From: an uncultured Ectothiorhodospiraceae bacterium
GTDB lineage: Bacteria > Pseudomonadota > Gammaproteobacteria > UBA9214
Assembly: GCA_947258615.1 (NCBI GenBank)
Contig: CAMYIX010000043.1
Span: forward strand, 72,973-136,972
DNA length: 64,000 nucleotides
Direction of reading: 5' to 3'
In this document: piece after piece, positions 1 to 64,000 of the stretch
How the letters are laid out: each line of letters starts with the position of its first letter
Numbering within the stretch: the first letter of the stretch is position 1
Made by a program: the position numbers and the translations under genes
The notes under the pieces: model-generated
Seen by the model: only the letters and a program-made list of their open reading frames with translations
Database searches by the model: none
What the model was told of the DNA's origin: nothing

Positions 1-147
1 TCGCCTGGCTCAGGTTTTTCAGTCAGGCGTCCGGGCGTGACGAGCGCTACCAGCCGGTTGTCCTGCGTCACCGGATTGCAGTGGGCCGTTAGCAGGACAC
101 TGTCCAGTGCTGGCGGCCAGTCGATTTTTTTGAAGCAGTATGGAGAA

Positions 148-1584
148 ATGAGTATGTCCAATACCCGTATATTCCCCGGCTACACCCTGTGGGTGCTGCT
201 GTCCCTGTTCATTGCAGCGCAGCCTGTGCAGGCACAATACCTTCCCGGGTTCACCGAGCTGGTCAAGCAGGCAGCCCCCGCCGTCGTCAACATCAGCACC
301 ACCCAGAAGGTGAAAAGCGCCATGCCGGAATTGCCGGAGGGTTTTGAGATCCCGGAAATGCCCGAAGGCTCACCTTTTGGTGAACTGTTCAAGTACTTCT
401 TCGACCAGGAAGAAGGCGAGCCCAGTCTGCGTGATGCGCAATCGCTGGGGTCGGGCTTCATAATTTCAGACGATGGTTATGTGCTGACGAACTACCACGT
501 GGTCAAGGATGCCGACGAGATCATTGTGCGGCTCAACGACCGGCGTGAATTGCGCGCTGAGGTCGTTGGAACGGACAAGCGCAGTGATGTGGCGCTGCTC
601 AGGATCGATGCCAGCGACCTGCCGGTTGTCAGCATCGGCAAGTCCAGCACCCTGCAGGTGGGAGAATGGGTGCTGGCGATCGGTTCGCCGTTTGGTTTCG
701 ATTATTCGGCGACGGCCGGTATCGTCAGTGCCAAGGGACGCAGCCTGCCCCGGGAAAACTATGTGCCTTTCATCCAGACCGATGTTGCCATCAACCCGGG
801 CAACTCCGGTGGTCCGCTGTTCAACCAGGCCGGCGAGGTGGTCGGTATGAACTCGCAGATCTACAGCCGCACGGGTGGCTACATGGGCCTGTCCTTCGCC
901 ATTCCGATTGAAGTGGCAATGGACGTGGCCGAGCAGCTCAAGACCAAGGGCCATGTCAGCCGCGGCTGGCTGGGTGTGCTGATACAGGACATTACCCTGG
1001 ACCTGGCCGAGTCCTTCGGCATGAAGCAACCGCGCGGCGCACTGGTAGCCAAGGTCCTGGAAGACAGTCCGGCCGAGCAGGCCGGCTTCAAGGTGGGCGA
1101 TGTCATCGTGGCCTTCAATGGCAAGAAGATCAATGATTCGGCCAGTTTGCCGCCGATAGTCGGCACTACCAAGGTGGGCGTGTTCGTACCGGTCGATATC
1201 ATTCGCAACCGCAAGCAGAGCGTGATCAAGGTCAAGCTGGGCGAGTTGCCCGAGGACCCAGCGGTTGCCAGGGTACACAAGCCGATAGTCGAAAAGGCCA
1301 ACCGTCTCGGTGTCTCCGTCCTGGACATGACCGACAAGCAGAAGCGCGAACTCGAACTGGCGAATGGCGTGGTGGTGGAGCGACTGGTTGACGGTGCGGC
1401 ATCTGATGCCGGTGTGCGCAAGGGTGACATTATCCTCAGCATCAACAATGAGACCGTCAAAGACAGCGAGCAGTTTCAGGAGTTGGTCGAGGCCTTGCCG
1501 GAGGGCAAGTCCGTGGCGATGCTGGTGCAGCGCGGCAGCAGCCCGACCTTCCTCGCCATCAAGGTGCCGGATGCAGAAGACTGA
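148..1584 (+). CDS. degP: periplasmic serine endoprotease DegP/MucD (HtrA family: signal peptide, trypsin-like domain, two PDZ domains)
   Basis: Translation MSNTRIFPGYTLWVLLSLFIAAQPVQA signal peptide, then GDSGGPL-type serine protease motif (GNSGGPLFN) and two PDZ-like C-terminal regions. Frame is open from 37, but the in-frame ATG at 148/154 precedes the signal peptide. Sits upstream of lepA-lepB-rnc-era as mucD does in pseudomonads. Confidence 0.9.
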   Translation: MSMSNTRIFPGYTLWVLLSLFIAAQPVQAQYLPGFTELVKQAAPAVVNISTTQKVKSAMPELPEGFEIPEMPEGSPFGELFKYFFDQEEGEPSLRDAQSLGSGFIISDDGYVLTNYHVVKDADEIIVRLNDRRELRAEVVGTDKRSDVALLRIDASDLPVVSIGKSSTLQVGEWVLAIGSPFGFDYSATAGIVSAKGRSLPRENYVPFIQTDVAINPGNSGGPLFNQAGEVVGMNSQIYSRTGGYMGLSFAIPIEVAMDVAEQLKTKGHVSRGWLGVLIQDITLDLAESFGMKQPRGALVAKVLEDSPAEQAGFKVGDVIVAFNGKKINDSASLPPIVGTTKVGVFVPVDIIRNRKQSVIKVKLGELPEDPAVARVHKPIVEKANRLGVSVLDMTDKQKRELELANGVVVERLVDGAASDAGVRKGDIILSINNETVKDSEQFQELVEALPEGKSVAMLVQRGSSPTFLAIKVPDAED

Positions 1585-1615
1585 TTGAGTATCCGGCAGC
1601 CGGCGCGGGGCTGAT

Positions 1616-1858
1616 TTGACACGCCATCTGACGGTGTTCGCACGGGCGGGATGCCACCTGTGCGATGACATGGTGCTGGAACTGGAGCGCCTGAAACCCG
1701 ATCTGGGTTTCGAATACAGCGTCTGTGACGTCGATGATGACCCCGTGCTGGTCAGCCGCTACGGTGGGCGGGTGCCGGTGCTGATCGCCGGCGACACCGA
1801 ATTGTGCTGTTATTTTCTCGATGAACGCAGCCTGCGCGAGTACTTCCTCCCGTCGTGA
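1616..1858 (+). CDS. glutaredoxin-like small thiol-disulfide protein (DUF836-like, CxxC)
   Basis: 80 aa with a CHLC redox motif near the N-terminus (FARAGCHLCDDM). Typical small glutaredoxin-2-like ORF found between mucD and lepA. TTG start assumed; an in-frame GTG start is also possible. Confidence 0.55.
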   Translation: MTRHLTVFARAGCHLCDDMVLELERLKPDLGFEYSVCDVDDDPVLVSRYGGRVPVLIAGDTELCCYFLDERSLREYFLPS

Positions 1859-2044
1859 ACGTGTATAATAAAAAACCTCAATTATAATCAGCTAGTTAAC
1901 TATCCGGCCTTGTGGCCGCAATCAGCCATCACAGGAATCACGCCGACACGGGAAGCCTATTCCTTTCGCAGGGCCGCCATGATTGTCCCCCCAAGCGGCG
2001 GGCCAGCTCAACGGCCCCCTGACCTGAACGCCTGACAATCTCCC

Positions 2045-3798
2045 ATGACCGACCGTCAACACGTCCGCAACTTTTCCATTATCGCCCATATCGACCATGG
2101 AAAATCGACCCTGGCCGACCGTTTTATCCAGATCTGCGGCGGCCTGAGCGAGCGCGAAATGGAGGAGCAGGTGCTGGATTCCATGGATCTGGAGCGGGAG
2201 CGCGGGATTACCATCAAGGCGCAGAGTGTTTCTCTGGAGTACCAGGCCCGCAACGGTGAGACCTACGTGCTGAATCTGATCGATACCCCGGGCCATGTCG
2301 ATTTTTCCTACGAGGTGTCACGTTCACTGGCCGCCTGCGAAGGGGCCCTGCTGGTTGTCGATGCCGCCCAGGGCGTGGAGGCGCAAAGCTGCTGAATAAG
2401 ATCGACCTGCCGGCGGCGGACCCCGAACGTGTGATCCACGAGATCGAGGAGATCATCGGCATCGAGGCCGGGGATGCGGTGCGGGTGAGCGCCAAGACCG
2501 GCGAGGGTGTTGTCGACCTGCTGGAGTCGCTGATCGACAAGGTCCCGGCCCCGGAGGGGAATACCGGGGCGCCGCTACGGGCGCTGATCGTCGACTCCTG
2601 GTTCGACAACTACGTGGGGGTGATCTCTCTGGTGCGGGTGGTTGAAGGACGGTTGGGACGCCGCGAAAAGATTCGCATCATGTCGACCGGGCGCAATTTC
2701 CAGGTCGAGAAACTCGGTGTCTTTACCCCCAAGCCGGTGGAGCGTGAGTTTCTGCAGGCGGGTGATGTGGGCTTCCTTATCGCCGGCATCAAGGACATCG
2801 AGGGCGCGCCGGTCGGTGACACCATCACGCGAACCGACCAGCCGGCCGAGGAAGGCCTGCCGGGCTTCATGATGGTGCAGCCGCGAGTGTTTGCCGGCCT
2901 GTTCCCCGTCAGTTCGGACGACTACGAGAACCTGCGCGAGGCCCTGCAGAAATTGCGCCTCAATGATGCTGCGCTGCATTACGAGCCGGAAACCTCCACG
3001 GCCCTGGGGTTCGGATTCCGTTGCGGTTTCCTGGGCATGTTGCATATGGAAATCGTGCAGGAGCGACTGGAGCGGGAATACAACCTCGATCTCATCACTA
3101 CTGCACCGACGGTGATTTACCAGGTCCAGACCACCCGGGATGAAATCCTGGAGATCGACAACCCGGCCAGCCTGCCACCCGTCAACCAGATCGAGGAAAT
3201 CCGCGAACCGATTATCGAGGCCAATATACTTGTGCCGCAGGACTACCTGGGTGCGGTCATGACCCTGTGCGTGGAGAAACGCGGAGTCCAGAAGAACATG
3301 CTGTATCTAGGCAACCAGGTGTCGCTCAGTTACGAGCTGCCGATGAGCGAGATCGTGCTCGACTTCTTTGACCGGCTGAAATCGGTGAGTCGGGGATATG
3401 CCTCCTTCGATTACCACTTCGTGCGTTTCCAGGCGGCGCCGCTGGTCAAGCTTGATATACTGATCAACGCCGAACGCGTGGATGCCCTGTCGGTGATCGT
3501 ACACCGTGATGTGGCGCAATCGCGCGGCCGCGCCCTGGCATCCAAGATGAAAGAACTGATCCCGCGCCAGATGTACGATGTCGCCATCCAGTCCGCCATC
3601 GGTTCACAGATCATCGCGCGCACCAATGTGAAGGCCATGCGCAAGAACGTGACGGCCAAATGCTACGGTGGCGACGTAACCCGCAAGCGCAAACTGCTGG
3701 AAAAGCAGAAGGCCGGCAAGAAACGCATGAAGCAGTTCGGCAAGGTGGAGATCCCCCAGGCTGCCTTCCTCGCGGTATTGCGGGTCGACAATGACTGA
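2045..3798 (+). pseudogene. lepA: elongation factor 4 (LepA), disrupted by an out-of-frame internal deletion near 2385-2400
   Basis: N-terminal fragment (2045-2395; GTP-binding motifs [17 protein letters not shown]) ends ...[13 protein letters not shown]. The remaining LepA resumes in another frame at [15 protein letters not shown]... About 18 conserved residues (TLAN...PV, roughly 52 nt) that normally separate these motifs are missing. Confidence 0.8.
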
Positions 3799-3964
3799 TC
3801 GCCCGGCCGCGATAGCTCATAACTTGCTGAATACAAAGTAAATGGTATTATTTTCTGCGCCCCTGCCGGTGCATCATGAGCAGCGGGCGGGCAGGTGCGT
3901 ATAATCCGGGGCCGGATTTACCGGACGCTCCAGGTAAATTGATTCAACGAAGGATGAAGGCTTC

Positions 3965-4792
3965 ATGAATTTTGATTTTCCGACCCTGCTGGTTGCCGCG
4001 ACCCTGTTCACCGGTCTTGCCTGGGCAATCGATGCCCTTGCCTGGGCCCCGCGACGGCGTGCCCGGGCGGGGGAGTTGTTGCGCGCAGGCCAGGCCTCTG
4101 ACTCCGAGCAGGTGGCAACGGCACTCAAGGAACCGACCTGGATCGAGTACTGCAAGTCGTTCTTCCCGGTCATCCTGGCGGTGCTGCTGCTGCGTTCCTT
4201 CCTGGTCGAACCGTTTCGCATCCCCTCCGGCTCCATGATGCCGACGCTGCTGGTGGGTGATTTCATCCTGGTCAACAAGTATGCCTACGGGATTCGCCTG
4301 CCGGTGCTGGACACCAAGATCATCGACATCGGCGCGCCGCAACGCGGCGACGTGGTGGTATTCAGGTATCCCAAGGACCCCTCGGTGGATTACATCAAGC
4401 GCGTGGTGGGCGTTCCCGGGGACCGTATCGGTTACTATGACAAGGTGCTCTACATCAACGGCGCAGCGGCCGAGCAGGTACCCGCCGGTGTCTATGTCGG
4501 CAAGGGCTCCGGTGTCTCCATGTCGGGTGCCAGCGAGCGCAGGGAAACCCTGGGCGCCATCGAGCACAATATCCTGGTGATGACGCGCACACCCGGGATG
4601 GAGGGTGAGTACGTGGTGCGTGACGGCGAATATTTTGTGATGGGTGACAATCGTGATAATAGTAACGACAGCCGTTACTGGGGGCCGGTGCCGGAAGCGA
4701 ACCTGGTAGGCAAGGCATTTCGGGTCTGGATGAACTGGGATTCCGCCAACAGGGGCGTTGAACTGGACCGGGTCGGTATGAAAATTCAATAG
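3965..4792 (+). CDS. lepB: signal peptidase I
   Basis: N-terminal TM segment, SGSMMPTL catalytic Ser box, KRVVGVPGD Lys box and GDNRDNSNDSRYWG box. Directly downstream of lepA. Confidence 0.92.
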   Translation: MNFDFPTLLVAATLFTGLAWAIDALAWAPRRRARAGELLRAGQASDSEQVATALKEPTWIEYCKSFFPVILAVLLLRSFLVEPFRIPSGSMMPTLLVGDFILVNKYAYGIRLPVLDTKIIDIGAPQRGDVVVFRYPKDPSVDYIKRVVGVPGDRIGYYDKVLYINGAAAEQVPAGVYVGKGSGVSMSGASERRETLGAIEHNILVMTRTPGMEGEYVVRDGEYFVMGDNRDNSNDSRYWGPVPEANLVGKAFRVWMNWDSANRGVELDRVGMKIQ

Positions 4793-4814
4793 GACAGCTG
4801 CAAGGGAGAACGGT

Positions 4815-5183
4815 ATGCATTCGCTACATCGACAGAAGGGGATGACAGGGGCCGGTTGGCTGATCGTGCTGGCGTTGATCGGTTTTTTTGCCATGTTGGT
4901 GCTGAAGATGCTGCCGTCCTACATGGAGTACTACAAGATCGTCTCCACGCTTGAGTCGCTGGAGGAGGAATCGGGCCTCGAGACCCCGCATGACATCCGC
5001 CGCCTGATCGAGCGCCGCTTTGATATCAGCTATGTGAACACCATCCAGCCCCGGGATGTCAAAATCCAGAGCGCGGGCCCGAACTACCGGGTGCGGGCCA
5101 AGTATGAATCCCGCAAACACCTGTTTCACAATATCTACGTGGTCATGACCTTTGACAAGCAGGTCACGGTAAAATCTCGTTGA
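4815..5183 (+). CDS. DUF4845-family small membrane protein
   Basis: 122 aa, N-terminal TM helix (GWLIVLALIGFFAMLVLKMLPSYMEYY). Conserved position between lepB and rnc in pseudomonad-type genomes. Its stop overlaps the rnc start (TTGA). Confidence 0.6.
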   Translation: MHSLHRQKGMTGAGWLIVLALIGFFAMLVLKMLPSYMEYYKIVSTLESLEEESGLETPHDIRRLIERRFDISYVNTIQPRDVKIQSAGPNYRVRAKYESRKHLFHNIYVVMTFDKQVTVKSR

Positions 5184-5860
5184 CGAAGCCGCCGGAGATA
5201 CTGGCAAAATTATTCGGCTACCGGTTTGATGATCCCGGCTTACTGAAACAGGCCCTGGTCCATCGCAGCGCCGGCAGCCGCAACAACGAGCGGCTGGAAT
5301 TTCTTGGTGATGCCGTATTGGGCTGCGTGATCGCCGAGCAGGTGTTTGCGCGTCATCCGGGGGCCCGGGAAGGGGAACTCAGCCGGATGCGTTCGACCCT
5401 GGTGCGACGCGAGTCACTGGCCGAACTGGCCAATGGCCTCGATATCGGGGTCTACCTGAGGCTCGGTCCCGGCGAGCGCAAGAGCGGCGGTCACCACCGC
5501 CAGTCCATCCTGGCCGATGCCTTCGAGGCCGTGCTCGGCGCGATCTACCTGGACGGTGGCTTCGAACCCTGCCGACGTGCCATCGTCGCGCTGTTCGCGG
5601 AGAAGCTGGACGCAGTCGCCGACCTGGAACAGCTCAAGGACCCCAAGACACGCCTGCAGGAATACCTGCAGTCACAGCGCCAGCCACTGCCCGAGTACGA
5701 GGTTATCGACATCGCCGGTGAATCGCACGCCCAGTCGTTCAGGGTGCGCTGCAGTGTCAGTGATGTCGACATCGAACCCACCGTGGGGCAGGCAAAGAGC
5801 CGTCGGCGTGCCGAGCAGGACGCGGCCGGCAAGATGCTGGCCCGGCTGGGTGCCGGCTAG
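5180..5860 (+). CDS. rnc: ribonuclease III
   Basis: RNase III signature ERLEFLGDAVLG and a C-terminal dsRBD. TTG start assumed from the ORF track. Confidence 0.9.
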   Translation: MTKPPEILAKLFGYRFDDPGLLKQALVHRSAGSRNNERLEFLGDAVLGCVIAEQVFARHPGAREGELSRMRSTLVRRESLAELANGLDIGVYLRLGPGERKSGGHHRQSILADAFEAVLGAIYLDGGFEPCRRAIVALFAEKLDAVADLEQLKDPKTRLQEYLQSQRQPLPEYEVIDIAGESHAQSFRVRCSVSDVDIEPTVGQAKSRRRAEQDAAGKMLARLGAG

Positions 5861-5958
5861 ACCGGGAAAGGGGACATTCCGGTTTTTTGTTGGAATCAGT
5901 AATTACAGGTGGGTGAAAAGATGCAACAAGCAGAATGTGCCCTCTTTCCAGGTGAGGT

Positions 5959-6873
5959 ATGCGGGCCAGCCCTGTGAATCCGGGTTACCGCTGCGGATAT
6001 ATCGCCCTGGTGGGCCGTCCCAACGTCGGCAAGTCGACCTTGCTGAACCGGTTGCTGGGACAAAAGATCAGCATTACCTCGAAGCGCCCGCAGACCACCC
6101 GCCACCGCATACTTGGAATCAAGACCGGGGAAACGGCGCAGTTTGTCTACGTCGATACGCCGGGCCTGCACCGTTACAGTGGGCGTGCCATGAACCGCCA
6201 GATGAACCGGGCCGCAAGCCAGGCCTTGCAGGACGTGGACGTGGTGGTGTTTATTGTCGAGGGCATGCGCTGGACGGCCGACGACGACCTGGTGCTGAAG
6301 GAGCTGGAACGCGTCCGTTGTCCGGTGGTGCTGGCGGTGAACAAGGTGGACCTGATCGCCGACAAGGAAGCATTGCTGCCCGCCTTGCAGGCCCTGTCGG
6401 AAAAGCGCCCGTTTGACCAGATCATCCCGCTGTCCGCCGTCAGGGGTGACAATGTCGATCAGCTGGAGGTCTGCGTCGAGAAGCTGTTACCGGAGTCCGT
6501 CCCGATTTATCCCGAGGACCAGGTCACCGACCGCAGCGAGCGCTTCCTGGTCGCCGAGCGGGTGCGCGAGAAGCTGTTCCGCAAGCTGGGCAAGGAACTG
6601 CCCTACGGGCTGACGGTGGAAGTCGAGGACTTCCGCCGGGAGGCAAACATCATCCATATTCATGCACTGATCTGGGTGGAGCGCCAGAGCCAGAAGAATA
6701 TCGTAATCGGCAAACAGGGCCGGGTACTCAAGGAGGTCGGTCAGCAGGCACGCATTGATATCGAGCAACTGCTCGACAGCAAGGTCAACCTGAAACTCTG
6801 GGTCAAGGTAAAGGAGGGCTGGGCCGATGACGAGCGTGCCTTGCGGAGCCTGGGATATACTGATGACTACTGA
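5959..6873 (+). CDS. era: GTPase Era
   Basis: G1 motif GRPNVGKSTLLN, DTPG, NKVD, and a C-terminal KH domain. In the rnc-era-recO order. Confidence 0.92.
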   Translation: MRASPVNPGYRCGYIALVGRPNVGKSTLLNRLLGQKISITSKRPQTTRHRILGIKTGETAQFVYVDTPGLHRYSGRAMNRQMNRAASQALQDVDVVVFIVEGMRWTADDDLVLKELERVRCPVVLAVNKVDLIADKEALLPALQALSEKRPFDQIIPLSAVRGDNVDQLEVCVEKLLPESVPIYPEDQVTDRSERFLVAERVREKLFRKLGKELPYGLTVEVEDFRREANIIHIHALIWVERQSQKNIVIGKQGRVLKEVGQQARIDIEQLLDSKVNLKLWVKVKEGWADDERALRSLGYTDDY

Positions 6874-6905
6874 TCCACACCACTGCCGGGGCCCGGGATT
6901 TGCCT

Positions 6906-7661
6906 ATGAGTACCCGTAGCAAGGTCGCGCTCCAGCCGGCCTTTATCCTGCACCATTATCCCTACCGCGATTCCAGCCTGCTGCTGGAAGTGTTTGCCAG
7001 GGGTTACGGGAGGCTCGGGCTGGTCGCGCGTGGTGCGCGCTCGGCGAAGTCGCGCTGGCGCGGGCAGTTGCAGAATTTCAGGCCCCTGCTGCTGTCGTGG
7101 CACCTGCGCGGCGAACTCGGGACCCTGACCGGTCTGGAACTCCCGGCGGCTACCACCCTGCCGGCCGGGCGGCAGCTGCTGAGTGCGTACTACCTGAACG
7201 AGCTGATCCTGCGGCTGCTGGCGCGGCATGATCCCCACCCCGAGGTATTCGATGCCTACGCAGAGGCCATCCGCGACATTGATACTGCCGAGGAGCCGGT
7301 ATTACGGATTTTCGAGAAGCGCCTGTTGCAGGCGCTGGGTTATGGCCTGCTGCTGGGGAACGAGGCGGACAGCGGGCTGCCAATAGAGAATGACGCCTGG
7401 TATGAGTACCTGCCGGAGCGCGGACCCGTGCGCTGCGCACAGGTTCGCGAACAGGGTGTCTTCCTGCGCGGTTCCAGCCTGATCGCCTTGCAGCGGGAGC
7501 ATCTCGCCGATCCGGCCTGCTGCCGCGAGGTCAAGCGACTGATGCGGGCCGCCCTTTCACTCTACCTGGGAGCGCGCCCGCTCAAGACCCGGGAGGTGTT
7601 GCGGCAGCTGGCGACGCTGCCGGACAGGCGGGATTCAGGATCACGAACGGGAATGAACTGA
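6906..7661 (+). CDS. recO: DNA repair protein RecO
   Basis: About 250 aa with the N-terminal OB-fold region AFILHHYPYRDSSLLLEVF typical of RecO. Position between era and pdxJ. ATG at 6906 preferred over the upstream TTG. Confidence 0.8.
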   Translation: MSTRSKVALQPAFILHHYPYRDSSLLLEVFARGYGRLGLVARGARSAKSRWRGQLQNFRPLLLSWHLRGELGTLTGLELPAATTLPAGRQLLSAYYLNELILRLLARHDPHPEVFDAYAEAIRDIDTAEEPVLRIFEKRLLQALGYGLLLGNEADSGLPIENDAWYEYLPERGPVRCAQVREQGVFLRGSSLIALQREHLADPACCREVKRLMRAALSLYLGARPLKTREVLRQLATLPDRRDSGSRTGMN

Positions 7662-7679
7662 TGCAAGGAAGGGAATGAC

Positions 7680-8423
7680 ATGGGTAGTGAATCGGAACTT
7701 CTGCTCGGTGTGAATATCGACCATGTGGCCACCCTGCGCCAGGCGCGCGGCACCCGTTACCCTGACCCGGTGCAGGCGGCCATCATGGCCGAACAGGCCG
7801 GTGCTGACAGCGTAACGCTGCACCTGCGCGAGGACCGCAGGCATATCCAGGAGCGTGATGTGGATATGCTCAGGGACATCTTGCAGACGCGCATGAACCT
7901 GGAGATGGCCGTCACCGGGGAGATGTTGACGATTGCCGAGCGCGTCCGGCCGCAGGACTGTTGCCTGGTGCCCGAGCGGCGCGAGGAACTGACCACGGAG
8001 GGCGGCCTGGATGTGGCCGGCCAGCTGGCGCGTATCAAGGCCGCCTGTGAGCGGCTCGGGGCAGCCGGTGTGCGCGTGTCGCTGTTCATCGATGCGGATC
8101 CCGCCCAGGTGGCGGCGGCTGCCGAGGCCGGTGCCCCGTGCATCGAAATCCATACCGGGCACTACGCGGATGCCGCGGATTCACGCAGCCTGCGCGCGGA
8201 ACTGGCGCGTATCGTCGAGGCGGTCAGGGCCGGGGTGGACGCCGGCCTGCGGGTCCATGCCGGTCATGGTCTGCACTATCACAATGTCAAGGCCATTGCC
8301 GCGCTGGCCGATGTACGTGAGCTCAATATCGGGCATGCGATTGTCGCGCGCGCGCTGTTCACCGGGCTGGGCGCGGCAGTGGCCGAAATGAAACGCCTGA
8401 TGCTGGAAGCCCGGACGGCCTGA
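7680..8423 (+). CDS. pdxJ: pyridoxine 5'-phosphate synthase
   Basis: N-terminal [16 protein letters not shown] motif and TIM-barrel length (247 aa). Order recO-pdxJ-acpS. Confidence 0.9.
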
Positions 8424-8461
8424 CCGGTGATACCGGCCGGCATGCGCAGGAAACCATCCTG

Positions 8462-8848
8462 ATGATCTTCGGGATCGGTACCGATATCGTGCAGGTATCG
8501 CGTATCCAGCGCAACCTGGACCGCTATGGCGATCGGTTTGCACGACGCATACTGGCGGACTCCGAGTTCCAGGAATACCTGTGCAGCCAGCACCCGGCGC
8601 GCTTCGTGGCCAAGCGCTTCGCGGTCAAGGAGTCGGTTGCCAAGGCTTTTGGCACGGGATTTACCGATGGACTGAGCTTTCGTGAAATCGCCGTGCACCA
8701 TGGCAAGGCGGGCAATCCCCTGCTGCACCTGACGGGCCGTGCCGCCGAGCTGAGTGCGAAGCTCGGCATCGACAGGGACTTTGTCAGTATTGCCGATGAA
8801 AAGGAATATGCCGTGGCCTTCGTCACCCTGACGGCGTCACAGGGCTAG
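8462..8848 (+). CDS. acpS: holo-[acyl-carrier-protein] synthase
   Basis: MIFGIGTDIVQVSRI N-terminus and 128 aa length are diagnostic of AcpS. Confidence 0.85.
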   Translation: MIFGIGTDIVQVSRIQRNLDRYGDRFARRILADSEFQEYLCSQHPARFVAKRFAVKESVAKAFGTGFTDGLSFREIAVHHGKAGNPLLHLTGRAAELSAKLGIDRDFVSIADEKEYAVAFVTLTASQG

Positions 8849-9250
8849 TCCGCTCCTCGCCAGCAACGCCTCGATGGCCTGAACGGACGCGCTGCAGCAC
8901 GGGGTGACGGCACTGTCATCTTCCGACCTGATGGCCTGCTGCAGCTGGCGCAGTGCCCCCGCCAGTTCCGGGAGGTCGCAGTACACCACGGCGCCAAGCA
9001 GTTTATGTGTGCACCTGCCCAGCTCGTTGAGGTCGTGACTCGCATGGGCATCCAGCAGGGCCTGGCGGTGTTCGGGCAGTTCCAGCAGCAGGCCGGCAAA
9101 CAGTTCGCTGGAGAAGCGTTCAGCGTCGGTGTCTGACGGGCTGTGGTTCCCGCCAGGGGGCTTCTTCGGCACCGCTGCCGCTGTCTTGACGTCACCGTGC
9201 GCCAGCAGTCGACTGATCCCCTGCAGCAGCCTTTGAGTGGTATCGCCCAT
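8837..9250 (-). CDS. stand-alone histidine phosphotransfer (Hpt) domain protein
   Basis: 137 aa from MGDTTQRLLQ; contains the Hpt consensus around the phospho-His (CTHKLLGAVVYCDLPELA). The longer ORF to 9340 is rejected. The 3' end overlaps the acpS stop on the opposite strand. Confidence 0.5.
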   Translation of the reverse strand: MGDTTQRLLQGISRLLAHGDVKTAAAVPKKPPGGNHSPSDTDAERFSSELFAGLLLELPEHRQALLDAHASHDLNELGRCTHKLLGAVVYCDLPELAGALRQLQQAIRSEDDSAVTPCCSASVQAIEALLARSGLAL

Positions 9251-9363
9251 GTTCAGGTTCCTTTCCTTGTCCGGTGCCTGCCGGTGATGACATCGTGTGT
9301 CACGATGAGCGGCCAGCGGTTCTTCTGTATACTGCCCCAAGAAATCAATGGCCTGTTCGCCCT

Positions 9364-10254
9364 ATGAACTATCCTACACTCGAAGCCACGATCGGCAACA
9401 CCCCGCTGGTGCGCCTGCAACGCCTGCCGGGCCCGACAAGCAATACCCTGCTGGTGAAACTGGAAGGCAACAACCCGGCCGGTTCGGTCAAGGACCGGCC
9501 GGCATACAGCATGATCCGTTACGCAGAGGCGCGCGCCGAGATCACACCGGGCGATACCCTGATCGAAGCCACCAGCGGCAATACCGGGATCGCACTCGCC
9601 ATGGCGGCCGCCATCAAGGGCTATCGCATGGTGCTGATCATGCCGGAACACATGAGCGTGGAACGGCGCGCGGTGATGAAGGCATTTGGTGCCGAGATCA
9701 TCCTGGTCAGCAAGGAGGCCAGCATGGAAGGGGCCAGAGATCTGGCGAAAGAGATGGAGGCGCGGGGCGAAGGGCATGTGCTCGACCAGTTCTCCAACCC
9801 CGACAATCCGCGGGCGCATTATGAGGGCACCGGCCCCGAGATCTGGCGCGATACCGGCGGTGAGATCACGCATTTCGTCAGTTCCATGGGTACCACCGGC
9901 ACCATCATGGGGACCTCGGCCTACCTCAAGGAAATGAACCCCGACATCGAGATCGTCGGAGTGACCCCCACGGAAGGTTCATCGATACCGGGCATCCGGC
10001 GTTGGCCCGAGGCCTATCTGCCGGCCATCTTCGACGCGGCGCGCGTGGACCGCACCCTCGAGGTCAACCAGCAGGAGGCGGAACACGCGACCCGGGCACT
10101 CGCCGCGCAGGAGGGTATCTTTGCCGGTATCTCCTCCGGGGGTGCGGTCCACGCGGCCCTGTCCCTGTCTCAGCAAGTCGAGCATGCCGTCATCGTTGCC
10201 ATTATCTGTGATCGGGGTGACCGCTATCTGTCCACCGGGGTCTTTCCCGACTAG
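9364..10254 (+). CDS. cysM: cysteine synthase (O-acetylserine sulfhydrylase, CysM-like)
   Basis: PLP-lysine motif NPAGSVKDRPA and TSGNTGIALA glycine-rich loop; about 297 aa. Start taken at MNYPTLEA. Confidence 0.75.
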   Translation: MNYPTLEATIGNTPLVRLQRLPGPTSNTLLVKLEGNNPAGSVKDRPAYSMIRYAEARAEITPGDTLIEATSGNTGIALAMAAAIKGYRMVLIMPEHMSVERRAVMKAFGAEIILVSKEASMEGARDLAKEMEARGEGHVLDQFSNPDNPRAHYEGTGPEIWRDTGGEITHFVSSMGTTGTIMGTSAYLKEMNPDIEIVGVTPTEGSSIPGIRRWPEAYLPAIFDAARVDRTLEVNQQEAEHATRALAAQEGIFAGISSGGAVHAALSLSQQVEHAVIVAIICDRGDRYLSTGVFPD

Positions 10255-10380
10255 CCCGCATTTCTCACCGGGCGGCGGAACATTCACATAAAGTACTGAG
10301 GTGATGAACGGGGTGCAGCTAAGGTACAAGACAGGGCCCCAGCGGGCATTGCCTATCCCCAATGGTAATGCGGGCTTTTA

Positions 10381-12462
10381 GTGATCACGGACCGATCCGC
10401 GCGCACCGCTGGCCTGCTGACTGTCATCCTGCTGGCAGGTGCTGTGCTGACCGCGGATGCCCTGGAAAGTGTCAACCTCAAACTGGGCCGTGTCACCGGT
10501 CCCGGTTGGTCAGTGGACGAACTGGAGTCCCGACTTGTCTGGCGTGATGCGCAGCGGGCCGCGCTGCTGTTGACAGCGACGCGGGCCCGTCTGCCCGAAC
10601 CCTTCGGCAGCATTGCGGGCCTGCAACTCGACTGCCCGGATGCGCTGATTGCCGCAGACGAGGTCGCCTGCAGTCGTGCCCGGCTGGTATTCAGCTCGGA
10701 CCGGATCGGGCCGCAGCAGGTCCGGACCGGGTTCAGCTACCGCTTCAGTGACCGGCGCCTGCAGCTGGACCTGGCCAATATCCGCCTTGACGGCGGTCGC
10801 CTGTCGGTTCACGCCACCCAGGCCGCCCATGGCTGGGACCTGACCCTGCAGGCAGACGGGCTGCAACTGGACGCAGTTGCCGCGCGCCTCGCCGCCGCCG
10901 GTATCCTGCCGGTCCGGATTGACGGGACCGGCACACTGTCGATCACCGCGGAGCTGCAGGGAAAAGCGGCGCGTCCTGAGACAGGCCGGCTGTCCGCCCG
11001 GCTGGAATCGAGCGCATTCTCGGACGCGGAAGGCCGCCTGGCGGGTGAGAACCTCGAGCTCCAGCTTGATGCGGACGTGGCGGCAGCCGGGACCCGCTGG
11101 CGTGTCAGTGGCGAACTGAGTGCGCAACAGGGGCAGCTCTATATCGACCCCGTGTTTGTCGACATGGCCAAGACGCCGGTCCATGCCACGACCCGGTTCG
11201 ACTGGCACCCCGATCAGCGCCGGATCAGCCTGCATGCCTTCGACTATGATCAGCCGGGAACGGTCAGTCTGCATGCCGACGGCCGCCTCGATATCGATGC
11301 CAGCTCGATGATTGAAACGCTCTCTGTCGACGTGCGGGAAGGGGTGTTTCCGGGCCTGTACGACACCTATTTTCAACCCTGGCTCATTAACACGGTGCTG
11401 GCGGACCTGGACACCGAGGGCAAGCTCAGCGCGCAGCTGTACTGGCAGGACCGTGGCCTGGCCAGCGTCAGGCTGCGTCCAGAGGGCCTGACGATCCACG
11501 ACCGGGAGGCACGTTTCGGCTTTGGCGGCCTGGAGGCACAGATCGACTGGGCCGCCCAGGGGCCGCTGCGAGAGTCGCAACTGGCCTGGGAACAGGGTCA
11601 TGTCTACCGCGTCCCCCTGGGGCCATCGCAGCTGCAGGTGGAATCGGCAGGGTCCAGTGTCCGCCTGCGGGAGCCGGCCCGAATCGCCGTACTGGACGGT
11701 GAGTTGCAGGTGGATGAGTTTGAACTGGAGTATGCACCGGGGACTGCCTCGCGCTGGCATGTGGATGGCCTCCTAACCCCGGTGTCCATGAGCGACCTGA
11801 CCCGGGCACTGGGCTGGCCTGAATTCGGCGGCAGGCTGTCTGGCATGATCCCGGACGTGAACTACCGGGATGGCGACCTGTCCGTGGGCGGCATGCTGCT
11901 GGTGCGGGTATTCGATGGCGACATCACCCTGAGCAAGCTGCGGCTGGCCCAGCCCCTGTCCGTTGTGCCGCGGCTGTGGGTCGATGCGCGGGCCACCAAT
12001 ATTGACCTGGAGACCCTGACCCGGACATTCTCGTTTGGCCGTATCGAAGGCCGTCTCGATGGCCGGGTGGATGAGCTGTACATGGAGTCCTGGCGCCCGG
12101 TTTCCTTCGATGCCGCATTTGCCACCCCGCCGGATGACAAGTCGCGCCACCGCATCAGCCAGAAGGCGGTGGACAACATTTCCAGCATCGGCGGCGGTGG
12201 GCTCAGTGGCGCCCTGTCACGCAGCTTCATGCGTTTCTTCAAGGATTTTCCCTATGACCGCCTGGGGCTCAGTTGCCGCCTGGAAAACGGGACCTGTGAA
12301 ATGGGAGGGGTGGCGCCGGCGGCAAACGGTTATTATATCGTCAAGAGCCGGTTGTTACCGCCGCGTCTCGATGTCATTGGCTATGCCGACCGGGTCGACT
12401 GGGACAGCCTGGTGTCGCAGCTGGTCGCGGTTACCCGGCGCCAGGGTGCCGTGGTCAAGTGA
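10381..12462 (+). CDS. ydbH: YdbH-like AsmA-family large periplasm-spanning protein
   Basis: 693 aa with an N-terminal TM anchor then a long beta-rich repetitive region. Followed immediately by a YnbE/YdbL-like gene, as in the E. coli ydbH-ynbE-ydbL operon. GTG start. Confidence 0.6.
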   Translation: MITDRSARTAGLLTVILLAGAVLTADALESVNLKLGRVTGPGWSVDELESRLVWRDAQRAALLLTATRARLPEPFGSIAGLQLDCPDALIAADEVACSRARLVFSSDRIGPQQVRTGFSYRFSDRRLQLDLANIRLDGGRLSVHATQAAHGWDLTLQADGLQLDAVAARLAAAGILPVRIDGTGTLSITAELQGKAARPETGRLSARLESSAFSDAEGRLAGENLELQLDADVAAAGTRWRVSGELSAQQGQLYIDPVFVDMAKTPVHATTRFDWHPDQRRISLHAFDYDQPGTVSLHADGRLDIDASSMIETLSVDVREGVFPGLYDTYFQPWLINTVLADLDTEGKLSAQLYWQDRGLASVRLRPEGLTIHDREARFGFGGLEAQIDWAAQGPLRESQLAWEQGHVYRVPLGPSQLQVESAGSSVRLREPARIAVLDGELQVDEFELEYAPGTASRWHVDGLLTPVSMSDLTRALGWPEFGGRLSGMIPDVNYRDGDLSVGGMLLVRVFDGDITLSKLRLAQPLSVVPRLWVDARATNIDLETLTRTFSFGRIEGRLDGRVDELYMESWRPVSFDAAFATPPDDKSRHRISQKAVDNISSIGGGGLSGALSRSFMRFFKDFPYDRLGLSCRLENGTCEMGGVAPAANGYYIVKSRLLPPRLDVIGYADRVDWDSLVSQLVAVTRRQGAVVK

Positions 12463-12555
12463 TCCATGCCGGCAGGCAATGTTAACCTGGCGCCATTGGC
12501 AGCGTTAACCAGATTATTGAGACAATTATTTCTCGTAGAGCAAAGAGGACAGCTG

Positions 12556-13161
12556 ATGAAAACACTACGCATTCCCATGGCCATGCTGTTGATGCTGTTT
12601 GCCGCGGCCTGTGTCACGATCAATGTTTATTTTCCCGCCGAGGCCGCCGAGAAGGCTGCCGACCGCATCATCAAGGACGTCTACGGTGAACAGCCGGCAG
12701 CGCCCCGGGAGCCGGCGGCCGAACCGCAGTCGCGTTTTCAACCGCAGGTATTGCCGGCCCGTTATCGCTATGGCCTGCTTGACTGGCTGGTATCGCCGGC
12801 ACACGCCGAGGCCGATCTCTCGGTCAATACGCCGGCCATCAGCCAGCTCAAGGCGGACATGGAACAGCGCCACCGGCAGCTGGCCCCGCACTACACCTCC
12901 GGTGCTGTCGGGATGACCCATGACGGCGAGATCGCCATACGCGACCAGACCCTGCTTGCGTTGAAGGACAGGAATACGGTGAAGACTCTGGTGGCGAAAG
13001 AGAACCGCGACCGCGGTGCCCTGTATGCGGAGATCGCACGTGCCAACGGACACCCCGAATGGGAGGGTGAGATACGCCAGACCTTTGCCCGGCGCTGGGT
13101 GGACAATGCCCCCGGTGGCTGGTGGTACAGCAGCGCCAGCGGCAGCTGGAAACAGAAATAG
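12556..13161 (+). CDS. fused YnbE-like lipoprotein / YdbL (DUF1318) protein
   Basis: N-terminus MKTLRIPMAMLLMLFAAACVTINVYFPAEAAEKAADRIIKDV resembles the YnbE lipobox and beta-strand. C-terminus (ENRDRGALYAEIARANGHPEWEGEIRQTFARRWVDNAPGGWWY) matches the YdbL/DUF1318 signature. Confidence 0.6.
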   Translation: MKTLRIPMAMLLMLFAAACVTINVYFPAEAAEKAADRIIKDVYGEQPAAPREPAAEPQSRFQPQVLPARYRYGLLDWLVSPAHAEADLSVNTPAISQLKADMEQRHRQLAPHYTSGAVGMTHDGEIAIRDQTLLALKDRNTVKTLVAKENRDRGALYAEIARANGHPEWEGEIRQTFARRWVDNAPGGWWYSSASGSWKQK

Positions 13162-13214
13162 ACGTTCACAAAACCAACTTCCCAATATCACCGCAGAAAA
13201 TTGATTTAAAATAA

Positions 13215-13341
13215 TCTCACCGCAGAGGCGCAGAGGACGCAAAGTAAAGATTTCATCCAGGAAATAAGCTATTCGTCTATAGCTACATGATAAAAAATGT
13301 ATTGTTATGGGCTAATTGTTTTCTCTGCGTGCTCTGTGCCT
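13215..13341. repeat. imperfect palindromic intergenic repeat, copy A (GC-rich ~30-bp arms, AT-rich ~70-bp loop)
   Basis: Left arm CTCACCGCAGAGGCGCAGAGGACGCAAAG (13215-13243) is the near reverse complement of right arm TTCTCTGCGTGCTCTGTGCCTCTGCGGTGAG (13311-13341). An extra half-site ATCACCGCAGAAAA lies at 13186-13199. Confidence 0.8.
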
Positions 13342-13372
13342 CTGCGGTGAGTAATTATATAAATCAGCCCTT

Positions 13373-14149
13373 ATGAATATTTTTGTGTTTGATATCGAGA
13401 CGGTGCCCGATGTGGAGGGCGGCCGGCGCCTCTACCAGCTGGATGAGCTGGATGACAAGAATGTCGCCCGGGTGATGTTCCACAAACGCTCCCAGGAGTC
13501 CGGCGGTTCGGAGTTTCTGCGCCACCACCTGCACCGGATCGTTGCTATCTCGGTGGTGCTGCGCACGGCCGAACGCTTCAAGGTCTGGTCGCTGGGCGAG
13601 CCGGATGCCGATGAGGCGGAGCTGATCCAGCGGTTTTTTGACGGGGTTGAGCGCTTCTCGCCCAAGCTGGTCTCATGGAACGGGTCCGGTTTCGATCTCC
13701 CGGTCATCCACTATCGCAGCCTGCTGCACGGCATCAGCGCACCGCGCTACTGGGATACCGGCAAGGACGATCGTGATTTCAAGTGGAACAACTACCTGAG
13801 CCGCTTTCATGAGCGTCATACCGACCTGATGGACGTCCTCTCCGGCTACCAGCCCAGGGCGGCCGCACGACTGGACGAGATCGCAACCCTGCTGGGTTTC
13901 CCCGGCAAGATGGGGATGAGCGGTGACAAGGTCTGGGACAGTTACCAGGCCGGGGATATCGAGGGCATCCGCGACTACTGCGAGACCGACGTGCTCAACA
14001 CCTACCTGGTCTACCTGCGCTTCGAGTTGATACGCGGCCACCTGGGGCCGGATCAATACGAACAGGCCTGCCAGCAGATCCGCGACGGGTTGCAGCAAAC
14101 CGACAAGCCGCACCTGACGGAGTTCCTGCAGGCATGGCAGGCGGGCTAG
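13373..14149 (+). CDS. predicted 3'-5' exonuclease of the PolB-like / RNase H-fold family (COG3298-like)
   Basis: Starts MNIFVFDIETVPD (DEDD-type Exo I motif) with later acidic motifs (YCETDV). 258 aa, consistent with stand-alone PolB-exonuclease-like proteins. Confidence 0.6.
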   Translation: MNIFVFDIETVPDVEGGRRLYQLDELDDKNVARVMFHKRSQESGGSEFLRHHLHRIVAISVVLRTAERFKVWSLGEPDADEAELIQRFFDGVERFSPKLVSWNGSGFDLPVIHYRSLLHGISAPRYWDTGKDDRDFKWNNYLSRFHERHTDLMDVLSGYQPRAAARLDEIATLLGFPGKMGMSGDKVWDSYQAGDIEGIRDYCETDVLNTYLVYLRFELIRGHLGPDQYEQACQQIRDGLQQTDKPHLTEFLQAWQAG

Positions 14150-14172
14150 ATTCGTTCGTGCGGAATGAATAA

Positions 14173-14310
14173 CTCACCGCGGAGACGCGGAGAGCGCAGA
14201 GTGACTAAATAATAAAAAGCTGTGAAAATAACTACTCACTGAATCATAGAGACAAAGTTTTTATCTATTATTTGATTACTTTCTCGGCGTTCTCCGCGCC
14301 TCTGCGGTGA
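14173..14310. repeat. imperfect palindromic intergenic repeat, copy B
   Basis: Left arm CTCACCGCGGAGACGCGGAGAGCGCAGAG (14173-14201) pairs with right arm TTCTCGGCGTTCTCCGCGCCTCTGCGGTGA (14281-14310). The AT-rich 79-bp loop is unrelated to the copy A loop. Confidence 0.8.
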
Positions 14311-14342
14311 ATGTTCTATAACCAGAAAATGGCTCCACTCGA

Positions 14343-15671
14343 ATGAGCAAGCGTACCCGCAGACAACGCCTGCCTGCTCCCTGTGAGCGAATCACGATCG
14401 AGTCGTTGGGCCATGACGGTCGCGGTGTGGCGCACCGGGACGGCAAGGCGGTTTTCATCGACGCTGCCTTGCCGGGTGAGGAAGTCGCCTTCGAGTACCT
14501 GGCGACCCACCGCAAGTATGACGAAGGCCGCGTCACCGGTGTGCTTCGGCCATCGCGCGATCGGGTCGAGCCGAAGTGCCCGCATTTCGGTGTGTGCGGT
14601 GGTTGCAGCCTGCAGCATATGGCGGCGGCTGCGCAGATCGGCTCGAAGCAGCAGGTGCTGCTGGATAACCTGCAGCATATCGGCAAGGTGGAACCGGCGA
14701 TGCTGCTGGACCCGCTGACGGGTCCGGTGTGGGGCTATCGCACCAAGGCGCGCCTCGGTGTCAGGCATGTCATCAAGAAGGGCAGGGTGCTGGTCGGTTT
14801 CCGGGAAAAGCGCAGTGCCTTGCTCGCGGACCTCAAGGGTTGCGAGGTGATGCACCCGTCGGTGGGCCGGCGTATCGATGAACTCGCACAGTTGATCGAT
14901 GGGCTTGATGCCAGGGGGCGCATTCCCCAGATCGAGGTGGCGGTGGCGGAAGCGGTCACGGCCCTGGTATTCCGTAACCTCGATCCACTCGGGGCGGCGG
15001 ACCTGGAGAGCCTGAGGCAGTTTGGCGTCCGCATGGGTATCCACGTCTACCTGCAGCCGTCCGGGCCGGACAGCGTGCAGCTGTTGTGGCCGGATGAATC
15101 GACCCTGGTCTATCGCCTGCCGGGACAGGCCATCGAGATCGAGTTCAGACCGACCGACTTCACCCAGATCAACCCGGCCATCAACGTACAGATTGCCTCA
15201 CGGGTTCTGGAACTCCTGGACCTTGCTGATACGCACCGTGTACTGGAACTGTTTTGCGGACTGGGCAATTTCACCCTGCCGGTGGCACGCCATGCCGGTG
15301 AGGTGACGGGTGTCGAGGGGGATGCCGGCCTGGTCAGCCGGGCACGCGAGAATGCGCTGCGCAATGGCCTGCACAATGTCAGCTTTCATGCGGCCGACCT
15401 GGCCGAGCGCGTGACCGAGGCACCCTGGGCAGGGGTGGCCTACGATCGGGTGCTACTCGACCCGCCGCGCAGTGGTGCGGCGGCCGTCATGGACCTGCTG
15501 GGCAATATCAGGCCCGAACGCATGGTCTATATTTCCTGCCACCCGGGTTCACTGGCCCGCGATGCCGACCGGCTGGTCAACGAGTTCGGCTATCGGCTAC
15601 AGGCAACTGGCGTGATGGACATGTTCCCGCATACCGCCCACGTGGAGTCGATCGCCCTGTTTGAACGCTGA
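14343..15671 (+). CDS. rlmD: 23S rRNA (uracil1939-C5)-methyltransferase RlmD (RumA)
   Basis: N-terminal TRAM domain, Fe-S cluster cysteines CPHFGVCGGCSLQH, and a C-terminal SAM methyltransferase domain with the catalytic Cys; 442 aa. Confidence 0.85.
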   Translation: MSKRTRRQRLPAPCERITIESLGHDGRGVAHRDGKAVFIDAALPGEEVAFEYLATHRKYDEGRVTGVLRPSRDRVEPKCPHFGVCGGCSLQHMAAAAQIGSKQQVLLDNLQHIGKVEPAMLLDPLTGPVWGYRTKARLGVRHVIKKGRVLVGFREKRSALLADLKGCEVMHPSVGRRIDELAQLIDGLDARGRIPQIEVAVAEAVTALVFRNLDPLGAADLESLRQFGVRMGIHVYLQPSGPDSVQLLWPDESTLVYRLPGQAIEIEFRPTDFTQINPAINVQIASRVLELLDLADTHRVLELFCGLGNFTLPVARHAGEVTGVEGDAGLVSRARENALRNGLHNVSFHAADLAERVTEAPWAGVAYDRVLLDPPRSGAAAVMDLLGNIRPERMVYISCHPGSLARDADRLVNEFGYRLQATGVMDMFPHTAHVESIALFER

Positions 15672-15711
15672 CGGCGATTATTCACCATGGAGACGCGGGG
15701 AATCAAAAGAT

Positions 15712-15935
15712 ATCACCGCAAAGGCGCAAAGGGCGCAAAAAAGTTAAATAACATAAAATCACTCACCGCAGAGACGCGGAGAACGCAGAGCACATATTAT
15801 TGAAAAAACACAGCTACCAGTAATTACAAATATGGGTCACTCACCGGGTTTGGGTTTAACACTATTTTCTCCGCGTCCTCTGCGTCTCCGCGGTTAATAA
15901 TTATCTTTCTTTGCGCCCTTTGCGCCTTTGCGGTG
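15712..15935. repeat. nested pair of palindromic intergenic repeats, copy C (inner copy 15762-15895 inside outer copy 15712-15935)
   Basis: Outer arms ATCACCGCAAAGGCGCAAAGGGCGCAAA / TTTGCGCCCTTTGCGCCTTTGCGGTGA. Inner arms ACTCACCGCAGAGACGCGGAGAACGCAGAG / TTTTCTCCGCGTCCTCTGCGTCTCCGCGGTT. Extra degenerate half-sites at 15681-15701 and 15837-15848. Confidence 0.8.
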
Positions 15936-15953
15936 AAGGTTGTTGTTCAAGCC

Positions 15954-16561
15954 CTACTGCTTGTACCAGCGGGAGGTGAGGGCGCGGTAGACCCGGTTGG
16001 GGTACCAGCTTTTGCCGACGCTGCCGTTGTAGCGCGCCAGCGCCCTGAACAGATTGCCCTTTTCCCTCTTTCGGTAGTAGCTCAGGATGGTGCAGCCAAG
16101 GCGGATGTTGGTGCCGATGTGAAACAGGTTGTCTTCCGGATGGCCGATCTCATCCAGCCAGAACGGCATGATCTGCATCAGGCCCTGGGCCCCGGCGGTG
16201 GATATCGCAAAGCGATCGTAGTTGCTCTCTACCTCGATCAGCGCCAGGACCAGTTCCGGTTCGAGCCCGGCGCGGCGTGCCTCGTAGTGCACGGTTTTAA
16301 GAATCTTCAGGCGTTCTTCCGGGTCTTCGACGCGTTTCTGCAAACGGCTCGACATATCCGTCAGCCAGACCTCGGCATCAAAGCGGTCACTGAAGCTATC
16401 GCTCGACTCGATGGCCTCGACCAGGATCTGCCTCAAGGTGTCATCCGGGCGCTCCCGGGTGGCCGCCGCGGCATCGAATGCGCTGGCAAAGGACAATATC
16501 CCCAGCCAGGCAGATAGCACGATTCCGATCGAGAAGGGTGGAATGGGCGCCATATTGTCCA
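15954..16561 (-). CDS. lytic murein transglycosylase domain protein (Slt/MltE-like)
   Basis: Contains ALIEVESNYDRFAISTAGAQGLMQIMP, the catalytic Glu-Ser and AQGLMQ signature of family-1 lytic transglycosylases. Signal-peptide-like N-terminus. Start set at MDNMAPIPP to avoid overlapping proS. Confidence 0.65.
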
Positions 16562-16569
16562 TTATCGGC

Positions 16570-18282
16570 CTAGGCCGGCAACAGTTTATTCCTGAGAAAT
16601 TCTGCAACCCCGGTGTGTTTGATGTCCTCGCTGGCGTCGGCCCGGCGCGACTTGTATTCCACCAGGCCGCGGTCGAGGTTCTTCTCGCCGATCACCACGC
16701 GGTGCGGGATGCCAATCAGTTCCATGTCGGCGAACATGACCCCGGGGCGCACCTCGCGGTCATCCAGCAGGACCTCCAGTCCGGCCTCGCGCAGTTCTGC
16801 GTAGAGCGCATCGGCGGCCTCCCGGACGCGTTGCGACTTCTTCATATTCATCGGCAGCAGGGCCACCTGGAACGGGGCGATCGGGTCGGGCCAGATCATG
16901 CCCCGGGCGTCGTGATTTTGTTCAATCGCTGCCGCCACAATCCGCGACACGCCGATGCCGTAGCAGCCCATGATCATGTCGACCTCGCGGCCCTGTTGGT
17001 CCAGTACCGCGGCCTTCAAGGCCCGGCTGTACTTGTCGCCCAGCTGGAAGATGTGGCCGACCTCGATACCGCGTGCAATGGCAAGCCGGCCCTCGCCATC
17101 CGGGCTCGGGTCGCCATCGACGACATTGCGCAGGTCGGCGGTCTGCGGTTCCGGCAGGTCGCGCCCCCAGTTCACCCCGGTCAGGTGCTCGCCATCCCGG
17201 TTGGCGCCACAGACAAAATCAACGCAGTGTGCGGCCGCCAGGTCCACGATCACCGGTATTTCCAGTCCCACGGGTCCGAGCGATCCGGCCGAACACCCGG
17301 CCGCGCTGCGGATCTGATCGTCACTGGCGAATTCCAGCGGCAGGGCAACGGCGCCGTGTTTCTCTGCCTTGATGGTGTTCAACTCGTGATCACCACGCAG
17401 TACCAGGGCGACGATATCGGACTCCGTGCCCCGTACCAGCAGGGTCTTGAGACACCGGTCCGCCGGCATATCCAGAAATGCGCTGACCTCCTCTATGCTG
17501 TGCTGGCCGGGCGTGGCCAGCGTTTGCATCGCACTGTCCGGTTCCGGCCTTGCGCCAGCAGGTGCCACGGCCTCCGCGAGCTCGATGTTGGCGGCGTAGT
17601 CACTGGCATCCGAAAACGCGATGGCATCTTCTCCGGAATCGGCGAGCACGTGGAACTCGTGCGAGAGGTTGCCGCCGATCGCGCCGCTGTCGGCCTGTAC
17701 CGGGCGAAAGTCCATGCCCAGCCGGGTGAATATGCGGGTATAGGTCCGGTACATGACCTGGTAGGTCTGTTCCAGAGAGTCCTGGTCGGTATGGAAGGAG
17801 TAGGCGTCTTTCATGAGGAACTCGCGGGCGCGCATGACGCCGAAGCGCGGCCGGATTTCATCGCGGAACTTGGTCTGGATCTGGTAGTAGTTGACCGGCA
17901 ACTGCTTGTAGCTGCGGATCTCGCGCCGTGCGATGTCGGTGATGACCTCCTCGTGGGTCGGGCCGAAGCAGAACTCACGCTGGTGGCGGTCATGGAGGCG
18001 CAGCAGTTCCGGTCCGTACTGGTCCCAGCGCCCGGATTCCTGCCACAGTTCGGCCGGCTGGACTGCCGGCATCAGCAATTCCAGCGCCCCCGCCTGGTTC
18101 ATTTCCTCGCGGATAATGGCCTCGACCTTCCGCAGGACCCTGAGCCCCAGCGGCAGCCAGCTATAGACGCCGGCCGCCTGCTTGCGAATCATGCCGGCGC
18201 GCAGCATCAGTTGATGGCTGACAATCTCGGCATCGGCCGGTGTCTCCTTCAGGGTGGACAGGGGGAACTGGGACAGGCGCAT
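16570..18282 (-). CDS. proS: proline--tRNA ligase
   Basis: [35 protein letters not shown]-terminus; class II aaRS motifs and an editing domain insertion; 570 aa. Confidence 0.92.
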
Positions 18283-18356
18283 GATGTGTTTGACTCTAAA
18301 TGTTGATCAGGCGGGAGATTGTAGCGGCCAAGCGGTGGCAAGGTACAGATGATGAA

Positions 18357-18632
18357 CTATTTGGACTGCAGTTGCGGGGGTTGTGGCAGAACATTTGCGT
18401 CCTGGTGAAAATCCAGCGTCTCGTAGTCGATGTCCACTGGTGGTGGCTGGTCGGTGATCTGCCAGGTGCCTTCGGCATCGCGCCACTTGTAGAGGCGTGT
18501 GGTCTTCCCGGCGGGTGAGAGGGTGGAACCGGCATCAGAGGCCAGTTCCATCAGGCGGGTCTTGTATTCGGGATTCAGGTAAAGGAACAGGCCGGCCAGC
18601 AACAGCACGATGAGTAGCAGGAACACGCGCAT
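18357..18632 (-). CDS. DUF4124 domain secreted protein
   Basis: 91 aa with a signal peptide and YKWRDAEGTWQITDQPPP, matching the DUF4124 consensus (YKWvDe.G..h.td.PP). Confidence 0.5.
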   Translation of the reverse strand: MRVFLLLIVLLLAGLFLYLNPEYKTRLMELASDAGSTLSPAGKTTRLYKWRDAEGTWQITDQPPPVDIDYETLDFHQDANVLPQPPQLQSK

Positions 18633-18662
18633 TTTCGGAACCCGGAGTACGCTGGCCGCGCT

Positions 18663-19007
18663 TCAGAAGGTTGCGCCATTCCAGCCCCACATCCTGCGCG
18701 GGGCATCGGCAAATTCGATATAGATGCGTTCGGGGCTGATTCCGGTCTCTGCGGCCACCAGGTCGCACAGGGCATGGGAGACATCGGCGGTGATGGATTC
18801 GGGCAGACCGATACTCTTGAGTTCGAGGTAGGCCAGCGGCGCATCGTTGCCTGCGAACTGCATGGCGGTATTGGTCTCGACCGATGTCATCACATAGCGT
18901 TCGGGCTTGCCGAGTTGCTCGGCTACCAGGGCCGAGGACCTGGCCGCCAGTGACTTCGAGTCGGCCTCCGACAGTGCCTGGTTGGTCTGGATCTTGAGAA
19001 ACGGCAT
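18663..19007 (-). CDS. MIF/tautomerase-superfamily protein (Pro-1 N-terminus)
   Basis: Starts MPFLKIQTNQALSEADSKSL; MIF/PptA-like tautomerases begin Met-Pro-Phe with a catalytic Pro1. About 115 aa. The upstream in-frame extension is rejected. Confidence 0.6.
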   Translation of the reverse strand: MPFLKIQTNQALSEADSKSLAARSSALVAEQLGKPERYVMTSVETNTAMQFAGNDAPLAYLELKSIGLPESITADVSHALCDLVAAETGISPERIYIEFADAPRRMWGWNGATF

Positions 19008-19011
19008 GGCG

Positions 19012-19494
19012 TTACTGCCCCGGCTTGCCGGCGGGGGGTGAGCAATTTTCCTTGATCTGCCGGTTGGCCTCATCGATGCGTTGCTGGCGATCCTCCTCGG
19101 TGAGGCGCACCACCTCGCCATCCGGGGTCCGGTAGGCCCGGTTGCCCCCCTGCTGGAGCTTGGCCAGGTTTGCCTTTGCGGTTGCGCAGTTTTCACGGCG
19201 AATCTTCTGAATCTCGGCCCACTGCTGCGCATCGGCGGCACCCTGGCGCTTTTCCGTCTGGCGTTTTTCCATGGCATCGGTCTGTTCTTTTAGCTGGCTG
19301 CTGATCGCGTCGGGATCGTCGGCCGGACCCGGGGCCGGTTTCAGTTCCTGTGTCTCGCGGTTGGGCGGCGGTGTCTGGGTGTAGTGAACGGCGCCGCTGT
19401 CATCCACCCATTTGTAGATGCCGTGCTTGCCGGCAGCGGAAGACACGGAGGTCAATACAACAAGAACGGCTGTCAGGGCGAGGCCTCGGAACAT
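19012..19494 (-). CDS. DUF4124 domain secreted protein with coiled-coil C-terminus
   Basis: Signal peptide MFRGLALTAVLVVLTSVSSAA followed by GIYKWVDDSGAVHYTQTPPP (DUF4124 signature) and a charged coiled-coil tail. Confidence 0.55.
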   Translation of the reverse strand: MFRGLALTAVLVVLTSVSSAAGKHGIYKWVDDSGAVHYTQTPPPNRETQELKPAPGPADDPDAISSQLKEQTDAMEKRQTEKRQGAADAQQWAEIQKIRRENCATAKANLAKLQQGGNRAYRTPDGEVVRLTEEDRQQRIDEANRQIKENCSPPAGKPGQ

Positions 19495-19705
19495 GATTTT
19501 TTCCTCTTCGCAGAATCGGTTGCCATATCTATAACTGAAATCTATGCCGATATTATGGCTGTTTGGTGACGAGGACAAGCGACCCGGTTCACAGTCCGGG
19601 TCCGGGGGGCGGTCGAGGGAGCGGCACTGCCCGGGATACGCCCGTGCTTGACCTTTACTTGTAATATCAGTACTTTCTACTATTGTTTGAATGCCCGATT
19701 CGCAC

Positions 19706-19727
19706 GCCCGTTCCAACGGGCTTTTTT
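19706..19727 (+). terminator. terminator-like hairpin with T-run (GCCCG-TTCCAA-CGGGC-TTTTTT) in the ilvI leader region
   Basis: Stem-loop plus 6 T's on the + strand, 40 nt upstream of the ilvI ATG. It cannot terminate the upstream minus-strand gene. Candidate attenuator. Confidence 0.3.
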
Positions 19728-19766
19728 CATGGCGTAACTACACAGCGTGACCGATCACAGGAGATC

Positions 19767-21467
19767 ATGCGGGTGGAACTGACTGGCGCGGAAATATTTG
19801 TCCGTTCGTTGCAGGATGAGGGTGTCGAAATTATTTTCGGCTATCCCGGCGGTGCCGTTTTGCATATCTACGATGCCCTGTACAGGCAGGACAAGATACA
19901 GCATATCCTGACGCGTCATGAGCAGGGCGCCACCCATGCGGCCGACGGCTATGCCCGCGCCACCGGCAAGCCGGGTGTCGTTATTGTGACATCCGGTCCC
20001 GGTGCGACCAACGCCGTGACCGGTATTGCCACTGCCTACATGGACTCCATTCCCATGGTGGTATTCACCGGCCAGGTACCCACGCACCTGATTGGCAATG
20101 ATGCCTTCCAGGAGGCCGATAACATCGGCATCACCCGACCCTGCGTTAAACACAATTTCCTTGTCAAGGACGTCCGGGACCTGGCTGAAACCATCAAGAA
20201 GGCCTTTTATGTTGCGACCACGGGTCGTCCCGGTCCGGTGGTGGTGGATATTCCCAAGGATGTCACGGCGGAAAAGACGGAATATCACTATCCGGACAAG
20301 GTCAGCATGCGCTCCTACAACCCGGTGCATGTGGGCCATGCCGGCCAGATCAAGCGTGCGGTCAGGCTGATGCTCGATGCCAAGCGCCCGATGATCTACA
20401 CGGGTGGCGGTGTCATCCTCGGCAACGCGGCCGGGTCGCTCACCGAGCTCGCCCGGCTGCTGGGCCACCCGGTGACCAATACCCTGATGGGCCTGGGCGC
20501 CTACCCGGCAACCGACCGGCAGTTTGTCGGCATGCTCGGCATGCACGGGACTTACGAGGCCAATATGGCCATGCACCACTGCGATGTGCTGATTGCCATC
20601 GGCGCACGCTTTGATGACCGGGTGACCGGCAATATCGAGAAGTTCTGTCCCAATGCAAAAATCGTTCACGTGGATATTGATCCCTCGAGCATATCCAAGA
20701 ACGTAAAGGTTGACGTGCCGATCGTCGGTTGTGTGGATAACGTCCTCAAGGCCATGATCAAGCTCATCAAGGGCAGCAAGCAGCGGCCGGATGAGGCGGC
20801 GCTCAGGGACTGGTGGCAGCAGATCGAGGACTGGCGTTCGAAGGACTGCCTGAAATACGATCACGACAGCGAGCTGATCAAGCCGCAGCATGTGCTGGAG
20901 TCCCTCTACAAGGTCACCGGGGGCGATGCCTTCGTGACCTCGGACGTTGGCCAGCACCAGATGTGGGCCGCGCAGTTCTACAAGTTCGACAAGCCGCGGC
21001 GCTGGATCAATTCCGGCGGGCTGGGGACGATGGGCTTCGGGCTGCCGGCAGCGATGGGCGTGCAGCTGGCGTATCGCGATGAGACGGTGGTGTGCGTAAC
21101 CGGTGAGGGCAGCATCCAGATGTGTATCCAGGAGCTGTCAACCTGCAAGCAGTATGCCCTGCCGCTGAAGATCGTGAACCTCAACAACGGCTACCTGGGC
21201 ATGGTGCGCCAGTGGCAGGAGTTTTTCTACCAGGGTCGTTACGCCATGTCCTATATGGAATCACTGCCTGATTTCGTGAAGCTGGCCGAAAGTTACGGGC
21301 ATGCGGGTATGAAGATTGATAAACCGGCCGACGTCGAGTCGGCCCTGGCAGAGGCCATGGCAATGAAGGACCGGCTGGTCTTCATGGACTTTATTACCGA
21401 CCCTGCAGAGAATGTCTATCCGATGATCCCCGCCGGTGGTGGCCAGAACGAGATGATACTGATATGA
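19767..21467 (+). CDS. ilvI: acetolactate synthase large subunit
   Basis: ThDP enzyme motifs ([11 protein letters not shown]...NN). AGGAG RBS 6 nt upstream of the ATG. Stop overlaps the ilvH start. Confidence 0.9.
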
Positions 21468-21955
21468 GACATATCATCTCGATTTTAATGGAAAACGAGG
21501 CCGGCGCACTGTCGCGGGTCGCCGGGCTGTTTTCAGCGCGCGGTTACAACATCGAGTCGCTGACCGTGGCCCCGACCGAAGACCCCTCGCTGTCGCGCAT
21601 GACCCTGGTCACGCGTGGTACCGACGAGATCATCGAGCAGATCACCAAGCAGCTCAACAAGCTGGTCGACGTGGTCAAGCTCATGGACATGACCGATGGT
21701 CCGCATATCGAACGCGAGATGATGCTGACCAAGGTACGTGCCGAGGGTGACGGGCGCGAGGAACTGAAACGCGTTTCCGATATCTTCCGCGGCCGTATTA
21801 TCGACGTCACCGACAAGAGCTATACGATTGAACTGACCGGTACCGGCGACAAGCTGGACGCCTTCCTGCAGGCGCTGGACCGGGCGCTGATTATCGAGGT
21901 CGTGCGTTCCGGGGTTTCGGGGATCGCCCGGGGTGAACGGGCGCTGAAACTCTGA
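21464..21955 (+). CDS. ilvH: acetolactate synthase small (regulatory) subunit
   Basis: [38 protein letters not shown] domain; 163 aa. Confidence 0.9.
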
Positions 21956-22022
21956 TCGCAATCTTCATTCAATTTGAATAACGGGAAGCCTGGACACCAG
22001 GACAGGCTTGAACAATGAGTAA

Positions 22023-23057
<1,035 letters not shown>

Positions 23058-23118
23058 TCACCGGCTTGCCCAGCGCTTGCCCTGATCGCGCTGTTGACCG
23101 TAAACCGGTGCAGGCCCG

Positions 23119-23730
23119 ATGAGTCGTTATCCCGTCATTGCCAGGGAAGGTCTGCTGCCCCTGCTGGCCAGCGTACTGGCGGCGGTGCTGGTGCTGCAGT
23201 TTGTTGGTTTATACCAGTCTCTGGTCCTGTGGGCGATCTGCCTGTCGCTGCTATTTGTTTTCCGGGACCCCGAGCGCGAGGTGCCCTCCGTCCCGCAGGC
23301 CGTGGTCTGTCCCGCTGACGGCAGGATCACCTCTATCGGCATGGTCCATGATCCCTACCTCAACCGACCGAGCATCAAGGTGAGCATGCAGATGAACCCC
23401 TACGGGGCCTACTCCACGCGCAGCCCTGTCGAAGGCAAGGTGCTGGAGCCGCCGGGCAACCCGAATGATCCCGATGCCCCGCACGGGGTCTGGTTACAGA
23501 CCGACGAGGGTGACGACATGGTGCTGGTTATGAACCGCGGACCGCTGAACAATGCCCCCCGGTGCTATGTGCGTTTCGGCGAGCGGGTTGGACAGGGGCA
23601 GCGCTGCGGTTTCATCCACCTGGGGGCGCAGATCGATCTTTATCTTCCGGAATCGTGCCGTACCGACGTGTCTCCCGGCGATTGGGTCAGAAGCGGTTCT
23701 GATATCATCGGGAAACTCATTCATAGCTGA
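23119..23730 (+). CDS. psd: phosphatidylserine decarboxylase-related protein (short archaeal-type Psd family)
   Basis: 203 aa with N-terminal TM helices and a conserved GS/GST-type processing region; directly upstream of pssA. Confidence 0.55.
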   Translation: MSRYPVIAREGLLPLLASVLAAVLVLQFVGLYQSLVLWAICLSLLFVFRDPEREVPSVPQAVVCPADGRITSIGMVHDPYLNRPSIKVSMQMNPYGAYSTRSPVEGKVLEPPGNPNDPDAPHGVWLQTDEGDDMVLVMNRGPLNNAPRCYVRFGERVGQGQRCGFIHLGAQIDLYLPESCRTDVSPGDWVRSGSDIIGKLIHS

Positions 23731-23734
23731 TGAC

Positions 23735-24523
23735 ATGACCAGCGTGCAACCAGGCGAACAGGACAGTACAGAGCAGAAGTCGCGGCGCGGCATCTACCTG
23801 CTTCCCAATATGATCACAACGGCCGGCCTGTTCGCCGGTTTCTACGCCATTGTGGCAGCCATGGGCGGGCGTTTCGAGGCCGCCGCCGTGGCCATATTCG
23901 TGGCCATGGTCATGGACGGTATCGATGGGCGTGTCGCCCGCCTGACACACACCCAGAGCGACTTCGGCGTGGAATACGACAGTCTGTCGGATATGGTGTG
24001 TTTCGGGCTGGCGCCGGCGCTGGTGATGTATGAATGGTCACTGCAGGCCATGGTCAGCATCGGCTGGGCCAAGCTTGGCTGGTTGTCCGCGTTCATCTAT
24101 ACCGCGGGCGCGGCCCTGCGCCTGGCGCGCTTCAATGCCCAGGTTGCCAGCGCCGAGAAACGCTACTTCAAGGGTCTGCCGAGTCCGTCTTCGGCCGGCG
24201 TCATGGCGGGGATGGTCTGGGTCGGTGCAGACCTGGGGATAGCCGGCGAGCAGGTCGTCTATCTGGCTTCTGCCTTGACCATTCTCATGGGGGGGCTGAT
24301 GGTCAGTAACATCAGTTACTACAGCTTCAAGGAGTTCGATTTCAAGAACCGCGTGCCGTTTGTGACCCTGTTGCTGGTGGTGCTGGTCTATGTATTCGCC
24401 TCCATTGACCCTCCCAAGGTCCTGTTTGCGGGCTTTCTGGTCTATGCCCTGTCGGGCCCTGTGCTGACCGTGTTGCGACGCCGGCACAAACGCACCAGCC
24501 AGGGCAAGGACAGCAGTCCCTGA
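23735..24523 (+). CDS. pssA: CDP-diacylglycerol--serine O-phosphatidyltransferase (CDP-alcohol phosphatidyltransferase family)
   Basis: CDP-OH transferase motif DGIDGRVARL...SDFGVEYDSLSD and multiple TM helices. Confidence 0.8.
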   Translation: MTSVQPGEQDSTEQKSRRGIYLLPNMITTAGLFAGFYAIVAAMGGRFEAAAVAIFVAMVMDGIDGRVARLTHTQSDFGVEYDSLSDMVCFGLAPALVMYEWSLQAMVSIGWAKLGWLSAFIYTAGAALRLARFNAQVASAEKRYFKGLPSPSSAGVMAGMVWVGADLGIAGEQVVYLASALTILMGGLMVSNISYYSFKEFDFKNRVPFVTLLLVVLVYVFASIDPPKVLFAGFLVYALSGPVLTVLRRRHKRTSQGKDSSP

Positions 24524-24811
24524 CCCTTGGCATCGGCAGGTCTATGTTTTATAGTTTTGGTTATGAATCAGTCTATCAACCCAACTGACTTCCCTGTCCC
24601 GGCCTTCCCCGCGCCAGGCCCTGGCCTGCTGCCACTTTCCCCGCGACTGCTGCCTTCGGGCAACTGATATCAACGCCTGGCGGGGTCACACGCAAACAAC
24701 ATGATTTCTGAAACCGGCACCGGACCGGCCGCTTTGTTATGCTGGCAGAGGTGCTGACCGGATCAACGGCTGGATCCCGATGATTCAGCCGGATCCAGAA
24801 CGGAGCCACAC

Positions 24812-26249
24812 ATGAGTGATGACCAATTAATCATTTTCGACACCACCTTGCGCGACGGCGAGCAAAGCCCGGGTGCCTCCATGACCCGGGATGAAAAGGT
24901 GCGGATTGCCAAGGCGCTGGAGCGTATGCGGGTGGACGTGATCGAGGCCGGTTTTCCGGTGGCCAGCCCGGGTGATTTCGAGGCCGTGCAGGCCGTTGCC
25001 GCCGCCGTTACGGACAGTACCGTGTGCGGGCTGGCGCGCGCCCTGGACAAGGACATCGACCGGGCGGGGGAGGCCCTGAAGCCGGCCGCCTCATCGCGGA
25101 TACACACCTTCATTGCCACCTCGCCGATACATATGAAAATGAAGCTGCGTATGGAACCCGACCAGGTTGTCGAGCAGGCGGTGCAAGCGGTCCGGCGCGC
25201 ACGGCGCTTCACCGACAATGTCGAGTTCTCGCCCGAGGATGCCGGGCGTTCCGAGATCGATTTCCTCTGTCGGGTGATCGAGGCGGTCATCGATGCCGGC
25301 GCCACCACGGTCAACATCCCCGATACCGTCGGCTACAACCTGCCGCACCAGTTCGGGGAACTGATCCGGACCCTGATCGAGCGGGTGCCCAATTCGGACA
25401 AGGCGGTGTTTTCCGTGCATTGCCATAACGACCTGGGCCTGGCCGTGGGCAATTCGCTCTCGGCCGTCCTCAACGGTGCGCGCCAGGTGGAGTGCACTAT
25501 CAATGGCCTCGGTGAACGGGCCGGCAATGCCGCGCTCGAGGAGGTGGTCATGACGGTGCAGACCCGCCAGGATATCTTCTCCTGCCGGACCGGCCTGGAC
25601 ACCACCCAGATCGTGCCGTGCTCGCGGCTGGTTTCCGGCATCACCGGATTTGCCGTGCAGCCCAACAAGGCCATCGTCGGGGTCAATGCCTTCGCCCATG
25701 AATCAGGGATTCACCAGGACGGTGTGCTCAAGAGCCGCGAGACCTACGAGATCATGCGTGCCCAGGATGTCGGCTGGTCGGCCAACCGGATCGTGCTGGG
25801 TAAGCATTCCGGCCGCAATGCGTTTCGTACCCGGCTCAATGACCTTGGCATCGAGTTCGAAACTGAGGAGGACCTGAACAATGCCTTCTCGCGCTTCAAG
25901 GACCTCGCCGACAAGAAACACGAGATCTTCGACGAGGACCTGCAGTCGCTGGTGACGGAGTCCGGGCTGGAGGCCGGTAACGAGTGGCTCAAGGGATGCC
26001 TCCTTCAAGGCGATCGAGGCACAGGTCAGCAGCCATACCGAGTTGCAACTCTATTCCGTAAACAACATCACCAGCGGGACGGATTCCCAGGGCGAGGTGA
26101 CGGTGCGTCTGCAGCGGGAAGGCCACATCGTCAACGGCCAGGGGGCCGATACGGATATCGTGATCGCTTCCGCCAAGGCCTATGTGAACGCGCTCAACAA
26201 GATCATCAGGCGCGAGGAACGGGCGCATCCCCAGCTCGGGGACGTATAG
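24812..26249 (+). pseudogene. leuA: 2-isopropylmalate synthase (LeuA) with an out-of-frame internal deletion in the C-terminal regulatory domain (~25985-26000)
   Basis: N-terminal catalytic domain intact ([22 protein letters not shown]). After ...[20 protein letters not shown] the frame drifts into nonsense. The conserved C-terminal region ([11 protein letters not shown]...[24 protein letters not shown]...[23 protein letters not shown]) continues in a different frame (ORF 26043-26249). About 35-40 residues of the first half of the regulatory domain are missing. Confidence 0.75.
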
Positions 26250-26300
26250 GCCCCATGAGAGAGTCGCGCTAAGGTGGGGATCCCTGCACACGGCGAGTAC

Positions 26301-26993
26301 CTGCAGGCCATGGGGATCCAGCAATGGGTGTCGCGTGACCGACCCCCAGCTGACGCGTTCGAGGTGCAGGCGACTGAAGAGGGCGGTGCTACTGACGGTG
26401 CCGCCGTCCTACAGCCGACTGCAATCGATGTGTCCATGCTTGACTGGGCAGCCCTGGAGGCGCGGGTGTCCGCCTGCGAGCGCTGTGCCCTGCATGCAAC
26501 GCGTCAGCGCACGGTGTTCGGCAGCGGTGACCGGTCGGCGGACTGGCTGATAATCGGCGAGGCACCCGGCGCGGACGAGGACCTCCAGGGGGAGCCGTTC
26601 GTGGGGCGCGCAGGCATGCTGTTGACAGCCATGCTGCAGGCGGTCGGTTACCGGCGCGACCAGGTCTATATCACCAATATCCTCAAGTGCCGGCCGCCCC
26701 GGAACCGCGACCCGCTGGCCGATGAAGTTTCCTGTTGTCGTGCCTACCTGGAGCGCCAGATTGAACTGGTCAATCCAAGGCTGATCCTGGCCGTCGGGCG
26801 GATTGCCGCCCACAACCTGCTCGGGACCGAAACCGCGATCGGCAAGCTGCGCGGTACCGTACACCACTATGGAAAAGACCGGATACCGCTGGTCGTTGTC
26901 TATCACCCTGCCTACCTGCTGCGCTCTCCCCTGGAAAAACGCAAGGCCTGGGAGGACTTGAAGCTGGCGCGGCAGGCCGCCGCTGGCGGGTAG
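26301..26993 (+). CDS. uracil-DNA glycosylase, family 4 (Fe-S cluster type)
   Basis: [36 protein letters not shown]...GRAGMLL and [10 protein letters not shown] motifs of family-4 UDG. Start uncertain: GTG at 26274, ATG at 26301, or ATG at 26436. Confidence 0.7.
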
Positions 26994-27016
26994 CGGACAA
27001 GCGTGTTCCTTCCATT

Positions 27017-27481
27017 ATGAGCGCCATCCTGAATGAACCTGCAGTGAGCTTCCGGCCCATGCAGGAGGCGGACCTGACGGACGTCGTCGAAATCGAGCGG
27101 CTCAGTTATCCCTATCCCTGGACCCGCACTATTTTCGCCGATTGTCTCCGGGCCGGTTATTCCTGCTGGGTCTGCGAGCGCCAGGGCATCATCGAAGGCT
27201 ATGGCGTGATCAGTGTCGTGGCCGGCGAATCACACCTTTTGAACCTGTGCGTCCGGGCGCAGGCCCGGCAGCGCGGGTACGGCCGTAAGCTATTGGATCA
27301 CTTAATATCCATTGCCCATCGCCACGGGGCCGAGGCGGTTTTTCTGGAGGTGCGGCCATCCAACAAGGCGGCGCTCGCACTGTATGGCAACAACGGCTTC
27401 AATGAGCTCGGGGTGCGCAAGGATTACTATCCTGCGCCGGGTGGGCGTGAGGATGCCCTGATCCTGGCACGCGTACTGTAG
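27017..27481 (+). CDS. rimI: ribosomal-protein-alanine N-acetyltransferase (GNAT)
   Basis: 154 aa GNAT fold; RimI-like N-terminus and the acetyl-CoA binding motif QRGYGRKLLDHLI. Confidence 0.7.
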   Translation: MSAILNEPAVSFRPMQEADLTDVVEIERLSYPYPWTRTIFADCLRAGYSCWVCERQGIIEGYGVISVVAGESHLLNLCVRAQARQRGYGRKLLDHLISIAHRHGAEAVFLEVRPSNKAALALYGNNGFNELGVRKDYYPAPGGREDALILARVL

Positions 27482-27668
27482 CCCGCGTTGCTCACCGGAG
27501 GGCGGTAGTGTTGCATAAGCTACTGAATTGATGAATAAAGTGAAGATCAAGGCATGGCGGTGCAGATGCGCGCATTGCCGGTCCCGCTGAGTAATGCTGG
27601 CTAGCGACGTTCCAGCCGGGATGCGGTAAAATAACCCGTTTCCCGAGTTGTAACACTTCCCGTTTGAC

Positions 27669-29249
27669 ATGAGCAGCCTGAAACACGAGGCGGCACGCCG
27701 CCGCACCTTTGCCATTATTTCCCATCCCGATGCGGGGAAAACCACCCTGACCGAGAAGTTGCTGCTGTTCGGCGGCGCGATCCAACTTGCCGGTACCGTC
27801 AAGGGGCGCAAGGCGGCACGGCACGCGACCTCTGATTGGATGGAACTCGAGAAGCAGCGCGGTATCTCGGTGACCTCCTCGGTGATGCAGTTTCCCTACC
27901 AGGAGTGCATGGTCAACCTGCTCGACACACCGGGCCACGAGGATTTCTCGGAGGACACCTACAGAACCCTGACCGCGGTCGATTCGGCGCTCATGGTCAT
28001 CGATGTGGCCAAGGGCGTGGAGGCACGCACCATCAAGCTAATGGAGGTTTGCCGTCTGCGAGCAACCCCCATCTTTACCTTCATCAACAAGCTTGATCGT
28101 GAGGGACGCGAACCGATCGAGCTGCTCGACGAGGTGGAGGATGTGCTCAAGATCAGGTGTGCTCCGATCACCTGGCCCATCGGCATGGGCAAGCGCTTCA
28201 GGGGGGTCTATCACCTGGTCGACGACAGCGTGCACCTCTATACCCCGGGAAAGGGTAGCGTGCGCCAGGATGTCAGCACCATCAAGGGCTTGGATAATCC
28301 GCTGCTGGCCGAGGTGCTCGGCGACCAGGCCGGTGAACTACGCGAGGAGATCGAGCTGGTCCAGGGTGCCAGCCACGGTTTCGATCTGGATGCCTACCTG
28401 CAGGGTGAACTCTCACCCGTGTTTTTCGGGTCGGCCATTAATAATTTCGGCGTGCAGGAGTTGCTCGACTATTTCGTCCACTACGCACCGGCTCCCCGGC
28501 CGCATGAAAATACCACCCGCAGCGTCGCGCCCGATGAGGAAAAGTTCACAGGTTTCGTTTTCAAGATCCAGGCGAACATGGACCCCCAGCACCGCGACCG
28601 CATCGCCTTCCTGCGGGTGTGTTCCGGCAGCTACAAGAAAGGCATGAAGATGCGTCATGTGCGTATCGGTCGGGACGTGCAGGTGGCCAATGCCCTGACC
28701 TTCCTGGCCTCGGACCGCGGTCATGTCGAGGAGGCCTGGCCGGGTGACATCATCGGCCTGCACAACCATGGCACCATCCGCATCGGTGACACCTTTACCC
28801 AGGGCGAGGAACTGAAGTATACCGGCATTCCGAATTTCGCCCCGGAGCTGTTTCGCCGTGCCATTCTAAAGGACCCGCTGCGCATGAAGGCCCTGCAGAA
28901 GGGGTTGGACCAGTTGTCCGAGGAGGGCGCGACCCAGTTGTTCCGTCCCTTCAAGAACAATGACCTGATTCTCGGGGCGGTGGGGGTGCTGCAGTTCGAT
29001 GTGGTTGCCCACCGGCTACGGGATGAATACAAGGTGGAATGCCTGTTCGAGCCCGTAACCGTTGCCACGGCACGCTGGGTGGAATGCGGCGATGAAAAGA
29101 TGCTGGAACGATTCAGGGAAAAGGCCTATGAAAACCTTGCTCTGGACCAGGGTGGCGCACTGGTCTATATAGCGCCCACGCGGGTCAACCTGGATCTGGC
29201 AATGGAGCGCTGGCCGGACATCCGCTTCAATGCTACCCGGGAGCACTGA
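27669..29249 (+). CDS. prfC: peptide chain release factor 3
   Basis: [22 protein letters not shown] GTPase motif; 526 aa; typical RF3. Confidence 0.92.
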
Positions 29250-29251
29250 GT

Positions 29252-29710
29252 CTAGAAATCAATCCAGTGGATGACGTGGTCCTCGAGCTGCTCCCTGGGG
29301 ACATCATTCTCGCTGGTGATTTTTCCGCGCACTGAGATGCCGGCCCGGTGCACACTCTCCGGGTCGCCGGAGACCAGCGGGTGCCACCATTCCAGTGGCT
29401 GGCCGTTTGCCAGGCGTCGATAGGCGCAGCTTGCCGGCAACCACTCGAACTGGCCGGCATCCCCCGCATGCAGGCTCAGGCAATCAGGAACGATGCTCAG
29501 TCGTTCACGGTAATTCGTGCAGCTGCAGGATTTCTCGTCCAGCAGGCGGCATGCCACGTTGGTATAAAAGAACAGGCCCGTATCGACATCTTCCAGTTTG
29601 TGCAGACAGCACCGGCCGCAGCCATCGCAGAGCTGCTCCCATTCCCCGGCAGACATCTCTGAAAGCGACTTGTTGTTCCAAAATGCTTCGGCTTCTGTAA
29701 CCATAGTCAA
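29252..29710 (-). CDS. ycgN: UPF0260 family Cys-rich protein YcgN
   Basis: 152 aa with a CDGCGRCC cluster, characteristic of YcgN/UPF0260. Confidence 0.7.
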   Translation of the reverse strand: MTMVTEAEAFWNNKSLSEMSAGEWEQLCDGCGRCCLHKLEDVDTGLFFYTNVACRLLDEKSCSCTNYRERLSIVPDCLSLHAGDAGQFEWLPASCAYRRLANGQPLEWWHPLVSGDPESVHRAGISVRGKITSENDVPREQLEDHVIHWIDF

Positions 29711-29767
29711 CGCGATTCAATCACTATGCAACGGATTATTACCGAATACGAACGTTCAGTGTAAGCG

Positions 29768-31060
29768 GTGGCCACAGGCACATCCCACGATAAGCGGAAA
29801 ACCATGCACCGACAGCGCCAGAAATGGGGATGGGCCATGTATGACTGGGCCAACTCGGCCTTTGCGACGATTGTTATCGCCGGCTTTTTCCCCCTGTTTT
29901 TCAAGGAATACTGGAATGCGGGTGTTCCGGTCACCGAGAGTACCTTCAGGCTGGGCCTGGCCAATTCTCTCGCCAGCCTGCTGATCGTTCTGATGGCGCC
30001 AGTCCTGGGTGCAGTGGCAGACTATCTGGGCCGTCGCAAGGGGATGCTGCTCCTGTTTGCCGCTTTTGGAATAGTGATGACCAGCGGTCTCTACCTGATA
30101 GGTGAGGATCAATGGTTGCTGGCAGCGTTTTTGTATGCCATGGCACTGGTCGGGTTCTCAGGCAGCAATATTTTCTATGATTCGCTGTTGCCTTTCGTCA
30201 GCGAGCCTAAAGGGGTCGACAAGACCTCGGCACTGGGCTTCGCGCTGGGTTATCTGGGCGGGGGGCTGGTGCTGGCCTTGAGTATCATTATGTCACTGTA
30301 TCCCGGTTGGTTCGGTTTGGCGGATACCGCTGCGGCAATTCGGTTATCGTTTGTACTGGTCGCCATCTGGTGGCTGGTCTTCACCATTCCGTTGATCCTG
30401 TATGTCCGCGAACCCGGCAATCACCCGCATGAATTGACGGCAGCGGTGTTTGTTGTCGGGTTCAAAAGGATCTGGGGGACCTTGCATGAGATCAGGCAGT
30501 TGCGTGATGCCTGGATATTTCTGCTTGCCTACTGGCTGTATATAGACGGGGTCGACACCATCGTGCGCATGGCAGTCGACTATGGCCTGTCACTCGGATT
30601 CGACAAGCAGGGGCTGATTCTGGCTCTGCTCATTACCCAGTTTACCGGCTTCCCGGCTGCATTGTTGTTCGGACAGTTCGGTAGCCGTTATGGCCCCCGG
30701 GCCGGGATTTATCTGGCGCTGACGGTCTACGTAATGGTCACTGTGTGGGGCGCCATGATGGAAAACGTGTGGGAATTCTATGTGCTGGCTTTCTCCATCG
30801 GGCTGGCGCAGGGGGGGATACAGGCATTGAGCCGGTCCATGTATGCACGCATGATCCCTGCAGGACGTACGGCCGAGTTTTTCGGTTTCTATAACATGAT
30901 GGGAAAATTTGCCGCAATCCTGGGGCCGTTGCTGATGGGGTGGGTGGGTGCCGTGACAGGAAACCCGCGCGCGGGGATTATTTCCTTGCTGGTGCTGTTT
31001 GTAGGCGGCGGACTCATGCTGTTACAGGTGCGGACAGACCGCCCCCCCCGCAGACATTGA
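29768..31060 (+). CDS. MFS transporter (UMF1/Atg22-like family)
   Basis: 12 predicted TM segments; WAMYDWANSAF N-terminal motif of the UMF1 family. The real start may be the internal ATG near 29804. Confidence 0.7.
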   Translation: MATGTSHDKRKTMHRQRQKWGWAMYDWANSAFATIVIAGFFPLFFKEYWNAGVPVTESTFRLGLANSLASLLIVLMAPVLGAVADYLGRRKGMLLLFAAFGIVMTSGLYLIGEDQWLLAAFLYAMALVGFSGSNIFYDSLLPFVSEPKGVDKTSALGFALGYLGGGLVLALSIIMSLYPGWFGLADTAAAIRLSFVLVAIWWLVFTIPLILYVREPGNHPHELTAAVFVVGFKRIWGTLHEIRQLRDAWIFLLAYWLYIDGVDTIVRMAVDYGLSLGFDKQGLILALLITQFTGFPAALLFGQFGSRYGPRAGIYLALTVYVMVTVWGAMMENVWEFYVLAFSIGLAQGGIQALSRSMYARMIPAGRTAEFFGFYNMMGKFAAILGPLLMGWVGAVTGNPRAGIISLLVLFVGGGLMLLQVRTDRPPRRH

Positions 31061-31287
31061 CTGAATGGCGGTTGTACGCAGTTGAAATGTGGCAGGACGA
31101 ACCGTCGCTGCGAGCACAATATATACAGTTATCAATATGGTCCCCCTACAACATATAGAACTCGTTGGTGTTATTCACGCAACTACTTGTTCTAAAAAAT
31201 AATTTAAGGTATAAGCTGTATGTGCTGCAGCAATTGAAAATAACCCTGTATGCATACGGCTGTTTTACATAGCGGGGAGTCGGGGAA

Positions 31288-32193
31288 TTGAACAGTAATG
31301 TTGATCTGCTGCAATATCGGGTGCGTCACCTCCAGGTGACCCGGGATGCTCCGTTGCGGGCGGTGTGGGTGGAGTTCAAATATGATGGCCGTCCATGTTT
31401 TACGAGGGAGTTGCTGGAAGACGTGTGGGCCGTGCAGCGCACCATACGGCAGGCGGTGATATCAGATTATCAGCAGGGACAAACTGACAGGTTGTTGTTC
31501 CAGGTACTTGCCTCGACCGATAGTCGGGCATTCAGTCTGGGCGGTGATTTGACCTATTTTATCGAGCTGATCGAGGCCGGTGATCGTGAGGGTCTGCGCA
31601 ACTATGCCAAAACCTGTATCGAGATCCAGTACATAACCGCGACACATTACGATACCCCGTTCACTACAATCGCACTGGTTGAAGGCGAGGCGCTGGGTGG
31701 TGGATTCGAAGCCGCTTTGTCAGCCAATCTGCTGATTGCCGAGCCGCAGGCGAGATTCGGATTTCCAGAAATTTCATTCGGTATGTTTCCGGGTATGGGT
31801 GCCCTGTCGCTGCTCGCACGTCGGGTGACGTTGGCTACAGCGCGCAAGCTGATTATGGATCAGCGTATTTATACGGCCGAGGAGCTTCACGAATTGGGTG
31901 TTGTGGATATCCTGGCTTCGAAGGGAAAAGGCCGTGAAGCCACCGCTGAATACATGAGGCGGAATATCGGCCTGGTATCCGGCCTTCATGGCTTCCAGGC
32001 AGCAGTTGACCGTGTTTATCCTGTTAAATACGACGAACTCACCGATGTCATTGACTTATGGGTTGAGGCGGCGATGCACCTGAATGACAGAAATAAACGC
32101 CTGATGGAATATTTTGCACGCGCCCAGGTAAGCCGCATTACCACCTCTGAGGATGACTCCGCTTCAGGTTCCTACCGGCTTGAACTGAATTGA
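31288..32193 (+). CDS. rpfF: DSF synthase RpfF (crotonase-fold enoyl-ACP dehydratase/thioesterase)
   Basis: Strong motif-level match to Xanthomonas RpfF: FSLGGDLTYF, ALVEGEALGGGFEAALS (catalytic Glu) and FGFPEISFGMFPGMGA (second catalytic Glu), C-terminal WVEAAMHL. TTG start assumed. Confidence 0.8.
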   Translation: MNSNVDLLQYRVRHLQVTRDAPLRAVWVEFKYDGRPCFTRELLEDVWAVQRTIRQAVISDYQQGQTDRLLFQVLASTDSRAFSLGGDLTYFIELIEAGDREGLRNYAKTCIEIQYITATHYDTPFTTIALVEGEALGGGFEAALSANLLIAEPQARFGFPEISFGMFPGMGALSLLARRVTLATARKLIMDQRIYTAEELHELGVVDILASKGKGREATAEYMRRNIGLVSGLHGFQAAVDRVYPVKYDELTDVIDLWVEAAMHLNDRNKRLMEYFARAQVSRITTSEDDSASGSYRLELN

Positions 32194-32203
32194 CTATTTA
32201 GGT

Positions 32204-34762
32204 TCAGTAATTCTGGGCCTGTGCGCGAAATACATCGGCTTTATCGTGCAGGACCTGGATGGAATCATCCAGGGTACGACGAATAGTGCGCAGTTGAATG
32301 ATGCCATCGGCAGTAAAGTGATCTTTGCTGATGTTCTGATTATCAAGGCACAACTGTGCAAGCCTGGTCAGGCCCAGATACAGGGCGCATCCTTTCAACG
32401 CATGCGCAGCATCCTGGAAGGCTGGCCAGTCATGTTTGGCAACAGAAGTCTCGAGGTGCTGAAAGTCCCTGTTTGCATCGGTCTCGAAATTGCGCATCAT
32501 CTCCAGAATGAAGTCAGGACTTTCGCCTGACAACTGGTTCAATTCCCCGAATTGGTTCTCATCGAGGATTGGGAATTCCTCCGCATTCAATACGTCTGTA
32601 GCGGGTTTGTCCGTGCTCTCCTCGGGCAGGAGTTTGTTCGGCCTGCTGAGTGTTGCAAGAGTGTTTTGCAAGGTGGTCAGTGACACGGGCTTGGTCAGGA
32701 ATAAGTCTATGCCTGCTTTTCTGCACGTTTTCCGGCACTCCTCAGTTGCGTCGGCTGTCAGTATGGCAAAACTCACGCTATGTGTGCCCCCATGTGCGAG
32801 GCAATAGGCCTGGTAGGTCTCAATTCCCCCAAGGCCAGGCATGTTTTTGTCGAGAAATACGACATCATAACCAGACTGCTCCAGTGCCTCGAGTGCTTCT
32901 TCGCCACCTGATACTGTGGTGCAGCCATGCCCCATTTTCTCCAGCATGCGTTTAATGACGATCCGGTTTGTTGCGTTGTCATCTGCGACAAGAACATTCA
33001 AGGTTCTTGACTGACTCTGCCTACTGGACTGGCGACTGGCTATGTGCAGGACATCATCCTCTGTACTATGTCTTGAGTAGCACGCATGCAATGTGTTGAA
33101 GAATATTTGCTTGTCCGCGTTCGAGGCGACTTTGAAAAGCCACTCATGCTCCAGTTTAGTGATCGCGGGCGGGTATTTTTCCGAGTTCAACAGTACAACG
33201 GGAATGCTAGAGGCGGGTTCGTCCAGACTCATATGAGTTAACAGATCACATAGTTCGATATCATAAGGCATGCCATCGATTACAAGGGCATCATAGATTA
33301 AATCCACATCATCACTTCTCAGATCGGCTATAGCCTGCTCGACGGATTTGACAGTCTTAAATGGTATCTTCCAGGCGTGCATAAGCTTGATGGTTTCGCT
33401 GCCGTCGTCTATACCGGGATTCAGATAGAGCACGACGCATTCGCTGGCCCATGATTGATTATTTTCACCGGTAGCTTTGGCGATATCGAATGGTATGTCG
33501 AACCAGAAGGTGGTCCCGACATTGGGAGTACTTTGGATGCCGATTTCCCCTCCCATCAGTTCAATAAGGTTCTTGCAAATTGTAGTGCCGAGACCTGTCC
33601 CTCCAAAGGTTCTCGATACACTGCTGTTGGCCTGCGTGAATGGATCGAAGATGGCATCAATTTGACCAGGATCGATTCCAATACCTGTGTCAATAACCTC
33701 GAATCTCAACAGTGCACGTTGAGCATCAAGCTCTAGAGGGTGAACTTGTACCGATACAAATCCCTGATCTGTGAATTTAATCGCATTGCCTACCAGATTA
33801 ATAATGATCTGCCGTAATTTGTGCGGGTCACCCTGCAACAGGTAGGGTGTCATAGGGTCAAGACTCTCATTTAAATTTATCTGCTTGCTGTCTACCTGCG
33901 TTTTGAATATTCGCAAGGTGGTACTGATCAACGCATAGAGATCGAATTTGATGTTTTCAATCGTCAGTTGTCCGGCCTCGATCTTCGACAGGTCAAGGAT
34001 TTCATTTATCTGCCTGGCCAGTGTGCTGCCGGATGCATGGATGATATCCACACATTCCTTGTCATCAGGTTCAAGTGGCCTTAGTCTTAGCAACTCTGTC
34101 ATGCCAAGTATCCCATTAAGCGGCGTGCGGATCTCGTGCGACATTCTTGACAGAAAGTCGCTCTTGGCGCGGTTGGCATCATTCGCGCGCTGGCGTGCTT
34201 CATTGAGGCGACGGATTAGTAATGCAGAGTAGGCAGGAATAACAAGAAGTGTAATGGCCAGTCCTATTGCGAGTCCCCTATGTGTATCCCAGTATGGTGT
34301 AGAATAAACAACAGCACCAAAACCTATAAGTGATGTCGCGCCAGAGAGATATAGATATTTTTCACCATACCTGAAACCGTTTCCTAGAATTACCCAAAGA
34401 AATACTCCGTACCACGGCGCACCCATGTGACCTGTTAAATACATTCCGTAACTTAATGCGCCAGTATCACCGCATATGCCTATGATGCGTCTAACTATAG
34501 AAGGCTGAGTCCACACCAGAGTGGAAATAAAAAGTAGAATTGCAAAGGCAAGGAATGAAAGAATGAACCATGTTCCTTTTCCCCAAATTTGGATATCATT
34601 TTGTGTGGCTGGCCCGTTGATTATTAGGTAGCACAAGAACGTCAAAGGGATAAAGATACGTAACACACCCTGTTCTTGGTCAGGGGTCCCGTGCCAACCA
34701 ATTATTTCTAATAGCTTCTTTGCTATTGGGCCGATCAGGCCATTATTTATGTCGGTAGGCAT
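32204..34762 (-). CDS. rpfC: RpfC-like hybrid sensor histidine kinase (5-TM sensory input, HisKA, HATPase, pseudo-receiver, receiver, C-terminal HPt)
   Basis: N-terminal polytopic membrane region, H-box SHEIRTPLNGILGMTELL, ATPase G-boxes, REC (VLVADDNATNRIV...DVVFLDKNMPGLGG), and C-terminal Hpt (HALKGCALYLG). Convergent with rpfF. Confidence 0.75.
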   Translation of the reverse strand: MPTDINNGLIGPIAKKLLEIIGWHGTPDQEQGVLRIFIPLTFLCYLIINGPATQNDIQIWGKGTWFILSFLAFAILLFISTLVWTQPSIVRRIIGICGDTGALSYGMYLTGHMGAPWYGVFLWVILGNGFRYGEKYLYLSGATSLIGFGAVVYSTPYWDTHRGLAIGLAITLLVIPAYSALLIRRLNEARQRANDANRAKSDFLSRMSHEIRTPLNGILGMTELLRLRPLEPDDKECVDIIHASGSTLARQINEILDLSKIEAGQLTIENIKFDLYALISTTLRIFKTQVDSKQINLNESLDPMTPYLLQGDPHKLRQIIINLVGNAIKFTDQGFVSVQVHPLELDAQRALLRFEVIDTGIGIDPGQIDAIFDPFTQANSSVSRTFGGTGLGTTICKNLIELMGGEIGIQSTPNVGTTFWFDIPFDIAKATGENNQSWASECVVLYLNPGIDDGSETIKLMHAWKIPFKTVKSVEQAIADLRSDDVDLIYDALVIDGMPYDIELCDLLTHMSLDEPASSIPVVLLNSEKYPPAITKLEHEWLFKVASNADKQIFFNTLHACYSRHSTEDDVLHIASRQSSRQSQSRTLNVLVADDNATNRIVIKRMLEKMGHGCTTVSGGEEALEALEQSGYDVVFLDKNMPGLGGIETYQAYCLAHGGTHSVSFAILTADATEECRKTCRKAGIDLFLTKPVSLTTLQNTLATLSRPNKLLPEESTDKPATDVLNAEEFPILDENQFGELNQLSGESPDFILEMMRNFETDANRDFQHLETSVAKHDWPAFQDAAHALKGCALYLGLTRLAQLCLDNQNISKDHFTADGIIQLRTIRRTLDDSIQVLHDKADVFRAQAQNY

Positions 34763-34859
34763 TTATACTGTATATTCTTGATGATGCGAGCGTGCTTCGG
34801 TAGTTAACTTTATATATCGACAATATTTATCTAATTCTTTAATTTCTATTGGGTTATAG

Positions 34860-35102
34860 ATGTCCCTAATGGTTAAATCTGCTGTTTTTGAAGTAATTGC
34901 TGCCCAAACAAATCGCGAGACAGAAACGATCTCTTTGGAGTCAGAACTTAAAGATCTTGGCATTGATTCTCTAGGCGCGATTACGGTCATATATGAACTT
35001 GAGGAACGGTTCGATATTGAAATACCGAACGAAGTTATTGAATCTATTAGTAATGTTCGGGATATCGTTAATCATCTCGAACTGACGCTCGGAAATCGCT
35101 AG
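34860..35102 (+). CDS. acyl carrier protein (dedicated, island-encoded)
   Basis: 80 aa with the phosphopantetheine attachment motif LGIDSLGAITV (Ser in DSL); acidic helix II. Confidence 0.7.
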   Translation: MSLMVKSAVFEVIAAQTNRETETISLESELKDLGIDSLGAITVIYELEERFDIEIPNEVIESISNVRDIVNHLELTLGNR

Positions 35103-35107
35103 GAACA

Positions 35108-36322
35108 ATGCCAAATAAGGTGGTTATTACCGGACTTGGTTGTGTCAGCGGTCTCGGTATGAATGTCCCGGATTTTTGGGATGGTATGTGTGAAGGGCGA
35201 TCTGGTATCTCACCACTAGCGGGAATTGATGAGGGTGTGAAAATAAGGCTGGGAGCCACGGTCAATGGATACCAGCCGGAAAGCCACTTCAGCACGAGCG
35301 ATCTGCCATTGCTAGACCGATTTTCGCAATTCGCGATTTTGGCGGCACGTGAAGCGATACACGATGCCGGTCTGGAGGCCTCAGGGGATAATCTGGCTGA
35401 GGCTGCTGCGATTATCGGGACAGGCTGTGGAGGCAAGCAAACAGACGAGGAAACCTATTCGCGCTTATATAAAGAAGCACACTCGCGTGCCCACCCGATG
35501 ACTATCCCAAAAGGTATGCCAAGTGCCGCAGCCAGCATGGTCAGTATGCACCTGGGCATCAAGGGGCCGGTTTTCTCAGTTGCCAGTGCCTGTGCGTCAG
35601 CTGCCCATGCAGTATGTCAGGGTCGGATGATGGTCCTTTCCGGGCTGGTAGATATCGCGGTTGTCGGTGGTGCAGATACACCCTTCACTTATGGTCTATT
35701 GAAGGCCTGGGAGGCGTTGAGAGTGATATCAAATGATACATGTCGGCCGTTTTCCAGGGACCGTACTGGCATGGTACTCGGTGAAGGCGCCGGTATGGTT
35801 GTGATTGAGTCTCAGAAGCATGCTGTCCGACGTGGTGCGCGTATCTATGCAGAACTATCAGGGTGTGGGTTATCTTCTGATGCTGGACATATTACCCGCC
35901 CGGATGTTGGCGGTATATCCTGTGCAATAAACAGAGCAATCAAAGATGCCGGACTTTTGCCTGAATCAGTAGGCTATATAAACGCGCATGGGACAGGGAC
36001 GATGGCGAATGATATCGCAGAAACGCAGGCATTGAGGAGGGTGTTTGGGGCCCACGCTGACAAATTGGCAGTTACCTCGACCAAGTCAATGCATGGTCAT
36101 GCGCTCGGGGCATCCAGTGCGCTTGAGTTGGTTGCCACAGTGCGGGCTATTCATGGCAGAACAGTTCCACCAACAGCAAATTTCACCGAGCCTGGAGAAG
36201 GCTGCGATCTGGATTATGTGCCAAACATGGCGAGAGAGCAGGAAATTTCTGCTGCACTTTCAAATTCTTTTGCTTTTGGAGGGCTTAATGCCGTGCTCGC
36301 CTTGCAGGCATGGCATGGCTGA
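35108..36322 (+). CDS. beta-ketoacyl-ACP synthase (KAS I/II, FabF/FabB-like)
   Basis: Active-site Cys in ASACASAAHAV, His-His motifs (NAHGTGT, MHGHALGASS), GGLNAVL C-terminus; 404 aa. Confidence 0.8.
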   Translation: MPNKVVITGLGCVSGLGMNVPDFWDGMCEGRSGISPLAGIDEGVKIRLGATVNGYQPESHFSTSDLPLLDRFSQFAILAAREAIHDAGLEASGDNLAEAAAIIGTGCGGKQTDEETYSRLYKEAHSRAHPMTIPKGMPSAAASMVSMHLGIKGPVFSVASACASAAHAVCQGRMMVLSGLVDIAVVGGADTPFTYGLLKAWEALRVISNDTCRPFSRDRTGMVLGEGAGMVVIESQKHAVRRGARIYAELSGCGLSSDAGHITRPDVGGISCAINRAIKDAGLLPESVGYINAHGTGTMANDIAETQALRRVFGAHADKLAVTSTKSMHGHALGASSALELVATVRAIHGRTVPPTANFTEPGEGCDLDYVPNMAREQEISAALSNSFAFGGLNAVLALQAWHG

Positions 36323-36326
36323 ATGG

Positions 36327-37397
36327 TTAATCTCGGGCCCTGAATAGATAGTGGCTGTTGCCATAGAAATTACCATCCATCGGCGCGAATACTGTCTTGC
36401 ACAGTGAAAAGTAGTTATTCCAGTGCGCAATGGCGCTAGAGTCGAAGATATGTTCATACAGATATGGCACTCTCTCCCAGAAGCGTTGGTGCCATTCATC
36501 AAGCGTGCGCCAGTAATTAAGACCATTGACAAACCAATGGCCAATCAGATCAAGGTGCTCGGTATGACGGGCGAGTTCATCATGAGGCCATGCCCGCCCA
36601 CCGGGAAAATACAAGCCGATACGCGTCTTTTCAGGGTCCAGGAATTGTGGAATAACTCTGCGAGATGTGATGAAGTGATGAAATGTTTTTCCATGTGGTG
36701 TTAGCATGTCTGAGATTTTCAAAAGGGCGGCGCTCATGTTCCGTACCTGTTCAAATACTGCTACAGATATGACAAGGTTAAAACTATTTTGTTCTGATGA
36801 ATTCAAAGGCAACTGATCAAACTTTCCTTCAATCAGCGTAAAGCGCCCGCTACCAAGTGGATCATCTGGATCATTCATTCGCTTTCTTAGGTAGTTAACC
36901 TGGACTCTGCTGGGCGTTATACCGACAATCTCCAGCTTCGGGAATCTCTTGAGAAGGTAGCTCTCGAGCGAACCAAATCCGCAGCCTATATTGAAGATTC
37001 GTTCATGTCCTTCTATCTGTGCGCGCCTGGCAATAAGGTCGAACTTTGCATGTTGCGCTTCTTCGAGTGTGGCGTCAGATTTTCGTATGCTGACGGGGCT
37101 TTCGCCGTAGTAGGCCATTGAATAGGCGTGGTAGCGAGTATCTAAAAAGCTCTTGAAAAAATTCAGATCTTCATCGTAGTGGTGCTCCATCAGCGAATCA
37201 GTGTCTTCCATGATGGGCCCTTCACTGGTAGAGATGCCGAGTTCGGGTAATGAGACCGGATTGTCTGTGTAGCGCTGGTACTCTCTTGTGAAGAACCGCG
37301 TTAGTCGGTCTTCGTAGAGGCGAAGTTCGTTGCTTGAGGGCCCGTGTATGCCTTTCAGTGCGAGTTTTTCCCTGATCAACTCGATGTTTATATCCAT
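36327..37397 (-). CDS. cyclopropane-fatty-acyl-phospholipid synthase-like SAM-dependent methyltransferase
   Basis: SAM-binding motif IFNIGCGFGSLESYL and overall CFA-synthase/mycolic-acid methyltransferase family architecture with an N-terminal extension; 356 aa. Confidence 0.65.
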   Translation of the reverse strand: MDINIELIREKLALKGIHGPSSNELRLYEDRLTRFFTREYQRYTDNPVSLPELGISTSEGPIMEDTDSLMEHHYDEDLNFFKSFLDTRYHAYSMAYYGESPVSIRKSDATLEEAQHAKFDLIARRAQIEGHERIFNIGCGFGSLESYLLKRFPKLEIVGITPSRVQVNYLRKRMNDPDDPLGSGRFTLIEGKFDQLPLNSSEQNSFNLVISVAVFEQVRNMSAALLKISDMLTPHGKTFHHFITSRRVIPQFLDPEKTRIGLYFPGGRAWPHDELARHTEHLDLIGHWFVNGLNYWRTLDEWHQRFWERVPYLYEHIFDSSAIAHWNNYFSLCKTVFAPMDGNFYGNSHYLFRARD

Positions 37398-37514
37398 CTC
37401 GATGGTAGGCAGGTGGCGCTGTTTTGGTCTTTGAATCCCTGCGACTCAGGATTCCTGAGAATGGAACGCGAACTTAATTTAGGTTTGTAATCCTAACACA
37501 CTGATGTGTTGTCA

Positions 37515-38573
37515 TCATTGGCTATGGCTTAGTTTTATGTCCGAGAGCATGTCCTGTATCTTCATCACGGTATCGAGTTGGGACTTGAATGCATCGTAAC
37601 ACTCCGGATCAAAATGCAGGCCGCTTTGTTTTTCCATATAATCAATGGCTTCCTGCATCGACCAGGCATGTTTGTAGGGGCGTACCGAGACGAGGGCGTC
37701 ATAGACATCTGCGACTGCAACGATCCTTGCCGGCAAGGGAATTGCTTCGCCCTTCAGCCCTTGTGGATATCCTGAGCCGTTAAATTTTTCATGGTGACTG
37801 AGCGCGATCACTGCGCCCATTTGCAAAAACTTGGAAGGGCTGTCCTTGAGTATTTCGTGACCGATCAGCGTGTGTCGCTTCATTATCTCGAATTCTTCTG
37901 TGTTTAGTTTTCCCGGCTTCAGCAATATGTCGTCCCTGATCCCGATTTTCCCTATGTCGTGCATCGGTGCCGCCATCTCAATGACATCAGCTTCCTCGGA
38001 TGTGAACCCCATGTGTTCAGCTATAACCCGGGCAAACTTGGCCATCCGTACCACGTGGTTACCGGTTTCCTCGTCCCTGTATTCACCAGCCTTCGCGAGG
38101 CGGAGCAAGGTCTCCCTTTCGCGTAGACGAATCTCGCTGGTGGCTTCTGCAACCCGCCGTTCCAACCAGTGCGACCTGTCCTGGATGATCTTGTATTGCT
38201 GGTGCTGGGTCAGCAGGTTCCGGCAGCGGGCCCGGCACTCGTTATGGTCAACCGGCTTCATCAGGAAGTCGGTGGCACCTGCTTCAAGCGCCTGGTAACG
38301 GACATTTCTGTCTTCTACAGAGGTCACCATGATGATCGGGACGTGTTCGCAGGCCGGGTTTGCCCTGAACTTGAGGATGAACTCTATGCCATTCATTTCA
38401 GGCATTTTGTAATCGGTGAGTATCAGGTCCACCTGATTGCGTATTGACCAGTCCAGCGCCTCCATTGGGTTTGCAAATGACTGTACATCCGGCTCGCCTT
38501 CAATGGCGTTCACCAGGTGGACCAGTATTTGCCGACTGGTTAATTGGTCATCTACGACTACGATCGTGGCCAT
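37515..38573 (-). CDS. rpfG: RpfG-like response regulator: receiver + HD-GYP c-di-GMP phosphodiesterase
   Basis: REC domain (IVVVDDQ...DLILTDYKMPEMNG), HD motif (PMHDIGKIGI), and HHEKFNGSGYP HD-GYP signature. Start at MATIVVVDD. Confidence 0.8.
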   Translation of the reverse strand: MATIVVVDDQLTSRQILVHLVNAIEGEPDVQSFANPMEALDWSIRNQVDLILTDYKMPEMNGIEFILKFRANPACEHVPIIMVTSVEDRNVRYQALEAGATDFLMKPVDHNECRARCRNLLTQHQQYKIIQDRSHWLERRVAEATSEIRLRERETLLRLAKAGEYRDEETGNHVVRMAKFARVIAEHMGFTSEEADVIEMAAPMHDIGKIGIRDDILLKPGKLNTEEFEIMKRHTLIGHEILKDSPSKFLQMGAVIALSHHEKFNGSGYPQGLKGEAIPLPARIVAVADVYDALVSVRPYKHAWSMQEAIDYMEKQSGLHFDPECYDAFKSQLDTVMKIQDMLSDIKLSHSQ

Positions 38574-38896
38574 ATGGCTTCTCTGCGATATCTTGGATAT
38601 TTGAACTAAAACCACCGGAATCCACGCCTTCCGGACGCTATGGTCTCCGGCTTCTATGTAACTTGATTCACATAACTAACTGATATACATAGCCAAACAT
38701 GACTCTACATATGCACGAGTTTATATCGGCAGATGCTTGAACAAATTGAGACTTATTGACCCAGGCCGCCGGGCGGCGCCGGTTACGCCCGGCTTTTTCC
38801 GCAGGGGTAGGCCAGTGTCAGTGCTGGTGCCGATTACAGGCGTGATTGCCTGCCGGTGCGATGTGGTTAAAATACCGCACACTTTGCTAACAGGGA

Positions 38897-39127
38897 TTGA
38901 GAATGGGTACGGAATACAATGACCGGCCACGGTCACCTTCGTTAATCAAGGTGCTGGGCAGTGTACTGGCCAGTATGTTCGGTGTACAAAGTTCGCGCAG
39001 GCGGGAAGAGGATTTCGCGAACGGCAAGCCGTCCCATTACATTATCGTGGGCTTGTTGGTGACAGTAATTTTCATCCTGTCCATCTGGGGTGTGGTCCGG
39101 CTGGTGCTGAGTCTGGCAGGTGTCTAG
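38897..39127 (+). CDS. DUF2970-like small membrane protein
   Basis: 76 aa with a C-terminal TM helix (IIVGLLVTVIFILSIWGVVRLV). Weak call. Confidence 0.4.
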   Translation: MRMGTEYNDRPRSPSLIKVLGSVLASMFGVQSSRRREEDFANGKPSHYIIVGLLVTVIFILSIWGVVRLVLSLAGV

Positions 39128-39166
39128 GGCCGGTCTGGATCCGTCAGCTACGAGGGTGCGAGTCGG

Positions 39167-41916
39167 CTAAAGCGACTGAATCCTTTGTTGCTGCTCTTCC
39201 AGGTTACTGATGGCATTTTTCAGATCGTTCGCGCGCAGCCTTTCCTTCTCCACTACCGCGACAGGAGCCTTGTCGATAAAACTGGCATTGTTGAGCTTCT
39301 TTTCGCAGCGTTCCAGTTCGCCGGTTTTCTTGTCCAGTTCCTTGCCCAGGCGAATGATTTCGGTGTCCTTGTCGATCAGTCCTGATAGCGGGATCAGCAG
39401 CTTCATGTTGCCCACCAGTGCGGTTGCCGATTCCGGGGCAAGCTGTTTTGGGTCCAGCCATTCCACCGACTCGACCCGCCCGACGCTGACCAGGTAGTGC
39501 CGGTTCTGGGCCAGCCGTGCCTGGTCAATCGCCGAGCCGTTTTGCAGCAGTACCGGCAAGGGTTTGCGCGGGTCGATATTCATCCCGCTGCGTATTTTGC
39601 GTACGCCGATGATGAAGTCCTTGACCCATTCGGTTTCGTCAATGGCAGCCTGGTCGATGCGCGTGATATCTGCATTCGGGTACGGCTGACGCATGATGGT
39701 GTCGCCTTCAATGCCGGCCAATGGTGCCATGCGTTGCCATATCTCTTCGGTAATGAAAGGTATGATCGGATGGGCAAGTCGCAGCAGGCCCTCCATTACA
39801 CCGACCAGCGTCTTTCGGGTACCGCGCTTTGCCGCTGCCGAACTGTTCGCATCCATCAGCACGGACTTCGATAGTTCCAGGTACCAGTCGCAGTATTCAT
39901 CCCAGGTGAATGAATAAATGGCCTGCGCCACAAGGTCGAAGCGGTAGCTGTCGGTGTATTCCACGACTTCCTGCGTGGTCTTCTGGAGCAGGGAGGTGAT
40001 CCAGCGGTCCGCCGCATTCAGTTCGATCTCTCCACCGCCCTGGCAGCAATCCTCGTTCTCGGTATTCAGCAAAACATAACGTGCGGCATTCCACAGCTTG
40101 TTGCAGAAGTTGCGGTAGCCTTCGATGCGGCCCAGGTCGAAATTGATATCGCGCCCGGTGGAAGCCAGCGCTGCGTACGTGAAACGCAGGGCGTCGGTCC
40201 CGAATGCCGGGACGCCATCCGGGAAGTCCTTGCGGGTGAGTTTTTCGATTCGGTCGGCCATTTTCGGCTGCATCAGACCACCACGGCGTTTTGCGATCAG
40301 CGACTCCAGGTCGATGCCGTCGATCAGGTCGATCGGGTCCAGTACATTGCCCTTGGATTTTGACATCTTCTGGCCGTGGGCGTCGCGCACCAGTCCATGG
40401 ATATAGACCTCGCGGAAGGGCACGTCGTTCATGAAGCGCAGGCCCATCATGATCATGCGCGCAACCCAGAAAAAGATTATGTCGAAGCCGGTGACCAGTA
40501 CGCTGGTTGGATAGAATGTCCTGACTGCCTCGGTGTCTTCCGGCCAGCCCAGGGTGCTGAACGGCCACAGGGCGGATGAGAACCAGGTGTCGAGGACGTC
40601 TTCATCCTGGCTGAGCGTGATGTCGGGTGCCAGCCCGTGCTTTTCACGCGCCTCGCGCTCACTGCGTCCGACATAGATATTGCCGTCGGTGTCATACCAG
40701 GCGGGTATGCGGTGTCCCCACCAGATCTGCCGTGATATACACCAGTCCTGGATGTTGCGCATCCACTCGAAATAGGTGTTCTTCCAGTTGTCCGGGATGA
40801 AGCGGATGCTGCCGTCCTCGACGGCCCGGATTGCGGGTTCCGCCAGTGGGCCGATCTTCACGAACCAGGTTCCACCACGGCGCCGGAGCGGTCGCCGCGC
40901 GGGACCATCAGCTTGTGCTCCTCGATCTTCTCCAGCAGGCCCTGTTCATCGAGGTCGGTCACGATCTGCTTGCGTGCCGCGTAGCGGTCCAGGTTCCGGT
41001 ATTTGGCGGGTGCGTTCTCGTTGATGCAGGCATCGATCGTGAACACGTTGATCATCGGCAACGCGTGACGCCTGCCAATCTCGTAGTCGTTGAAATCATG
41101 CGCCGGGGTGATCTTCACGCAGCCGGTACCGAATTCCGGGTCGACATAATCATCCGCGATAATGGGGATCTCCCGATCGGCAAGCGGTAGCCTGACCGTC
41201 TTGCCCACCAGGTCTCTGTAACGTTCGTCCTCGGGGTGCACGGCCACGGCCGTATCGCCGAGCATGGTCTCCGGGCGTGTAGTTGCAACGACCAGGTGAC
41301 CGGAGCCGTCGGCCAACGGATAGCGCATGTGCCAGAAGTGGCCGGCTTCTTCCCCGGAGATCACCTCGAGGTCGGACACCGCGGTATGCAGTACCGGGTC
41401 CCAGTTCACCAGACGCTTGCCGCGGTAGATCAGGCCGTCTTCGTAGAGTCGCACGAAGGTTTCCCTGACGGCCTTGGACAGGCCCTTGTCCATGGTGAAG
41501 CGCTCGCGGCTCCAGTCCACCGAACTGCCCATGCGCCGCAGCTGTCGGGTGATGGTGCCACCGGACTCGTGCTTCCATTCCCAGATGCGTTCAATGAAGG
41601 CTTCGCGCCCGAGGTCATGGCGGGTCTTGTCGTCGCTGTTGAGCTGCCGTTCCACTACCATCTGGGTCGCAATGCCCGCATGGTCGGTGCCTGGCTGCCA
41701 CAGGGTGTTGTCACCGCGCATGCGGTGGTAGCGGGTGAGGGCGTCCATCAGGGTGTGCTGAAAGGCGTGCCCCATATGCAGACTGCCGGTCACGTTGGGC
41801 GGTGGGATCATGATGCAGTAGGGGGCACCCTCGCCGGAAGGCGCAAAATGGCCCTCCCGCTCCCATGTCTCGTACCAGCGTTGCTCTATCGCATGCGGGT
41901 TGTAGGTTTTTTCCAT
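39167..41916 (-). pseudogene. valS: valine--tRNA ligase (ValS) with a ~16-nt out-of-frame internal deletion near 40858-40862
   Basis: N-terminal fragment (to 40858) has [13 protein letters not shown] (HIGH) and ends ...[13 protein letters not shown]. The C-terminal fragment (39167-40861) continues [17 protein letters not shown]...[17 protein letters not shown]...KMSKS in another frame. The conserved MLTDQ segment between them is missing. Confidence 0.8.
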
Positions 41917-42005
41917 GAGCGGTTCTTGTTGCGTGAAAAACATGCCCGACCCACGGCCGGGGCAGGAATTATAACTTAGCTGGCGGGATAATTCGGGGGT
42001 GGTGG

Positions 42006-42395
42006 TCAGTTTTCGCCGCCACCTTTCGTCTGCAGGACATGGGTGAACAGGTCGGGGAGTGCATTCTCCAGCTGCTTGCTTATCGCCAGGTAGATATTGT
42101 CGCCACTGACATTCAGGGCCTGGGTGATGGCCTCCTCGATCGCAGGCCTGATCGCCGCTTCCACATCCTGGCGGTTATTGACCGTTATCCTGGCGGCGAT
42201 TTCGTCGATCTTCTGACGGACCGCCTCCGAGTCCAGCAGCGCCGCTGCCAGTTCGGGTGACGATGTGGCCTGGAAGTGGTCTGTCGTCCGCCTCGCCATG
42301 CCGCTGCCATCAGGGTTGATGATGTTGGTCAGGACCGGAATGCCGTCTTCGTCGAGCGGCAGCCCGCCATCATTCATAGTGCCAGAAGCCATCAT
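42006..42395 (-). CDS. hypothetical protein (conserved position between valS and holC)
   Basis: 129-aa ORF with a balanced composition; no recognisable motif. Confidence 0.35.
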
Positions 42396-42397
42396 GC

Positions 42398-42829
42398 CTA
42401 GGTCTTGAGGCTGTGCGTTTTGAGTGTGTAGCCACGGTCCTTGTAGAAACGATATCGCTCCCGCGCCGCAGCGCGTTGCGTCTCGTCGCCATCAACCAGT
42501 TCGGCCATACGATTGAAGCGGCTGAAAAAGGATGGTACTTCCTGGGCCAGATTGACCAGTACATCATTACACTCCTGCGGCTCGGTCGCGTGACCGAGCA
42601 GGACGGGCGGCCTCTCTGGCCCGGCCTGGTCATAGATGGCATGCGGCAGGAAGCTCCCGTCGCGGAATGACCAGAGCAGGTCATCGAGCTGGCGAAGCTG
42701 CGCTGTCGACCCTGTATTGATATAGACCTGGTGCCCGCGCGCGACGGCCTTTTCCACCAGCCGGCAGGCGAACAGGGGGCGCGCCGGCGTGCCGCCTCCC
42801 TCGATGATATAAAAATCAACGCGTGTCAT
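42398..42829 (-). CDS. holC: DNA polymerase III subunit chi
   Basis: MTRVDFYIIEGGG...ACRLVEKA N-terminus typical of HolC; pepA-holC-valS synteny. Confidence 0.7.
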   Translation of the reverse strand: MTRVDFYIIEGGGTPARPLFACRLVEKAVARGHQVYINTGSTAQLRQLDDLLWSFRDGSFLPHAIYDQAGPERPPVLLGHATEPQECNDVLVNLAQEVPSFFSRFNRMAELVDGDETQRAAARERYRFYKDRGYTLKTHSLKT

Positions 42830-42839
42830 TGGCCTTGTC

Positions 42840-44336
42840 TCAGCAGTCGTTGGCACAGCGGTCCAGCAGGAATTGTGTCAGCAGCGCAACCGGTCGGCCG
42901 GTTGCGCCTTTTTCCTTGCCCTGTTTCCAGGCCACACCGGCAATATCCAGGTGTGCCCAGCGGTAGTCCTTCGCGAAGCGTGACAGGAAGCAGGCCGCGG
43001 TAATGGTGCCGGCCTCGCGGCCGCCGATGTTGGCCATGTCGGCAAAATTACTGTCCAGCTGTTGCTGATATTCCTCCCACAGGGGCAAATGCCATGCGCG
43101 GTCGGCGGCCATTGTGCCGGCGCTCAGCAATTCTTCTGCCAGTTCATCGTCATTGCTCAGCAGGCCGGCGGCATGACTGCCCAGGGCAATAACGCAGGCG
43201 CCGGTCAGGGTGGCAATATCCACCACCACCTCGGGATCGTACTTTTCCGAGTAACTCAGTGCGTCGCACAGGATCAGGCGGCCTTCGGCGTCGGTATTCA
43301 GTACCTCTACGGTCTGTCCGGACAGGCTGGTGACGATATCGCCCGGTTTGCTGGCATTGCCGCCTGGCAGGTTCTCGGTCGCCGGAATGACCCCTACCAC
43401 GTTGAGTGGCAGTTCCATCTCCGCGCATGCCTTCAGGGTGCCCAGGACACTGGCCGCACCGCACATGTCGTACTTCATTTCGTCCATGGCGGGGGATGGC
43501 TTGATGGAGATGCCGCCGGAATCGAAGGTGACGCCCTTGCCAACCAGCACCACGGGCTTCGCGTCATTGCTGCCGCCACGATAGTTCAGGGTAATCAGCT
43601 TGGCTGGTTCCTCACTGCCGCGTGCGACCGAGAGCAGGGCGCCCATGCCCAGTTTCTTCATGGCGGCCTCGTCCAGTACGCTCACCTCGATCCGCTCGTG
43701 CCCGGCCCCGAGCGTGCCTGCCTGCTCTGCCAGGTATGTCGGGGTGCAGATATTCCCCGGCAGGTCACCGAGTGTGCGTGCCAGCTGGACGCCGGCGGCA
43801 ATGGCCTGGCCATGGTCCAGTGCCTTGTGTGCCATTTCGGTATCGCTGCTGTCGACATTGACCGCGAGCCGGCGCAGTGGCCGACTGATCTTGACCTTCT
43901 TGCTTTTCAATTCATCCGGCCTGTACAGGGCCGCGATGCTTACCTCCGCAAGTTGCCGGACCTTCCAGTAGGTATCGCGTCCCTTGGGCTCGAGTCCGGG
44001 CAGGTAACTCACGGCATCACTGGCACCGGAGCGGTTCGCGGCGTCGGCGGCACTGGCTACAGCGTCACGATAGCGGCTATCGTTGAAATCGTTTTTCTTT
44101 CCGCAGCCGACCAGCAGTACACGTTCGCACCTGGCCCCGCGCGGGTGGTGTACGAGCAGTGTCTGTCCGCACTTGCCGTCCATGTCACCGCCTTTGAGCA
44201 GGCCCGTCAACAGGCCGCGCGTGGTCTTGTCGAACTGGCTGGCCGCTTCCGACAGCTTGCGCCTTTCATAGACACCCAGGACGACACACCCGGTCTTGAC
44301 TGCAGCCGGTTTCTCGCTCTTGACGGTAAATTTCAT
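42840..44336 (-). CDS. pepA: leucyl aminopeptidase (M17)
   Basis: NTDAEGRL signature, VGKGVTFDSGG, and a metal-binding Lys/Asp/Glu pattern; 498 aa. Confidence 0.9.
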   Translation of the reverse strand: MKFTVKSEKPAAVKTGCVVLGVYERRKLSEAASQFDKTTRGLLTGLLKGGDMDGKCGQTLLVHHPRGARCERVLLVGCGKKNDFNDSRYRDAVASAADAANRSGASDAVSYLPGLEPKGRDTYWKVRQLAEVSIAALYRPDELKSKKVKISRPLRRLAVNVDSSDTEMAHKALDHGQAIAAGVQLARTLGDLPGNICTPTYLAEQAGTLGAGHERIEVSVLDEAAMKKLGMGALLSVARGSEEPAKLITLNYRGGSNDAKPVVLVGKGVTFDSGGISIKPSPAMDEMKYDMCGAASVLGTLKACAEMELPLNVVGVIPATENLPGGNASKPGDIVTSLSGQTVEVLNTDAEGRLILCDALSYSEKYDPEVVVDIATLTGACVIALGSHAAGLLSNDDELAEELLSAGTMAADRAWHLPLWEEYQQQLDSNFADMANIGGREAGTITAACFLSRFAKDYRWAHLDIAGVAWKQGKEKGATGRPVALLTQFLLDRCANDC

Positions 44337-44477
44337 GCAGTGCTCCTGTTTGCCGGTTTATGGTGATTGCAGATCGCGATCCGTGGGTATACGGTAACCG
44401 CATTCATACGGTTGTCACATCTGCGGAGAGTGTACTGGATGCCGGCATGATTTTCATGCCGCAGCCCGGGCCGGCCC

Positions 44478-45575
44478 ATGTTAAGAATCCTCGATAGATA
44501 CCTGCTTTGGGAAGTGCTGCGCGGCTGGCTGGCCATTACCCTGATCCTGTGGCTGATCCTGGCCAGCAACCGGCTGGTGCGCTACCTGGCACAGGCCGCG
44601 GCCGGGGAGCTTCCGGGTGATGTGGTTTTTGTCCTGCTCGGGGTCAAAACGGCGTGGTTCCTGGTCTATGTTATGCCATTTTCGCTGGCCCTGGGCGTGG
44701 TGATGGCACTGGGCAGGATGTACCGGGACAATGAAATGGCGGTGCTGTCCGCCTGCGCCGTCGGGCCATGGCGCATCTACAAGCCCCTGCTGGCCATGGG
44801 TGTCGTCATCGCCCTGCTGCTGCTATGGATGGCGCTGTATGTCAGCCCCGGGATCGCGGCCTACGGCGCCCGGCTGGAGAGGCTGGCACAGGAGGAAGCA
44901 GATGTGTCGGTGCTGGGGGCCGGGCGTTTCAACGAGATACGCGGTGGCGCACTGACCTTCTATGCCGAGCGCCTGTCTGACGACAAGAAAGACATGCAAA
45001 ACCTGTTCGTCTATATCAGGGAGGATCGCAAGAAAGGCAGGGCACCGCAGGTCATGGTGGCCGAGAGTGCACACCGGATGATGAATGAGACCGGAGACGA
45101 ATACATGGTGTTCGTCGACGGGCATCGCTACGAGGGCCGGCCGGGGGATGCCGACTACCGGATCATGCAGTTTGAGCGGCAGGGTGTACGCATCGAACTC
45201 CCCGGCAAGAAGGAAACGGCGCCAAAGCTGGACGCCGTGCCGACGGCAGAGCTGCTGGCCTCGAATGAACGCAGGGACAAGGTCGAGTTGCAGTGGCGCC
45301 TGTCTGTCCCGGTGTCGGTGCTGGTGCTGGTGTTGTTGTCTGTGCCCCTGAGCCGGATATCCCCGCGCAAGGGGCGGTTCGGTGGCCTGGCCATGGCCTT
45401 CCTGGTGTTTGTCGTCTACTACAACCTGCTGGGGACGGCCAAGGTGTGGGTTGAGCAGGGCGCTATCCCCCCCTCGATAGGTCTCTGGTGGGTGCACCTG
45501 CTGCCGGCCTTGCTGGCCTTTGCCCTGCTGGTGAACACCAACAAACTGGTCTGCCGGGTCCGCCGCCGGAAATGA
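44478..45575 (+). CDS. lptF: LPS export ABC permease LptF
   Basis: MLRILDRYLLWEV N-terminus, 6 TM helices, periplasmic beta-jellyroll. The stop overlaps the lptG start (ATGA). Confidence 0.85.
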   Translation: MLRILDRYLLWEVLRGWLAITLILWLILASNRLVRYLAQAAAGELPGDVVFVLLGVKTAWFLVYVMPFSLALGVVMALGRMYRDNEMAVLSACAVGPWRIYKPLLAMGVVIALLLLWMALYVSPGIAAYGARLERLAQEEADVSVLGAGRFNEIRGGALTFYAERLSDDKKDMQNLFVYIREDRKKGRAPQVMVAESAHRMMNETGDEYMVFVDGHRYEGRPGDADYRIMQFERQGVRIELPGKKETAPKLDAVPTAELLASNERRDKVELQWRLSVPVSVLVLVLLSVPLSRISPRKGRFGGLAMAFLVFVVYYNLLGTAKVWVEQGAIPPSIGLWWVHLLPALLAFALLVNTNKLVCRVRRRK

Positions 45576-46633
45576 AGATCCTCGACCGCTACATTGCCGG
45601 CGTGGTGGCCGCTGCAACCGGCCTGGCATTGCTGGTGATCGTCGGTCTCGACCTGTTTTTCTCCATCATCAACCAGATCGATGAGGTCGGCAAGGGCGAC
45701 TACGGGGTCGGCAAGATGCTGCAGTATGTCGCGCTCGGTCTGCCGCGCACCGTGTATGAGTTTTTCCCAACCGCTGCCTTGCTGGGCGGCCTGACCGGCA
45801 TGGGCATGCTCGCGGCCAACAGTGAGCTGATCGCGATGCGGGCGGGCGGAATGTCGGTCTGGCGTATCGTGCGCTCAATGCTTCAGGTGGGCCTGGTGAT
45901 GCTGGTTCTCGTCGTGGCTCTGGGGGAAGGGGTTGCGCCCGTGGCCGACCAGCTGGGGCAGCGATTGCGTGCCATCGCCCTGGAGAAGCGCATCAGTTTT
46001 ATCGGCGGGCATGGCCTCTGGGTGCGCGACGAATCACGCTACATCTTCGTCAAGAGGATCATCGACAACAACCAGCTGGCGGACCTGGCCGTTTTCGAAT
46101 TCGACGACCAGCGGGAACTGCTCGCGGCCACGCACGCCACCAATGCCGGCTACCACTCCGGGGAATGGACGCTGAGCGGCGTCCGCCAGACCCTGTTCGA
46201 GCAGGACCGTGTAGTGCCGCGCCGCCAGGCCACGATGACCTGGCCATCGCTACTGACACCCGAGTTGATCGACATCGTGGCACTGAAACCGGAGCATATG
46301 GCGGTCAGCGATATCCGCCAGTTCGTTGCCTACCTGGAGGGTAACGGGCTCGATACCGAGCAGTATCGTTATGCCTTCTGGTGGCGCTTTATCACGCCAC
46401 TCTCGGCGCTGGTGATGCTGTTCATTTCCGTGCCCTTCGTGTTCGGTTCATTGCGATCGGTGGGCAGCGGTCAGCGTATCTTCATAGGGACCCTCGCCGG
46501 GTTCGGGTTTTACCTCGCCAGCCAGGTGGCTGGACAGATGGGGCAGGTCTACGGGTTGAACCCGTTGATGGTCACGCTGGCACCCAGCCTGCTGGTGCTG
46601 ATACTGGGTTTCCGGGCAATCAGGCGCATCTAG
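45572..46633 (+). CDS. lptG: LPS export ABC permease LptG
   Basis: MKILDRYIAGVV N-terminus and YjgP/YjgQ family topology. Confidence 0.85.
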   Translation: MKILDRYIAGVVAAATGLALLVIVGLDLFFSIINQIDEVGKGDYGVGKMLQYVALGLPRTVYEFFPTAALLGGLTGMGMLAANSELIAMRAGGMSVWRIVRSMLQVGLVMLVLVVALGEGVAPVADQLGQRLRAIALEKRISFIGGHGLWVRDESRYIFVKRIIDNNQLADLAVFEFDDQRELLAATHATNAGYHSGEWTLSGVRQTLFEQDRVVPRRQATMTWPSLLTPELIDIVALKPEHMAVSDIRQFVAYLEGNGLDTEQYRYAFWWRFITPLSALVMLFISVPFVFGSLRSVGSGQRIFIGTLAGFGFYLASQVAGQMGQVYGLNPLMVTLAPSLLVLILGFRAIRRI

Positions 46634-46738
46634 CCCATGCGCAAAATAGGGACATGCCGCTTTCCCCACGGTTACAAAATTTACCTTGATACAAAAGCAG
46701 CATGTCCCCTTTTGTCGGGAATTGTGGTGTACAGCGGA

Positions 46739-47173
46739 TTACTTCGGCAGACGCACGATCACCGATTCCGAGAACCGGTCATGCAGGGCCAGCCTGTCCT
46801 TGTCCACCAGGATCCACAGGTAGCCCAATCCCAGCAAGGCCCAGGCAGGTATGGCGGCCAGGAAGCGCAGTAGTGCCTGCCACAGGTTAATGGGACTGCC
46901 GTCGAAGCGCTGCACGCGCAGGTGCCAGGCGCGCATGCCCAGCGTCTGCCCGCCGTGCGTCCAGAACCAGGCGTAGAACAGGAAGCAGACCAGGAACAGA
47001 TAGGTCCGGAAGAACGGGCTGTGGTAGTCCAGGCCACCTTTGGTGGCCAGCAATGCGGCGGCCGTGGCAAACAGCAATACCGAGAACAGCAGCAAGCTAT
47101 CGTAGAACATGGCCGCCAGGCGCCGTAGCAGGCCTGAAGTTGGGTAGGCTGGGGTGTCTTGCGTTGTACTCAC
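46739..47173 (-). CDS. RDD family membrane protein
   Basis: LLRRLAAMFYDSLLLFSVLL RDD motif region and 3 TM helices. The listed ORF extends over the tRNA gene, so the start is set at an in-frame GTG (47171-47173) downstream of the tRNA. Confidence 0.55.
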   Translation of the reverse strand: MSTTQDTPAYPTSGLLRRLAAMFYDSLLLFSVLLFATAAALLATKGGLDYHSPFFRTYLFLVCFLFYAWFWTHGGQTLGMRAWHLRVQRFDGSPINLWQALLRFLAAIPAWALLGLGYLWILVDKDRLALHDRFSESVIVRLPK

Positions 47174-47253
47174 GGTGAATTCGTGGTTTTGGCCGGGGTG
47201 CCTGCGCAGCTTTCGCCGTTTATTGTTACGGAATTTGCACGCGTACGGGAAAA

Positions 47254-47328
47254 TGGCGCTCCCTAGGGGACTCGAACCCCTGTTACCGGCGTGAGAGGCC
47301 AGTGTCCTAACCACTAGACGAAGGGAGC
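47254..47328 (-). tRNA. tRNA-Glu, anticodon read as CUC
   Basis: Minus strand GCTCCCTTCGTCTAGTGGTTAGGACACTGGCCTCTCACGCCGGTAACAGGGGTTCGAGTCCCCTAGGGAGCGCCA folds as a cloverleaf nearly identical to canonical bacterial tRNA-Glu (D-arm UCGUCUAG, T-arm GGGGUUCGAGUCCCCU, encoded CCA). The anticodon loop CU-CUC-AC gives CUC rather than the usual UUC. Confidence 0.8.
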
Positions 47329-47405
47329 GGCAACAGGCAAAGCGCCCATGTACCGGAAAGCGGTGGTATTATACGCACAACCCCGACATCCACAAGCAAG
47401 GCTCT

Positions 47406-48737
47406 GTGAGCCACACTGGAAGTACAATTAATCCCATCGAACCCGCCGTCATACCCCGTCCCCAGCACCCGATCAGCCGGGCCAATATCAGTCCCAACGC
47501 CCTCAAGGTGTTGTACCGTCTGAAGGATGCCGGCTACCAGGGGCACCTGGTAGGCGGCGGCGTGCGTGACCTTCTGCTCGGCCGTGAGCCCAAGGATTTC
47601 GACATCGCCACCGATGCCCACCCCGAGGATGTGCGCCGCCTGTTCCGCAACTGCCGTCTCATCGGCCGGCGTTTCCGCCTGGCGCATGTGCTCTTCGGAC
47701 GCGAGGTCATAGAGGTGGCCACCTTCCGTGCCCTGCAGGAGGAGGCGCAGGACAACAATCAGGCGCGACACGTCGACGAGGAAGGCCGCATTGTGCGTGA
47801 TAACGTCTACGGTACCCTTGCCGAAGACGCCTTTCGTCGTGATTTCACCGTCAACGCCCTCTACTACAATATCAAGGATTTTTCGGTCATCGACTACGTG
47901 GGTGGCATGGACGACCTCAATGCCGGTGTGCTGCGCCTGATCGGTGACCCCGACACCCGTTATCGGGAAGACCCGGTGCGGATGCTGCGCGCCGTGCGTT
48001 TCGCCACCAAGCTGGGTTTTCGCCTGCACCCGGAAACGGAGCGCCCGGTCAATGAACTGGCGCCCTTGCTGGGTGATATCCCGCCGGCCCGCCTGTTCGA
48101 CGAGATGCTCAAGCTGTTCATGGGTGGCTATGCGCTTGCCAACTTCGAGGCTCTGCGCCACTACCAGCTGTTCGCGCCGCTGTTCCCGCTGACCGAACAG
48201 GCGCTGACCCATGAAGAGGAACACTTCCCGTTGACACTGATCAGCCATGGCATGGAGAACACCGACAGGCGTGTCGAGCAGGGGAAGCCGGTCACGCCGG
48301 CCTTCCTGTTTGCGGTCTTCCTGTGGCAGCCGCTACGCGAGCGCGCCCGGCAGCTGGAGACCGAGGGCCTGCACCCGGCCCAGGCCATGCAGCACGCCAG
48401 TTCGCAGATTATCTCGGAGCAGGCGGCTGTGATGGCCGTGCCGCGGCGCTACTCGCTGCCCATGCGCGAAATCTGGATGTTACAGCTGCGCCTGGAGCGC
48501 AAGGGAGGACGCCGTAGCCTGCGGGTGCTGACCCATCCGCGTTTCCGGGCGGCCTATGATTTTCTGTTGCTGCGCGGCGAGGCCGGAGAAGTGCCCGTCG
48601 AACTGGGTCAGTGGTGGACTGATTTCCAGGAACAGCACCCGGAAGAACGCGAACAGGAGATAAGCAGGCAGCGCCCGCGCAAAGGTCGCCGCCGTGGAGG
48701 GCGCTCGCGCGCCAGAAAAAGCGGAGCAGCGATATGA
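47406..48737 (+). CDS. pcnB: poly(A) polymerase I
   Basis: GGGVRDLLLGREPKDFDIAT nucleotidyltransferase motif and RLIGRRFRLAHV. GTG start; the stop overlaps the folK start. Confidence 0.85.
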   Translation: MSHTGSTINPIEPAVIPRPQHPISRANISPNALKVLYRLKDAGYQGHLVGGGVRDLLLGREPKDFDIATDAHPEDVRRLFRNCRLIGRRFRLAHVLFGREVIEVATFRALQEEAQDNNQARHVDEEGRIVRDNVYGTLAEDAFRRDFTVNALYYNIKDFSVIDYVGGMDDLNAGVLRLIGDPDTRYREDPVRMLRAVRFATKLGFRLHPETERPVNELAPLLGDIPPARLFDEMLKLFMGGYALANFEALRHYQLFAPLFPLTEQALTHEEEHFPLTLISHGMENTDRRVEQGKPVTPAFLFAVFLWQPLRERARQLETEGLHPAQAMQHASSQIISEQAAVMAVPRRYSLPMREIWMLQLRLERKGGRRSLRVLTHPRFRAAYDFLLLRGEAGEVPVELGQWWTDFQEQHPEEREQEISRQRPRKGRRRGGRSRARKSGAAI

Positions 48738-49228
48738 GACTAATTGCCTATGTGGGTATCGGCAGTAACCTGGATGACCCGGTGGCGCAGGTCCAGGAGG
48801 CGTTCGAGGAGCTGGAGACCATTCCGGATTCCGTTCTGGTGGCCCGCTCCAGCCTCTACAGCAGCAAGCCCATGGGCCCGGTCGACCAGCCCGATTACGT
48901 CAATGCCGTGGCCGCGATCGATACGCTGCTATCGCCGGAAGAATTGCTCGCCGCATTGCGCAGCATAGAGGACCGCCAGGGGCGCGAGCGAGGCGGTGAG
49001 AAGTGGGGTCCGCGGATACTGGACCTGGATCTGCTGCTGTACGGCAAGAAAAAGATCAAGACGGCGGACCTGACTGTGCCGCATCCCGGTTTGCATGAGC
49101 GCGACTTCGTGATCATCCCGCTGGCGGAGATCGCCGGAAACCTCAACATCCCCGGGCGTGGTTCACTGCAGAGCCTGATCAAGCTGTGTGAAAACCACTC
49201 ATTGAAGAAGTTGATCACCGGTAAATGA
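48734..49228 (+). CDS. folK: 2-amino-4-hydroxy-6-hydroxymethyldihydropteridine diphosphokinase
   Basis: AYVGIGSNLDDP...RWGPRILDLDLL HPPK motifs; 164 aa. Confidence 0.9.
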   Translation: MRLIAYVGIGSNLDDPVAQVQEAFEELETIPDSVLVARSSLYSSKPMGPVDQPDYVNAVAAIDTLLSPEELLAALRSIEDRQGRERGGEKWGPRILDLDLLLYGKKKIKTADLTVPHPGLHERDFVIIPLAEIAGNLNIPGRGSLQSLIKLCENHSLKKLITGK

Positions 49229-49875
49229 GCCTCGAGCATCCCGCCTACATCGTCATCGAAGGACCGATCGGGGTCGGCAAGACCAGCCTGGCGCGTCGCC
49301 TGGCGCAGACCTTCGAGAGCGACCTGCTGCTGGAGGGCGCCGAAGAGAATCCCTTTCTGGAGCGTTTCTACCAGGACCCGCGTTCCGGCGCATTGCCGGC
49401 GCAGCTGTTCTTCCTGTTCCAGCGGGCACGCCAGTTGCAGGCCATGCGCCAGGCCGACATGTTCCAGCCCGTACGGGTGGCGGACTTTCTGATGGAAAAG
49501 GACCGCCTGTTTGCGGAACTGACCCTGGATGCAGACGAGCTCAAGCTCTATGACCAGATTCATAAGCACCTGGCAGTGGAACCGCCGGTACCCGATCTGG
49601 TGATCTACCTGCAGGCGCCCGAGGAGGTGCTGCTGAAACGCATTGCCAGGCGCGGCAAGCAGTATGAACGCAGGATCGACGCGCGTTTCCTGCGGCGCCT
49701 GACCGATGCCTACACCCGACTGTTCCATTTCTACGACCGGGCGCCGCTGCTGATCGTGAACGCGGCCAACATCGACCTGGTCGACAATGACCATGATTAC
49801 CAGGCCCTGCTGGAGCGGATCAGGGCCACCACCAGTGGCCGGCAGTACTTCAACCCCATGTCGGCGAGCATCTAG
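49225..49875 (+). CDS. deoxynucleoside kinase family protein
   Basis: P-loop IVIEGPIGVGKTSLARRLA, ERF/DR motifs and dNK-family length (216 aa). Confidence 0.75.
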   Translation: MSLEHPAYIVIEGPIGVGKTSLARRLAQTFESDLLLEGAEENPFLERFYQDPRSGALPAQLFFLFQRARQLQAMRQADMFQPVRVADFLMEKDRLFAELTLDADELKLYDQIHKHLAVEPPVPDLVIYLQAPEEVLLKRIARRGKQYERRIDARFLRRLTDAYTRLFHFYDRAPLLIVNAANIDLVDNDHDYQALLERIRATTSGRQYFNPMSASI

Positions 49876-49879
49876 CGAA

Positions 49880-50689
49880 ATGGCCGGCGCGACGACCCCG
49901 CCCGTGACCCTTGCCACCCTGCAGCAGATGAAAGCACGGGGTGAGAAGATTGCCTGCCTGACCTGCTACGACAGCAGTTTCACCCGGGTGCTCGAGGCGG
50001 CTGGCGTCGAGGTGTTCATAATCGGCGATTCGCTGGGCATGGTGCTCAAGGGGCATGAGTCGACCGTGCCGGTGACGGTCGCCGACATGATCTACCATGC
50101 CGCGAATGTGGCGCGTGTCGGGCAATCCGCGCTGCGGGTGGTCGATATGCCGTTCATGAGTTATGCCAGCCCCGACCAGGCGCTGGGGAATGCCGCGCGC
50201 CTGATGGGCGAGGGCGGGGCCCACATGGTCAAGCTGGAGGGCGGGGCCGACAAGGCGGCCATCGTGGAACGCCTGGTCGCGCATGCCATCCCGGTGTGCG
50301 GGCACATCGGCCTGCTGCCCCAGTCGGTACACCAGCTGGGGGGCTACAAGGTGCAGGGCCGGGACGAGGCCGGTGCCCGGGCTCTGCTGGACGATGCCCG
50401 GGCCCTGGAACAGGCCGGCGCCGGCCTGCTGGTGATGGAGTGTGTGCCGGCCGGACTGGCCACGCGGATAAGTGCTGCCGTCGGTATCCCCACCATCGGT
50501 ATCGGCGCCGGGCCGGGTTGCGACGGGCAGGTGCTGGTGCTCTACGACTTGCTGGGTATTACCCACGGCCGGCGCCCGCGCTTCGTCCGGGACTTTCTGC
50601 ATGACACCGGCACTGTTGCGGCGGCAATCGAGGCCTATGTTGCCGCCGTCAAGGACGGTTCCTTCCCCGCCGCCGAACACTGTTTCTGA
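49880..50689 (+). CDS. panB: 3-methyl-2-oxobutanoate hydroxymethyltransferase
   Basis: LTCYDSSF, VKLEGG and GHIGLLPQS motifs; start at MAGATTPPVTLATLQQMK. Confidence 0.9.
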   Translation: MAGATTPPVTLATLQQMKARGEKIACLTCYDSSFTRVLEAAGVEVFIIGDSLGMVLKGHESTVPVTVADMIYHAANVARVGQSALRVVDMPFMSYASPDQALGNAARLMGEGGAHMVKLEGGADKAAIVERLVAHAIPVCGHIGLLPQSVHQLGGYKVQGRDEAGARALLDDARALEQAGAGLLVMECVPAGLATRISAAVGIPTIGIGAGPGCDGQVLVLYDLLGITHGRRPRFVRDFLHDTGTVAAAIEAYVAAVKDGSFPAAEHCF

Positions 50690-50698
50690 CTGGCCCTT

Positions 50699-51550
50699 AT
50701 GATTAGCGCCCGCACGGCTGACGACCTGCGTGCCCGCATACGCGAATGGCGCGTCCGGGAGAACCGCATTGCCTTTGTCCCGACCATGGGCAACCTGCAT
50801 GCCGGCCACCTGCGGCTGGTGCGGCATGCGCGCGCCATTGCCGACCGGGTGGTGGTCAGTATCTTTGTCAACCCGATGCAGTTCGGCCCCACTGAGGATT
50901 TCACCCGCTATCCGCGTACCCTCGAGGCGGATCGTGCCGCGCTGATGGAAGCAGATGCGGACCTGCTGTTTGTGCCGGATGTCGAGGTCGTGTATCCACG
51001 CGGCCCGGAACAGACGACCCGCGTCGAGGTGCCCGGGCTGGGTGACATCCTCTGCGGCGCATCCCGCCCCGGGCATTTCGCCGGGGTGACCACTGTGGTG
51101 GCCAAGCTGTTCAACCTGGTGCAGCCGGACACCGTGGTGTTCGGCGAGAAGGACTACCAGCAGCTGGTCATCATCAGGCGCATGGTGGAGGACCTGAATA
51201 TGCCCATCGGTATCGAGGGTATCGCCACCGTACGCGAGCCGGACGGCCTCGCAATGAGTTCGCGCAACCGCTATCTTCAGGCCGGGGAACGGGCCACTGC
51301 GCCACACCTTTACCAGTTGCTCTGCGAGGTGCGCAACCAGCTCGTTGCCGGGGAGCGGAACTATGCCGCTGTCGAGCGGGCGGCCCTGGAGGCGCTTGCC
51401 CGGCTCGGGTTCGAACCCGACTATGTCAGCATCCGCCGGGCCGCCGACCTGGCGTCTCCCGGGGCTGCGGATCAGGTCCTCAGGGTGCTGGGCGCAGCCC
51501 GTCTGGGCGCAACGCGTTTGATCGACAATATCGGAATATCAATTGCTTAG
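50699..51550 (+). CDS. panC: pantoate--beta-alanine ligase
   Basis: VPTMGNLHAGHL HIGH-like motif, RPGHFAGV, and KDYQQ; 283 aa. Confidence 0.9.
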   Translation: MISARTADDLRARIREWRVRENRIAFVPTMGNLHAGHLRLVRHARAIADRVVVSIFVNPMQFGPTEDFTRYPRTLEADRAALMEADADLLFVPDVEVVYPRGPEQTTRVEVPGLGDILCGASRPGHFAGVTTVVAKLFNLVQPDTVVFGEKDYQQLVIIRRMVEDLNMPIGIEGIATVREPDGLAMSSRNRYLQAGERATAPHLYQLLCEVRNQLVAGERNYAAVERAALEALARLGFEPDYVSIRRAADLASPGAADQVLRVLGAARLGATRLIDNIGISIA

Positions 51551-51651
51551 ACGATAAACCTTATGAAGAATATCTGCTGTTTTCTTGAACTCTGGTGCCC
51601 AAATCGGGATAATCACGCCTTGCTAATGTACGCAAAGGGACTGACCCAGGA

Positions 51652-52032
51652 ATGCAAATTACCCTGTTGAAATCCAAGCTCCACCACGCCCGTGTCACAC
51701 ACTCGGAACTCGAGTACGAGGGCTCCTGTGCGATCGACGGCCGCCTGCTGGAGGCCGCGAATATCCACGAGTACGAACAGATCCAGATCTACAACCTGGA
51801 CAATGGCGAGCGTTTCACCACCTACGCCATCCGCGCGCAGGATGGCAGCGGTACCATCTCCGTGAACGGCGCGGCCGCTCACAAGGCGCGACCGGGTGAC
51901 CGCGTCATTATTTGTACCTATGCCGTGCTGTCGCAGCAGGAAGCCGCGACCTTCAAGCCGACCCTGATCTATCTCGATGCAGATAACCGCATCAAGGACT
52001 CCCGCCACGCCATCCCGGTGCAGGTCGCATAG
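51652..52032 (+). CDS. panD: aspartate 1-decarboxylase
   Basis: [16 protein letters not shown]...YEGSCAIDG with a Gly-Ser self-cleavage site; 126 aa. Confidence 0.9.
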
Positions 52033-52039
52033 CTCACGG

Positions 52040-52110
52040 GAAAAAGGTGTCAGGAACCTTTTTTACAGGAACCTTTTTCATTGTTATAAAAATGGTTCCT
52101 GACACGCTGG
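52040..52110. terminator. convergent-gene terminator region with nested hairpins between panD and the DMT transporter gene
   Basis: GGTGTCAGGAACC (52046-52058) pairs with GGTTCCTGACAC (52093-52104). The motif CAGGAACCTTTTT is present twice. A/T runs lie on both strands. Confidence 0.35.
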
Positions 52111-52124
52111 TGTCGTGTCACGTT

Positions 52125-52997
52125 TCAAGCGACGATCAAATACACGCCCGCGATCATCATCATCCCGGCCGCAAGGTTGCGTGACAGCCCGGTCTCGCTA
52201 AACAGCCAGGCCCCGTAGAGCATGCCGAACAACAGGCTGGTGCGTTTCACCGCGATCATATAAGCCACCTCGACGTGCTCGATGGCGTAGAAATGGGTCA
52301 CGACCATGGCGCCCATGAACAGCCCCACCAGCAGGTAGGCCCAGGGGTGGTGTCCGAGGGCGCGCCAGCTGCGCACATCGCGTGAGGCAAATATCAGCGA
52401 GGCCACCACACCCAGCAACACGAAATAAAACGGGCCAAAGAATCCCGGCGACACATACTGCAGTGCGCCTTTCCCCAGAACCGAGGTCAGGCTGTAGAGT
52501 GCGGCCACCACCAGCATGAGCCGTGAACCGCGCTCGCGGACAATCGCCCGGAACGGCGCCAGTACATCGAGCCGCGGCCCGCTGTTGGCCGCTCCCAGGT
52601 TCAGTAGCCAGGCCCCCCACACCACCAGCATGATCCCGGTGAAGCCCAACCAGCTGATCGTTTCACCGAGCAGCACATAGCCGGTGACGATATTGAACAC
52701 GGGCGTGAAGGCGAGGTAGGGCAAGGTCAGGGACAGGGGGCATTCCCGGATTGCCGCCATGTAGAGCCACATGGCGAGGATCTCCAGCGGCAGCAGGGTG
52801 GCCACCCAGCCCCAGAACGGCAACGGGAGTGCCGGCCAGGGTTGCAGCCACAGCAAAGGCAGCAGCAGTACCCCGGTCACCCCGAAACGCACCAGCACCA
52901 ATTCGCCCGGGCGTAGATGAGACAGCTGGCGTTTCGTCAGGGTGTCCGCCGTGGCGAGACAGAACGCCGAAATCAGGGTCAGGCCAAGCCAGGACAT
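52125..52997 (-). CDS. DMT-superfamily (EamA-like) transporter
   Basis: 10 predicted TM helices with two EamA-like halves; 290 aa. Confidence 0.7.
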   Translation of the reverse strand: MSWLGLTLISAFCLATADTLTKRQLSHLRPGELVLVRFGVTGVLLLPLLWLQPWPALPLPFWGWVATLLPLEILAMWLYMAAIRECPLSLTLPYLAFTPVFNIVTGYVLLGETISWLGFTGIMLVVWGAWLLNLGAANSGPRLDVLAPFRAIVRERGSRLMLVVAALYSLTSVLGKGALQYVSPGFFGPFYFVLLGVVASLIFASRDVRSWRALGHHPWAYLLVGLFMGAMVVTHFYAIEHVEVAYMIAVKRTSLLFGMLYGAWLFSETGLSRNLAAGMMMIAGVYLIVA

Positions 52998-53464
52998 GGA
53001 GCAGTGTCACTCAGGGGTGCCGTTGATGCAGTCGGAGCCACGGGCCGCGGGACTGCCCTGCAGGGAAAGCATTGCTCATCATGGATCATTCGCTGGCCGT
53101 TGATCGTCAATTATCAGTCGTTCCGGGACCTGCAGGTCGCCGTCAAGGTATGCAATTCCCTCATTAACGGGTACTGTCCGGGCGCCTGCGCGACGTCCGG
53201 CCACCCACTGAGAGATGGGCACAGCATTCATTATAAGTGACTGATAAATATATTAAAGCAGAATCAGTCCCAGAGACCTGCCGGGGTGCGCCCACGAACT
53301 ACCGACTGGCTTGCCGCATAAACCCTGCCCAAGGGGGCTGTTTCCTGGCATTTTCCTTCAGTCTGGCACGCAATTTGCCGTAACTAACTCAATAGACAAA
53401 AACCCCGGCCTGTACGTCATATATTTGACGGCCTCGCCGGTCCTGTTATGTTTCGAGGTAATGC

Positions 53465-53995
53465 ATGGATACGCCCTCAGAAGTCGCATCGCGCCAGTTC
53501 GAGGCCGCCGTCAAGGCGGGCGGTCTCGAGATCCTGAAGTTCATGATTCCGGGGATGCGCATGTGCGCACCGCTGGGGAACATGATCAAGGTGCTGCCGT
53601 TGATGGAGTTGCAGCCGGTTCCCGGTGGTCCCCGATACCTGCGTGGCCTGATGAATCTGCATGGCCGGAGCATCCCGGTCATCGACCTGGCCGCCCGCCT
53701 CGGTTACGGCGGTTATACCCGTTGCACCCTGGAGACACCGATTCTGCTGTGCGAACACGGGGGGCTGCAGACCGGCTTGATTGTTGACAAGGTCATCGGC
53801 GTTGAAACCCTGGAACAGGACGCCTGGCAACAGACGCCCGCCTTCGACAATGCCGGCCTGCTGCTGAACGGGACCGTGCAGACCCGGTTCGGGCCATCCC
53901 AGGTACTGTGCATGGAGCGGGTGATCGCAATCGACCTGGGTGGCTCGCATCATCCCGTGGCGCCCGGTGATGGTGATATCGAGGAATCCGCATGA
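53465..53995 (+). CDS. cheW: CheW-like coupling protein
   Basis: CheW domain (LRGLMNLHGRSIPVIDLAARLG...LIVDKVIGVETL); the stop overlaps the cheR start. Confidence 0.75.
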   Translation: MDTPSEVASRQFEAAVKAGGLEILKFMIPGMRMCAPLGNMIKVLPLMELQPVPGGPRYLRGLMNLHGRSIPVIDLAARLGYGGYTRCTLETPILLCEHGGLQTGLIVDKVIGVETLEQDAWQQTPAFDNAGLLLNGTVQTRFGPSQVLCMERVIAIDLGGSHHPVAPGDGDIEESA

Positions 53996-55515
53996 CGGGC
54001 ACAAGCTGCCTGTCTGATGAGTGCAGCGGCTGCCGGACGGTAACCTGGCAGCAGGAGACGGAGCTGTGCGATTACCTGCGTGTGCGTACCGGCATCGTCA
54101 TTCATGAGCACCAGCGTGATGACCTGCGTGCCACGCTGCAGAGCGCAGTAACCCGTTTCGGCTACGCGCAAGCCGACGACTATATCCAGCATCTCCACGA
54201 ATGCAGTCCCGACAACCAGGAGCTTGAATACCTGATTGCCAATGTCACCGTCGGCGAGAGTTATTTCTTTCGGGACAAGGGCCAGATGGAGTTCCTGCGC
54301 ACGGGGTGGTTGCCGCAGCTTGTGGCGCGAGGAAAGGGGCTTCCCGGTTCGGTTCGTGTCTGGAGCGCCGGCTGCTCGCACGGCCAGGAGATCTATTCCC
54401 TGGCAATCATGCTTCACGAAGGGGTTCCTGCACGCGCGCAGTGGAACCTGCAACTGCATGCGACCGATATCAATGCCGAGGCCCTGACCGTCGCTGTCGC
54501 GGCCCGCTACAGCTCATGGTCATTCAGATCCACGCCCGAGGCGATATGCAAGCGCTACTTCAGTCCTGTAAATAATGAATTCCAGTTGCGGGAAGAAATT
54601 AGCTCCATGGTGAATTTCTCCTACCTGAACCTGGTCGAGGATGAATTCCCGACTATCACCGGTGGTCTGCATTCAATGGACCTTATCCTGTGCCGTAATG
54701 TCTTTATCTACTTCGATGCCGCCACGGTCGAGGCCGTGATGAGAAAATTCGCCCGCTGCCTGGCACCCGGCGGCGTACTGATGCTGGGCGGGGCCGACAT
54801 GGTCAATGTCGATATCGAAGGCCTGGAAATGCAGCGGGCCGGGGGTGTTTTCTACTACCGCCGCACGGGCCTGGATCGGGTCGTCGATTTGTGGGCACCG
54901 GAGCCCGTGTACCTTGACAATAGCGGCGACGCGGATGATGTGCCGGCAGCGGTGTCCCGCGAAGAGGCATTAGCGGCCGATGCAACCCCGGAAAAGACCG
55001 AATCTATCGAAACGCTTGATCAGCTGGTTTCACAGCAACGCTGGAACGAGGTCCTGGTGGCGGCAGATGCCTGCCTTGACGGAGAAGGCGAAAGCGCCAC
55101 GGTGCTGTTGCACAAGGCCTGTGCCCTTGCCGGCCTGGGTCGGCTCGGGGAGGCAGCGCAATTGTCACAGCAGGCCGCGCTACTGGATCCGATGGACAAG
55201 CACGCACACTTTCTCCATGCGCTGGTGCTGATCGAGCAGGGTGATCCAGATTCCGCCGAGAGTGGTATGCGCAAGGCACTGTATATCGATCCCCGTTTTC
55301 TGGAGGCGCATCACCAGCTCGGCCTGCTGCAATTGCGGCAGGGCCAGCGTGACAAGGGTGTGAAAAGCCTGGTGAATGCGCTGGAAATCGCCGAGGCCGG
55401 TGATCCGGAATGCACCATTCACGGCGCCGCCGATATGACCTACCAGCGCATGGCTGAAGTCCTGCGCAAGGAAATCGATATCTATAGCAGTACCACTTCG
55501 GAGTCGTCAGCATGA
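53992..55515 (+). CDS. cheR: chemotaxis protein methyltransferase CheR with C-terminal TPR repeats (WspC-like)
   Basis: CheR SAM-binding region VRVWSAGCSHGQEIYSLAIML...ILCRNVFIYFD plus about 3 TPR repeats at the C-terminus; 507 aa. Confidence 0.8.
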   Translation: MTGTSCLSDECSGCRTVTWQQETELCDYLRVRTGIVIHEHQRDDLRATLQSAVTRFGYAQADDYIQHLHECSPDNQELEYLIANVTVGESYFFRDKGQMEFLRTGWLPQLVARGKGLPGSVRVWSAGCSHGQEIYSLAIMLHEGVPARAQWNLQLHATDINAEALTVAVAARYSSWSFRSTPEAICKRYFSPVNNEFQLREEISSMVNFSYLNLVEDEFPTITGGLHSMDLILCRNVFIYFDAATVEAVMRKFARCLAPGGVLMLGGADMVNVDIEGLEMQRAGGVFYYRRTGLDRVVDLWAPEPVYLDNSGDADDVPAAVSREEALAADATPEKTESIETLDQLVSQQRWNEVLVAADACLDGEGESATVLLHKACALAGLGRLGEAAQLSQQAALLDPMDKHAHFLHALVLIEQGDPDSAESGMRKALYIDPRFLEAHHQLGLLQLRQGQRDKGVKSLVNALEIAEAGDPECTIHGAADMTYQRMAEVLRKEIDIYSSTTSESSA

Positions 55516-56123
55516 GCGGCAAGCCATCAACAAAACCGGAAATTACGGAATCTTCCGAGCTGACAGGGCGCCAGCCTTCCTGGGTGCCGGCGTCCAGGCA
55601 GGCACGCAGGGTGATGCGTGAGCGGGCCGGGTTGTTGGCTCAGCCAGAGGTTGCGGATGAGACGGCGCTGGTACAGGAACCCTATATCCGCTTCCGCCTG
55701 GGTGTACAGGAGCACTACGGGATTCCCTATACGCATGTCGAAGAGATCATGGATGCCGGCAGCATTTGTCCTGTGCCCGGCGCCCCGGGATTCGTGCTGG
55801 GGGTGAGGAACCGCCGCGGCGAGATGCTGACGGTGCTGGACCTTAAGGAATTCTTCCGTCCGGCGCGTGACGAGGAATACGCAGAAGACGCACTCATCAT
55901 CGTGGTTAAGGCGCAGGGGATGCAGGCGGGGATACTGGTGAACGAGGTAATCGGCAATGACGAGTACGCGCTCAGCGAGCTCGACACGCCGTTGCCAGCC
56001 GGGGGGATCCGTGACCTGCGGCACATACGTGGTATCTACAGGGGTCGGGTCGCCCTGATGGACATGGAGTCATTGTTCAGCGACCCGATGCTGAATGTAA
56101 GTCAATCGGTCGGCGCGGGCTGA
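55512..56123 (+). CDS. CheW-like coupling protein (second copy, WspD-like)
   Basis: CheW domain (GVLAPGFVLGVRNRRGEMLTVLDL...ILVNEVIGNDE) with an N-terminal ~50-aa extension. Confidence 0.7.
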   Translation: MSGKPSTKPEITESSELTGRQPSWVPASRQARRVMRERAGLLAQPEVADETALVQEPYIRFRLGVQEHYGIPYTHVEEIMDAGSICPVPGAPGFVLGVRNRRGEMLTVLDLKEFFRPARDEEYAEDALIIVVKAQGMQAGILVNEVIGNDEYALSELDTPLPAGGIRDLRHIRGIYRGRVALMDMESLFSDPMLNVSQSVGAG

Positions 56124-56144
56124 CCCGGTATCAGGAGAGAAACG

Positions 56145-57695
56145 ATGTCAGCAAACATGTTGGAACAGGGTAGTGAACTGGTGCGGCACATGGGGATTGA
56201 CCATGCAGAGCAGCAGTCGCGCAAGGCATTCATCGATTTTGGCATGGAGGATGTCCAGCTGCTGCGCGAGTTGAAGCCGCTGATCCAGGAAAATGCCGAT
56301 TCCATCGTTGACGGCTTCTACAGCAATATCGAACGTTACGATGAACTGATTTCGATCATCCGCGATGCCGGTTCGTCGATCGAACGGCTAAAGGCGGCGC
56401 AGAAGCAATACCTGCTGGAATTGTTCGACGGTGATTACGGCACTGCCTACGTGGAACGCCGGCTGAAGATCGGGATCGTGCATAACAAGATCGGGCTGAC
56501 GCCGCGCTGGTACCTGGGGAGCTACAGCGTTTATTCGCAGCTGATCTACCCGCTGATCAACAAGAAATTCCGCTTCAACAGCGGCAAGGCGCTGAAGGCG
56601 GTCACGGCCGTGAACAAGATCCTCACCTTTGATGCGCAACTGGCCATCGACACCTATATCAATGCCGTCATGATGGACCTGAAAAGCGTTTCCCTGTCCA
56701 AGGATGATATCGAAAATACGGTAGTGAGATACCGCAATTTCATTGAAAAGGTCGCGACTGGTGACCTGTCCCAGAGCATAGAGGTCAACGGCGACGACGA
56801 CCTGGGTCAGCTGGGGGTACAGCTCAACACGATGACCCAAAGCCTTGCTGCCATGGCACGCCAGACCAGCGAGGCCAGCAACAGTATGTCTGTCACCCTG
56901 AACCAGATGCTGGGAACCGTCAGTACCCAGTCCTCCGGGGCCTCGGAACAGGCCGCGGCCGTCAACGAGGCGACCACCACGCTGGAGGAAATCCGGGCCA
57001 TATCCATGCAGACGAGGGAAAAGGCAGAGGCACTGGGTGCAACGGCAGAACGCACGCGCAAGGAGGGCGAAAAAGGCATGGAGTCCGTCGACCAGACAGT
57101 TTCCGGTATGCAATCTATTCGGGAAAAGGTGGAAGGTATCGCCGAGAACATCCTGGCACTGAGCGAGCAGACCCAGCAGATCGGTGAGATCACCGCTACC
57201 GTGAGTAATCTGGCGCACCAGCTGAAGATGCTGGCACTGAATGCCTCGATCGAAGCCGCCAAGGCAGGGGATGCCGGCAAGGGTTTCGCGGTGGTGGCGG
57301 CCGAGGTGAAGAACCTGGCAGAGCAGTCACAGCAGGCGACCGAACAGGTAAACTCCATTTTGCATGAGATCCAGCACGCCACCGACAAGGCAGTCATGGT
57401 GACGGAGGAGGGCAGCAAGGGTGTGGACGAAGGCATGAGCCTGGTCAACAAGGCAGGTACGACGGTACGCAAGCTGACCGAGGTGATCAAGGAAAGTGCC
57501 CTGGCGAGCCAGCAGATCGCCGCCTCGGTCCGTCAGGAAGCGACCGGGATCGACCAGATCACCACCGCAATGGGTGACATCAACGGGGCCACATCGCAGT
57601 TCGTCAGTGCGACCAAGCAGACGCGGGAAGCGGCCGAGGACCTGGGGCAGTTGGCTACGCAGCTGCGCGACAGTGCCAATGCCTACAAGCTCTAG
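56145..57695 (+). CDS. globin-coupled sensor methyl-accepting chemotaxis protein (HemAT-like; soluble, no TM segments)
   Basis: N-terminal sensor-globin (protoglobin) domain with proximal-His region YVERRLKIGIVHNKIGLTPRWYLGSYSVY. C-terminal MCP signalling domain with the conserved hairpin tip (ALNASIEAAKAGDAGKGFAVVAAEVKNLAEQS). Confidence 0.75.
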   Translation: MSANMLEQGSELVRHMGIDHAEQQSRKAFIDFGMEDVQLLRELKPLIQENADSIVDGFYSNIERYDELISIIRDAGSSIERLKAAQKQYLLELFDGDYGTAYVERRLKIGIVHNKIGLTPRWYLGSYSVYSQLIYPLINKKFRFNSGKALKAVTAVNKILTFDAQLAIDTYINAVMMDLKSVSLSKDDIENTVVRYRNFIEKVATGDLSQSIEVNGDDDLGQLGVQLNTMTQSLAAMARQTSEASNSMSVTLNQMLGTVSTQSSGASEQAAAVNEATTTLEEIRAISMQTREKAEALGATAERTRKEGEKGMESVDQTVSGMQSIREKVEGIAENILALSEQTQQIGEITATVSNLAHQLKMLALNASIEAAKAGDAGKGFAVVAAEVKNLAEQSQQATEQVNSILHEIQHATDKAVMVTEEGSKGVDEGMSLVNKAGTTVRKLTEVIKESALASQQIAASVRQEATGIDQITTAMGDINGATSQFVSATKQTREAAEDLGQLATQLRDSANAYKL

Positions 57696-57734
57696 CATGT
57701 CGCTGATACGAACAGGAAGGCGGCGGTACTGAGT

Positions 57735-60056
57735 ATGGATATCGATCCGAAACTGATGGAGCAGCTGCTTGAGACCTTCCGGGTGGAACTCGATGAACAG
57801 CTGCAGGCGATTACCGAGGGCCTGCTGCGGCTGGAGAAGCATCAGCAGGCGGCTGCGCGCCAGGAGATACTCAAGCGGATATTCCGTTCGGCACACAACA
57901 TCAAGGGTGCTGCGCGTGGTGTCGGCATCACCGGCGTGGCAGACATTGCCCATCAGCTGGAGTCGCTGCTCAGCACCCTGAAGGAAAGCAACAGCCCCCC
58001 GTCTGCCGGCGTGATCGACCTCTGTCTCGAGGCCATCGACAAGACCTGGCAGGCCATGAAGGCGTATGACACGGGTGCCGAGGCCGGTTTCGATATGCAG
58101 TCCCTGCTGGGTCGCCTGGAACAGGCGTCCTGCCAGCCATCCGCGCCCGAGACTGTGCCGGAACCGGGGTCGATGCAGGCCGCGGCCCCGGATATGCCCG
58201 AGTGGCCCGCCGAGACCGATTCCCGGATTGAGGCAGCTGAGGCCCGGTCTGACGCGCAGGCCACAGCGCAGGAAAAATCAGAATCAACGGCGCCTGCCAG
58301 TGGCCGGGAGCGCTCCCCGGGCGGGGTAGAGGTGGTCCGGGTGACGACCGACAAGCTGGATCGGGTGTCGGCCCTGGCCGAGGAGTTGCAGGTTGCAAAG
58401 ATCGGACTGCATGACCAGTTCAGCGGTGTCCAGATGATCATCGACAGCATCAATGCCCTGGCCCGGAGCTGGTCAAACACGAAATGTCCGAGCCCCCATA
58501 ACCAGGCGGCACCTGCGGATGAAACCAGGCAGCTGATCGTGAACAGCGGGGAAGCCCTGGCCGCAATCGGCAGGGCAGCGTCGCAGTTGCAGAAGAAGAT
58601 GCGTGCCACTCATAACCGCGTCGGTCTGGTGTCGCAATCCCTGCAGTCGGATGTACGCATGCTGCGCCTGGTACCCGTTGCCACCGTACTCAGACCACTG
58701 CTGCGACCGATGCGCGATCTGGCGCGCGAACTGGGGAAATCGGTCACTCTGCATATCTCGGGGGACGACGTAGAGATGGATCGGGTGGTTCTGGAAGGGG
58801 TGCGTGATCCGCTGGTACACCTGCTGCGCAATGCCATCGACCACGGCATCGAGGCACCGGAGAAGCGCTGCGTGTCGGGCAAGCAGGAGGAGGGCAATAT
58901 CTTCATCGCTGTGCATTGCGAAGGCGGGGAAATCATCATCAGCGTGCGCGATGACGGTATTGGTATCGATCCCCGGCACATTGGCGAGGTGGCGCTCAGG
59001 AAAAAACTCATCAAGCCGGCCGAACTGGAAGGCCTGAATGACAGGGAACTGCTTGACCTGGTCTTCCGTCCCGGGTTCTCCAGCAGGGAGTCGGTGAGTA
59101 CGGTATCCGGCCGCGGGGTCGGGCTGGACGTCGTGTATGAGAACCTCGCTGATCTGAAAGGCAGCGTGCAACTCGAATCCGAGCCTGGCCAGGGTGCCTG
59201 TTTTATCTTGCGCATGCCGCTCACCCTGACCACGGAACGCGGACTCCAGGTCCGCGTAGGCAGCCAGAAGTTGGTGATACCCAGTGTTTCGGTAGAACAT
59301 ATTCTCGACCTGCTCCCCGAGCAGATTGCCGAGGTGGCGGCCGGGCAGGTGATCCTGGTCAACAAGCGTCCGGTGCCATTGCGTGAACTGGGTGCCACCC
59401 TCGGTCTGGAGGGCGACCAGCTTGCCGATGACACGCGTCTGCCCGTCGTGGTGATTTCGAAGGGATGGCGTATGGTGGCCTTCGTGGTCAACGAGGTGGT
59501 CGGAGAGAGGGAAATCGTTATCAAGCCGTTGACGCGGCCGCTGGTTGCGGTCAGCAATATTACCGGCGCGACTCTGACTGGTGGCGGCGACATCATGATG
59601 GTGCTCAATGCCGGTGACCTGATCGAAACGGCGTTGAGCTCAACGGCCGGCACTTCGATTCTAGGTCCACACGGGGACGAGGAGCAGGTGGTCACGCCGC
59701 ACGTACTTATCGTGGATGACTCGCTGACAACCCGTACCCTGGAACGCAACATACTTGAATACCAGGGGTACGATGTCACCGTGGCCAACGACGGACAGCA
59801 GGCCTGGGAAACCCTGCAGGACAGGCGCTTTGACCTGGTGGTTTCGGACATCGAGATGCCGCGGATGAACGGCTTCGAGCTGACGGAACGCATTAAGCAA
59901 AGTGAGCACCTGGCCGATATACCGGTAATTATCGTTTCTTCACTTGCCGCTGACGCCGAGAAACAGCACGGCATCGAGGTAGGAGCGGACGCCTATATCG
60001 TCAAGGGCCAGTTCGAAACACACGCGCTGCTAGAGGTGGTGCGGCGCTTTATTTGA
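57735..60056 (+). CDS. cheA: CheA histidine kinase fused to a C-terminal receiver (WspE-like)
   Basis: Hpt (SAHNIKGAARGVG), HATPase (NAIDHGIE...GRGVGLD), CheW-like regulatory domain, then REC (VLIVDDSLTTR...DLVVSDIEMPRMNG). Confidence 0.85.
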   Translation: MDIDPKLMEQLLETFRVELDEQLQAITEGLLRLEKHQQAAARQEILKRIFRSAHNIKGAARGVGITGVADIAHQLESLLSTLKESNSPPSAGVIDLCLEAIDKTWQAMKAYDTGAEAGFDMQSLLGRLEQASCQPSAPETVPEPGSMQAAAPDMPEWPAETDSRIEAAEARSDAQATAQEKSESTAPASGRERSPGGVEVVRVTTDKLDRVSALAEELQVAKIGLHDQFSGVQMIIDSINALARSWSNTKCPSPHNQAAPADETRQLIVNSGEALAAIGRAASQLQKKMRATHNRVGLVSQSLQSDVRMLRLVPVATVLRPLLRPMRDLARELGKSVTLHISGDDVEMDRVVLEGVRDPLVHLLRNAIDHGIEAPEKRCVSGKQEEGNIFIAVHCEGGEIIISVRDDGIGIDPRHIGEVALRKKLIKPAELEGLNDRELLDLVFRPGFSSRESVSTVSGRGVGLDVVYENLADLKGSVQLESEPGQGACFILRMPLTLTTERGLQVRVGSQKLVIPSVSVEHILDLLPEQIAEVAAGQVILVNKRPVPLRELGATLGLEGDQLADDTRLPVVVISKGWRMVAFVVNEVVGEREIVIKPLTRPLVAVSNITGATLTGGGDIMMVLNAGDLIETALSSTAGTSILGPHGDEEQVVTPHVLIVDDSLTTRTLERNILEYQGYDVTVANDGQQAWETLQDRRFDLVVSDIEMPRMNGFELTERIKQSEHLADIPVIIVSSLAADAEKQHGIEVGADAYIVKGQFETHALLEVVRRFI

Positions 60057-60097
60057 TTGCCGTTGCGGCGACAGAAACACACCGGACCAGGTAGCCA

Positions 60098-61186
60098 ATG
60101 ATACGTGTGCTGATTGCAGATGATTCCGATACTGTCGCCCTGATACTCCGGTCGATACTGGAGTGCGAGCCCGATATCGAGGTCATCGGGCATGCCGGCA
60201 ATGGTGAAGAGGCGGTGCGGCTCACCCGGAAGCTCAAACCCGATCTGGTTACGATGGACATCCGTATGCCGGTCATGGACGGCCTCGAGGCAACCCGCCG
60301 CATCATGGAGATGCAGCCGACCCCGATCGTCGTGGTGTCCGGCAATGTCAATGACGAGGAGGCGAAGATCAGCTTTCGCGCGCTGGAGGAAGGGGCGCTG
60401 GCGGTACTTGAGAAACCCACAGGCCTGGGCATGCAGGATCCCCCGGGCACCTGCTGGGAGCTGGTCGATACGGTGCGCGCCATGGCCAGCCTGCGGGTGC
60501 TGCGCCGGGTCAATCGCCAGATTCACCGGGTAGCGCGGCCGGTCCCGCCAACGCAGATCAATGCAGCCCCTAAATCCCTGGAGTTGGTTGCCATCGGCTG
60601 TTCCACTGGTGGCCCGCAGGCACTTGAGACGATCCTGCCGGGGCTGCCGGCCGACTTCCCGGTTCCGGTGGTGATTGTCCAGCATATCTCGACCGGTTAC
60701 ATGAAAGGCCTGATCGAGTGGCTCCAGCAGCCGGCGCAGCTCGAACTCAGGCTGGCCTCTGACGGTGAGGCACTGCATCCCGGTGCGGTCTATTTTGCAC
60801 CGGACGAGCGGCATTTGAGAGTTGAACGACGCGGCTCGCAGCTGGTCTCTGCCCTCGTCGAGGGTGCGCCGGTCAACCGCTTCCGGCCTTCCAGTACCCC
60901 CTTGCTGGAGTCGATCGCGGCCAGCTGTCCGGGCAGCGCCCTGGGCGTGTTGCTGACCGGCATGGGTGTTGACGGGGCCGAAGGCCTGCTGTGTATGCGC
61001 AAGGCAGGCTGCCACACCATCGTTCAGGACAGGGAAAGTTCCGTGGTTTATGGCATGCCGGAAACGGCACTGGGCCTGGACGCCGTTGACCGCATCGTGC
61101 GTCTTGAAAACATGGCGGCCTACCTGACTGAAGTGGCAGCACGGCAAGCCGGTGCCATAGATGACCTCGGCAACCAATCGGCCTGA
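60098..61186 (+). CDS. cheB: protein-glutamate methylesterase CheB (REC + methylesterase)
   Basis: REC (VLIADDSD...DLVTMDIRMPVMDG) and the methylesterase catalytic region (AIGCSTGGPQAL...GMGVDGAEGL). Confidence 0.85.
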   Translation: MIRVLIADDSDTVALILRSILECEPDIEVIGHAGNGEEAVRLTRKLKPDLVTMDIRMPVMDGLEATRRIMEMQPTPIVVVSGNVNDEEAKISFRALEEGALAVLEKPTGLGMQDPPGTCWELVDTVRAMASLRVLRRVNRQIHRVARPVPPTQINAAPKSLELVAIGCSTGGPQALETILPGLPADFPVPVVIVQHISTGYMKGLIEWLQQPAQLELRLASDGEALHPGAVYFAPDERHLRVERRGSQLVSALVEGAPVNRFRPSSTPLLESIAASCPGSALGVLLTGMGVDGAEGLLCMRKAGCHTIVQDRESSVVYGMPETALGLDAVDRIVRLENMAAYLTEVAARQAGAIDDLGNQSA

Positions 61187-61247
61187 CACTGGATATTTTT
61201 AAAGCAAGCAGCGCCGGGAACAATGGCCCGGCAGCAGGAGAAATCAG

Positions 61248-62549
61248 ATGAAAGCACTGGTAATCGAAGACGGCAAGATCCATCGGCAGATGATCGGTCT
61301 GGTGCTGGAGGCCCTCGATGTCGAGGTGCATCTGGCACAGACGGCCGAGGAGGGTCTGGCGGCCCTGGCCAACGAGACATTCGACCTGATCTCTCTCGAT
61401 CTGCACCTGCCGGATATGGACGGACTGGAATTCTGCCGTCGCCTGCGTGCTGACGAGGCGACACATCTGTTGCCGATCGTGCTGCTGACCTCGGAGGATG
61501 CCGATGCGACCCTGAAGATGGCCTACGGGGCCGGTGTCACCGAGGTGATGCGCAAGACCAGTATCGAAGAATTACAGCAGTCTTTCAGCTTCCTGGTGAA
61601 TCGGCTGCGCAGGGTCTATAGCGGCCGGGTGCTGTACGTGGAGGACAGTCCGACCACGGCGCAGTTGACTATCAGCATCCTCAAGGATATGGGCCTGGTA
61701 GTGGACCATTACCTGAGTGGTGAGGATGCCCTGGAGTCGTTCTGGCGGTGTGATTATGACGTGGTGATTACCGATGTCGTGCTGGAAGGCGAGATGAGCG
61801 GATTGAATGTGGTGCGCGGCATACGTTCTGCCGGTAGCGACAGGCGGGAAATCCCGGTGCTGGCCGTCTCGGGTAACGAGGACATGTCGCGCCGTGTCGA
61901 GATCCTGCGTTCGGGTGCCAACGACTATATCGAGAAGCCCATTGTCGAGGACGAGTTCAAGGCCCGACTGGGTAACCTCATCATCAACAAGCAACTGTTT
62001 GATCAAGTCAGGTCCCAGCAGGACGAGTTGCGTACCCTGGCCGTCACCGACCAGTTGACCGGTCTCTATAACAGGACCTACCTGGCGGAGACTGCCCAGA
62101 AATATGTCAGCAGCGCCATCCGTCACCATGAATCACTGAGCCTGCTGATGCTGGACCTGGACGAGTTCAAGGACATCAATGATACCCAGGGCCACGCGGC
62201 AGGTGACAAGGTACTTGCGGCAATCGGCGACATGCTGAAATCGCGTTGCCGGGATGAGGACGTAGTGGCCCGCTTCGGCGGCGAGGAGTTCATTGTATTG
62301 TTGCCGCGCTGTGACCTGGAGAATGCGATTTACAAGGCCGAGCATCTCTGCCGGTTTATCCGTGAATTGCAGCCTGCGGGACTGACGATCAGTGCCAGCC
62401 TGGGAGTGTCCAGTATCCACGAGGGTGGGCGCCATATCGACTTCGAAAAACTGCTCAAGGAGGCCGACACGGCCCTCTACGCGGCCAAGCGCAATGGCCG
62501 TGACCGCGTGGAAGTCTTCAGCGAGGATCGCCTGGAGGCCAGCGCCTGA
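61248..62549 (+). CDS. PleD-like response regulator diguanylate cyclase (REC-REC-GGDEF)
   Basis: Two receiver domains (each with an acidic pocket and phospho-Asp position) followed by GGDEF with active-site GGEEF and an RxxD-like I-site region. Confidence 0.8.
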   Translation: MKALVIEDGKIHRQMIGLVLEALDVEVHLAQTAEEGLAALANETFDLISLDLHLPDMDGLEFCRRLRADEATHLLPIVLLTSEDADATLKMAYGAGVTEVMRKTSIEELQQSFSFLVNRLRRVYSGRVLYVEDSPTTAQLTISILKDMGLVVDHYLSGEDALESFWRCDYDVVITDVVLEGEMSGLNVVRGIRSAGSDRREIPVLAVSGNEDMSRRVEILRSGANDYIEKPIVEDEFKARLGNLIINKQLFDQVRSQQDELRTLAVTDQLTGLYNRTYLAETAQKYVSSAIRHHESLSLLMLDLDEFKDINDTQGHAAGDKVLAAIGDMLKSRCRDEDVVARFGGEEFIVLLPRCDLENAIYKAEHLCRFIRELQPAGLTISASLGVSSIHEGGRHIDFEKLLKEADTALYAAKRNGRDRVEVFSEDRLEASA

Positions 62550-62638
62550 CAGGGGGCTACCGGCAGCCGGCAGCAAGGGGCGCGGACACGGAAATCGGTT
62601 ATTATCGATTGCCGGACACCAGTCGTAGCAGCTAGTCC

Positions 62639-62977
62639 ATGCCACATGACCCCTCACCGCCGCGTTGCCCCTTGCCGTCGCAACCCGACGACACAACCCT
62701 GACCGTCATCAATCTCAACCCGCCACAAAGCATCGGCGATTACCGCGAGGCCATGACCCTGGCCGACGGCGTCGCGCAAAGGCACCTGGGTGATGCCATG
62801 CTGCTGGCCTGGTACGACCGGGACCGGGATTTCGAATCACCACAGCATGCCAGTGAATGTCACCTGGACAGTGCCGTGCCGGGGTATGTGGATTACGGTC
62901 TGAGTCACGGCGCCACCCTCAAGGTGATCTTCGAGCAGGGACGTTTCGTGTTCTTCTACAGGCCGGTTGAGCTGTAG
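62639..62977 (+). CDS. hypothetical protein
   Basis: 112-aa ORF in an otherwise empty interval; no recognisable motif. Confidence 0.3.
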   Translation: MPHDPSPPRCPLPSQPDDTTLTVINLNPPQSIGDYREAMTLADGVAQRHLGDAMLLAWYDRDRDFESPQHASECHLDSAVPGYVDYGLSHGATLKVIFEQGRFVFFYRPVEL

Positions 62978-63014
62978 CGGATGTACCGGCATCCCATGCC
63001 GGCCCTGCAGGCCG

Positions 63015-63722
63015 TCAGGCGATGTTGAGGTGTTTCTCGCTATCGAGGGGATCAGCGTCCGACTGCAGCGGTTCCGCTTCCAGCCAGTCGATCAGGTCCT
63101 GCCAGTGCTCCCGGTCCACGCGCGTAAGGTTGGCCTTCATGTCATGGATGCCCATGCCCTCGGCTGCCGCCTGCACGTAGTTCTGCGTATCACGCAGGCA
63201 GGCCACCGGCGACATGTCCCTGTCTGAGAGGAACGTCATCAAGGTCTGAAACGCACGCGTCTTTCGCCGTACCCGGTTGGCCACGACGGCAATTGAGGCC
63301 CCGGGGGCATGCACGCGCACCTCCTTGCCGAGATCCTGGAGGAAGTCCGAAGTCACGCAGGAATCGATGCTTGACGGCAGGATGGGTACGATGATGGCCC
63401 AGGTGTCGCGCAGGATCTCGATCAGCTCCATGCGTTTCAGGGAAGCCGGCGTGTCCAGGATGAGGCGCTGCGTTCCGGGCGGCACGCGCAGCTGGAACGA
63501 GCGCGTGATATTTTCATCCGGCGGGTGTGCGGCCGCGACGCCGTAGATCCCTGCGAGGTTCTCGGGTCGCTGCGCAAGCCAGCGGGTGGAGGAATCCTGC
63601 GGATCGTAATCGAACAGGGCGGTCGGATAACCGTGTGAGGCGTAGTAGCTGGCCAGGTTGGTGGACAGGGTCGTCTTGCCGCAGCCCCCCTTGCTGTTGA
63701 TGACAACGATCTTTCGGATCAT
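63015..63722 (-). CDS. ParA/MinD-family P-loop ATPase (orphan)
   Basis: Deviant Walker A VINSKGGCGKTTLSTNLA at the N-terminus when started at MIRKIVVINSKGG; the longer upstream extension is rejected. Confidence 0.7.
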   Translation of the reverse strand: MIRKIVVINSKGGCGKTTLSTNLASYYASHGYPTALFDYDPQDSSTRWLAQRPENLAGIYGVAAAHPPDENITRSFQLRVPPGTQRLILDTPASLKRMELIEILRDTWAIIVPILPSSIDSCVTSDFLQDLGKEVRVHAPGASIAVVANRVRRKTRAFQTLMTFLSDRDMSPVACLRDTQNYVQAAAEGMGIHDMKANLTRVDREHWQDLIDWLEAEPLQSDADPLDSEKHLNIA

Positions 63723-64000
63723 CTGGATTCCTGATGTACTTAAACCCGTTTCTAGGGCGTGAGAATGGGGGGAGTTTACTACGGGTGGCGATATTTTTCT
63801 GCTGCCTTTATCCCGTTCCATGAAATAACTCGGCAGCGGTCGGTTCCATTGGCCGATTGTCGGCATGTAGCACAGCTGGCGTATGATAGCTTATCGACTC
63901 GCGTCAGTCGGCCGGCCAGCCGGTGTAACCCTCAGGTATGCCTGGCGTGCTCGTATCATGTTGTTAATCAAGATTATTGGCCTGGAGCAGGAAATGACAA

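What the first reader, a model, noticed from the sequence alone, without database searches (positions are those of the whole stretch)
34860..37397. Dedicated ACP + ketosynthase + cyclopropane-synthase-like methyltransferase embedded between rpfC and rpfG: predicted tailored, possibly cyclopropanated or methyl-branched, DSF-type signal
Canonical rpf clusters draw on housekeeping FAS intermediates and carry only RpfB alongside RpfF. Here a private acyl carrier protein, a KAS I/II enzyme and a CFA-synthase-family SAM methyltransferase sit inside the signalling cluster. This composition suggests the acyl chain is built or extended on a dedicated carrier, then modified across a double bond or branch point by the methyltransferase, before or after RpfF acts. 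That would give a DSF analogue not among known family members. I am not aware of a described rpf cluster with this gene content.
Basis: inference. Interest (0 to 1): 0.9.

Follow-up and report, generated by a model that had tools for sequence, protein, structure and literature searches.

The report
Rpf signalling cluster with private fatty-acid-tailoring genes
A bacterial cell-to-cell signalling gene cluster of the DSF (fatty-acid signal) type carries its own acyl carrier protein, chain-extending enzyme and cyclopropane-synthase-like methyltransferase; the same set recurs in dozens of sulfur-oxidising bacteria, including tubeworm symbionts, so it probably makes a modified fatty-acid signal that nobody has yet described.

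Summary
Window 34860-37397 encodes a divergent ACP, a catalytically intact FabF-type ketosynthase and a CMAS-family SAM methyltransferase. They sit between an RpfC-like hybrid histidine kinase and an RpfG-like REC/HD-GYP regulator, with an RpfF-like crotonase next door.

The arrangement is not a chance adjacency. Of 36 genome loci with at least 7 kb on both sides of a methyltransferase homologue, 32 also carry RpfF, ACP and KAS, and 31 carry a signalling gene. There are two architectures:
- Type A, as here, pairs the genes with RpfC and RpfG.
- Type B is an ACP-KAS-MT operon divergent from RpfF, followed by a membrane GGDEF-EAL protein.

All the catalytic residues I checked are conserved across the loci. 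The methyltransferase keeps four of the five bicarbonate-pocket residues of E. coli cyclopropane fatty acid synthase; plant N-methyltransferases, its closest overall fold, lack two of these. It has no CFAS lipid-binding N-domain and falls below every curated subfamily cut-off.

My best reading is a dedicated synthase for a SAM-modified DSF-family fatty-acid signal, built on a private carrier and read out through c-di-GMP turnover. The chemistry of the product is inferred, not shown. I found no description of this cassette in the searchable literature. I rate it a new variant of a known kind, interest about 0.7.

The parts
31288..32193 (+). RpfF-like crotonase, the predicted DSF-type synthase (dehydratase plus thioesterase on 3-hydroxyacyl-ACP)
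   Evidence: Pfam ECH_1. NCBIfam NF006452 scores 298 bits (cut-off 177); the RpfF equivalog model scores 183 bits, below its cut-off of 550. The best PDB hits are RpfF structures 7zq7, 3m6m, 5fus and 6dgn (E 1e-42 to 1e-45), and both catalytic Glu motifs are present, GGGFE and GFPE. Both Glu are conserved in all 52 aligned sequences (49 cassette-linked homologues plus 3 references).
32204..34762 (-). RpfC-like hybrid sensor histidine kinase: membrane sensor, HisKA, HATPase, an insert of about 150 aa, REC, Hpt
   Evidence: Pfam domains. JGI names fragments of its sensor-domain homologues RpfC.
34763..34859 (.). AT-rich divergent intergenic region between the kinase gene and the ACP-KAS operon; presumed promoters
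   Evidence: GC about 0.39. Conserved only among close relatives L001 and L002. The promoter scan found nothing convincing.
34860..35102 (+). Dedicated acyl carrier protein
   Evidence: PP-binding domain, E 1.8e-14. Below the NCBIfam ACP cut-offs: 57.2 against 71 and 54.5 against 70.45. Only 34.6 bits to E. coli AcpP. The phosphopantetheine Ser37 in the DSL motif is conserved in 42 of 42 homologues.
35108..36322 (+). FabF-type beta-ketoacyl-ACP synthase II, 5 nt downstream of the ACP gene
   Evidence: NCBIfam PRK07314 416.6 bits (cut-off 387); the fabF equivalog TIGR03150 scores 425 bits, below its cut-off of 494. Best PDB hits are FabF proteins at 290-320 bits, against about 160 for FabB and about 200 for KasA. 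C162, H294, H331, K326 and F390 are conserved in 58 of 58 homologues.
36327..37397 (-). CMAS-family SAM methyltransferase, convergent with the KAS gene and downstream of rpfG on the minus strand
   Evidence: PF02353 100.8 bits. Below all curated cut-offs: Cfa 98 against 400, CfaB 71 against 650, mycolate MT 50 against 390. CFAS bicarbonate-pocket equivalents M94 (in place of Cys), E216, H241, I243 and Y295 are conserved. AlphaFold2 model with pLDDT 95. Foldseek puts plant N-methyltransferases first (TM 0.74-0.78) and CFAS next (TM 0.64).
37515..38615 (-). RpfG-like response regulator with an HD-GYP domain (predicted c-di-GMP phosphodiesterase)
   Evidence: Pfam Response_reg plus HD_5/HD. The HD (MHDIGK) and GYP (GSGYPQG) motifs are visible in the translation. 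55-92% identical orthologues lie in the same cluster in 30 loci.

Best explanation
RpfF-like crotonase, private ACP, KAS II and CMAS methyltransferase together form a self-contained synthase for a SAM-modified DSF-family fatty-acid signal.

Proposed route (every chemical step is inferred):
1. The private ACP is phosphopantetheinylated and loaded with malonate by housekeeping enzymes.
2. The dedicated KAS II condenses a particular host acyl (probably unsaturated) thioester with malonyl-ACP'. This moves the chain onto the private carrier as 3-oxoacyl-ACP'.
3. Host FabG reduces it to 3-hydroxyacyl-ACP'.
4. While the chain is still tethered, the methyltransferase adds a SAM-derived carbon to a C=C, giving a cyclopropane or a methyl or methylene branch. 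Its CFAS-type bicarbonate pocket, and its NMT-like helical cap in place of a membrane-binding domain, fit this role.
5. The RpfF-like enzyme dehydrates the product to the cis-2-enoyl thioester and hydrolyses it, releasing the free acid.

The signal is then sensed by the RpfC-like kinase, which phosphorylates the RpfG-like HD-GYP phosphodiesterase and lowers c-di-GMP. In type B genomes a membrane GGDEF-EAL protein takes that role.
For: **Shown**
- Gene identities and intact catalytic residues in all four enzymes, here and in homologues.
- The crotonase is about as similar to Xcc RpfF (35% for the window protein, 36-40% on average for cassette homologues) as two bona fide RpfF structures are to each other (39%).
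- RpfF, ACP and KAS accompany the MT in 32 of 36 fully flanked loci, and a signalling gene in 31 of 36.
- Pairwise distances of MT, KAS and RpfF are correlated (Mantel r 0.58-0.74, p 0.001).
- In type B loci the MT lies inside the ACP-KAS operon in either order, with gaps of 7-20 nt. That ties it to the carrier-bound pathway.
- The cassette is coupled to c-di-GMP enzymes in two unrelated architectures: HD-GYP, or GGDEF-EAL with a non-homologous sensor domain.
- The MT keeps the CFAS His, Ile, Tyr and Glu pocket residues. CNMT and TNMT lack the His and Tyr.
- The MT has no counterpart of the CFAS N-terminal domain; the match covers CFAS residues 118-346 only.

**Established knowledge, from memory**
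- RpfF-type enzymes dehydrate and hydrolyse 3-hydroxyacyl-ACP.
- Mycolate CMAS enzymes are thought to act on AcpM-bound chains.
- NodF/NodE are a dedicated ACP/KAS pair that makes a 2-enoyl signal lipid.
Against: - No product has been observed.
- No ketoreductase is in the cassette, so step 3 depends on host FabG.
- The origin of a nucleophilic C=C is unknown, and a cis-2 enoyl bond is a poor substrate for carbocation-type methylation.
- The Cys of the CFAS pocket is an invariant Met here.
- The window protein has Gln where most family members and CFAS have His, next to the catalytic Glu.
- Five Sedimenticola homologues have Cys-Ala in place of Glu-His.
- The MT scores far below every curated Cfa, CfaB and mycolate cut-off, and its best overall structural matches are N-methyltransferases.
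- MT homologues without the cassette sit beside lipid A genes in Bdellovibrionales MAGs.
Confidence: 0.5

Rival explanations
1. The pathway is the same, but the methyltransferase is an O-methyltransferase. It would make the methyl ester of the released acid (a volatile signal comparable to Ralstonia 3-OH-PAME) or a 3-methoxy acyl chain (comparable to MmaA3).
For: The CMAS family includes an O-methyltransferase, MmaA3 (from memory). There are weak hits to fatty-acid O-methyltransferase Mtf2 (E 6.7e-6) and to BioC (E 5e-7). The NMT-like helical cap suggests a soluble small-molecule pocket. In the window the MT is co-directional with rpfG rather than with acp-kas.
Against: The CFAS-type bicarbonate ligands His, Tyr and Glu are conserved, and they are associated with methylation of alkenes. 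The CMAS and Cfa hits are more than 20 orders of magnitude stronger than the Mtf2 and BioC hits. In type B loci the MT sits inside the ACP-KAS operon.
Confidence: 0.15
2. The crotonase is not a releasing DSF synthase. It would act as a FabM-like enoyl-ACP isomerase, or as a hydrolase of 3-oxoacyl-ACP. The cassette would then make a cis-unsaturated chain that is cyclopropanated or branched for a membrane or envelope lipid, and RpfC/RpfG would only regulate or respond to it.
For: Crotonase-fold FabM works with FabF in unsaturated fatty acid synthesis (from memory). A PlsC-type acyltransferase lies next to the crotonase in 7 type B loci, and a class 3 lipase lies nearby in 9. MT-only homologues lie next to LpxI, LptD and a lipid A acyltransferase in Bdellovibrionales MAGs.
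Against: The crotonase's best matches are RpfF structures, with both RpfF catalytic Glu present. The acyltransferase and lipase occur only in one syntenic group of relatives, whereas a c-di-GMP sensor or effector gene is linked across different flanking contexts. The MT lacks the CFAS membrane-binding N-domain.
Confidence: 0.12
3. The methyltransferase acts on a substrate that is not a lipid (for example N-methylation of an amine, as in plant BIA N-methyltransferases), and its link to the ACP and KAS is only regulatory.
For: The best full-length structural and profile matches are CNMT and TNMT (97 and 90 bits; TM 0.74-0.78).
Against: Sequence identity is higher to CFAS (23-24%) than to the N-methyltransferases (17-20%). 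The N-methyltransferases lack the His and Tyr that this family shares with CFAS. The MT is co-inherited with ACP and KAS and placed in their operon.
Confidence: 0.06
4. The adjacency is a chance one: ordinary fabF and acpP paralogues plus a cfa-like gene happened to insert into an rpf cluster.
For: The cluster is an island of low GC in this lineage (0.49 against 0.61).
Against: The same four genes co-occur in 32 of 36 informative loci from many lineages, in two gene orders. The ACP is far from AcpP. The whole six-gene block shares the low GC, not just the three inserted genes.
Confidence: 0.02

Closest known systems
Xanthomonas/Xylella rpf system (RpfF synthase, RpfC hybrid kinase, RpfG HD-GYP regulator)
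   Same: Homologues of all three proteins are present, with the catalytic Glu pair, an RpfC-type membrane sensor, the HisKA-HATPase-REC-Hpt architecture, and REC plus HD-GYP.
   Different: There is no rpfB. A private ACP, a KAS II and a CMAS methyltransferase are embedded in the cluster. The crotonase is below NCBI's RpfF equivalog cut-off (183 against 550 bits). The kinase has an extra insert of about 150 aa.
Burkholderia/Cronobacter RpfF-RpfR system (synthase next to a PAS-GGDEF-EAL receptor)
   Same: Type B loci place the crotonase and cassette next to a GGDEF-EAL protein. The crotonase is 34-36% identical to the 5fus RpfF.
   Different: The type B GGDEF-EAL protein has a multi-pass membrane N-terminus, and Pfam finds no PAS domain in it. 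ACP, KAS and MT are absent from RpfF/RpfR loci (from memory).
Rhizobium NodF/NodE
   Same: A dedicated ACP and KAS II pair inside a signalling-molecule locus, relying on housekeeping FAS enzymes to make a 2-enoyl acyl chain (from memory). NodF is detectable as a weak ACP hit (1fh1, E 4e-6).
   Different: The Nod product is an N-acyl group on a lipo-chitooligosaccharide, not a free acid. There is no crotonase or methyltransferase.
Mycobacterial AcpM-KasA/KasB with CmaA/MmaA/PcaA methyltransferases
   Same: CMAS-family methyltransferases working together with a dedicated ACP and KAS on carrier-bound chains. The bicarbonate-pocket Glu, His and Tyr are shared.
   Different: The profile matches are only 55-63 bits and the mycolate MT model scores 50 against a cut-off of 390. 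Those products are cell-wall mycolates, not signals. The MT here has an N-terminal helical cap of about 70 aa.
E. coli cyclopropane fatty acid synthase (Cfa)
   Same: The catalytic domain is homologous (89 bits, 24% identity). E239, H266, I268 and Y317 have conserved equivalents.
   Different: No lipid-binding N-domain. C139 is replaced by Met. The Cfa model scores 98 against a cut-off of 400. The genomic context is a carrier-protein pathway rather than a stand-alone gene.

Membership tests
DSF synthase (RpfF) family | Crotonase fold, with RpfF structures as the closest solved relatives | tested here: met
   ECH_1 domain. The top four PDB hits are RpfF proteins, E 1e-42 to 1e-45; the next hit is at 1e-18.
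DSF synthase (RpfF) family | Two catalytic glutamates (Xcc E141 and E161) | tested here: met
   GGGFE and GFPE motifs are present. Glu occupies both columns in 52 of 52 aligned sequences.
DSF synthase (RpfF) family | Scores above NCBIfam's RpfF equivalog cut-off (NF053515) | tested here: not met
   183.3 bits against a cut-off of 550. It does pass NF006452, a crotonase family of unnamed function, at 298 against 177.
DSF synthase (RpfF) family | Dehydratase plus thioesterase activity on 3-hydroxyacyl-ACP, giving a cis-2-enoic acid | not testable with these tools
   Needs an enzyme assay.
RpfC/RpfG two-component system | Hybrid kinase with an RpfC-type membrane sensor, HisKA, HATPase, REC and Hpt | tested here: inconclusive
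   The domain set is confirmed. JGI's automatic naming of homologous fragments as RpfC agrees.
RpfC/RpfG two-component system | Response regulator with REC plus an HD-GYP domain | tested here: met
   Response_reg plus HD_5/HD. The HD and GYP motifs are in the translation.
Cyclopropane fatty acid / mycolic acid synthase (CMAS) family | Matches Pfam PF02353 above the gathering score | tested here: met
   100.8 bits against a cut-off of 27, covering profile positions 10-264 of 273.
Cyclopropane fatty acid / mycolic acid synthase (CMAS) family | Bicarbonate-pocket residues (E. coli C139, E239, H266, I268, Y317) | tested here: inconclusive
   Four of five are kept: E216 (65/70), H241 (70/70), I243 (70/70), Y295 (69/70). 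C139 is Met (67/70).
Cyclopropane fatty acid / mycolic acid synthase (CMAS) family | Membership of a curated functional subfamily (Cfa, CfaB, Brucella CFAS, mycolate MT) | tested here: not met
   98 against 400, 71 against 650, 81 against 600, and 50 against 390 bits.
Cyclopropane fatty acid / mycolic acid synthase (CMAS) family | N-terminal lipid-binding domain of phospholipid-dependent CFAS | tested here: not met
   The profile aligns only to CFAS residues 118-346. The N-terminal 70 aa instead align with the cap region of CNMT, whose match runs over residues 20-351. Foldseek aligns 285-299 columns to CFAS.
Cyclopropane fatty acid / mycolic acid synthase (CMAS) family | Methylene transfer to a cis double bond | not testable with these tools
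   Needs a product analysis.
Plant BIA N-methyltransferases (CNMT/TNMT/PavNMT) | Overall fold, including the N-terminal helical cap | tested here: met
   Top 45 Foldseek hits, TM 0.66-0.78. CNMT scores 97 bits over the full length.
Plant BIA N-methyltransferases (CNMT/TNMT/PavNMT) | Catalytic Glu-x-x-Glu-His motif | tested here: not met
   The first Glu aligns with Gly or Val. The window protein has Glu-Gln (family majority Glu-His). The family also carries the CFAS-type His and Tyr where the N-methyltransferases have Glu/Asp and Phe/Met.
FabF (KAS II) | Cys-His-His triad, the Lys, and the gatekeeper Phe | tested here: met
   C162, H294, H331, K326 and F390 in 58 of 58 homologues.
FabF (KAS II) | Housekeeping fabF equivalog score (TIGR03150) | tested here: not met
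   425.2 against 493.75 bits. It passes only the broader subfamily PRK07314.
Housekeeping AcpP | Scores above the ACP equivalog cut-offs and is close to AcpP | tested here: not met
   57.2 against 71 and 54.5 against 70.45 bits. 34.6 bits to E. coli AcpP. The Ser37 attachment site is present.

The most novel reading that the evidence does not exclude
The cassette defines a widespread, uncharacterised chemical class of quorum-sensing signals. These would be cis-2-enoic acids carrying a SAM-derived cyclopropane or methyl branch, assembled on a private ACP. Free-living and symbiotic sulfur-oxidising Gammaproteobacteria (Sedimenticola; Riftia, Lamellibrachia and Escarpia endosymbionts; Thiotrichaceae; Ectothiorhodospiraceae) would use them to set c-di-GMP levels, possibly governing the switch between free-living and host-associated life.
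Probability: 0.35. Interest if true: 0.85.

Novelty: new variant of a known kind. Interest (0 to 1): 0.7.

Why it matters
All described DSF-family signals draw on bulk fatty-acid synthesis, and the only dedicated enzyme is RpfF. A conserved private carrier, elongation and SAM-tailoring module would add a new biosynthetic logic, and probably a new structure, to this signal family.

It would also explain how these bacteria could keep a signal distinct from other DSF producers. And it offers a concrete, testable handle on cell-to-cell signalling in chemosynthetic symbionts that are hard to study genetically. Published genome papers noted only RpfC/RpfG in these organisms (PMC10300362, PMC4136832).

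The four genes total about 3.5 kb, so heterologous expression is straightforward.

Tried and rejected
- **First structure model.** The AlphaFold2 model built from 25 sequences was poor (pLDDT 59). It was redone with 115 sequences and reached pLDDT 95.
- **AFDB50 fold search.** Unavailable.
- **Exact look-up of the window MT.** Found no contig on record.
- **Shared sensor domain.** I tested whether the kinase sensor and the type B GGDEF-EAL N-terminus are the same ligand-binding domain. They are not detectably homologous (hhalign probability below 1%).
- **Promoter, terminator and intergenic motifs.** The scans gave nothing above background.
- **Fusion proteins.** I looked for fusions that would tie the MT to ACP or KS domains. 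I found only amine-oxidase/DUF1365/CMAS fusions, so this gave no evidence about the substrate.
- **MFS transporter.** I considered the neighbouring MFS transporter as an exporter belonging to the cassette. It is present only in the syntenic close relatives (6 of 80 loci), so I treat it as flanking.
- **PlsC-like acyltransferase and class 3 lipase.** I considered them as core components. They are restricted to one syntenic group.
- **Literature.** Eight searches found no description of the cassette.
Full report
**1. What is in the window**

ORF listing and Pfam/NCBIfam scans give this gene order:

| Coordinates | Strand | Gene |
|---|---|---|
| 27669-29249 | + | prfC |
| 29768-31060 | + | MFS transporter |
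| 31288-32193 | + | RpfF-like crotonase |
| 32204-34762 | - | hybrid histidine kinase (HisKA-HATPase-REC-Hpt) |
| 34860-35102 | + | ACP |
| 35108-36322 | + | KAS II |
| 36327-37397 | - | CMAS-family methyltransferase |
| 37515-38615 | - | REC plus HD-GYP regulator |
| 38897-39127 | + | small DUF2970 gene |
| 39167-41943 | - | valS |

The finding's coordinates and gene calls are therefore correct.

The six-gene block has GC 0.49 against 0.61 in the flanks. The three closest relatives share this offset (L001, L002, L010), with a smaller one in L007; all four carry the block at the same site between the MFS gene and valS, or show the half of that site their contig covers. In other lineages the cluster's GC matches its surroundings. 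This suggests an old horizontal acquisition in this lineage.

**2. The rpf frame is real**

- *Crotonase.* Its best solved relatives are four RpfF structures (E 1e-42 to 1e-45; the next hit is at 1e-18). It has both catalytic Glu motifs. The window protein is 35% identical to Xcc RpfF, and cassette-linked homologues average 36-40%. That is comparable to the 39% between Xcc RpfF and the 5fus RpfF. It fails NCBI's RpfF equivalog cut-off (183 against 550 bits) but passes NF006452.
JGI labels homologous fragments as RpfC.
- *Regulator.* It has REC plus HD-GYP, with both motifs present.

**3. The three embedded genes**

*ACP.* It carries the DSL serine but is far from housekeeping AcpP (34.6 bits to E. 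coli AcpP) and is below the NCBIfam ACP cut-offs.

*KAS.* It is FabF-like: 290-320 bits to FabF structures, about 160 to FabB and about 200 to KasA. The Cys-His-His triad is intact. It is below the fabF equivalog cut-off.

*Methyltransferase.*
- It matches PF02353 (101 bits) but is far below the curated Cfa, CfaB and mycolate cut-offs.
- A family profile scores CNMT 97, TNMT 90, E. coli CFAS 89, Aquifex CFAS 89 and mycolate MTs 55-63 bits.
- Reading those alignments, E. coli CFAS E239, H266, I268 and Y317 correspond to E216, H241, I243 and Y295. C139 corresponds to M94.
- CNMT and TNMT have Glu/Asp and Phe/Met at the His and Tyr positions.
- Across 70 homologues these residues are near-invariant.
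- A high-confidence model (pLDDT 95) is closest over its full length to plant BIA N-methyltransferases (TM 0.74-0.78, 17-20% identity). It matches CFAS over the catalytic domain only (TM 0.64, 23-24% identity).

The enzyme thus combines a CFAS-type active site with an NMT-type helical cap, and it lacks the CFAS membrane-binding domain. In a library of 1.84 billion representatives the family is compact: 65 hits at E <= 1e-30 out of 6035 superfamily hits.

**4. Comparative genomics**

A genome-collection scan with the MT family returned 80 loci. Nearly all are gammaproteobacterial MAGs: Ectothiorhodospiraceae, Sedimenticola, Chromatiaceae, Thiotrichaceae, and endosymbionts of Lamellibrachia, Escarpia and Riftia.

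tblastn and ORF clustering gave these counts:

| Loci set | KAS | ACP | RpfF | RpfF + ACP + KAS | HK, RpfG or GGDEF-EAL |
|---|---|---|---|---|---|
| All 80 | 67 | 60 | 52 | 51 | 61 |
| 36 with >= 7 kb on both sides | 34 | 33 | 32 | 32 | 31 |

There are two architectures:
- *Type A*, as in the window: RpfG / MT / KAS-ACP / RpfC / RpfF. Sedimenticola and tubeworm-symbiont loci sometimes carry an extra kinase-less RpfC paralogue (membrane sensor, REC and Hpt; Pfam finds one receiver domain).
- *Type B*: RpfF divergent from an ACP-KAS-MT or ACP-MT-KAS operon, followed by a membrane GGDEF-EAL protein of about 690 aa.

The sensor domains of the two types are not homologous. The biosynthetic cassette has therefore been coupled to c-di-GMP turnover through two different sensor and output modules.

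Pairwise distances of MT, KAS and RpfF are correlated (Mantel r 0.58-0.74, p 0.001). Catalytic residues are conserved throughout.

The four fully flanked exceptions are:
- two Bdellovibrionales MAGs, where the MT alone sits among lipid A and LPS genes;
- L014, which has KAS and the kinase but no RpfF within range, and L067, a degraded type A locus with fragmented MT, KAS and kinase matches and no RpfF.

**5. Mechanism**

*Shown:* gene content, intact active sites, co-inheritance, operon placement, and linkage to c-di-GMP enzymes.

*Inferred:* the dedicated KAS moves a selected acyl chain onto the private ACP by one malonyl extension. Host FabG gives the 3-hydroxyacyl-ACP'. The CMAS enzyme adds a SAM-derived carbon to a C=C of the tethered chain. 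The RpfF-like enzyme then dehydrates and hydrolyses it, releasing a modified cis-2-enoic acid that RpfC senses.

Precedents, from memory:
- RpfF/Bcam0581 bifunctional chemistry;
- NodF/NodE;
- AcpM-KasA/B working with the mycolate methyltransferases.

*Open points:*
- the source of the double bond;
- cyclopropane versus methyl branch versus O-methyl;
- whether the MT acts before or after release.

The rivals are scored in the structured fields: O-methylation, a lipid end-product with a FabM-like crotonase, and a non-lipid substrate.

**6. Novelty**

Eight full-text searches found no paper describing an rpf cluster with ACP, KAS and a CMAS methyltransferase. Genome papers on tubeworm symbionts and on Thiolapillus note only RpfC/RpfG. 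A cold-seep quorum-sensing survey counts rpfF and rpfG without looking at gene context. The library omits much subscription literature, so absence is not proof.

**7. Verdict**

This is a new variant of DSF-type signalling, and it can be tested directly by heterologous expression.

Noticed in passing
window 39167-41943 (-) and 2045-3798 (+): Two essential genes are each split into two ORFs. valS runs 40858-41943 and 39167-40861, with a 4-nt overlap; relatives have a single ORF of 921-934 aa. lepA runs 2045-2395 and 2431-3798. This pattern points to indel errors in the assembly rather than true pseudogenes. The six cluster genes are intact.
   Followed up: partly
window 31000-38800: The whole six-gene cluster has GC of about 0.49 against about 0.61 in the flanks; the ACP gene is at 0.40. 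The offset is shared by relatives L001, L002 and L010 at the same chromosomal site, but other lineages do not show it. This is consistent with an old horizontal acquisition.
   Followed up: partly
window 53992-62549: A Wsp-like chemosensory cluster: CheR-TPR, a protoglobin-MCP, a CheA-CheW-REC hybrid, and a REC-REC-GGDEF output protein (61248-62549). It lies about 15-24 kb from the rpf cluster. A paper returned by the search reports WspR-RpfG crosstalk in Lysobacter (PMC9758175).
   Followed up: no
L029 8026-9966; L049 7982-9940 (also L033, L034, L048, L051, L069, L074): Sedimenticola, Chromatiaceae and tubeworm-symbiont loci carry an extra RpfC paralogue between rpfG and the MT gene. It keeps the RpfC-type membrane sensor (hhalign probability 99.8%) plus REC and Hpt domains, but Pfam finds no HisKA or HATPase kinase core in the L029 copy. 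A double-REC protein often lies upstream.
   Followed up: partly
L061 11075-13147 and 16 other type B loci: In type B loci a membrane GGDEF-EAL protein of about 690 aa follows the ACP-KAS-MT operon. Its N-terminal multi-pass domain has no Pfam match and is not homologous to the RpfC sensor domain. It is a candidate new receptor domain for a fatty-acid signal.
   Followed up: partly
L027 8819-11047; L031 1744-11973; L032: Bdellovibrionales MAGs have an MT homologue (49-51% identical) with no RpfF, ACP or KAS. It lies beside LpxI, LptD, sugar-nucleotide genes and a lipid A acyltransferase. This hints that the MT family may also modify envelope lipid acyl chains.
   Followed up: partly
L038, L042, L043, L044, L045 (MT genes): Five Sedimenticola MT homologues have Cys-Ala where the rest of the family has the catalytic Glu-His (Glu-Gln in the window protein). 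The His, Ile and Tyr pocket residues are retained.
   Followed up: no
L061 6220-7002; L024 14902-15843 (and their syntenic relatives): In one group of type B loci, a PlsC-type acyltransferase lies directly next to the crotonase gene (7 loci) and a class 3 lipase lies nearby (9 loci). They could handle the acyl chain, or they could simply be conserved neighbours.
   Followed up: partly
L062 11254-14364; L064: An AcrB-type RND efflux pump, together with a 435-aa gene that I did not annotate, sits immediately after the MT gene in two type B loci. It may be an exporter.
   Followed up: no
proteins P0165, P0170, P0171 (not in the window): The nearest outgroup hits to the MT family include large fusion proteins. 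They combine an amine-oxidase-like FAD enzyme, a typical CMAS domain and a second MT domain, and one of them (P0170) also has DUF1365. The second MT domain is the part that resembles this family. From memory, the composition recalls the furan fatty acid pathway (UfaD/UfaO/UfaM/FufM).
   Followed up: no
window 33030-33450 (kinase residues about 440-580): The RpfC-like kinase has an extra segment of about 150 aa between the HATPase and REC domains. BLAST aligns the segment weakly to the RpfC receiver region, so it could be a degenerate second receiver, but I did not test this.
   Followed up: no

What the first reader, a model, noticed from the sequence alone, without database searches (positions are those of the whole stretch)
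53465..62549. Wsp-like chemosensory pathway whose receptor is a soluble heme globin-coupled sensor and whose output is c-di-GMP synthesis
The operon cheW, cheR(TPR), cheW, MCP, cheA-REC, cheB, REC-REC-GGDEF mirrors the Wsp architecture (WspC has TPRs, WspE is CheA-REC, WspR is a REC-GGDEF). The only receptor, however, is a cytoplasmic HemAT-type globin-MCP with no TM region. This predicts gas (O2/NO/CO) sensing by heme transmitted through a complete chemotaxis-like adaptation system to a diguanylate cyclase, rather than to the flagellar motor. That coupling is at most rarely characterised.
Basis: partly seen in the sequence, partly recalled or inferred. Interest (0 to 1): 0.7.

Follow-up and report, generated by a model that had tools for sequence, protein, structure and literature searches.

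The report
Globin-receptor Wsp-like c-di-GMP signalling operon
A seven-gene operon encodes a chemotaxis-style signalling machine whose only receptor is a soluble heme (globin) gas sensor and whose output enzyme makes the biofilm messenger c-di-GMP; the same design recurs in many bacteria that live in oxygen gradients, and I found no experimental study of it.

Summary
Window 53465-62549 (+) holds seven tightly packed genes: cheW, cheR-TPR, cheW, Protoglobin-HAMP-MCP, cheA-REC, cheB and REC-REC-GGDEF.

- **Receptor:** it has no hydrophobic segment. It keeps the HemAT proximal His (H113) and distal Tyr (Y59). Its model superposes on the HemAT sensor domain (rmsd 0.9 Å).
- **Cyclase:** it has GGEEF, an RxxD I-site and two receiver domains with intact acceptor Asp residues.
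- **Context:** no other MCP, che gene, stand-alone CheY or flagellar gene lies in the 64 kb.

The system is not a one-off. Every globin-MCP with at least 41% globin identity that I retrieved, where flanking sequence was present, sits in the same cheW-cheR-cheW-MCP-cheA/REC-cheB core (Ectothiorhodospiraceae, Gallionella, Magnetococcus, Methylospira, Paraburkholderia, Spongiibacter). In 17 of 21 complete clusters a c-di-GMP enzyme gene lies within 3.5 kb, against 1 of 19 orphan-globin control loci. More distant HemAT-like globin-MCPs are orphans.

It works like Wsp but is not a Wsp orthologue. Identity to a true wsp cluster is 28-35%, the receptor is soluble, and the cyclase is closer to PleD.

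I found no paper describing or testing this coupling. Heme binding, the ligand, and CheA-to-cyclase phosphotransfer are all inferred.

The parts
53465..53995 (+). cheW1, coupling protein (176 aa)
   Evidence: Pfam CheW 2.1e-21. It overlaps cheR by 4 nt. It holds the same position in 30+ related clusters.
53992..55515 (+). cheR with C-terminal TPR domain (507 aa), receptor methyltransferase of the WspC/FrzF type
   Evidence: Pfam CheR 1.6e-46 plus TPR_8, TPR_2 and TPR_16 at aa 346-470. It is 28% identical to the CheR-TPR of a Ralstonia wsp cluster.
55512..56123 (+). cheW2, second coupling protein (203 aa, with an N-terminal extension of about 55 aa)
   Evidence: Pfam CheW 2.1e-24 at aa 58-191.
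56145..57695 (+). Soluble globin-coupled chemoreceptor (516 aa): sensor globin, HAMP, 40-heptad-length signalling hairpin
   Evidence: Pfam Protoglobin, HAMP and MCPsignal. It matches the HemAT-Bs sensor 1or4 at 2.9e-24. No TM segment. The hairpin tip EAAKAGDAGKGF lies at aa 370-381, about 140 aa from the HAMP end and from the C-terminus. The cytoplasmic part is 28 aa longer than Tar/Tsr and colinear with a WspA-type receptor.
56202..56666 (+). Sensor globin domain (aa 20-174) with distal Tyr59 (nt 56319-56321) and proximal His113 (nt 56481-56483)
   Evidence: In the alignment to HemAT-Bs, Y70 corresponds to Y59 and H123 to H113. Both are conserved in 120 of 121 homologues. The AF2 model has pLDDT 89.1 and fits 1or4_B at rmsd 0.9 Å over 149 columns, with TM 0.91 normalised to the target.
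56745..56849 (+). HAMP domain (aa 201-235) between globin and signalling domain
   Evidence: Pfam HAMP 3.9e-7, 30.7 bits against a cut-off of 25. Clustered globin-MCPs mostly have 186-198 aa between the globin end and the hairpin tip. Most orphan HemAT-like ones have about 148 aa, so they lack this insert.
57735..60056 (+). cheA-REC hybrid kinase (773 aa): Hpt (His54), Pro/Ala/Glu-rich linker with no P2 domain, kinase, CheW-like P5, receiver (Asp705)
   Evidence: Pfam Hpt, HATPase_c, CheW and Response_reg, with no P2 hit. It is full-length colinear with a Ralstonia WspE-type protein at 33% identity. Residues located.
60098..61186 (+). cheB methylesterase with receiver (362 aa); Asp54, Ser169, His196, Asp292
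   Evidence: Pfam CheB_methylest 5.9e-56 plus REC. NCBIfam CheB subfamily scores 350 bits against a cut-off of 342. Residues located.
61248..62549 (+). REC-REC-GGDEF diguanylate cyclase (433 aa): acceptor Asp51 and Asp176, I-site RDED (aa 335-338), active site GGEEF (aa 344-348)
   Evidence: Pfam. Best solved relative is PleD 1w25 at 1.1e-50. All listed residues are invariant in 12 of 12 cluster-linked orthologues down to 47% identity.
53425..53452 (+). Sigma-70-like promoter match just upstream of cheW1 (weak evidence)
   Evidence: TTGACG, 16 nt spacer, TATGTT with an upstream TG; 9 of 12 matches. The number of such sites in the region does not exceed shuffled sequence.
62639..62977 (+). DUF5619 gene downstream of the cyclase (membership uncertain)
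   Evidence: Pfam DUF5619 2.5e-24. It is conserved after the cyclase only in the close relatives L002-L004, L012 and L039. No informative solved relative.
63015..63866 (-). ParA-family ATPase gene, convergent with the operon (membership uncertain; possible array-positioning factor)
   Evidence: Pfam CbiA/ParA. NCBIfam ParA_partition 3.7e-28, below its cut-off. It is conserved here only in close relatives. A small ParA gene lies inside the cluster (cheR-parA-cheW2) in 5 of 36 related loci.

Best explanation
This is an operon for a dedicated, cytoplasmic, chemotaxis-like pathway that converts a heme-sensed gas signal into c-di-GMP synthesis. Oxygen is the most likely signal; NO and CO are not excluded.

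Proposed mechanism:
1. The soluble globin-HAMP-MCP binds heme through His113. The ligand is stabilised by Tyr59.
2. Ligand binding changes the HAMP and signalling-hairpin conformation. This changes autophosphorylation of the CheA-REC kinase, which is held on the receptor by the two CheW proteins.
3. Phosphoryl groups pass from CheA His54 to the REC-REC-GGDEF cyclase (Asp51 and/or Asp176). The cyclase then assembles into an active oligomer and makes c-di-GMP. The RxxD I-site limits this by product inhibition.
4. Phosphoryl groups also pass to CheB. CheB and the TPR-bearing CheR reset receptor methylation, so the pathway reports changes in gas level rather than absolute level. CheA's own receiver acts as a sink or regulator.

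Shown here: gene content and order, domain architecture, catalytic and ligand residues, solubility, the globin fold, and conserved linkage of this receptor clade to this che core and to c-di-GMP enzymes. Inferred: heme binding, ligand identity, the sign of the response, CheA-to-cyclase phosphotransfer, and adaptation.
For: - **Architecture:** domains and tight operon spacing.
- **Sensor:** 2.9e-24 match to the HemAT-Bs sensor, with the proximal His and distal Tyr aligned and conserved in 120 of 121 homologues. A confident model (pLDDT 89) fits HemAT at rmsd 0.9 Å.
- **Location:** no TM segment.
- **Cyclase:** GGEEF, RxxD and both receiver Asp, acidic-pocket, Thr/Ser and Lys positions are invariant in 12 of 12 orthologues located after cheB.
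- **No motor link:** no CheY, no P2 domain in CheA, and no flagellar or other che gene in 64 kb.
- **Comparative evidence for the core:** every globin-MCP with at least 41% globin identity whose flanks are visible sits in the same cheW-cheR-cheW-MCP-cheA/REC-cheB core, with variant gene order in L037 and L054. Those with 36% or less are orphans.
- **Comparative evidence for the output:** 17 of 21 complete clusters have a GGDEF, EAL or HD-GYP gene within 3.5 kb. After collapsing receptors more than 70% identical, that is 7 of 10 lineages. Orphan-globin control loci give 1 of 19 (Fisher p = 5e-4).
- **Same architecture elsewhere:** Paraburkholderia caballeronis and Spongiibacter.
- **Adaptation:** a conserved Glu/Gln pair at aa 268-269 lies 108 residues before the hairpin tip. 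That is where a Tsr methylation site would fall after a 14-residue shift in a receptor 40 heptads long.
- **Precedent:** chemosensory pathways controlling a receiver-cyclase are established for Wsp and for Halomonas HtChe2 (PMC8846402; PMC5907407; bioRxiv 10.1101/2024.04.09.588698).
Against: - Nothing here is biochemical. Heme binding, the ligand and phosphotransfer are untested.
- The HemAT Thr95 position, implicated in O2 recognition, is Ala85 here. Among homologues it is Thr in 57 of 121 and Ala in 38 of 121, so ligand selectivity may differ.
- The cyclase family is not exclusive to this cluster. Relatives at 43-49% identity stand alone in Natronospira and two other genomes, so such cyclases can be served by other kinases.
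- Three of 10 lineages have no c-di-GMP gene nearby. They carry a REC-PAS-histidine kinase and/or a CheY instead.
- Some relatives carry a CheY plus a CheC/CheX phosphatase, so a motility link is possible in part of the family.
- Flagellar chemotaxis pathways of some gammaproteobacteria (for example Pseudomonas) also use 40H-length receptors (my own knowledge). Receptor length therefore does not prove insulation from a flagellar pathway encoded elsewhere.
Confidence: 0.7

Rival explanations
1. It is an ordinary HemAT-type aerotaxis pathway. The globin-MCP and CheA control flagellar rotation through a CheY encoded elsewhere, and the cyclase is only a neighbour or a side branch.
For: All experimentally validated globin-MCPs mediate aerotaxis: HemAT-Bs, HemAT-Hs, GCS-Bh and Atu1027 (PMC13401364). 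Some related clusters include a CheY and a CheC/CheX phosphatase. Only 64 kb of the genome is visible.
Against: There is no CheY in the operon. CheA lacks P2 and carries its own receiver. CheR carries TPRs. This is the Wsp-type architecture, not a flagellar one. No flagellar or motility gene lies in the window. This receptor clade is tied to c-di-GMP enzymes far more often than control loci are. HemAT-like receptors from the more distant clade are orphans that feed general pathways.
Confidence: 0.1
2. The pathway works as proposed, but the physiological signal is not O2. It is NO, CO or heme iron redox state, or the globin has lost gas sensing.
For: The HemAT-Bs globin also binds CO and NO (PMC13401364). 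The HemAT Thr95 position is Ala in the window protein and variable in the family. In some relatives a NIT (nitrate/nitrite) MCP sits beside the globin-MCP, hinting at nitrogen-oxide physiology.
Against: The distal Tyr (B10), which stabilises bound O2 in HemAT and DosC-type sensors, is conserved in 120 of 121 homologues. Named carriers are mostly oxygen-gradient organisms: Gallionella, Mariprofundus, Magnetococcus and Methylospira.
Confidence: 0.25
3. The cyclase is phosphorylated by a different kinase. The che core signals through CheA's own receiver or an unlinked regulator, so the synteny reflects co-regulation and not a direct phosphorelay.
For: Close cyclase relatives exist without any che cluster. 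The same window holds a hybrid histidine kinase with an Hpt domain and a REC-HD-GYP protein 15-20 kb away. Output modules next to the core vary between lineages.
Against: The gap after cheB is 61 nt on the same strand. The same cyclase orthologue follows cheB in two receptor lineages (under 70% MCP identity), with Spongiibacter as a further instance. Wsp and HtChe2 give direct precedent for CheA-REC to receiver-cyclase signalling. The distant REC-HD-GYP in the window is not an orthologue of the cluster-linked ones: 32-40% identity, against about 57% among themselves.
Confidence: 0.1

Closest known systems
Wsp system of Pseudomonas (WspA-F, WspR) and its betaproteobacterial orthologues (here a Ralstonia wenshanensis cluster, L094)
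   Same: The parts list is the same: two CheW, CheR with TPRs, CheA-REC hybrid without P2, CheB and a receiver-cyclase. The order W-R-W-A-B-cyclase is the same. The receptor signalling domain has the same length: it is colinear over 312 residues.
   Different: - The receptor is soluble with a heme globin sensor. WspA has two TM segments and a periplasmic domain.
- The receptor gene is fourth, not first.
- The cyclase has an extra N-terminal receiver and matches PleD better than WspR.
- Proteins are only 28-35% identical.
- The kinase core is about as close to flagellar CheA (34%) as to WspE-type kinases (37%).
HtChe2 pathway of Halomonas titanicae KHS3 (Wsp-like; receptor Htc10 binds purines)
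   Same: It is a chemosensory cluster with a 40H receptor, CheA-REC, CheR-TPR and a multi-receiver cyclase, and it controls biofilm traits (PMC5907407; bioRxiv 10.1101/2024.04.09.588698).
   Different: HtChe2 has a different gene order (MCP, CheB, CheR, CheA, CheY, DGC, CheW, CheW). Its receptor is a transmembrane double-Cache type. Its cyclase is Hpt-REC-REC-GGDEF and the cluster includes a CheY.
HemAT of Bacillus subtilis and other validated globin-MCPs
   Same: The sensor globin fold, proximal His and distal Tyr are shared, as is fusion to an MCP signalling domain in a soluble protein.
   Different: HemAT feeds the flagellar chemotaxis pathway and is not encoded in a dedicated che cluster. 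The window receptor has a HAMP insert, has Ala at the Thr95 position, and belongs to a clade always embedded in a CheA-REC cluster.
One-component globin-coupled diguanylate cyclases (E. coli DosC, Bordetella BpeGReg, HemDGC)
   Same: The input-output logic is the same: a heme globin senses O2 and c-di-GMP synthesis responds (PMC8846402).
   Different: In those proteins globin and GGDEF are fused, with no kinase, no amplification and no methylation-based adaptation. Here six proteins lie between sensor and cyclase.
PleD of Caulobacter crescentus
   Same: The REC-REC-GGDEF architecture, GGEEF and the RxxD I-site are shared. PleD is the best solved-structure match (1.1e-50).
   Different: The PleD family score is below NCBIfam's cut-off: 254.7 against 474 bits. 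PleD's second receiver has Asn where the window protein has acceptor Asp176 (alignment). PleD is fed by classical histidine kinases, not by a CheA.
Aer2/Che2 of Pseudomonas aeruginosa and cytoplasmic chemoreceptor arrays (Rhodobacter sphaeroides CheOp3 with the ParA-like PpfA)
   Same: These also use soluble heme-binding or cytoplasmic receptors with their own dedicated che genes. A ParA-family ATPase encoded with the che genes is seen in 5 of 36 related clusters and next to the window operon. The comparison itself rests on my own knowledge and on PMC13401364.
   Different: Aer2 uses PAS-heme, not globin, and its pathway has no cyclase output. No array imaging or ParA function is known for the present family.

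Membership tests
Wsp system (sensu stricto) | Gene content: MCP, two CheW, CheR-TPR, CheA-REC hybrid, CheB, receiver-diguanylate cyclase | tested here: met
   All seven are present. They match one to one with a Ralstonia wsp cluster.
Wsp system (sensu stricto) | Membrane-bound receptor with a periplasmic domain (WspA type), encoded first in the operon | tested here: not met
   The receptor has no TM segment (KD19 maximum 1.08) and a cytoplasmic globin sensor, and its gene is fourth. The Ralstonia WspA-type protein shows two TM peaks above 2.4.
Wsp system (sensu stricto) | WspR-type output: a single receiver followed by GGDEF | tested here: not met
   The output has two receivers. PleD (1e-50) outranks WspR (1.6e-36) in the PDB search. 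REC2-GGDEF is nevertheless colinear with a WspR-type protein at 33% identity.
Wsp system (sensu stricto) | Orthology of the core proteins to WspB-F | tested here: inconclusive
   Identity to the Ralstonia cluster is 28-35%. The kinase core is 36.5-37% identical to WspE-type kinases, 34.3% to Ralstonia flagellar CheA, and 40% to an unrelated Rhizobium CheA. No reference phylogeny is available.
ACF class of chemosensory systems (Wuichet-Zhulin / MiST classification) | Assignment by class-specific CheA, CheW, CheB and CheR profile models | not testable with these tools
   The MiST class models are not available here. The architecture (CheA-REC, CheR-TPR, non-motility output, 40H-length receptor) fits what reviews describe for ACF systems that control c-di-GMP (PMC8846402).
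Globin-coupled sensor (HemAT-type sensor globin) | Sensor globin fold | tested here: met
   Pfam Protoglobin 1.7e-43. The AF2 model (pLDDT 89.1) fits 1or4_B at rmsd 0.9 Å and TM 0.91. The next matches are the AfGcHK and Geobacter GCS globins.
Globin-coupled sensor (HemAT-type sensor globin) | Proximal His (F8) and distal Tyr (B10) | tested here: met
   H113 aligns with HemAT H123 and Y59 with Y70. Both are conserved in 120 of 121 homologues.
Globin-coupled sensor (HemAT-type sensor globin) | HemAT Thr95, which hydrogen-bonds bound O2 | tested here: not met
   The equivalent residue is Ala85. The family shows Thr in 57, Ala in 38, Lys in 10 and Ser in 9 of 121.
Globin-coupled sensor (HemAT-type sensor globin) | Binds heme and reversibly binds O2 | not testable with these tools
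   This needs purified protein and UV-visible or resonance Raman spectroscopy.
Methyl-accepting chemotaxis protein, 40-heptad length class | Conserved hairpin tip, symmetric arms of about 140 residues, methylatable Glu/Gln pairs | tested here: met
   The tip lies at aa 370-381 with 140 aa to each end. The domain is 28 aa longer than Tar/Tsr, the same length as CtpM, and colinear with a WspA-type receptor. Conserved E/Q pairs lie at 268-269, 456-457 and 464-465. Actual methylation is untested.
PleD family response regulator | NCBIfam NF007135 score above its cut-off; second receiver is a non-phosphorylatable adaptor | tested here: not met
   The score is 254.7 bits against a cut-off of 474. The second receiver keeps the Asp, acidic pocket, Ser and Lys-Pro in 12 of 12 orthologues.
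Active diguanylate cyclase (GGDEF) | GG(D/E)EF active site and RxxD inhibitory site five residues upstream | tested here: met
   GGEEF at aa 344-348 and RDED at aa 335-338 are invariant in 12 of 12 orthologues.
HtChe2-type cluster (Halomonas) | Gene order MCP-CheB-CheR-CheA-CheY-DGC-CheW-CheW with an Hpt-REC-REC-GGDEF cyclase | tested here: not met
   The order differs. There is no CheY and no Hpt on the cyclase.

The most novel reading that the evidence does not exclude
This family is a general, adapting oxygen-change detector for c-di-GMP in bacteria that live at oxic-anoxic interfaces. A soluble globin receptor forms a cytoplasmic array, positioned in some lineages by a cluster-encoded ParA ATPase. 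Through CheR/CheB adaptation the array turns rises or falls in O2 into transient c-di-GMP pulses. Lineages wire the same sensor core to a cyclase, to an HD-GYP phosphodiesterase, or to both as a push-pull pair. This would decide when cells attach, make stalks or biofilm, or swim off. It would also be the first Wsp-type pathway whose input is predictable from sequence and can be titrated.
Probability: 0.3. Interest if true: 0.75.

Novelty: new variant of a known kind. Interest (0 to 1): 0.6.

Why it matters
Chemosensory pathways that control c-di-GMP are known, but their inputs are obscure. WspA's stimulus is still debated. A 2024 preprint (bioRxiv 10.1101/2024.04.09.588698) describes the purine-binding Htc10 as, to its authors' knowledge, the first receptor of this kind with a defined ligand.

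Here the input can be predicted from sequence. It is a diffusible gas sensed by heme, which can be dosed precisely, removed quickly and followed by spectroscopy. That would make long-open questions about Wsp-type systems testable. Do they adapt? What does the CheA receiver do? How does phosphorylation activate the cyclase?

The finding also adds a third route from O2 to c-di-GMP, beside the one-component globin-GGDEF enzymes and two-component relays. This route has amplification and memory.

The family occurs in iron oxidisers (Gallionella, Mariprofundus), magnetotactic cocci, a micro-aerobic methanotroph and sulfur-cycle gammaproteobacteria. It could therefore help explain how these organisms hold position and switch between swimming and attachment in oxygen gradients.

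Cultured carriers with the full window-type architecture exist: Paraburkholderia caballeronis, and probably Pelomonas sp. KK5. Genetics should therefore be feasible.

Tried and rejected
- **Reverse synteny test from the cyclase side.** Homologues of the cyclase at 43-49% identity are not always next to a che cluster: Natronospira (L090), L092 and L093 are orphans, while Spongiibacter (L091) has the full cluster. I therefore dropped the claim that the cyclase family is dedicated to this pathway.
- **A partner phosphodiesterase in the window.** I asked whether the REC-HD-GYP at 37515-38615(-) is the displaced partner seen next to other clusters. It is only 32-40% identical to those, which are about 57% identical to each other. 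Rejected.
- **Placing the kinase with Wsp by similarity.** The core is about as close to flagellar CheA as to WspE-type kinases, and its best plasmid hit is an unrelated Rhizobium cluster. Uninformative.
- **Comparing receiver domains across output modules.** I looked for a shared CheA-docking receiver. Each group is its own family at 23-34% identity to the others. Uninformative.
- **Strict methylation-site consensus.** The regular expression found no exact match. Only conserved E/Q pairs were found.
- **Rfam scan of the window.** It found only a tRNA and no c-di-GMP riboswitch.
- **Promoter and terminator scan.** Counts do not exceed shuffled sequence. One weak promoter-like site precedes cheW1.
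- **DUF5619 against solved structures.** Nothing significant.
- **Exact look-ups to identify the source record.** The window's receptor and cyclase are not on record with contig data. The organism is inferred from the nearest loci, which are uncultured Ectothiorhodospiraceae MAGs at 89-95% identity.
- **Corallococcus globin-PAS MCP cluster.** I considered it as prior art. It has a different globin family, a different gene order and no cyclase. Not the same system.
- **Reviews not held.** Three that might mention this architecture could not be read: the Wuichet-Zhulin classification, the Gumerov review and the Collins cytoplasmic-receptor review.

Full report
**1. What is in the sequence**

Window 53465-62549 carries seven co-directional ORFs on the + strand. 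Their spacing is -4, -4, 21, 39, 41 and 61 nt, the packing expected of one operon.

Pfam assigns the following:
- CheW (176 aa).
- CheR plus C-terminal TPR repeats (507 aa).
- CheW (203 aa).
- A 516-aa protein with Protoglobin (aa 20-174, 1.7e-43), HAMP (aa 201-235) and MCPsignal (aa 300-481).
- A 773-aa Hpt, HATPase, CheW-like, REC hybrid CheA with no P2 hit.
- REC plus CheB methylesterase (362 aa).
- REC-REC-GGDEF (433 aa).

I scanned all six frames of the whole 64 kb with the cluster's own domains. This found no other MCP, CheW, CheA, CheR or CheB, and no single-domain receiver in or next to the operon.

The upstream genes are pcnB, folK, a deoxynucleoside kinase, panB, panC, panD and a divergent EamA transporter. 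Downstream lie a DUF5619 gene and a convergent ParA-family ATPase gene.

The nearest public loci are uncultured Ectothiorhodospiraceae and gammaproteobacterial MAGs with 89-95% identical receptors.

**2. The receptor**

- **Solubility.** The highest 19-residue Kyte-Doolittle mean is 1.08. A genuine WspA-type receptor analysed the same way has two peaks above 2.4.
- **Heme ligands.** The N-terminal domain matches the crystallised HemAT-Bs sensor domain (1or4) at 2.9e-24. In that alignment HemAT His123 (proximal heme ligand) corresponds to His113 and Tyr70 (distal) to Tyr59. Both are conserved in 120 of 121 aligned homologues.
- **A difference from HemAT.** The position of HemAT Thr95 is Ala85 here and is variable in the family.
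- **Fold.** An AlphaFold model of residues 15-200, built on 22 homologues, has mean pLDDT 89.1. Its best PDB matches are HemAT-Bs (rmsd 0.9 Å over 149 columns, TM 0.91 normalised to the target), then the Anaeromyxobacter GcHK and Geobacter GCS sensor globins.
- **Signalling domain.** The hairpin tip (EAAKAGDAGKGF, aa 370-381) lies about 140 residues from both the end of HAMP and the C-terminus. Alignments to Tar/Tsr-type receptors need 28 extra residues. Alignments to CtpM and to a WspA-type receptor are colinear. This is the 40-heptad length class.
- **Adaptation sites.** There is no C-terminal CheR-docking pentapeptide. Conserved Glu/Gln pairs lie at 268-269, 456-457 and 464-465. The first is where a Tsr methylation site would fall after a 14-residue shift.

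**3. The other components**

CheA has the Hpt histidine (His54), a Pro/Ala/Glu-rich linker in place of P2, and a receiver with Asp705. CheB has Asp54 and the Ser169, His196, Asp292 triad.

The cyclase has GGEEF (aa 344-348) and an RDED I-site five residues upstream. Both receivers carry a complete acidic pocket, acceptor Asp (Asp51, Asp176), Thr/Ser and Lys. All of these are invariant in the 12 orthologues that follow cheB in related clusters, down to 47% identity.

Its best solved relative is PleD (1.1e-50), ahead of WspR (1.6e-36). It falls below NCBIfam's PleD cut-off. Where PleD's second receiver has Asn, this protein has Asp176 (alignment).

**4. It is a family, not a singleton**

The receptor has many full-length homologues with the same three domains. 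Sources include Gallionella, Rhodocyclaceae, Mariprofundus, Magnetococcus, Magnetofaba, Candidatus Methylospira, Endothiovibrio, Paraburkholderia caballeronis, Pelomonas and others.

Gene neighbourhoods in four named genomes all show the same cheW, cheR(TPR), cheW, globin-MCP, cheA-REC, cheB core.

I then scanned metagenome contigs with a profile of the globin domain only. I classified every ORF in 90 loci with the window's own domains. The result is a clean split.
- All globin-MCPs with at least 41% globin identity whose flanks are visible lie in that core. Gene order is rearranged in L037 and L054.
- All those with 36% or less are orphans without che genes, or are globin-GGDEF fusions.
- The clustered clade also has about 45 extra residues (the HAMP insert) between globin and signalling domain. 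Most orphans lack this.

**5. Outputs**

There are 21 clusters with both boundaries and at least 1.5 kb of flank. Of these, 17 have a GGDEF, EAL or HD-GYP gene within 3.5 kb. After collapsing receptors more than 70% identical, that is 7 of 10 lineages. Orphan-globin control loci from the same scan give 1 of 19 (Fisher p = 5e-4).

Three recurrent output modules appear:
- REC-REC-GGDEF directly after cheB. This is seen in the window group, in a Burkholderiales-like group that includes Paraburkholderia caballeronis, and in Spongiibacter.
- An orthologous REC-HD-GYP phosphodiesterase directly before cheW1, sometimes together with the downstream cyclase.
- A CheY plus a CheC/CheX phosphatase plus a GGDEF protein after cheB.

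The three lineages without a c-di-GMP gene carry a REC-PAS-histidine kinase upstream and/or a CheY.

The association with c-di-GMP turnover is therefore a property of the receptor clade, and the particular enzyme varies.

The reverse does not hold. Cyclase relatives at 43-49% identity also occur alone.

**6. Relation to Wsp**

A bona fide wsp-type cluster from a Ralstonia megaplasmid was retrieved for comparison. Its order is MCP, CheW, CheR, CheW, CheA-REC, CheB, REC-GGDEF.

The window's genes are in the same order except that the receptor sits fourth. CheA aligns end to end with the WspE-type kinase at 33%. The receptor's cytoplasmic part is colinear over 312 residues. The cyclase's REC2-GGDEF is colinear with the WspR-type protein at 33%.

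Overall identities are only 28-35%. The kinase core is about as similar to flagellar CheA (34%) as to WspE-type kinases (37%). So the system works like Wsp and shares its architecture, but it should not be filed as a Wsp orthologue. Assignment to the ACF class is likely but could not be tested here.

The Halomonas HtChe2 pathway, the other studied Wsp-like system, has a different gene order, a Cache receptor and an Hpt-bearing cyclase.

**7. Literature**

Ten full-text searches combined globin or protoglobin or HemAT with chemosensory, Wsp, CheA, CheW, GGDEF, HD-GYP and ACF terms. They returned no paper that describes this coupling.

- A 2022 census of c-di-GMP sensory inputs treats globin sensors only as one-component enzymes and treats Wsp as the chemosensory example.
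- A July 2026 aerotaxis review lists HemAT-Bs, HemAT-Hs, GCS-Bh and Atu1027 as the validated globin-MCPs, all for aerotaxis.
- The Methylospira genome paper mentions its Protoglobin MCP only as an aerotaxis candidate.
- The 2024 Halomonas preprint states that, to its authors' knowledge, Htc10 is the first receptor controlling a cyclase with a known ligand.

Three relevant reviews were not available. The library covers only open-access papers, so an earlier bioinformatic mention cannot be excluded.

**8. Mechanism and confidence**

The best-supported reading has four steps:
1. Heme-globin gas sensing in the cytoplasm.
2. HAMP and hairpin control of CheA-REC.
3. Phosphotransfer to the REC-REC-GGDEF cyclase, which makes c-di-GMP under I-site feedback.
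4. CheR-TPR and CheB methylation feedback, giving adaptation.

Architecture, residues, fold, solubility and conserved linkage are shown. Heme binding, ligand identity (O2 favoured by the invariant distal Tyr and by the ecology of carriers), the sign of the response, the phosphotransfer route and adaptation are inferred.

I put 0.7 on the pathway as a whole. The rivals are:
- A motility-only role: 0.1.
- A different gas or redox signal: 0.25. This is compatible with the main pathway.
- A cyclase fed by another kinase: 0.1.

**9. Verdict**

This is a new variant of a known kind: a Wsp-style chemosensory c-di-GMP pathway with a soluble heme-globin input. I show it to be a conserved and phylogenetically broad family that, as far as I could find, is uncharacterised. 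Interest is 0.6. No new principle is involved, but the system offers a well-defined stimulus for a class of pathways whose inputs are mostly unknown. It is also probably relevant to the physiology of oxygen-gradient bacteria.

Noticed in passing
window 63015-63866 (-); L018 6813-7526, L019 2789-3520, L028 7064-7729, L043 1710-2456, L054 3205-3864: A small ParA-family partition ATPase gene sits inside the globin-che cluster, between cheR and the second cheW, in 5 of 36 related loci. L017 and L042 also carry it, but cheR is not visible there. In the window and its close relatives a ParA-like gene lies convergent just downstream of the operon. This recalls the ParA-like PpfA that partitions cytoplasmic chemoreceptor arrays in Rhodobacter (my own knowledge). 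It would fit a soluble receptor array.
   Followed up: partly
L022 11885-14056; also L049 and L028: In some related clusters a second, NIT-domain (nitrate/nitrite-sensing) HAMP-MCP is encoded right after the globin-MCP. This suggests joint sensing of oxygen and nitrogen oxides by one pathway.
   Followed up: partly
L001 4232-5284, L014-L016, L018-L022, L024, L028, L049 (upstream of cheW1 or inside the cluster); L029, L030, L032, L033, L038: An orthologous REC-HD-GYP phosphodiesterase (about 57% identity among members) is encoded at the start of many clusters. A second, longer HD-domain protein without a receiver occupies that place in the Burkholderiales-like group, together with the downstream cyclase. 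This could be push-pull control of c-di-GMP.
   Followed up: partly
L027 5491-7305, L035 5588-7378, L050 5576-7405: Three clusters without a nearby c-di-GMP enzyme have a REC-PAS-HisKA-HATPase protein directly upstream of cheW1. This suggests that in these lineages the pathway feeds a further phosphorelay.
   Followed up: partly
window ~31000-39000: A low-GC island (GC 0.47-0.55 against about 0.60 elsewhere) holds an enoyl-CoA hydratase, a hybrid histidine kinase with REC and Hpt (32204-34762, -), a ketoacyl synthase, a cyclopropane-synthase-like methyltransferase and a REC-HD-GYP protein (37515-38615, -). It is possibly a horizontally acquired lipid-modification and signalling module.
   Followed up: partly
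window 39167-41943 (-): Valyl-tRNA synthetase appears split into two ORFs that overlap by 4 nt: 40858-41943 (N-terminal part) and 39167-40861 (C-terminal part). This is a frameshift, a pseudogene or an assembly error.
   Followed up: no
homologues P0054, P0076, P0097, P0107, P0110 and others: A subset of the clustered globin-MCPs is about 630-645 aa long and carries a C-terminal CZB (chemoreceptor zinc-binding, PF13682) domain. This second sensory module is absent from the window protein.
   Followed up: no
window 62639-62977 (+): A DUF5619 protein of unknown function follows the cyclase, but only in the window and its close relatives (L002-L004, L012, L039). It has no informative solved relative.
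   Followed up: partly
L001 12969-13361; L008 14572-14985: A small ORF follows cheB in the Gallionella and Magnetococcus clusters. It is 130 and 137 aa, with a weak Hpt match in Gallionella and no family match in Magnetococcus. It is possibly an extra phosphotransfer protein.
   Followed up: partly
window 47257-47328 (-): A tRNA gene (Rfam 63 bits) lies between the RDD-family gene and pcnB. It was the only Rfam hit in the window.
   Followed up: no
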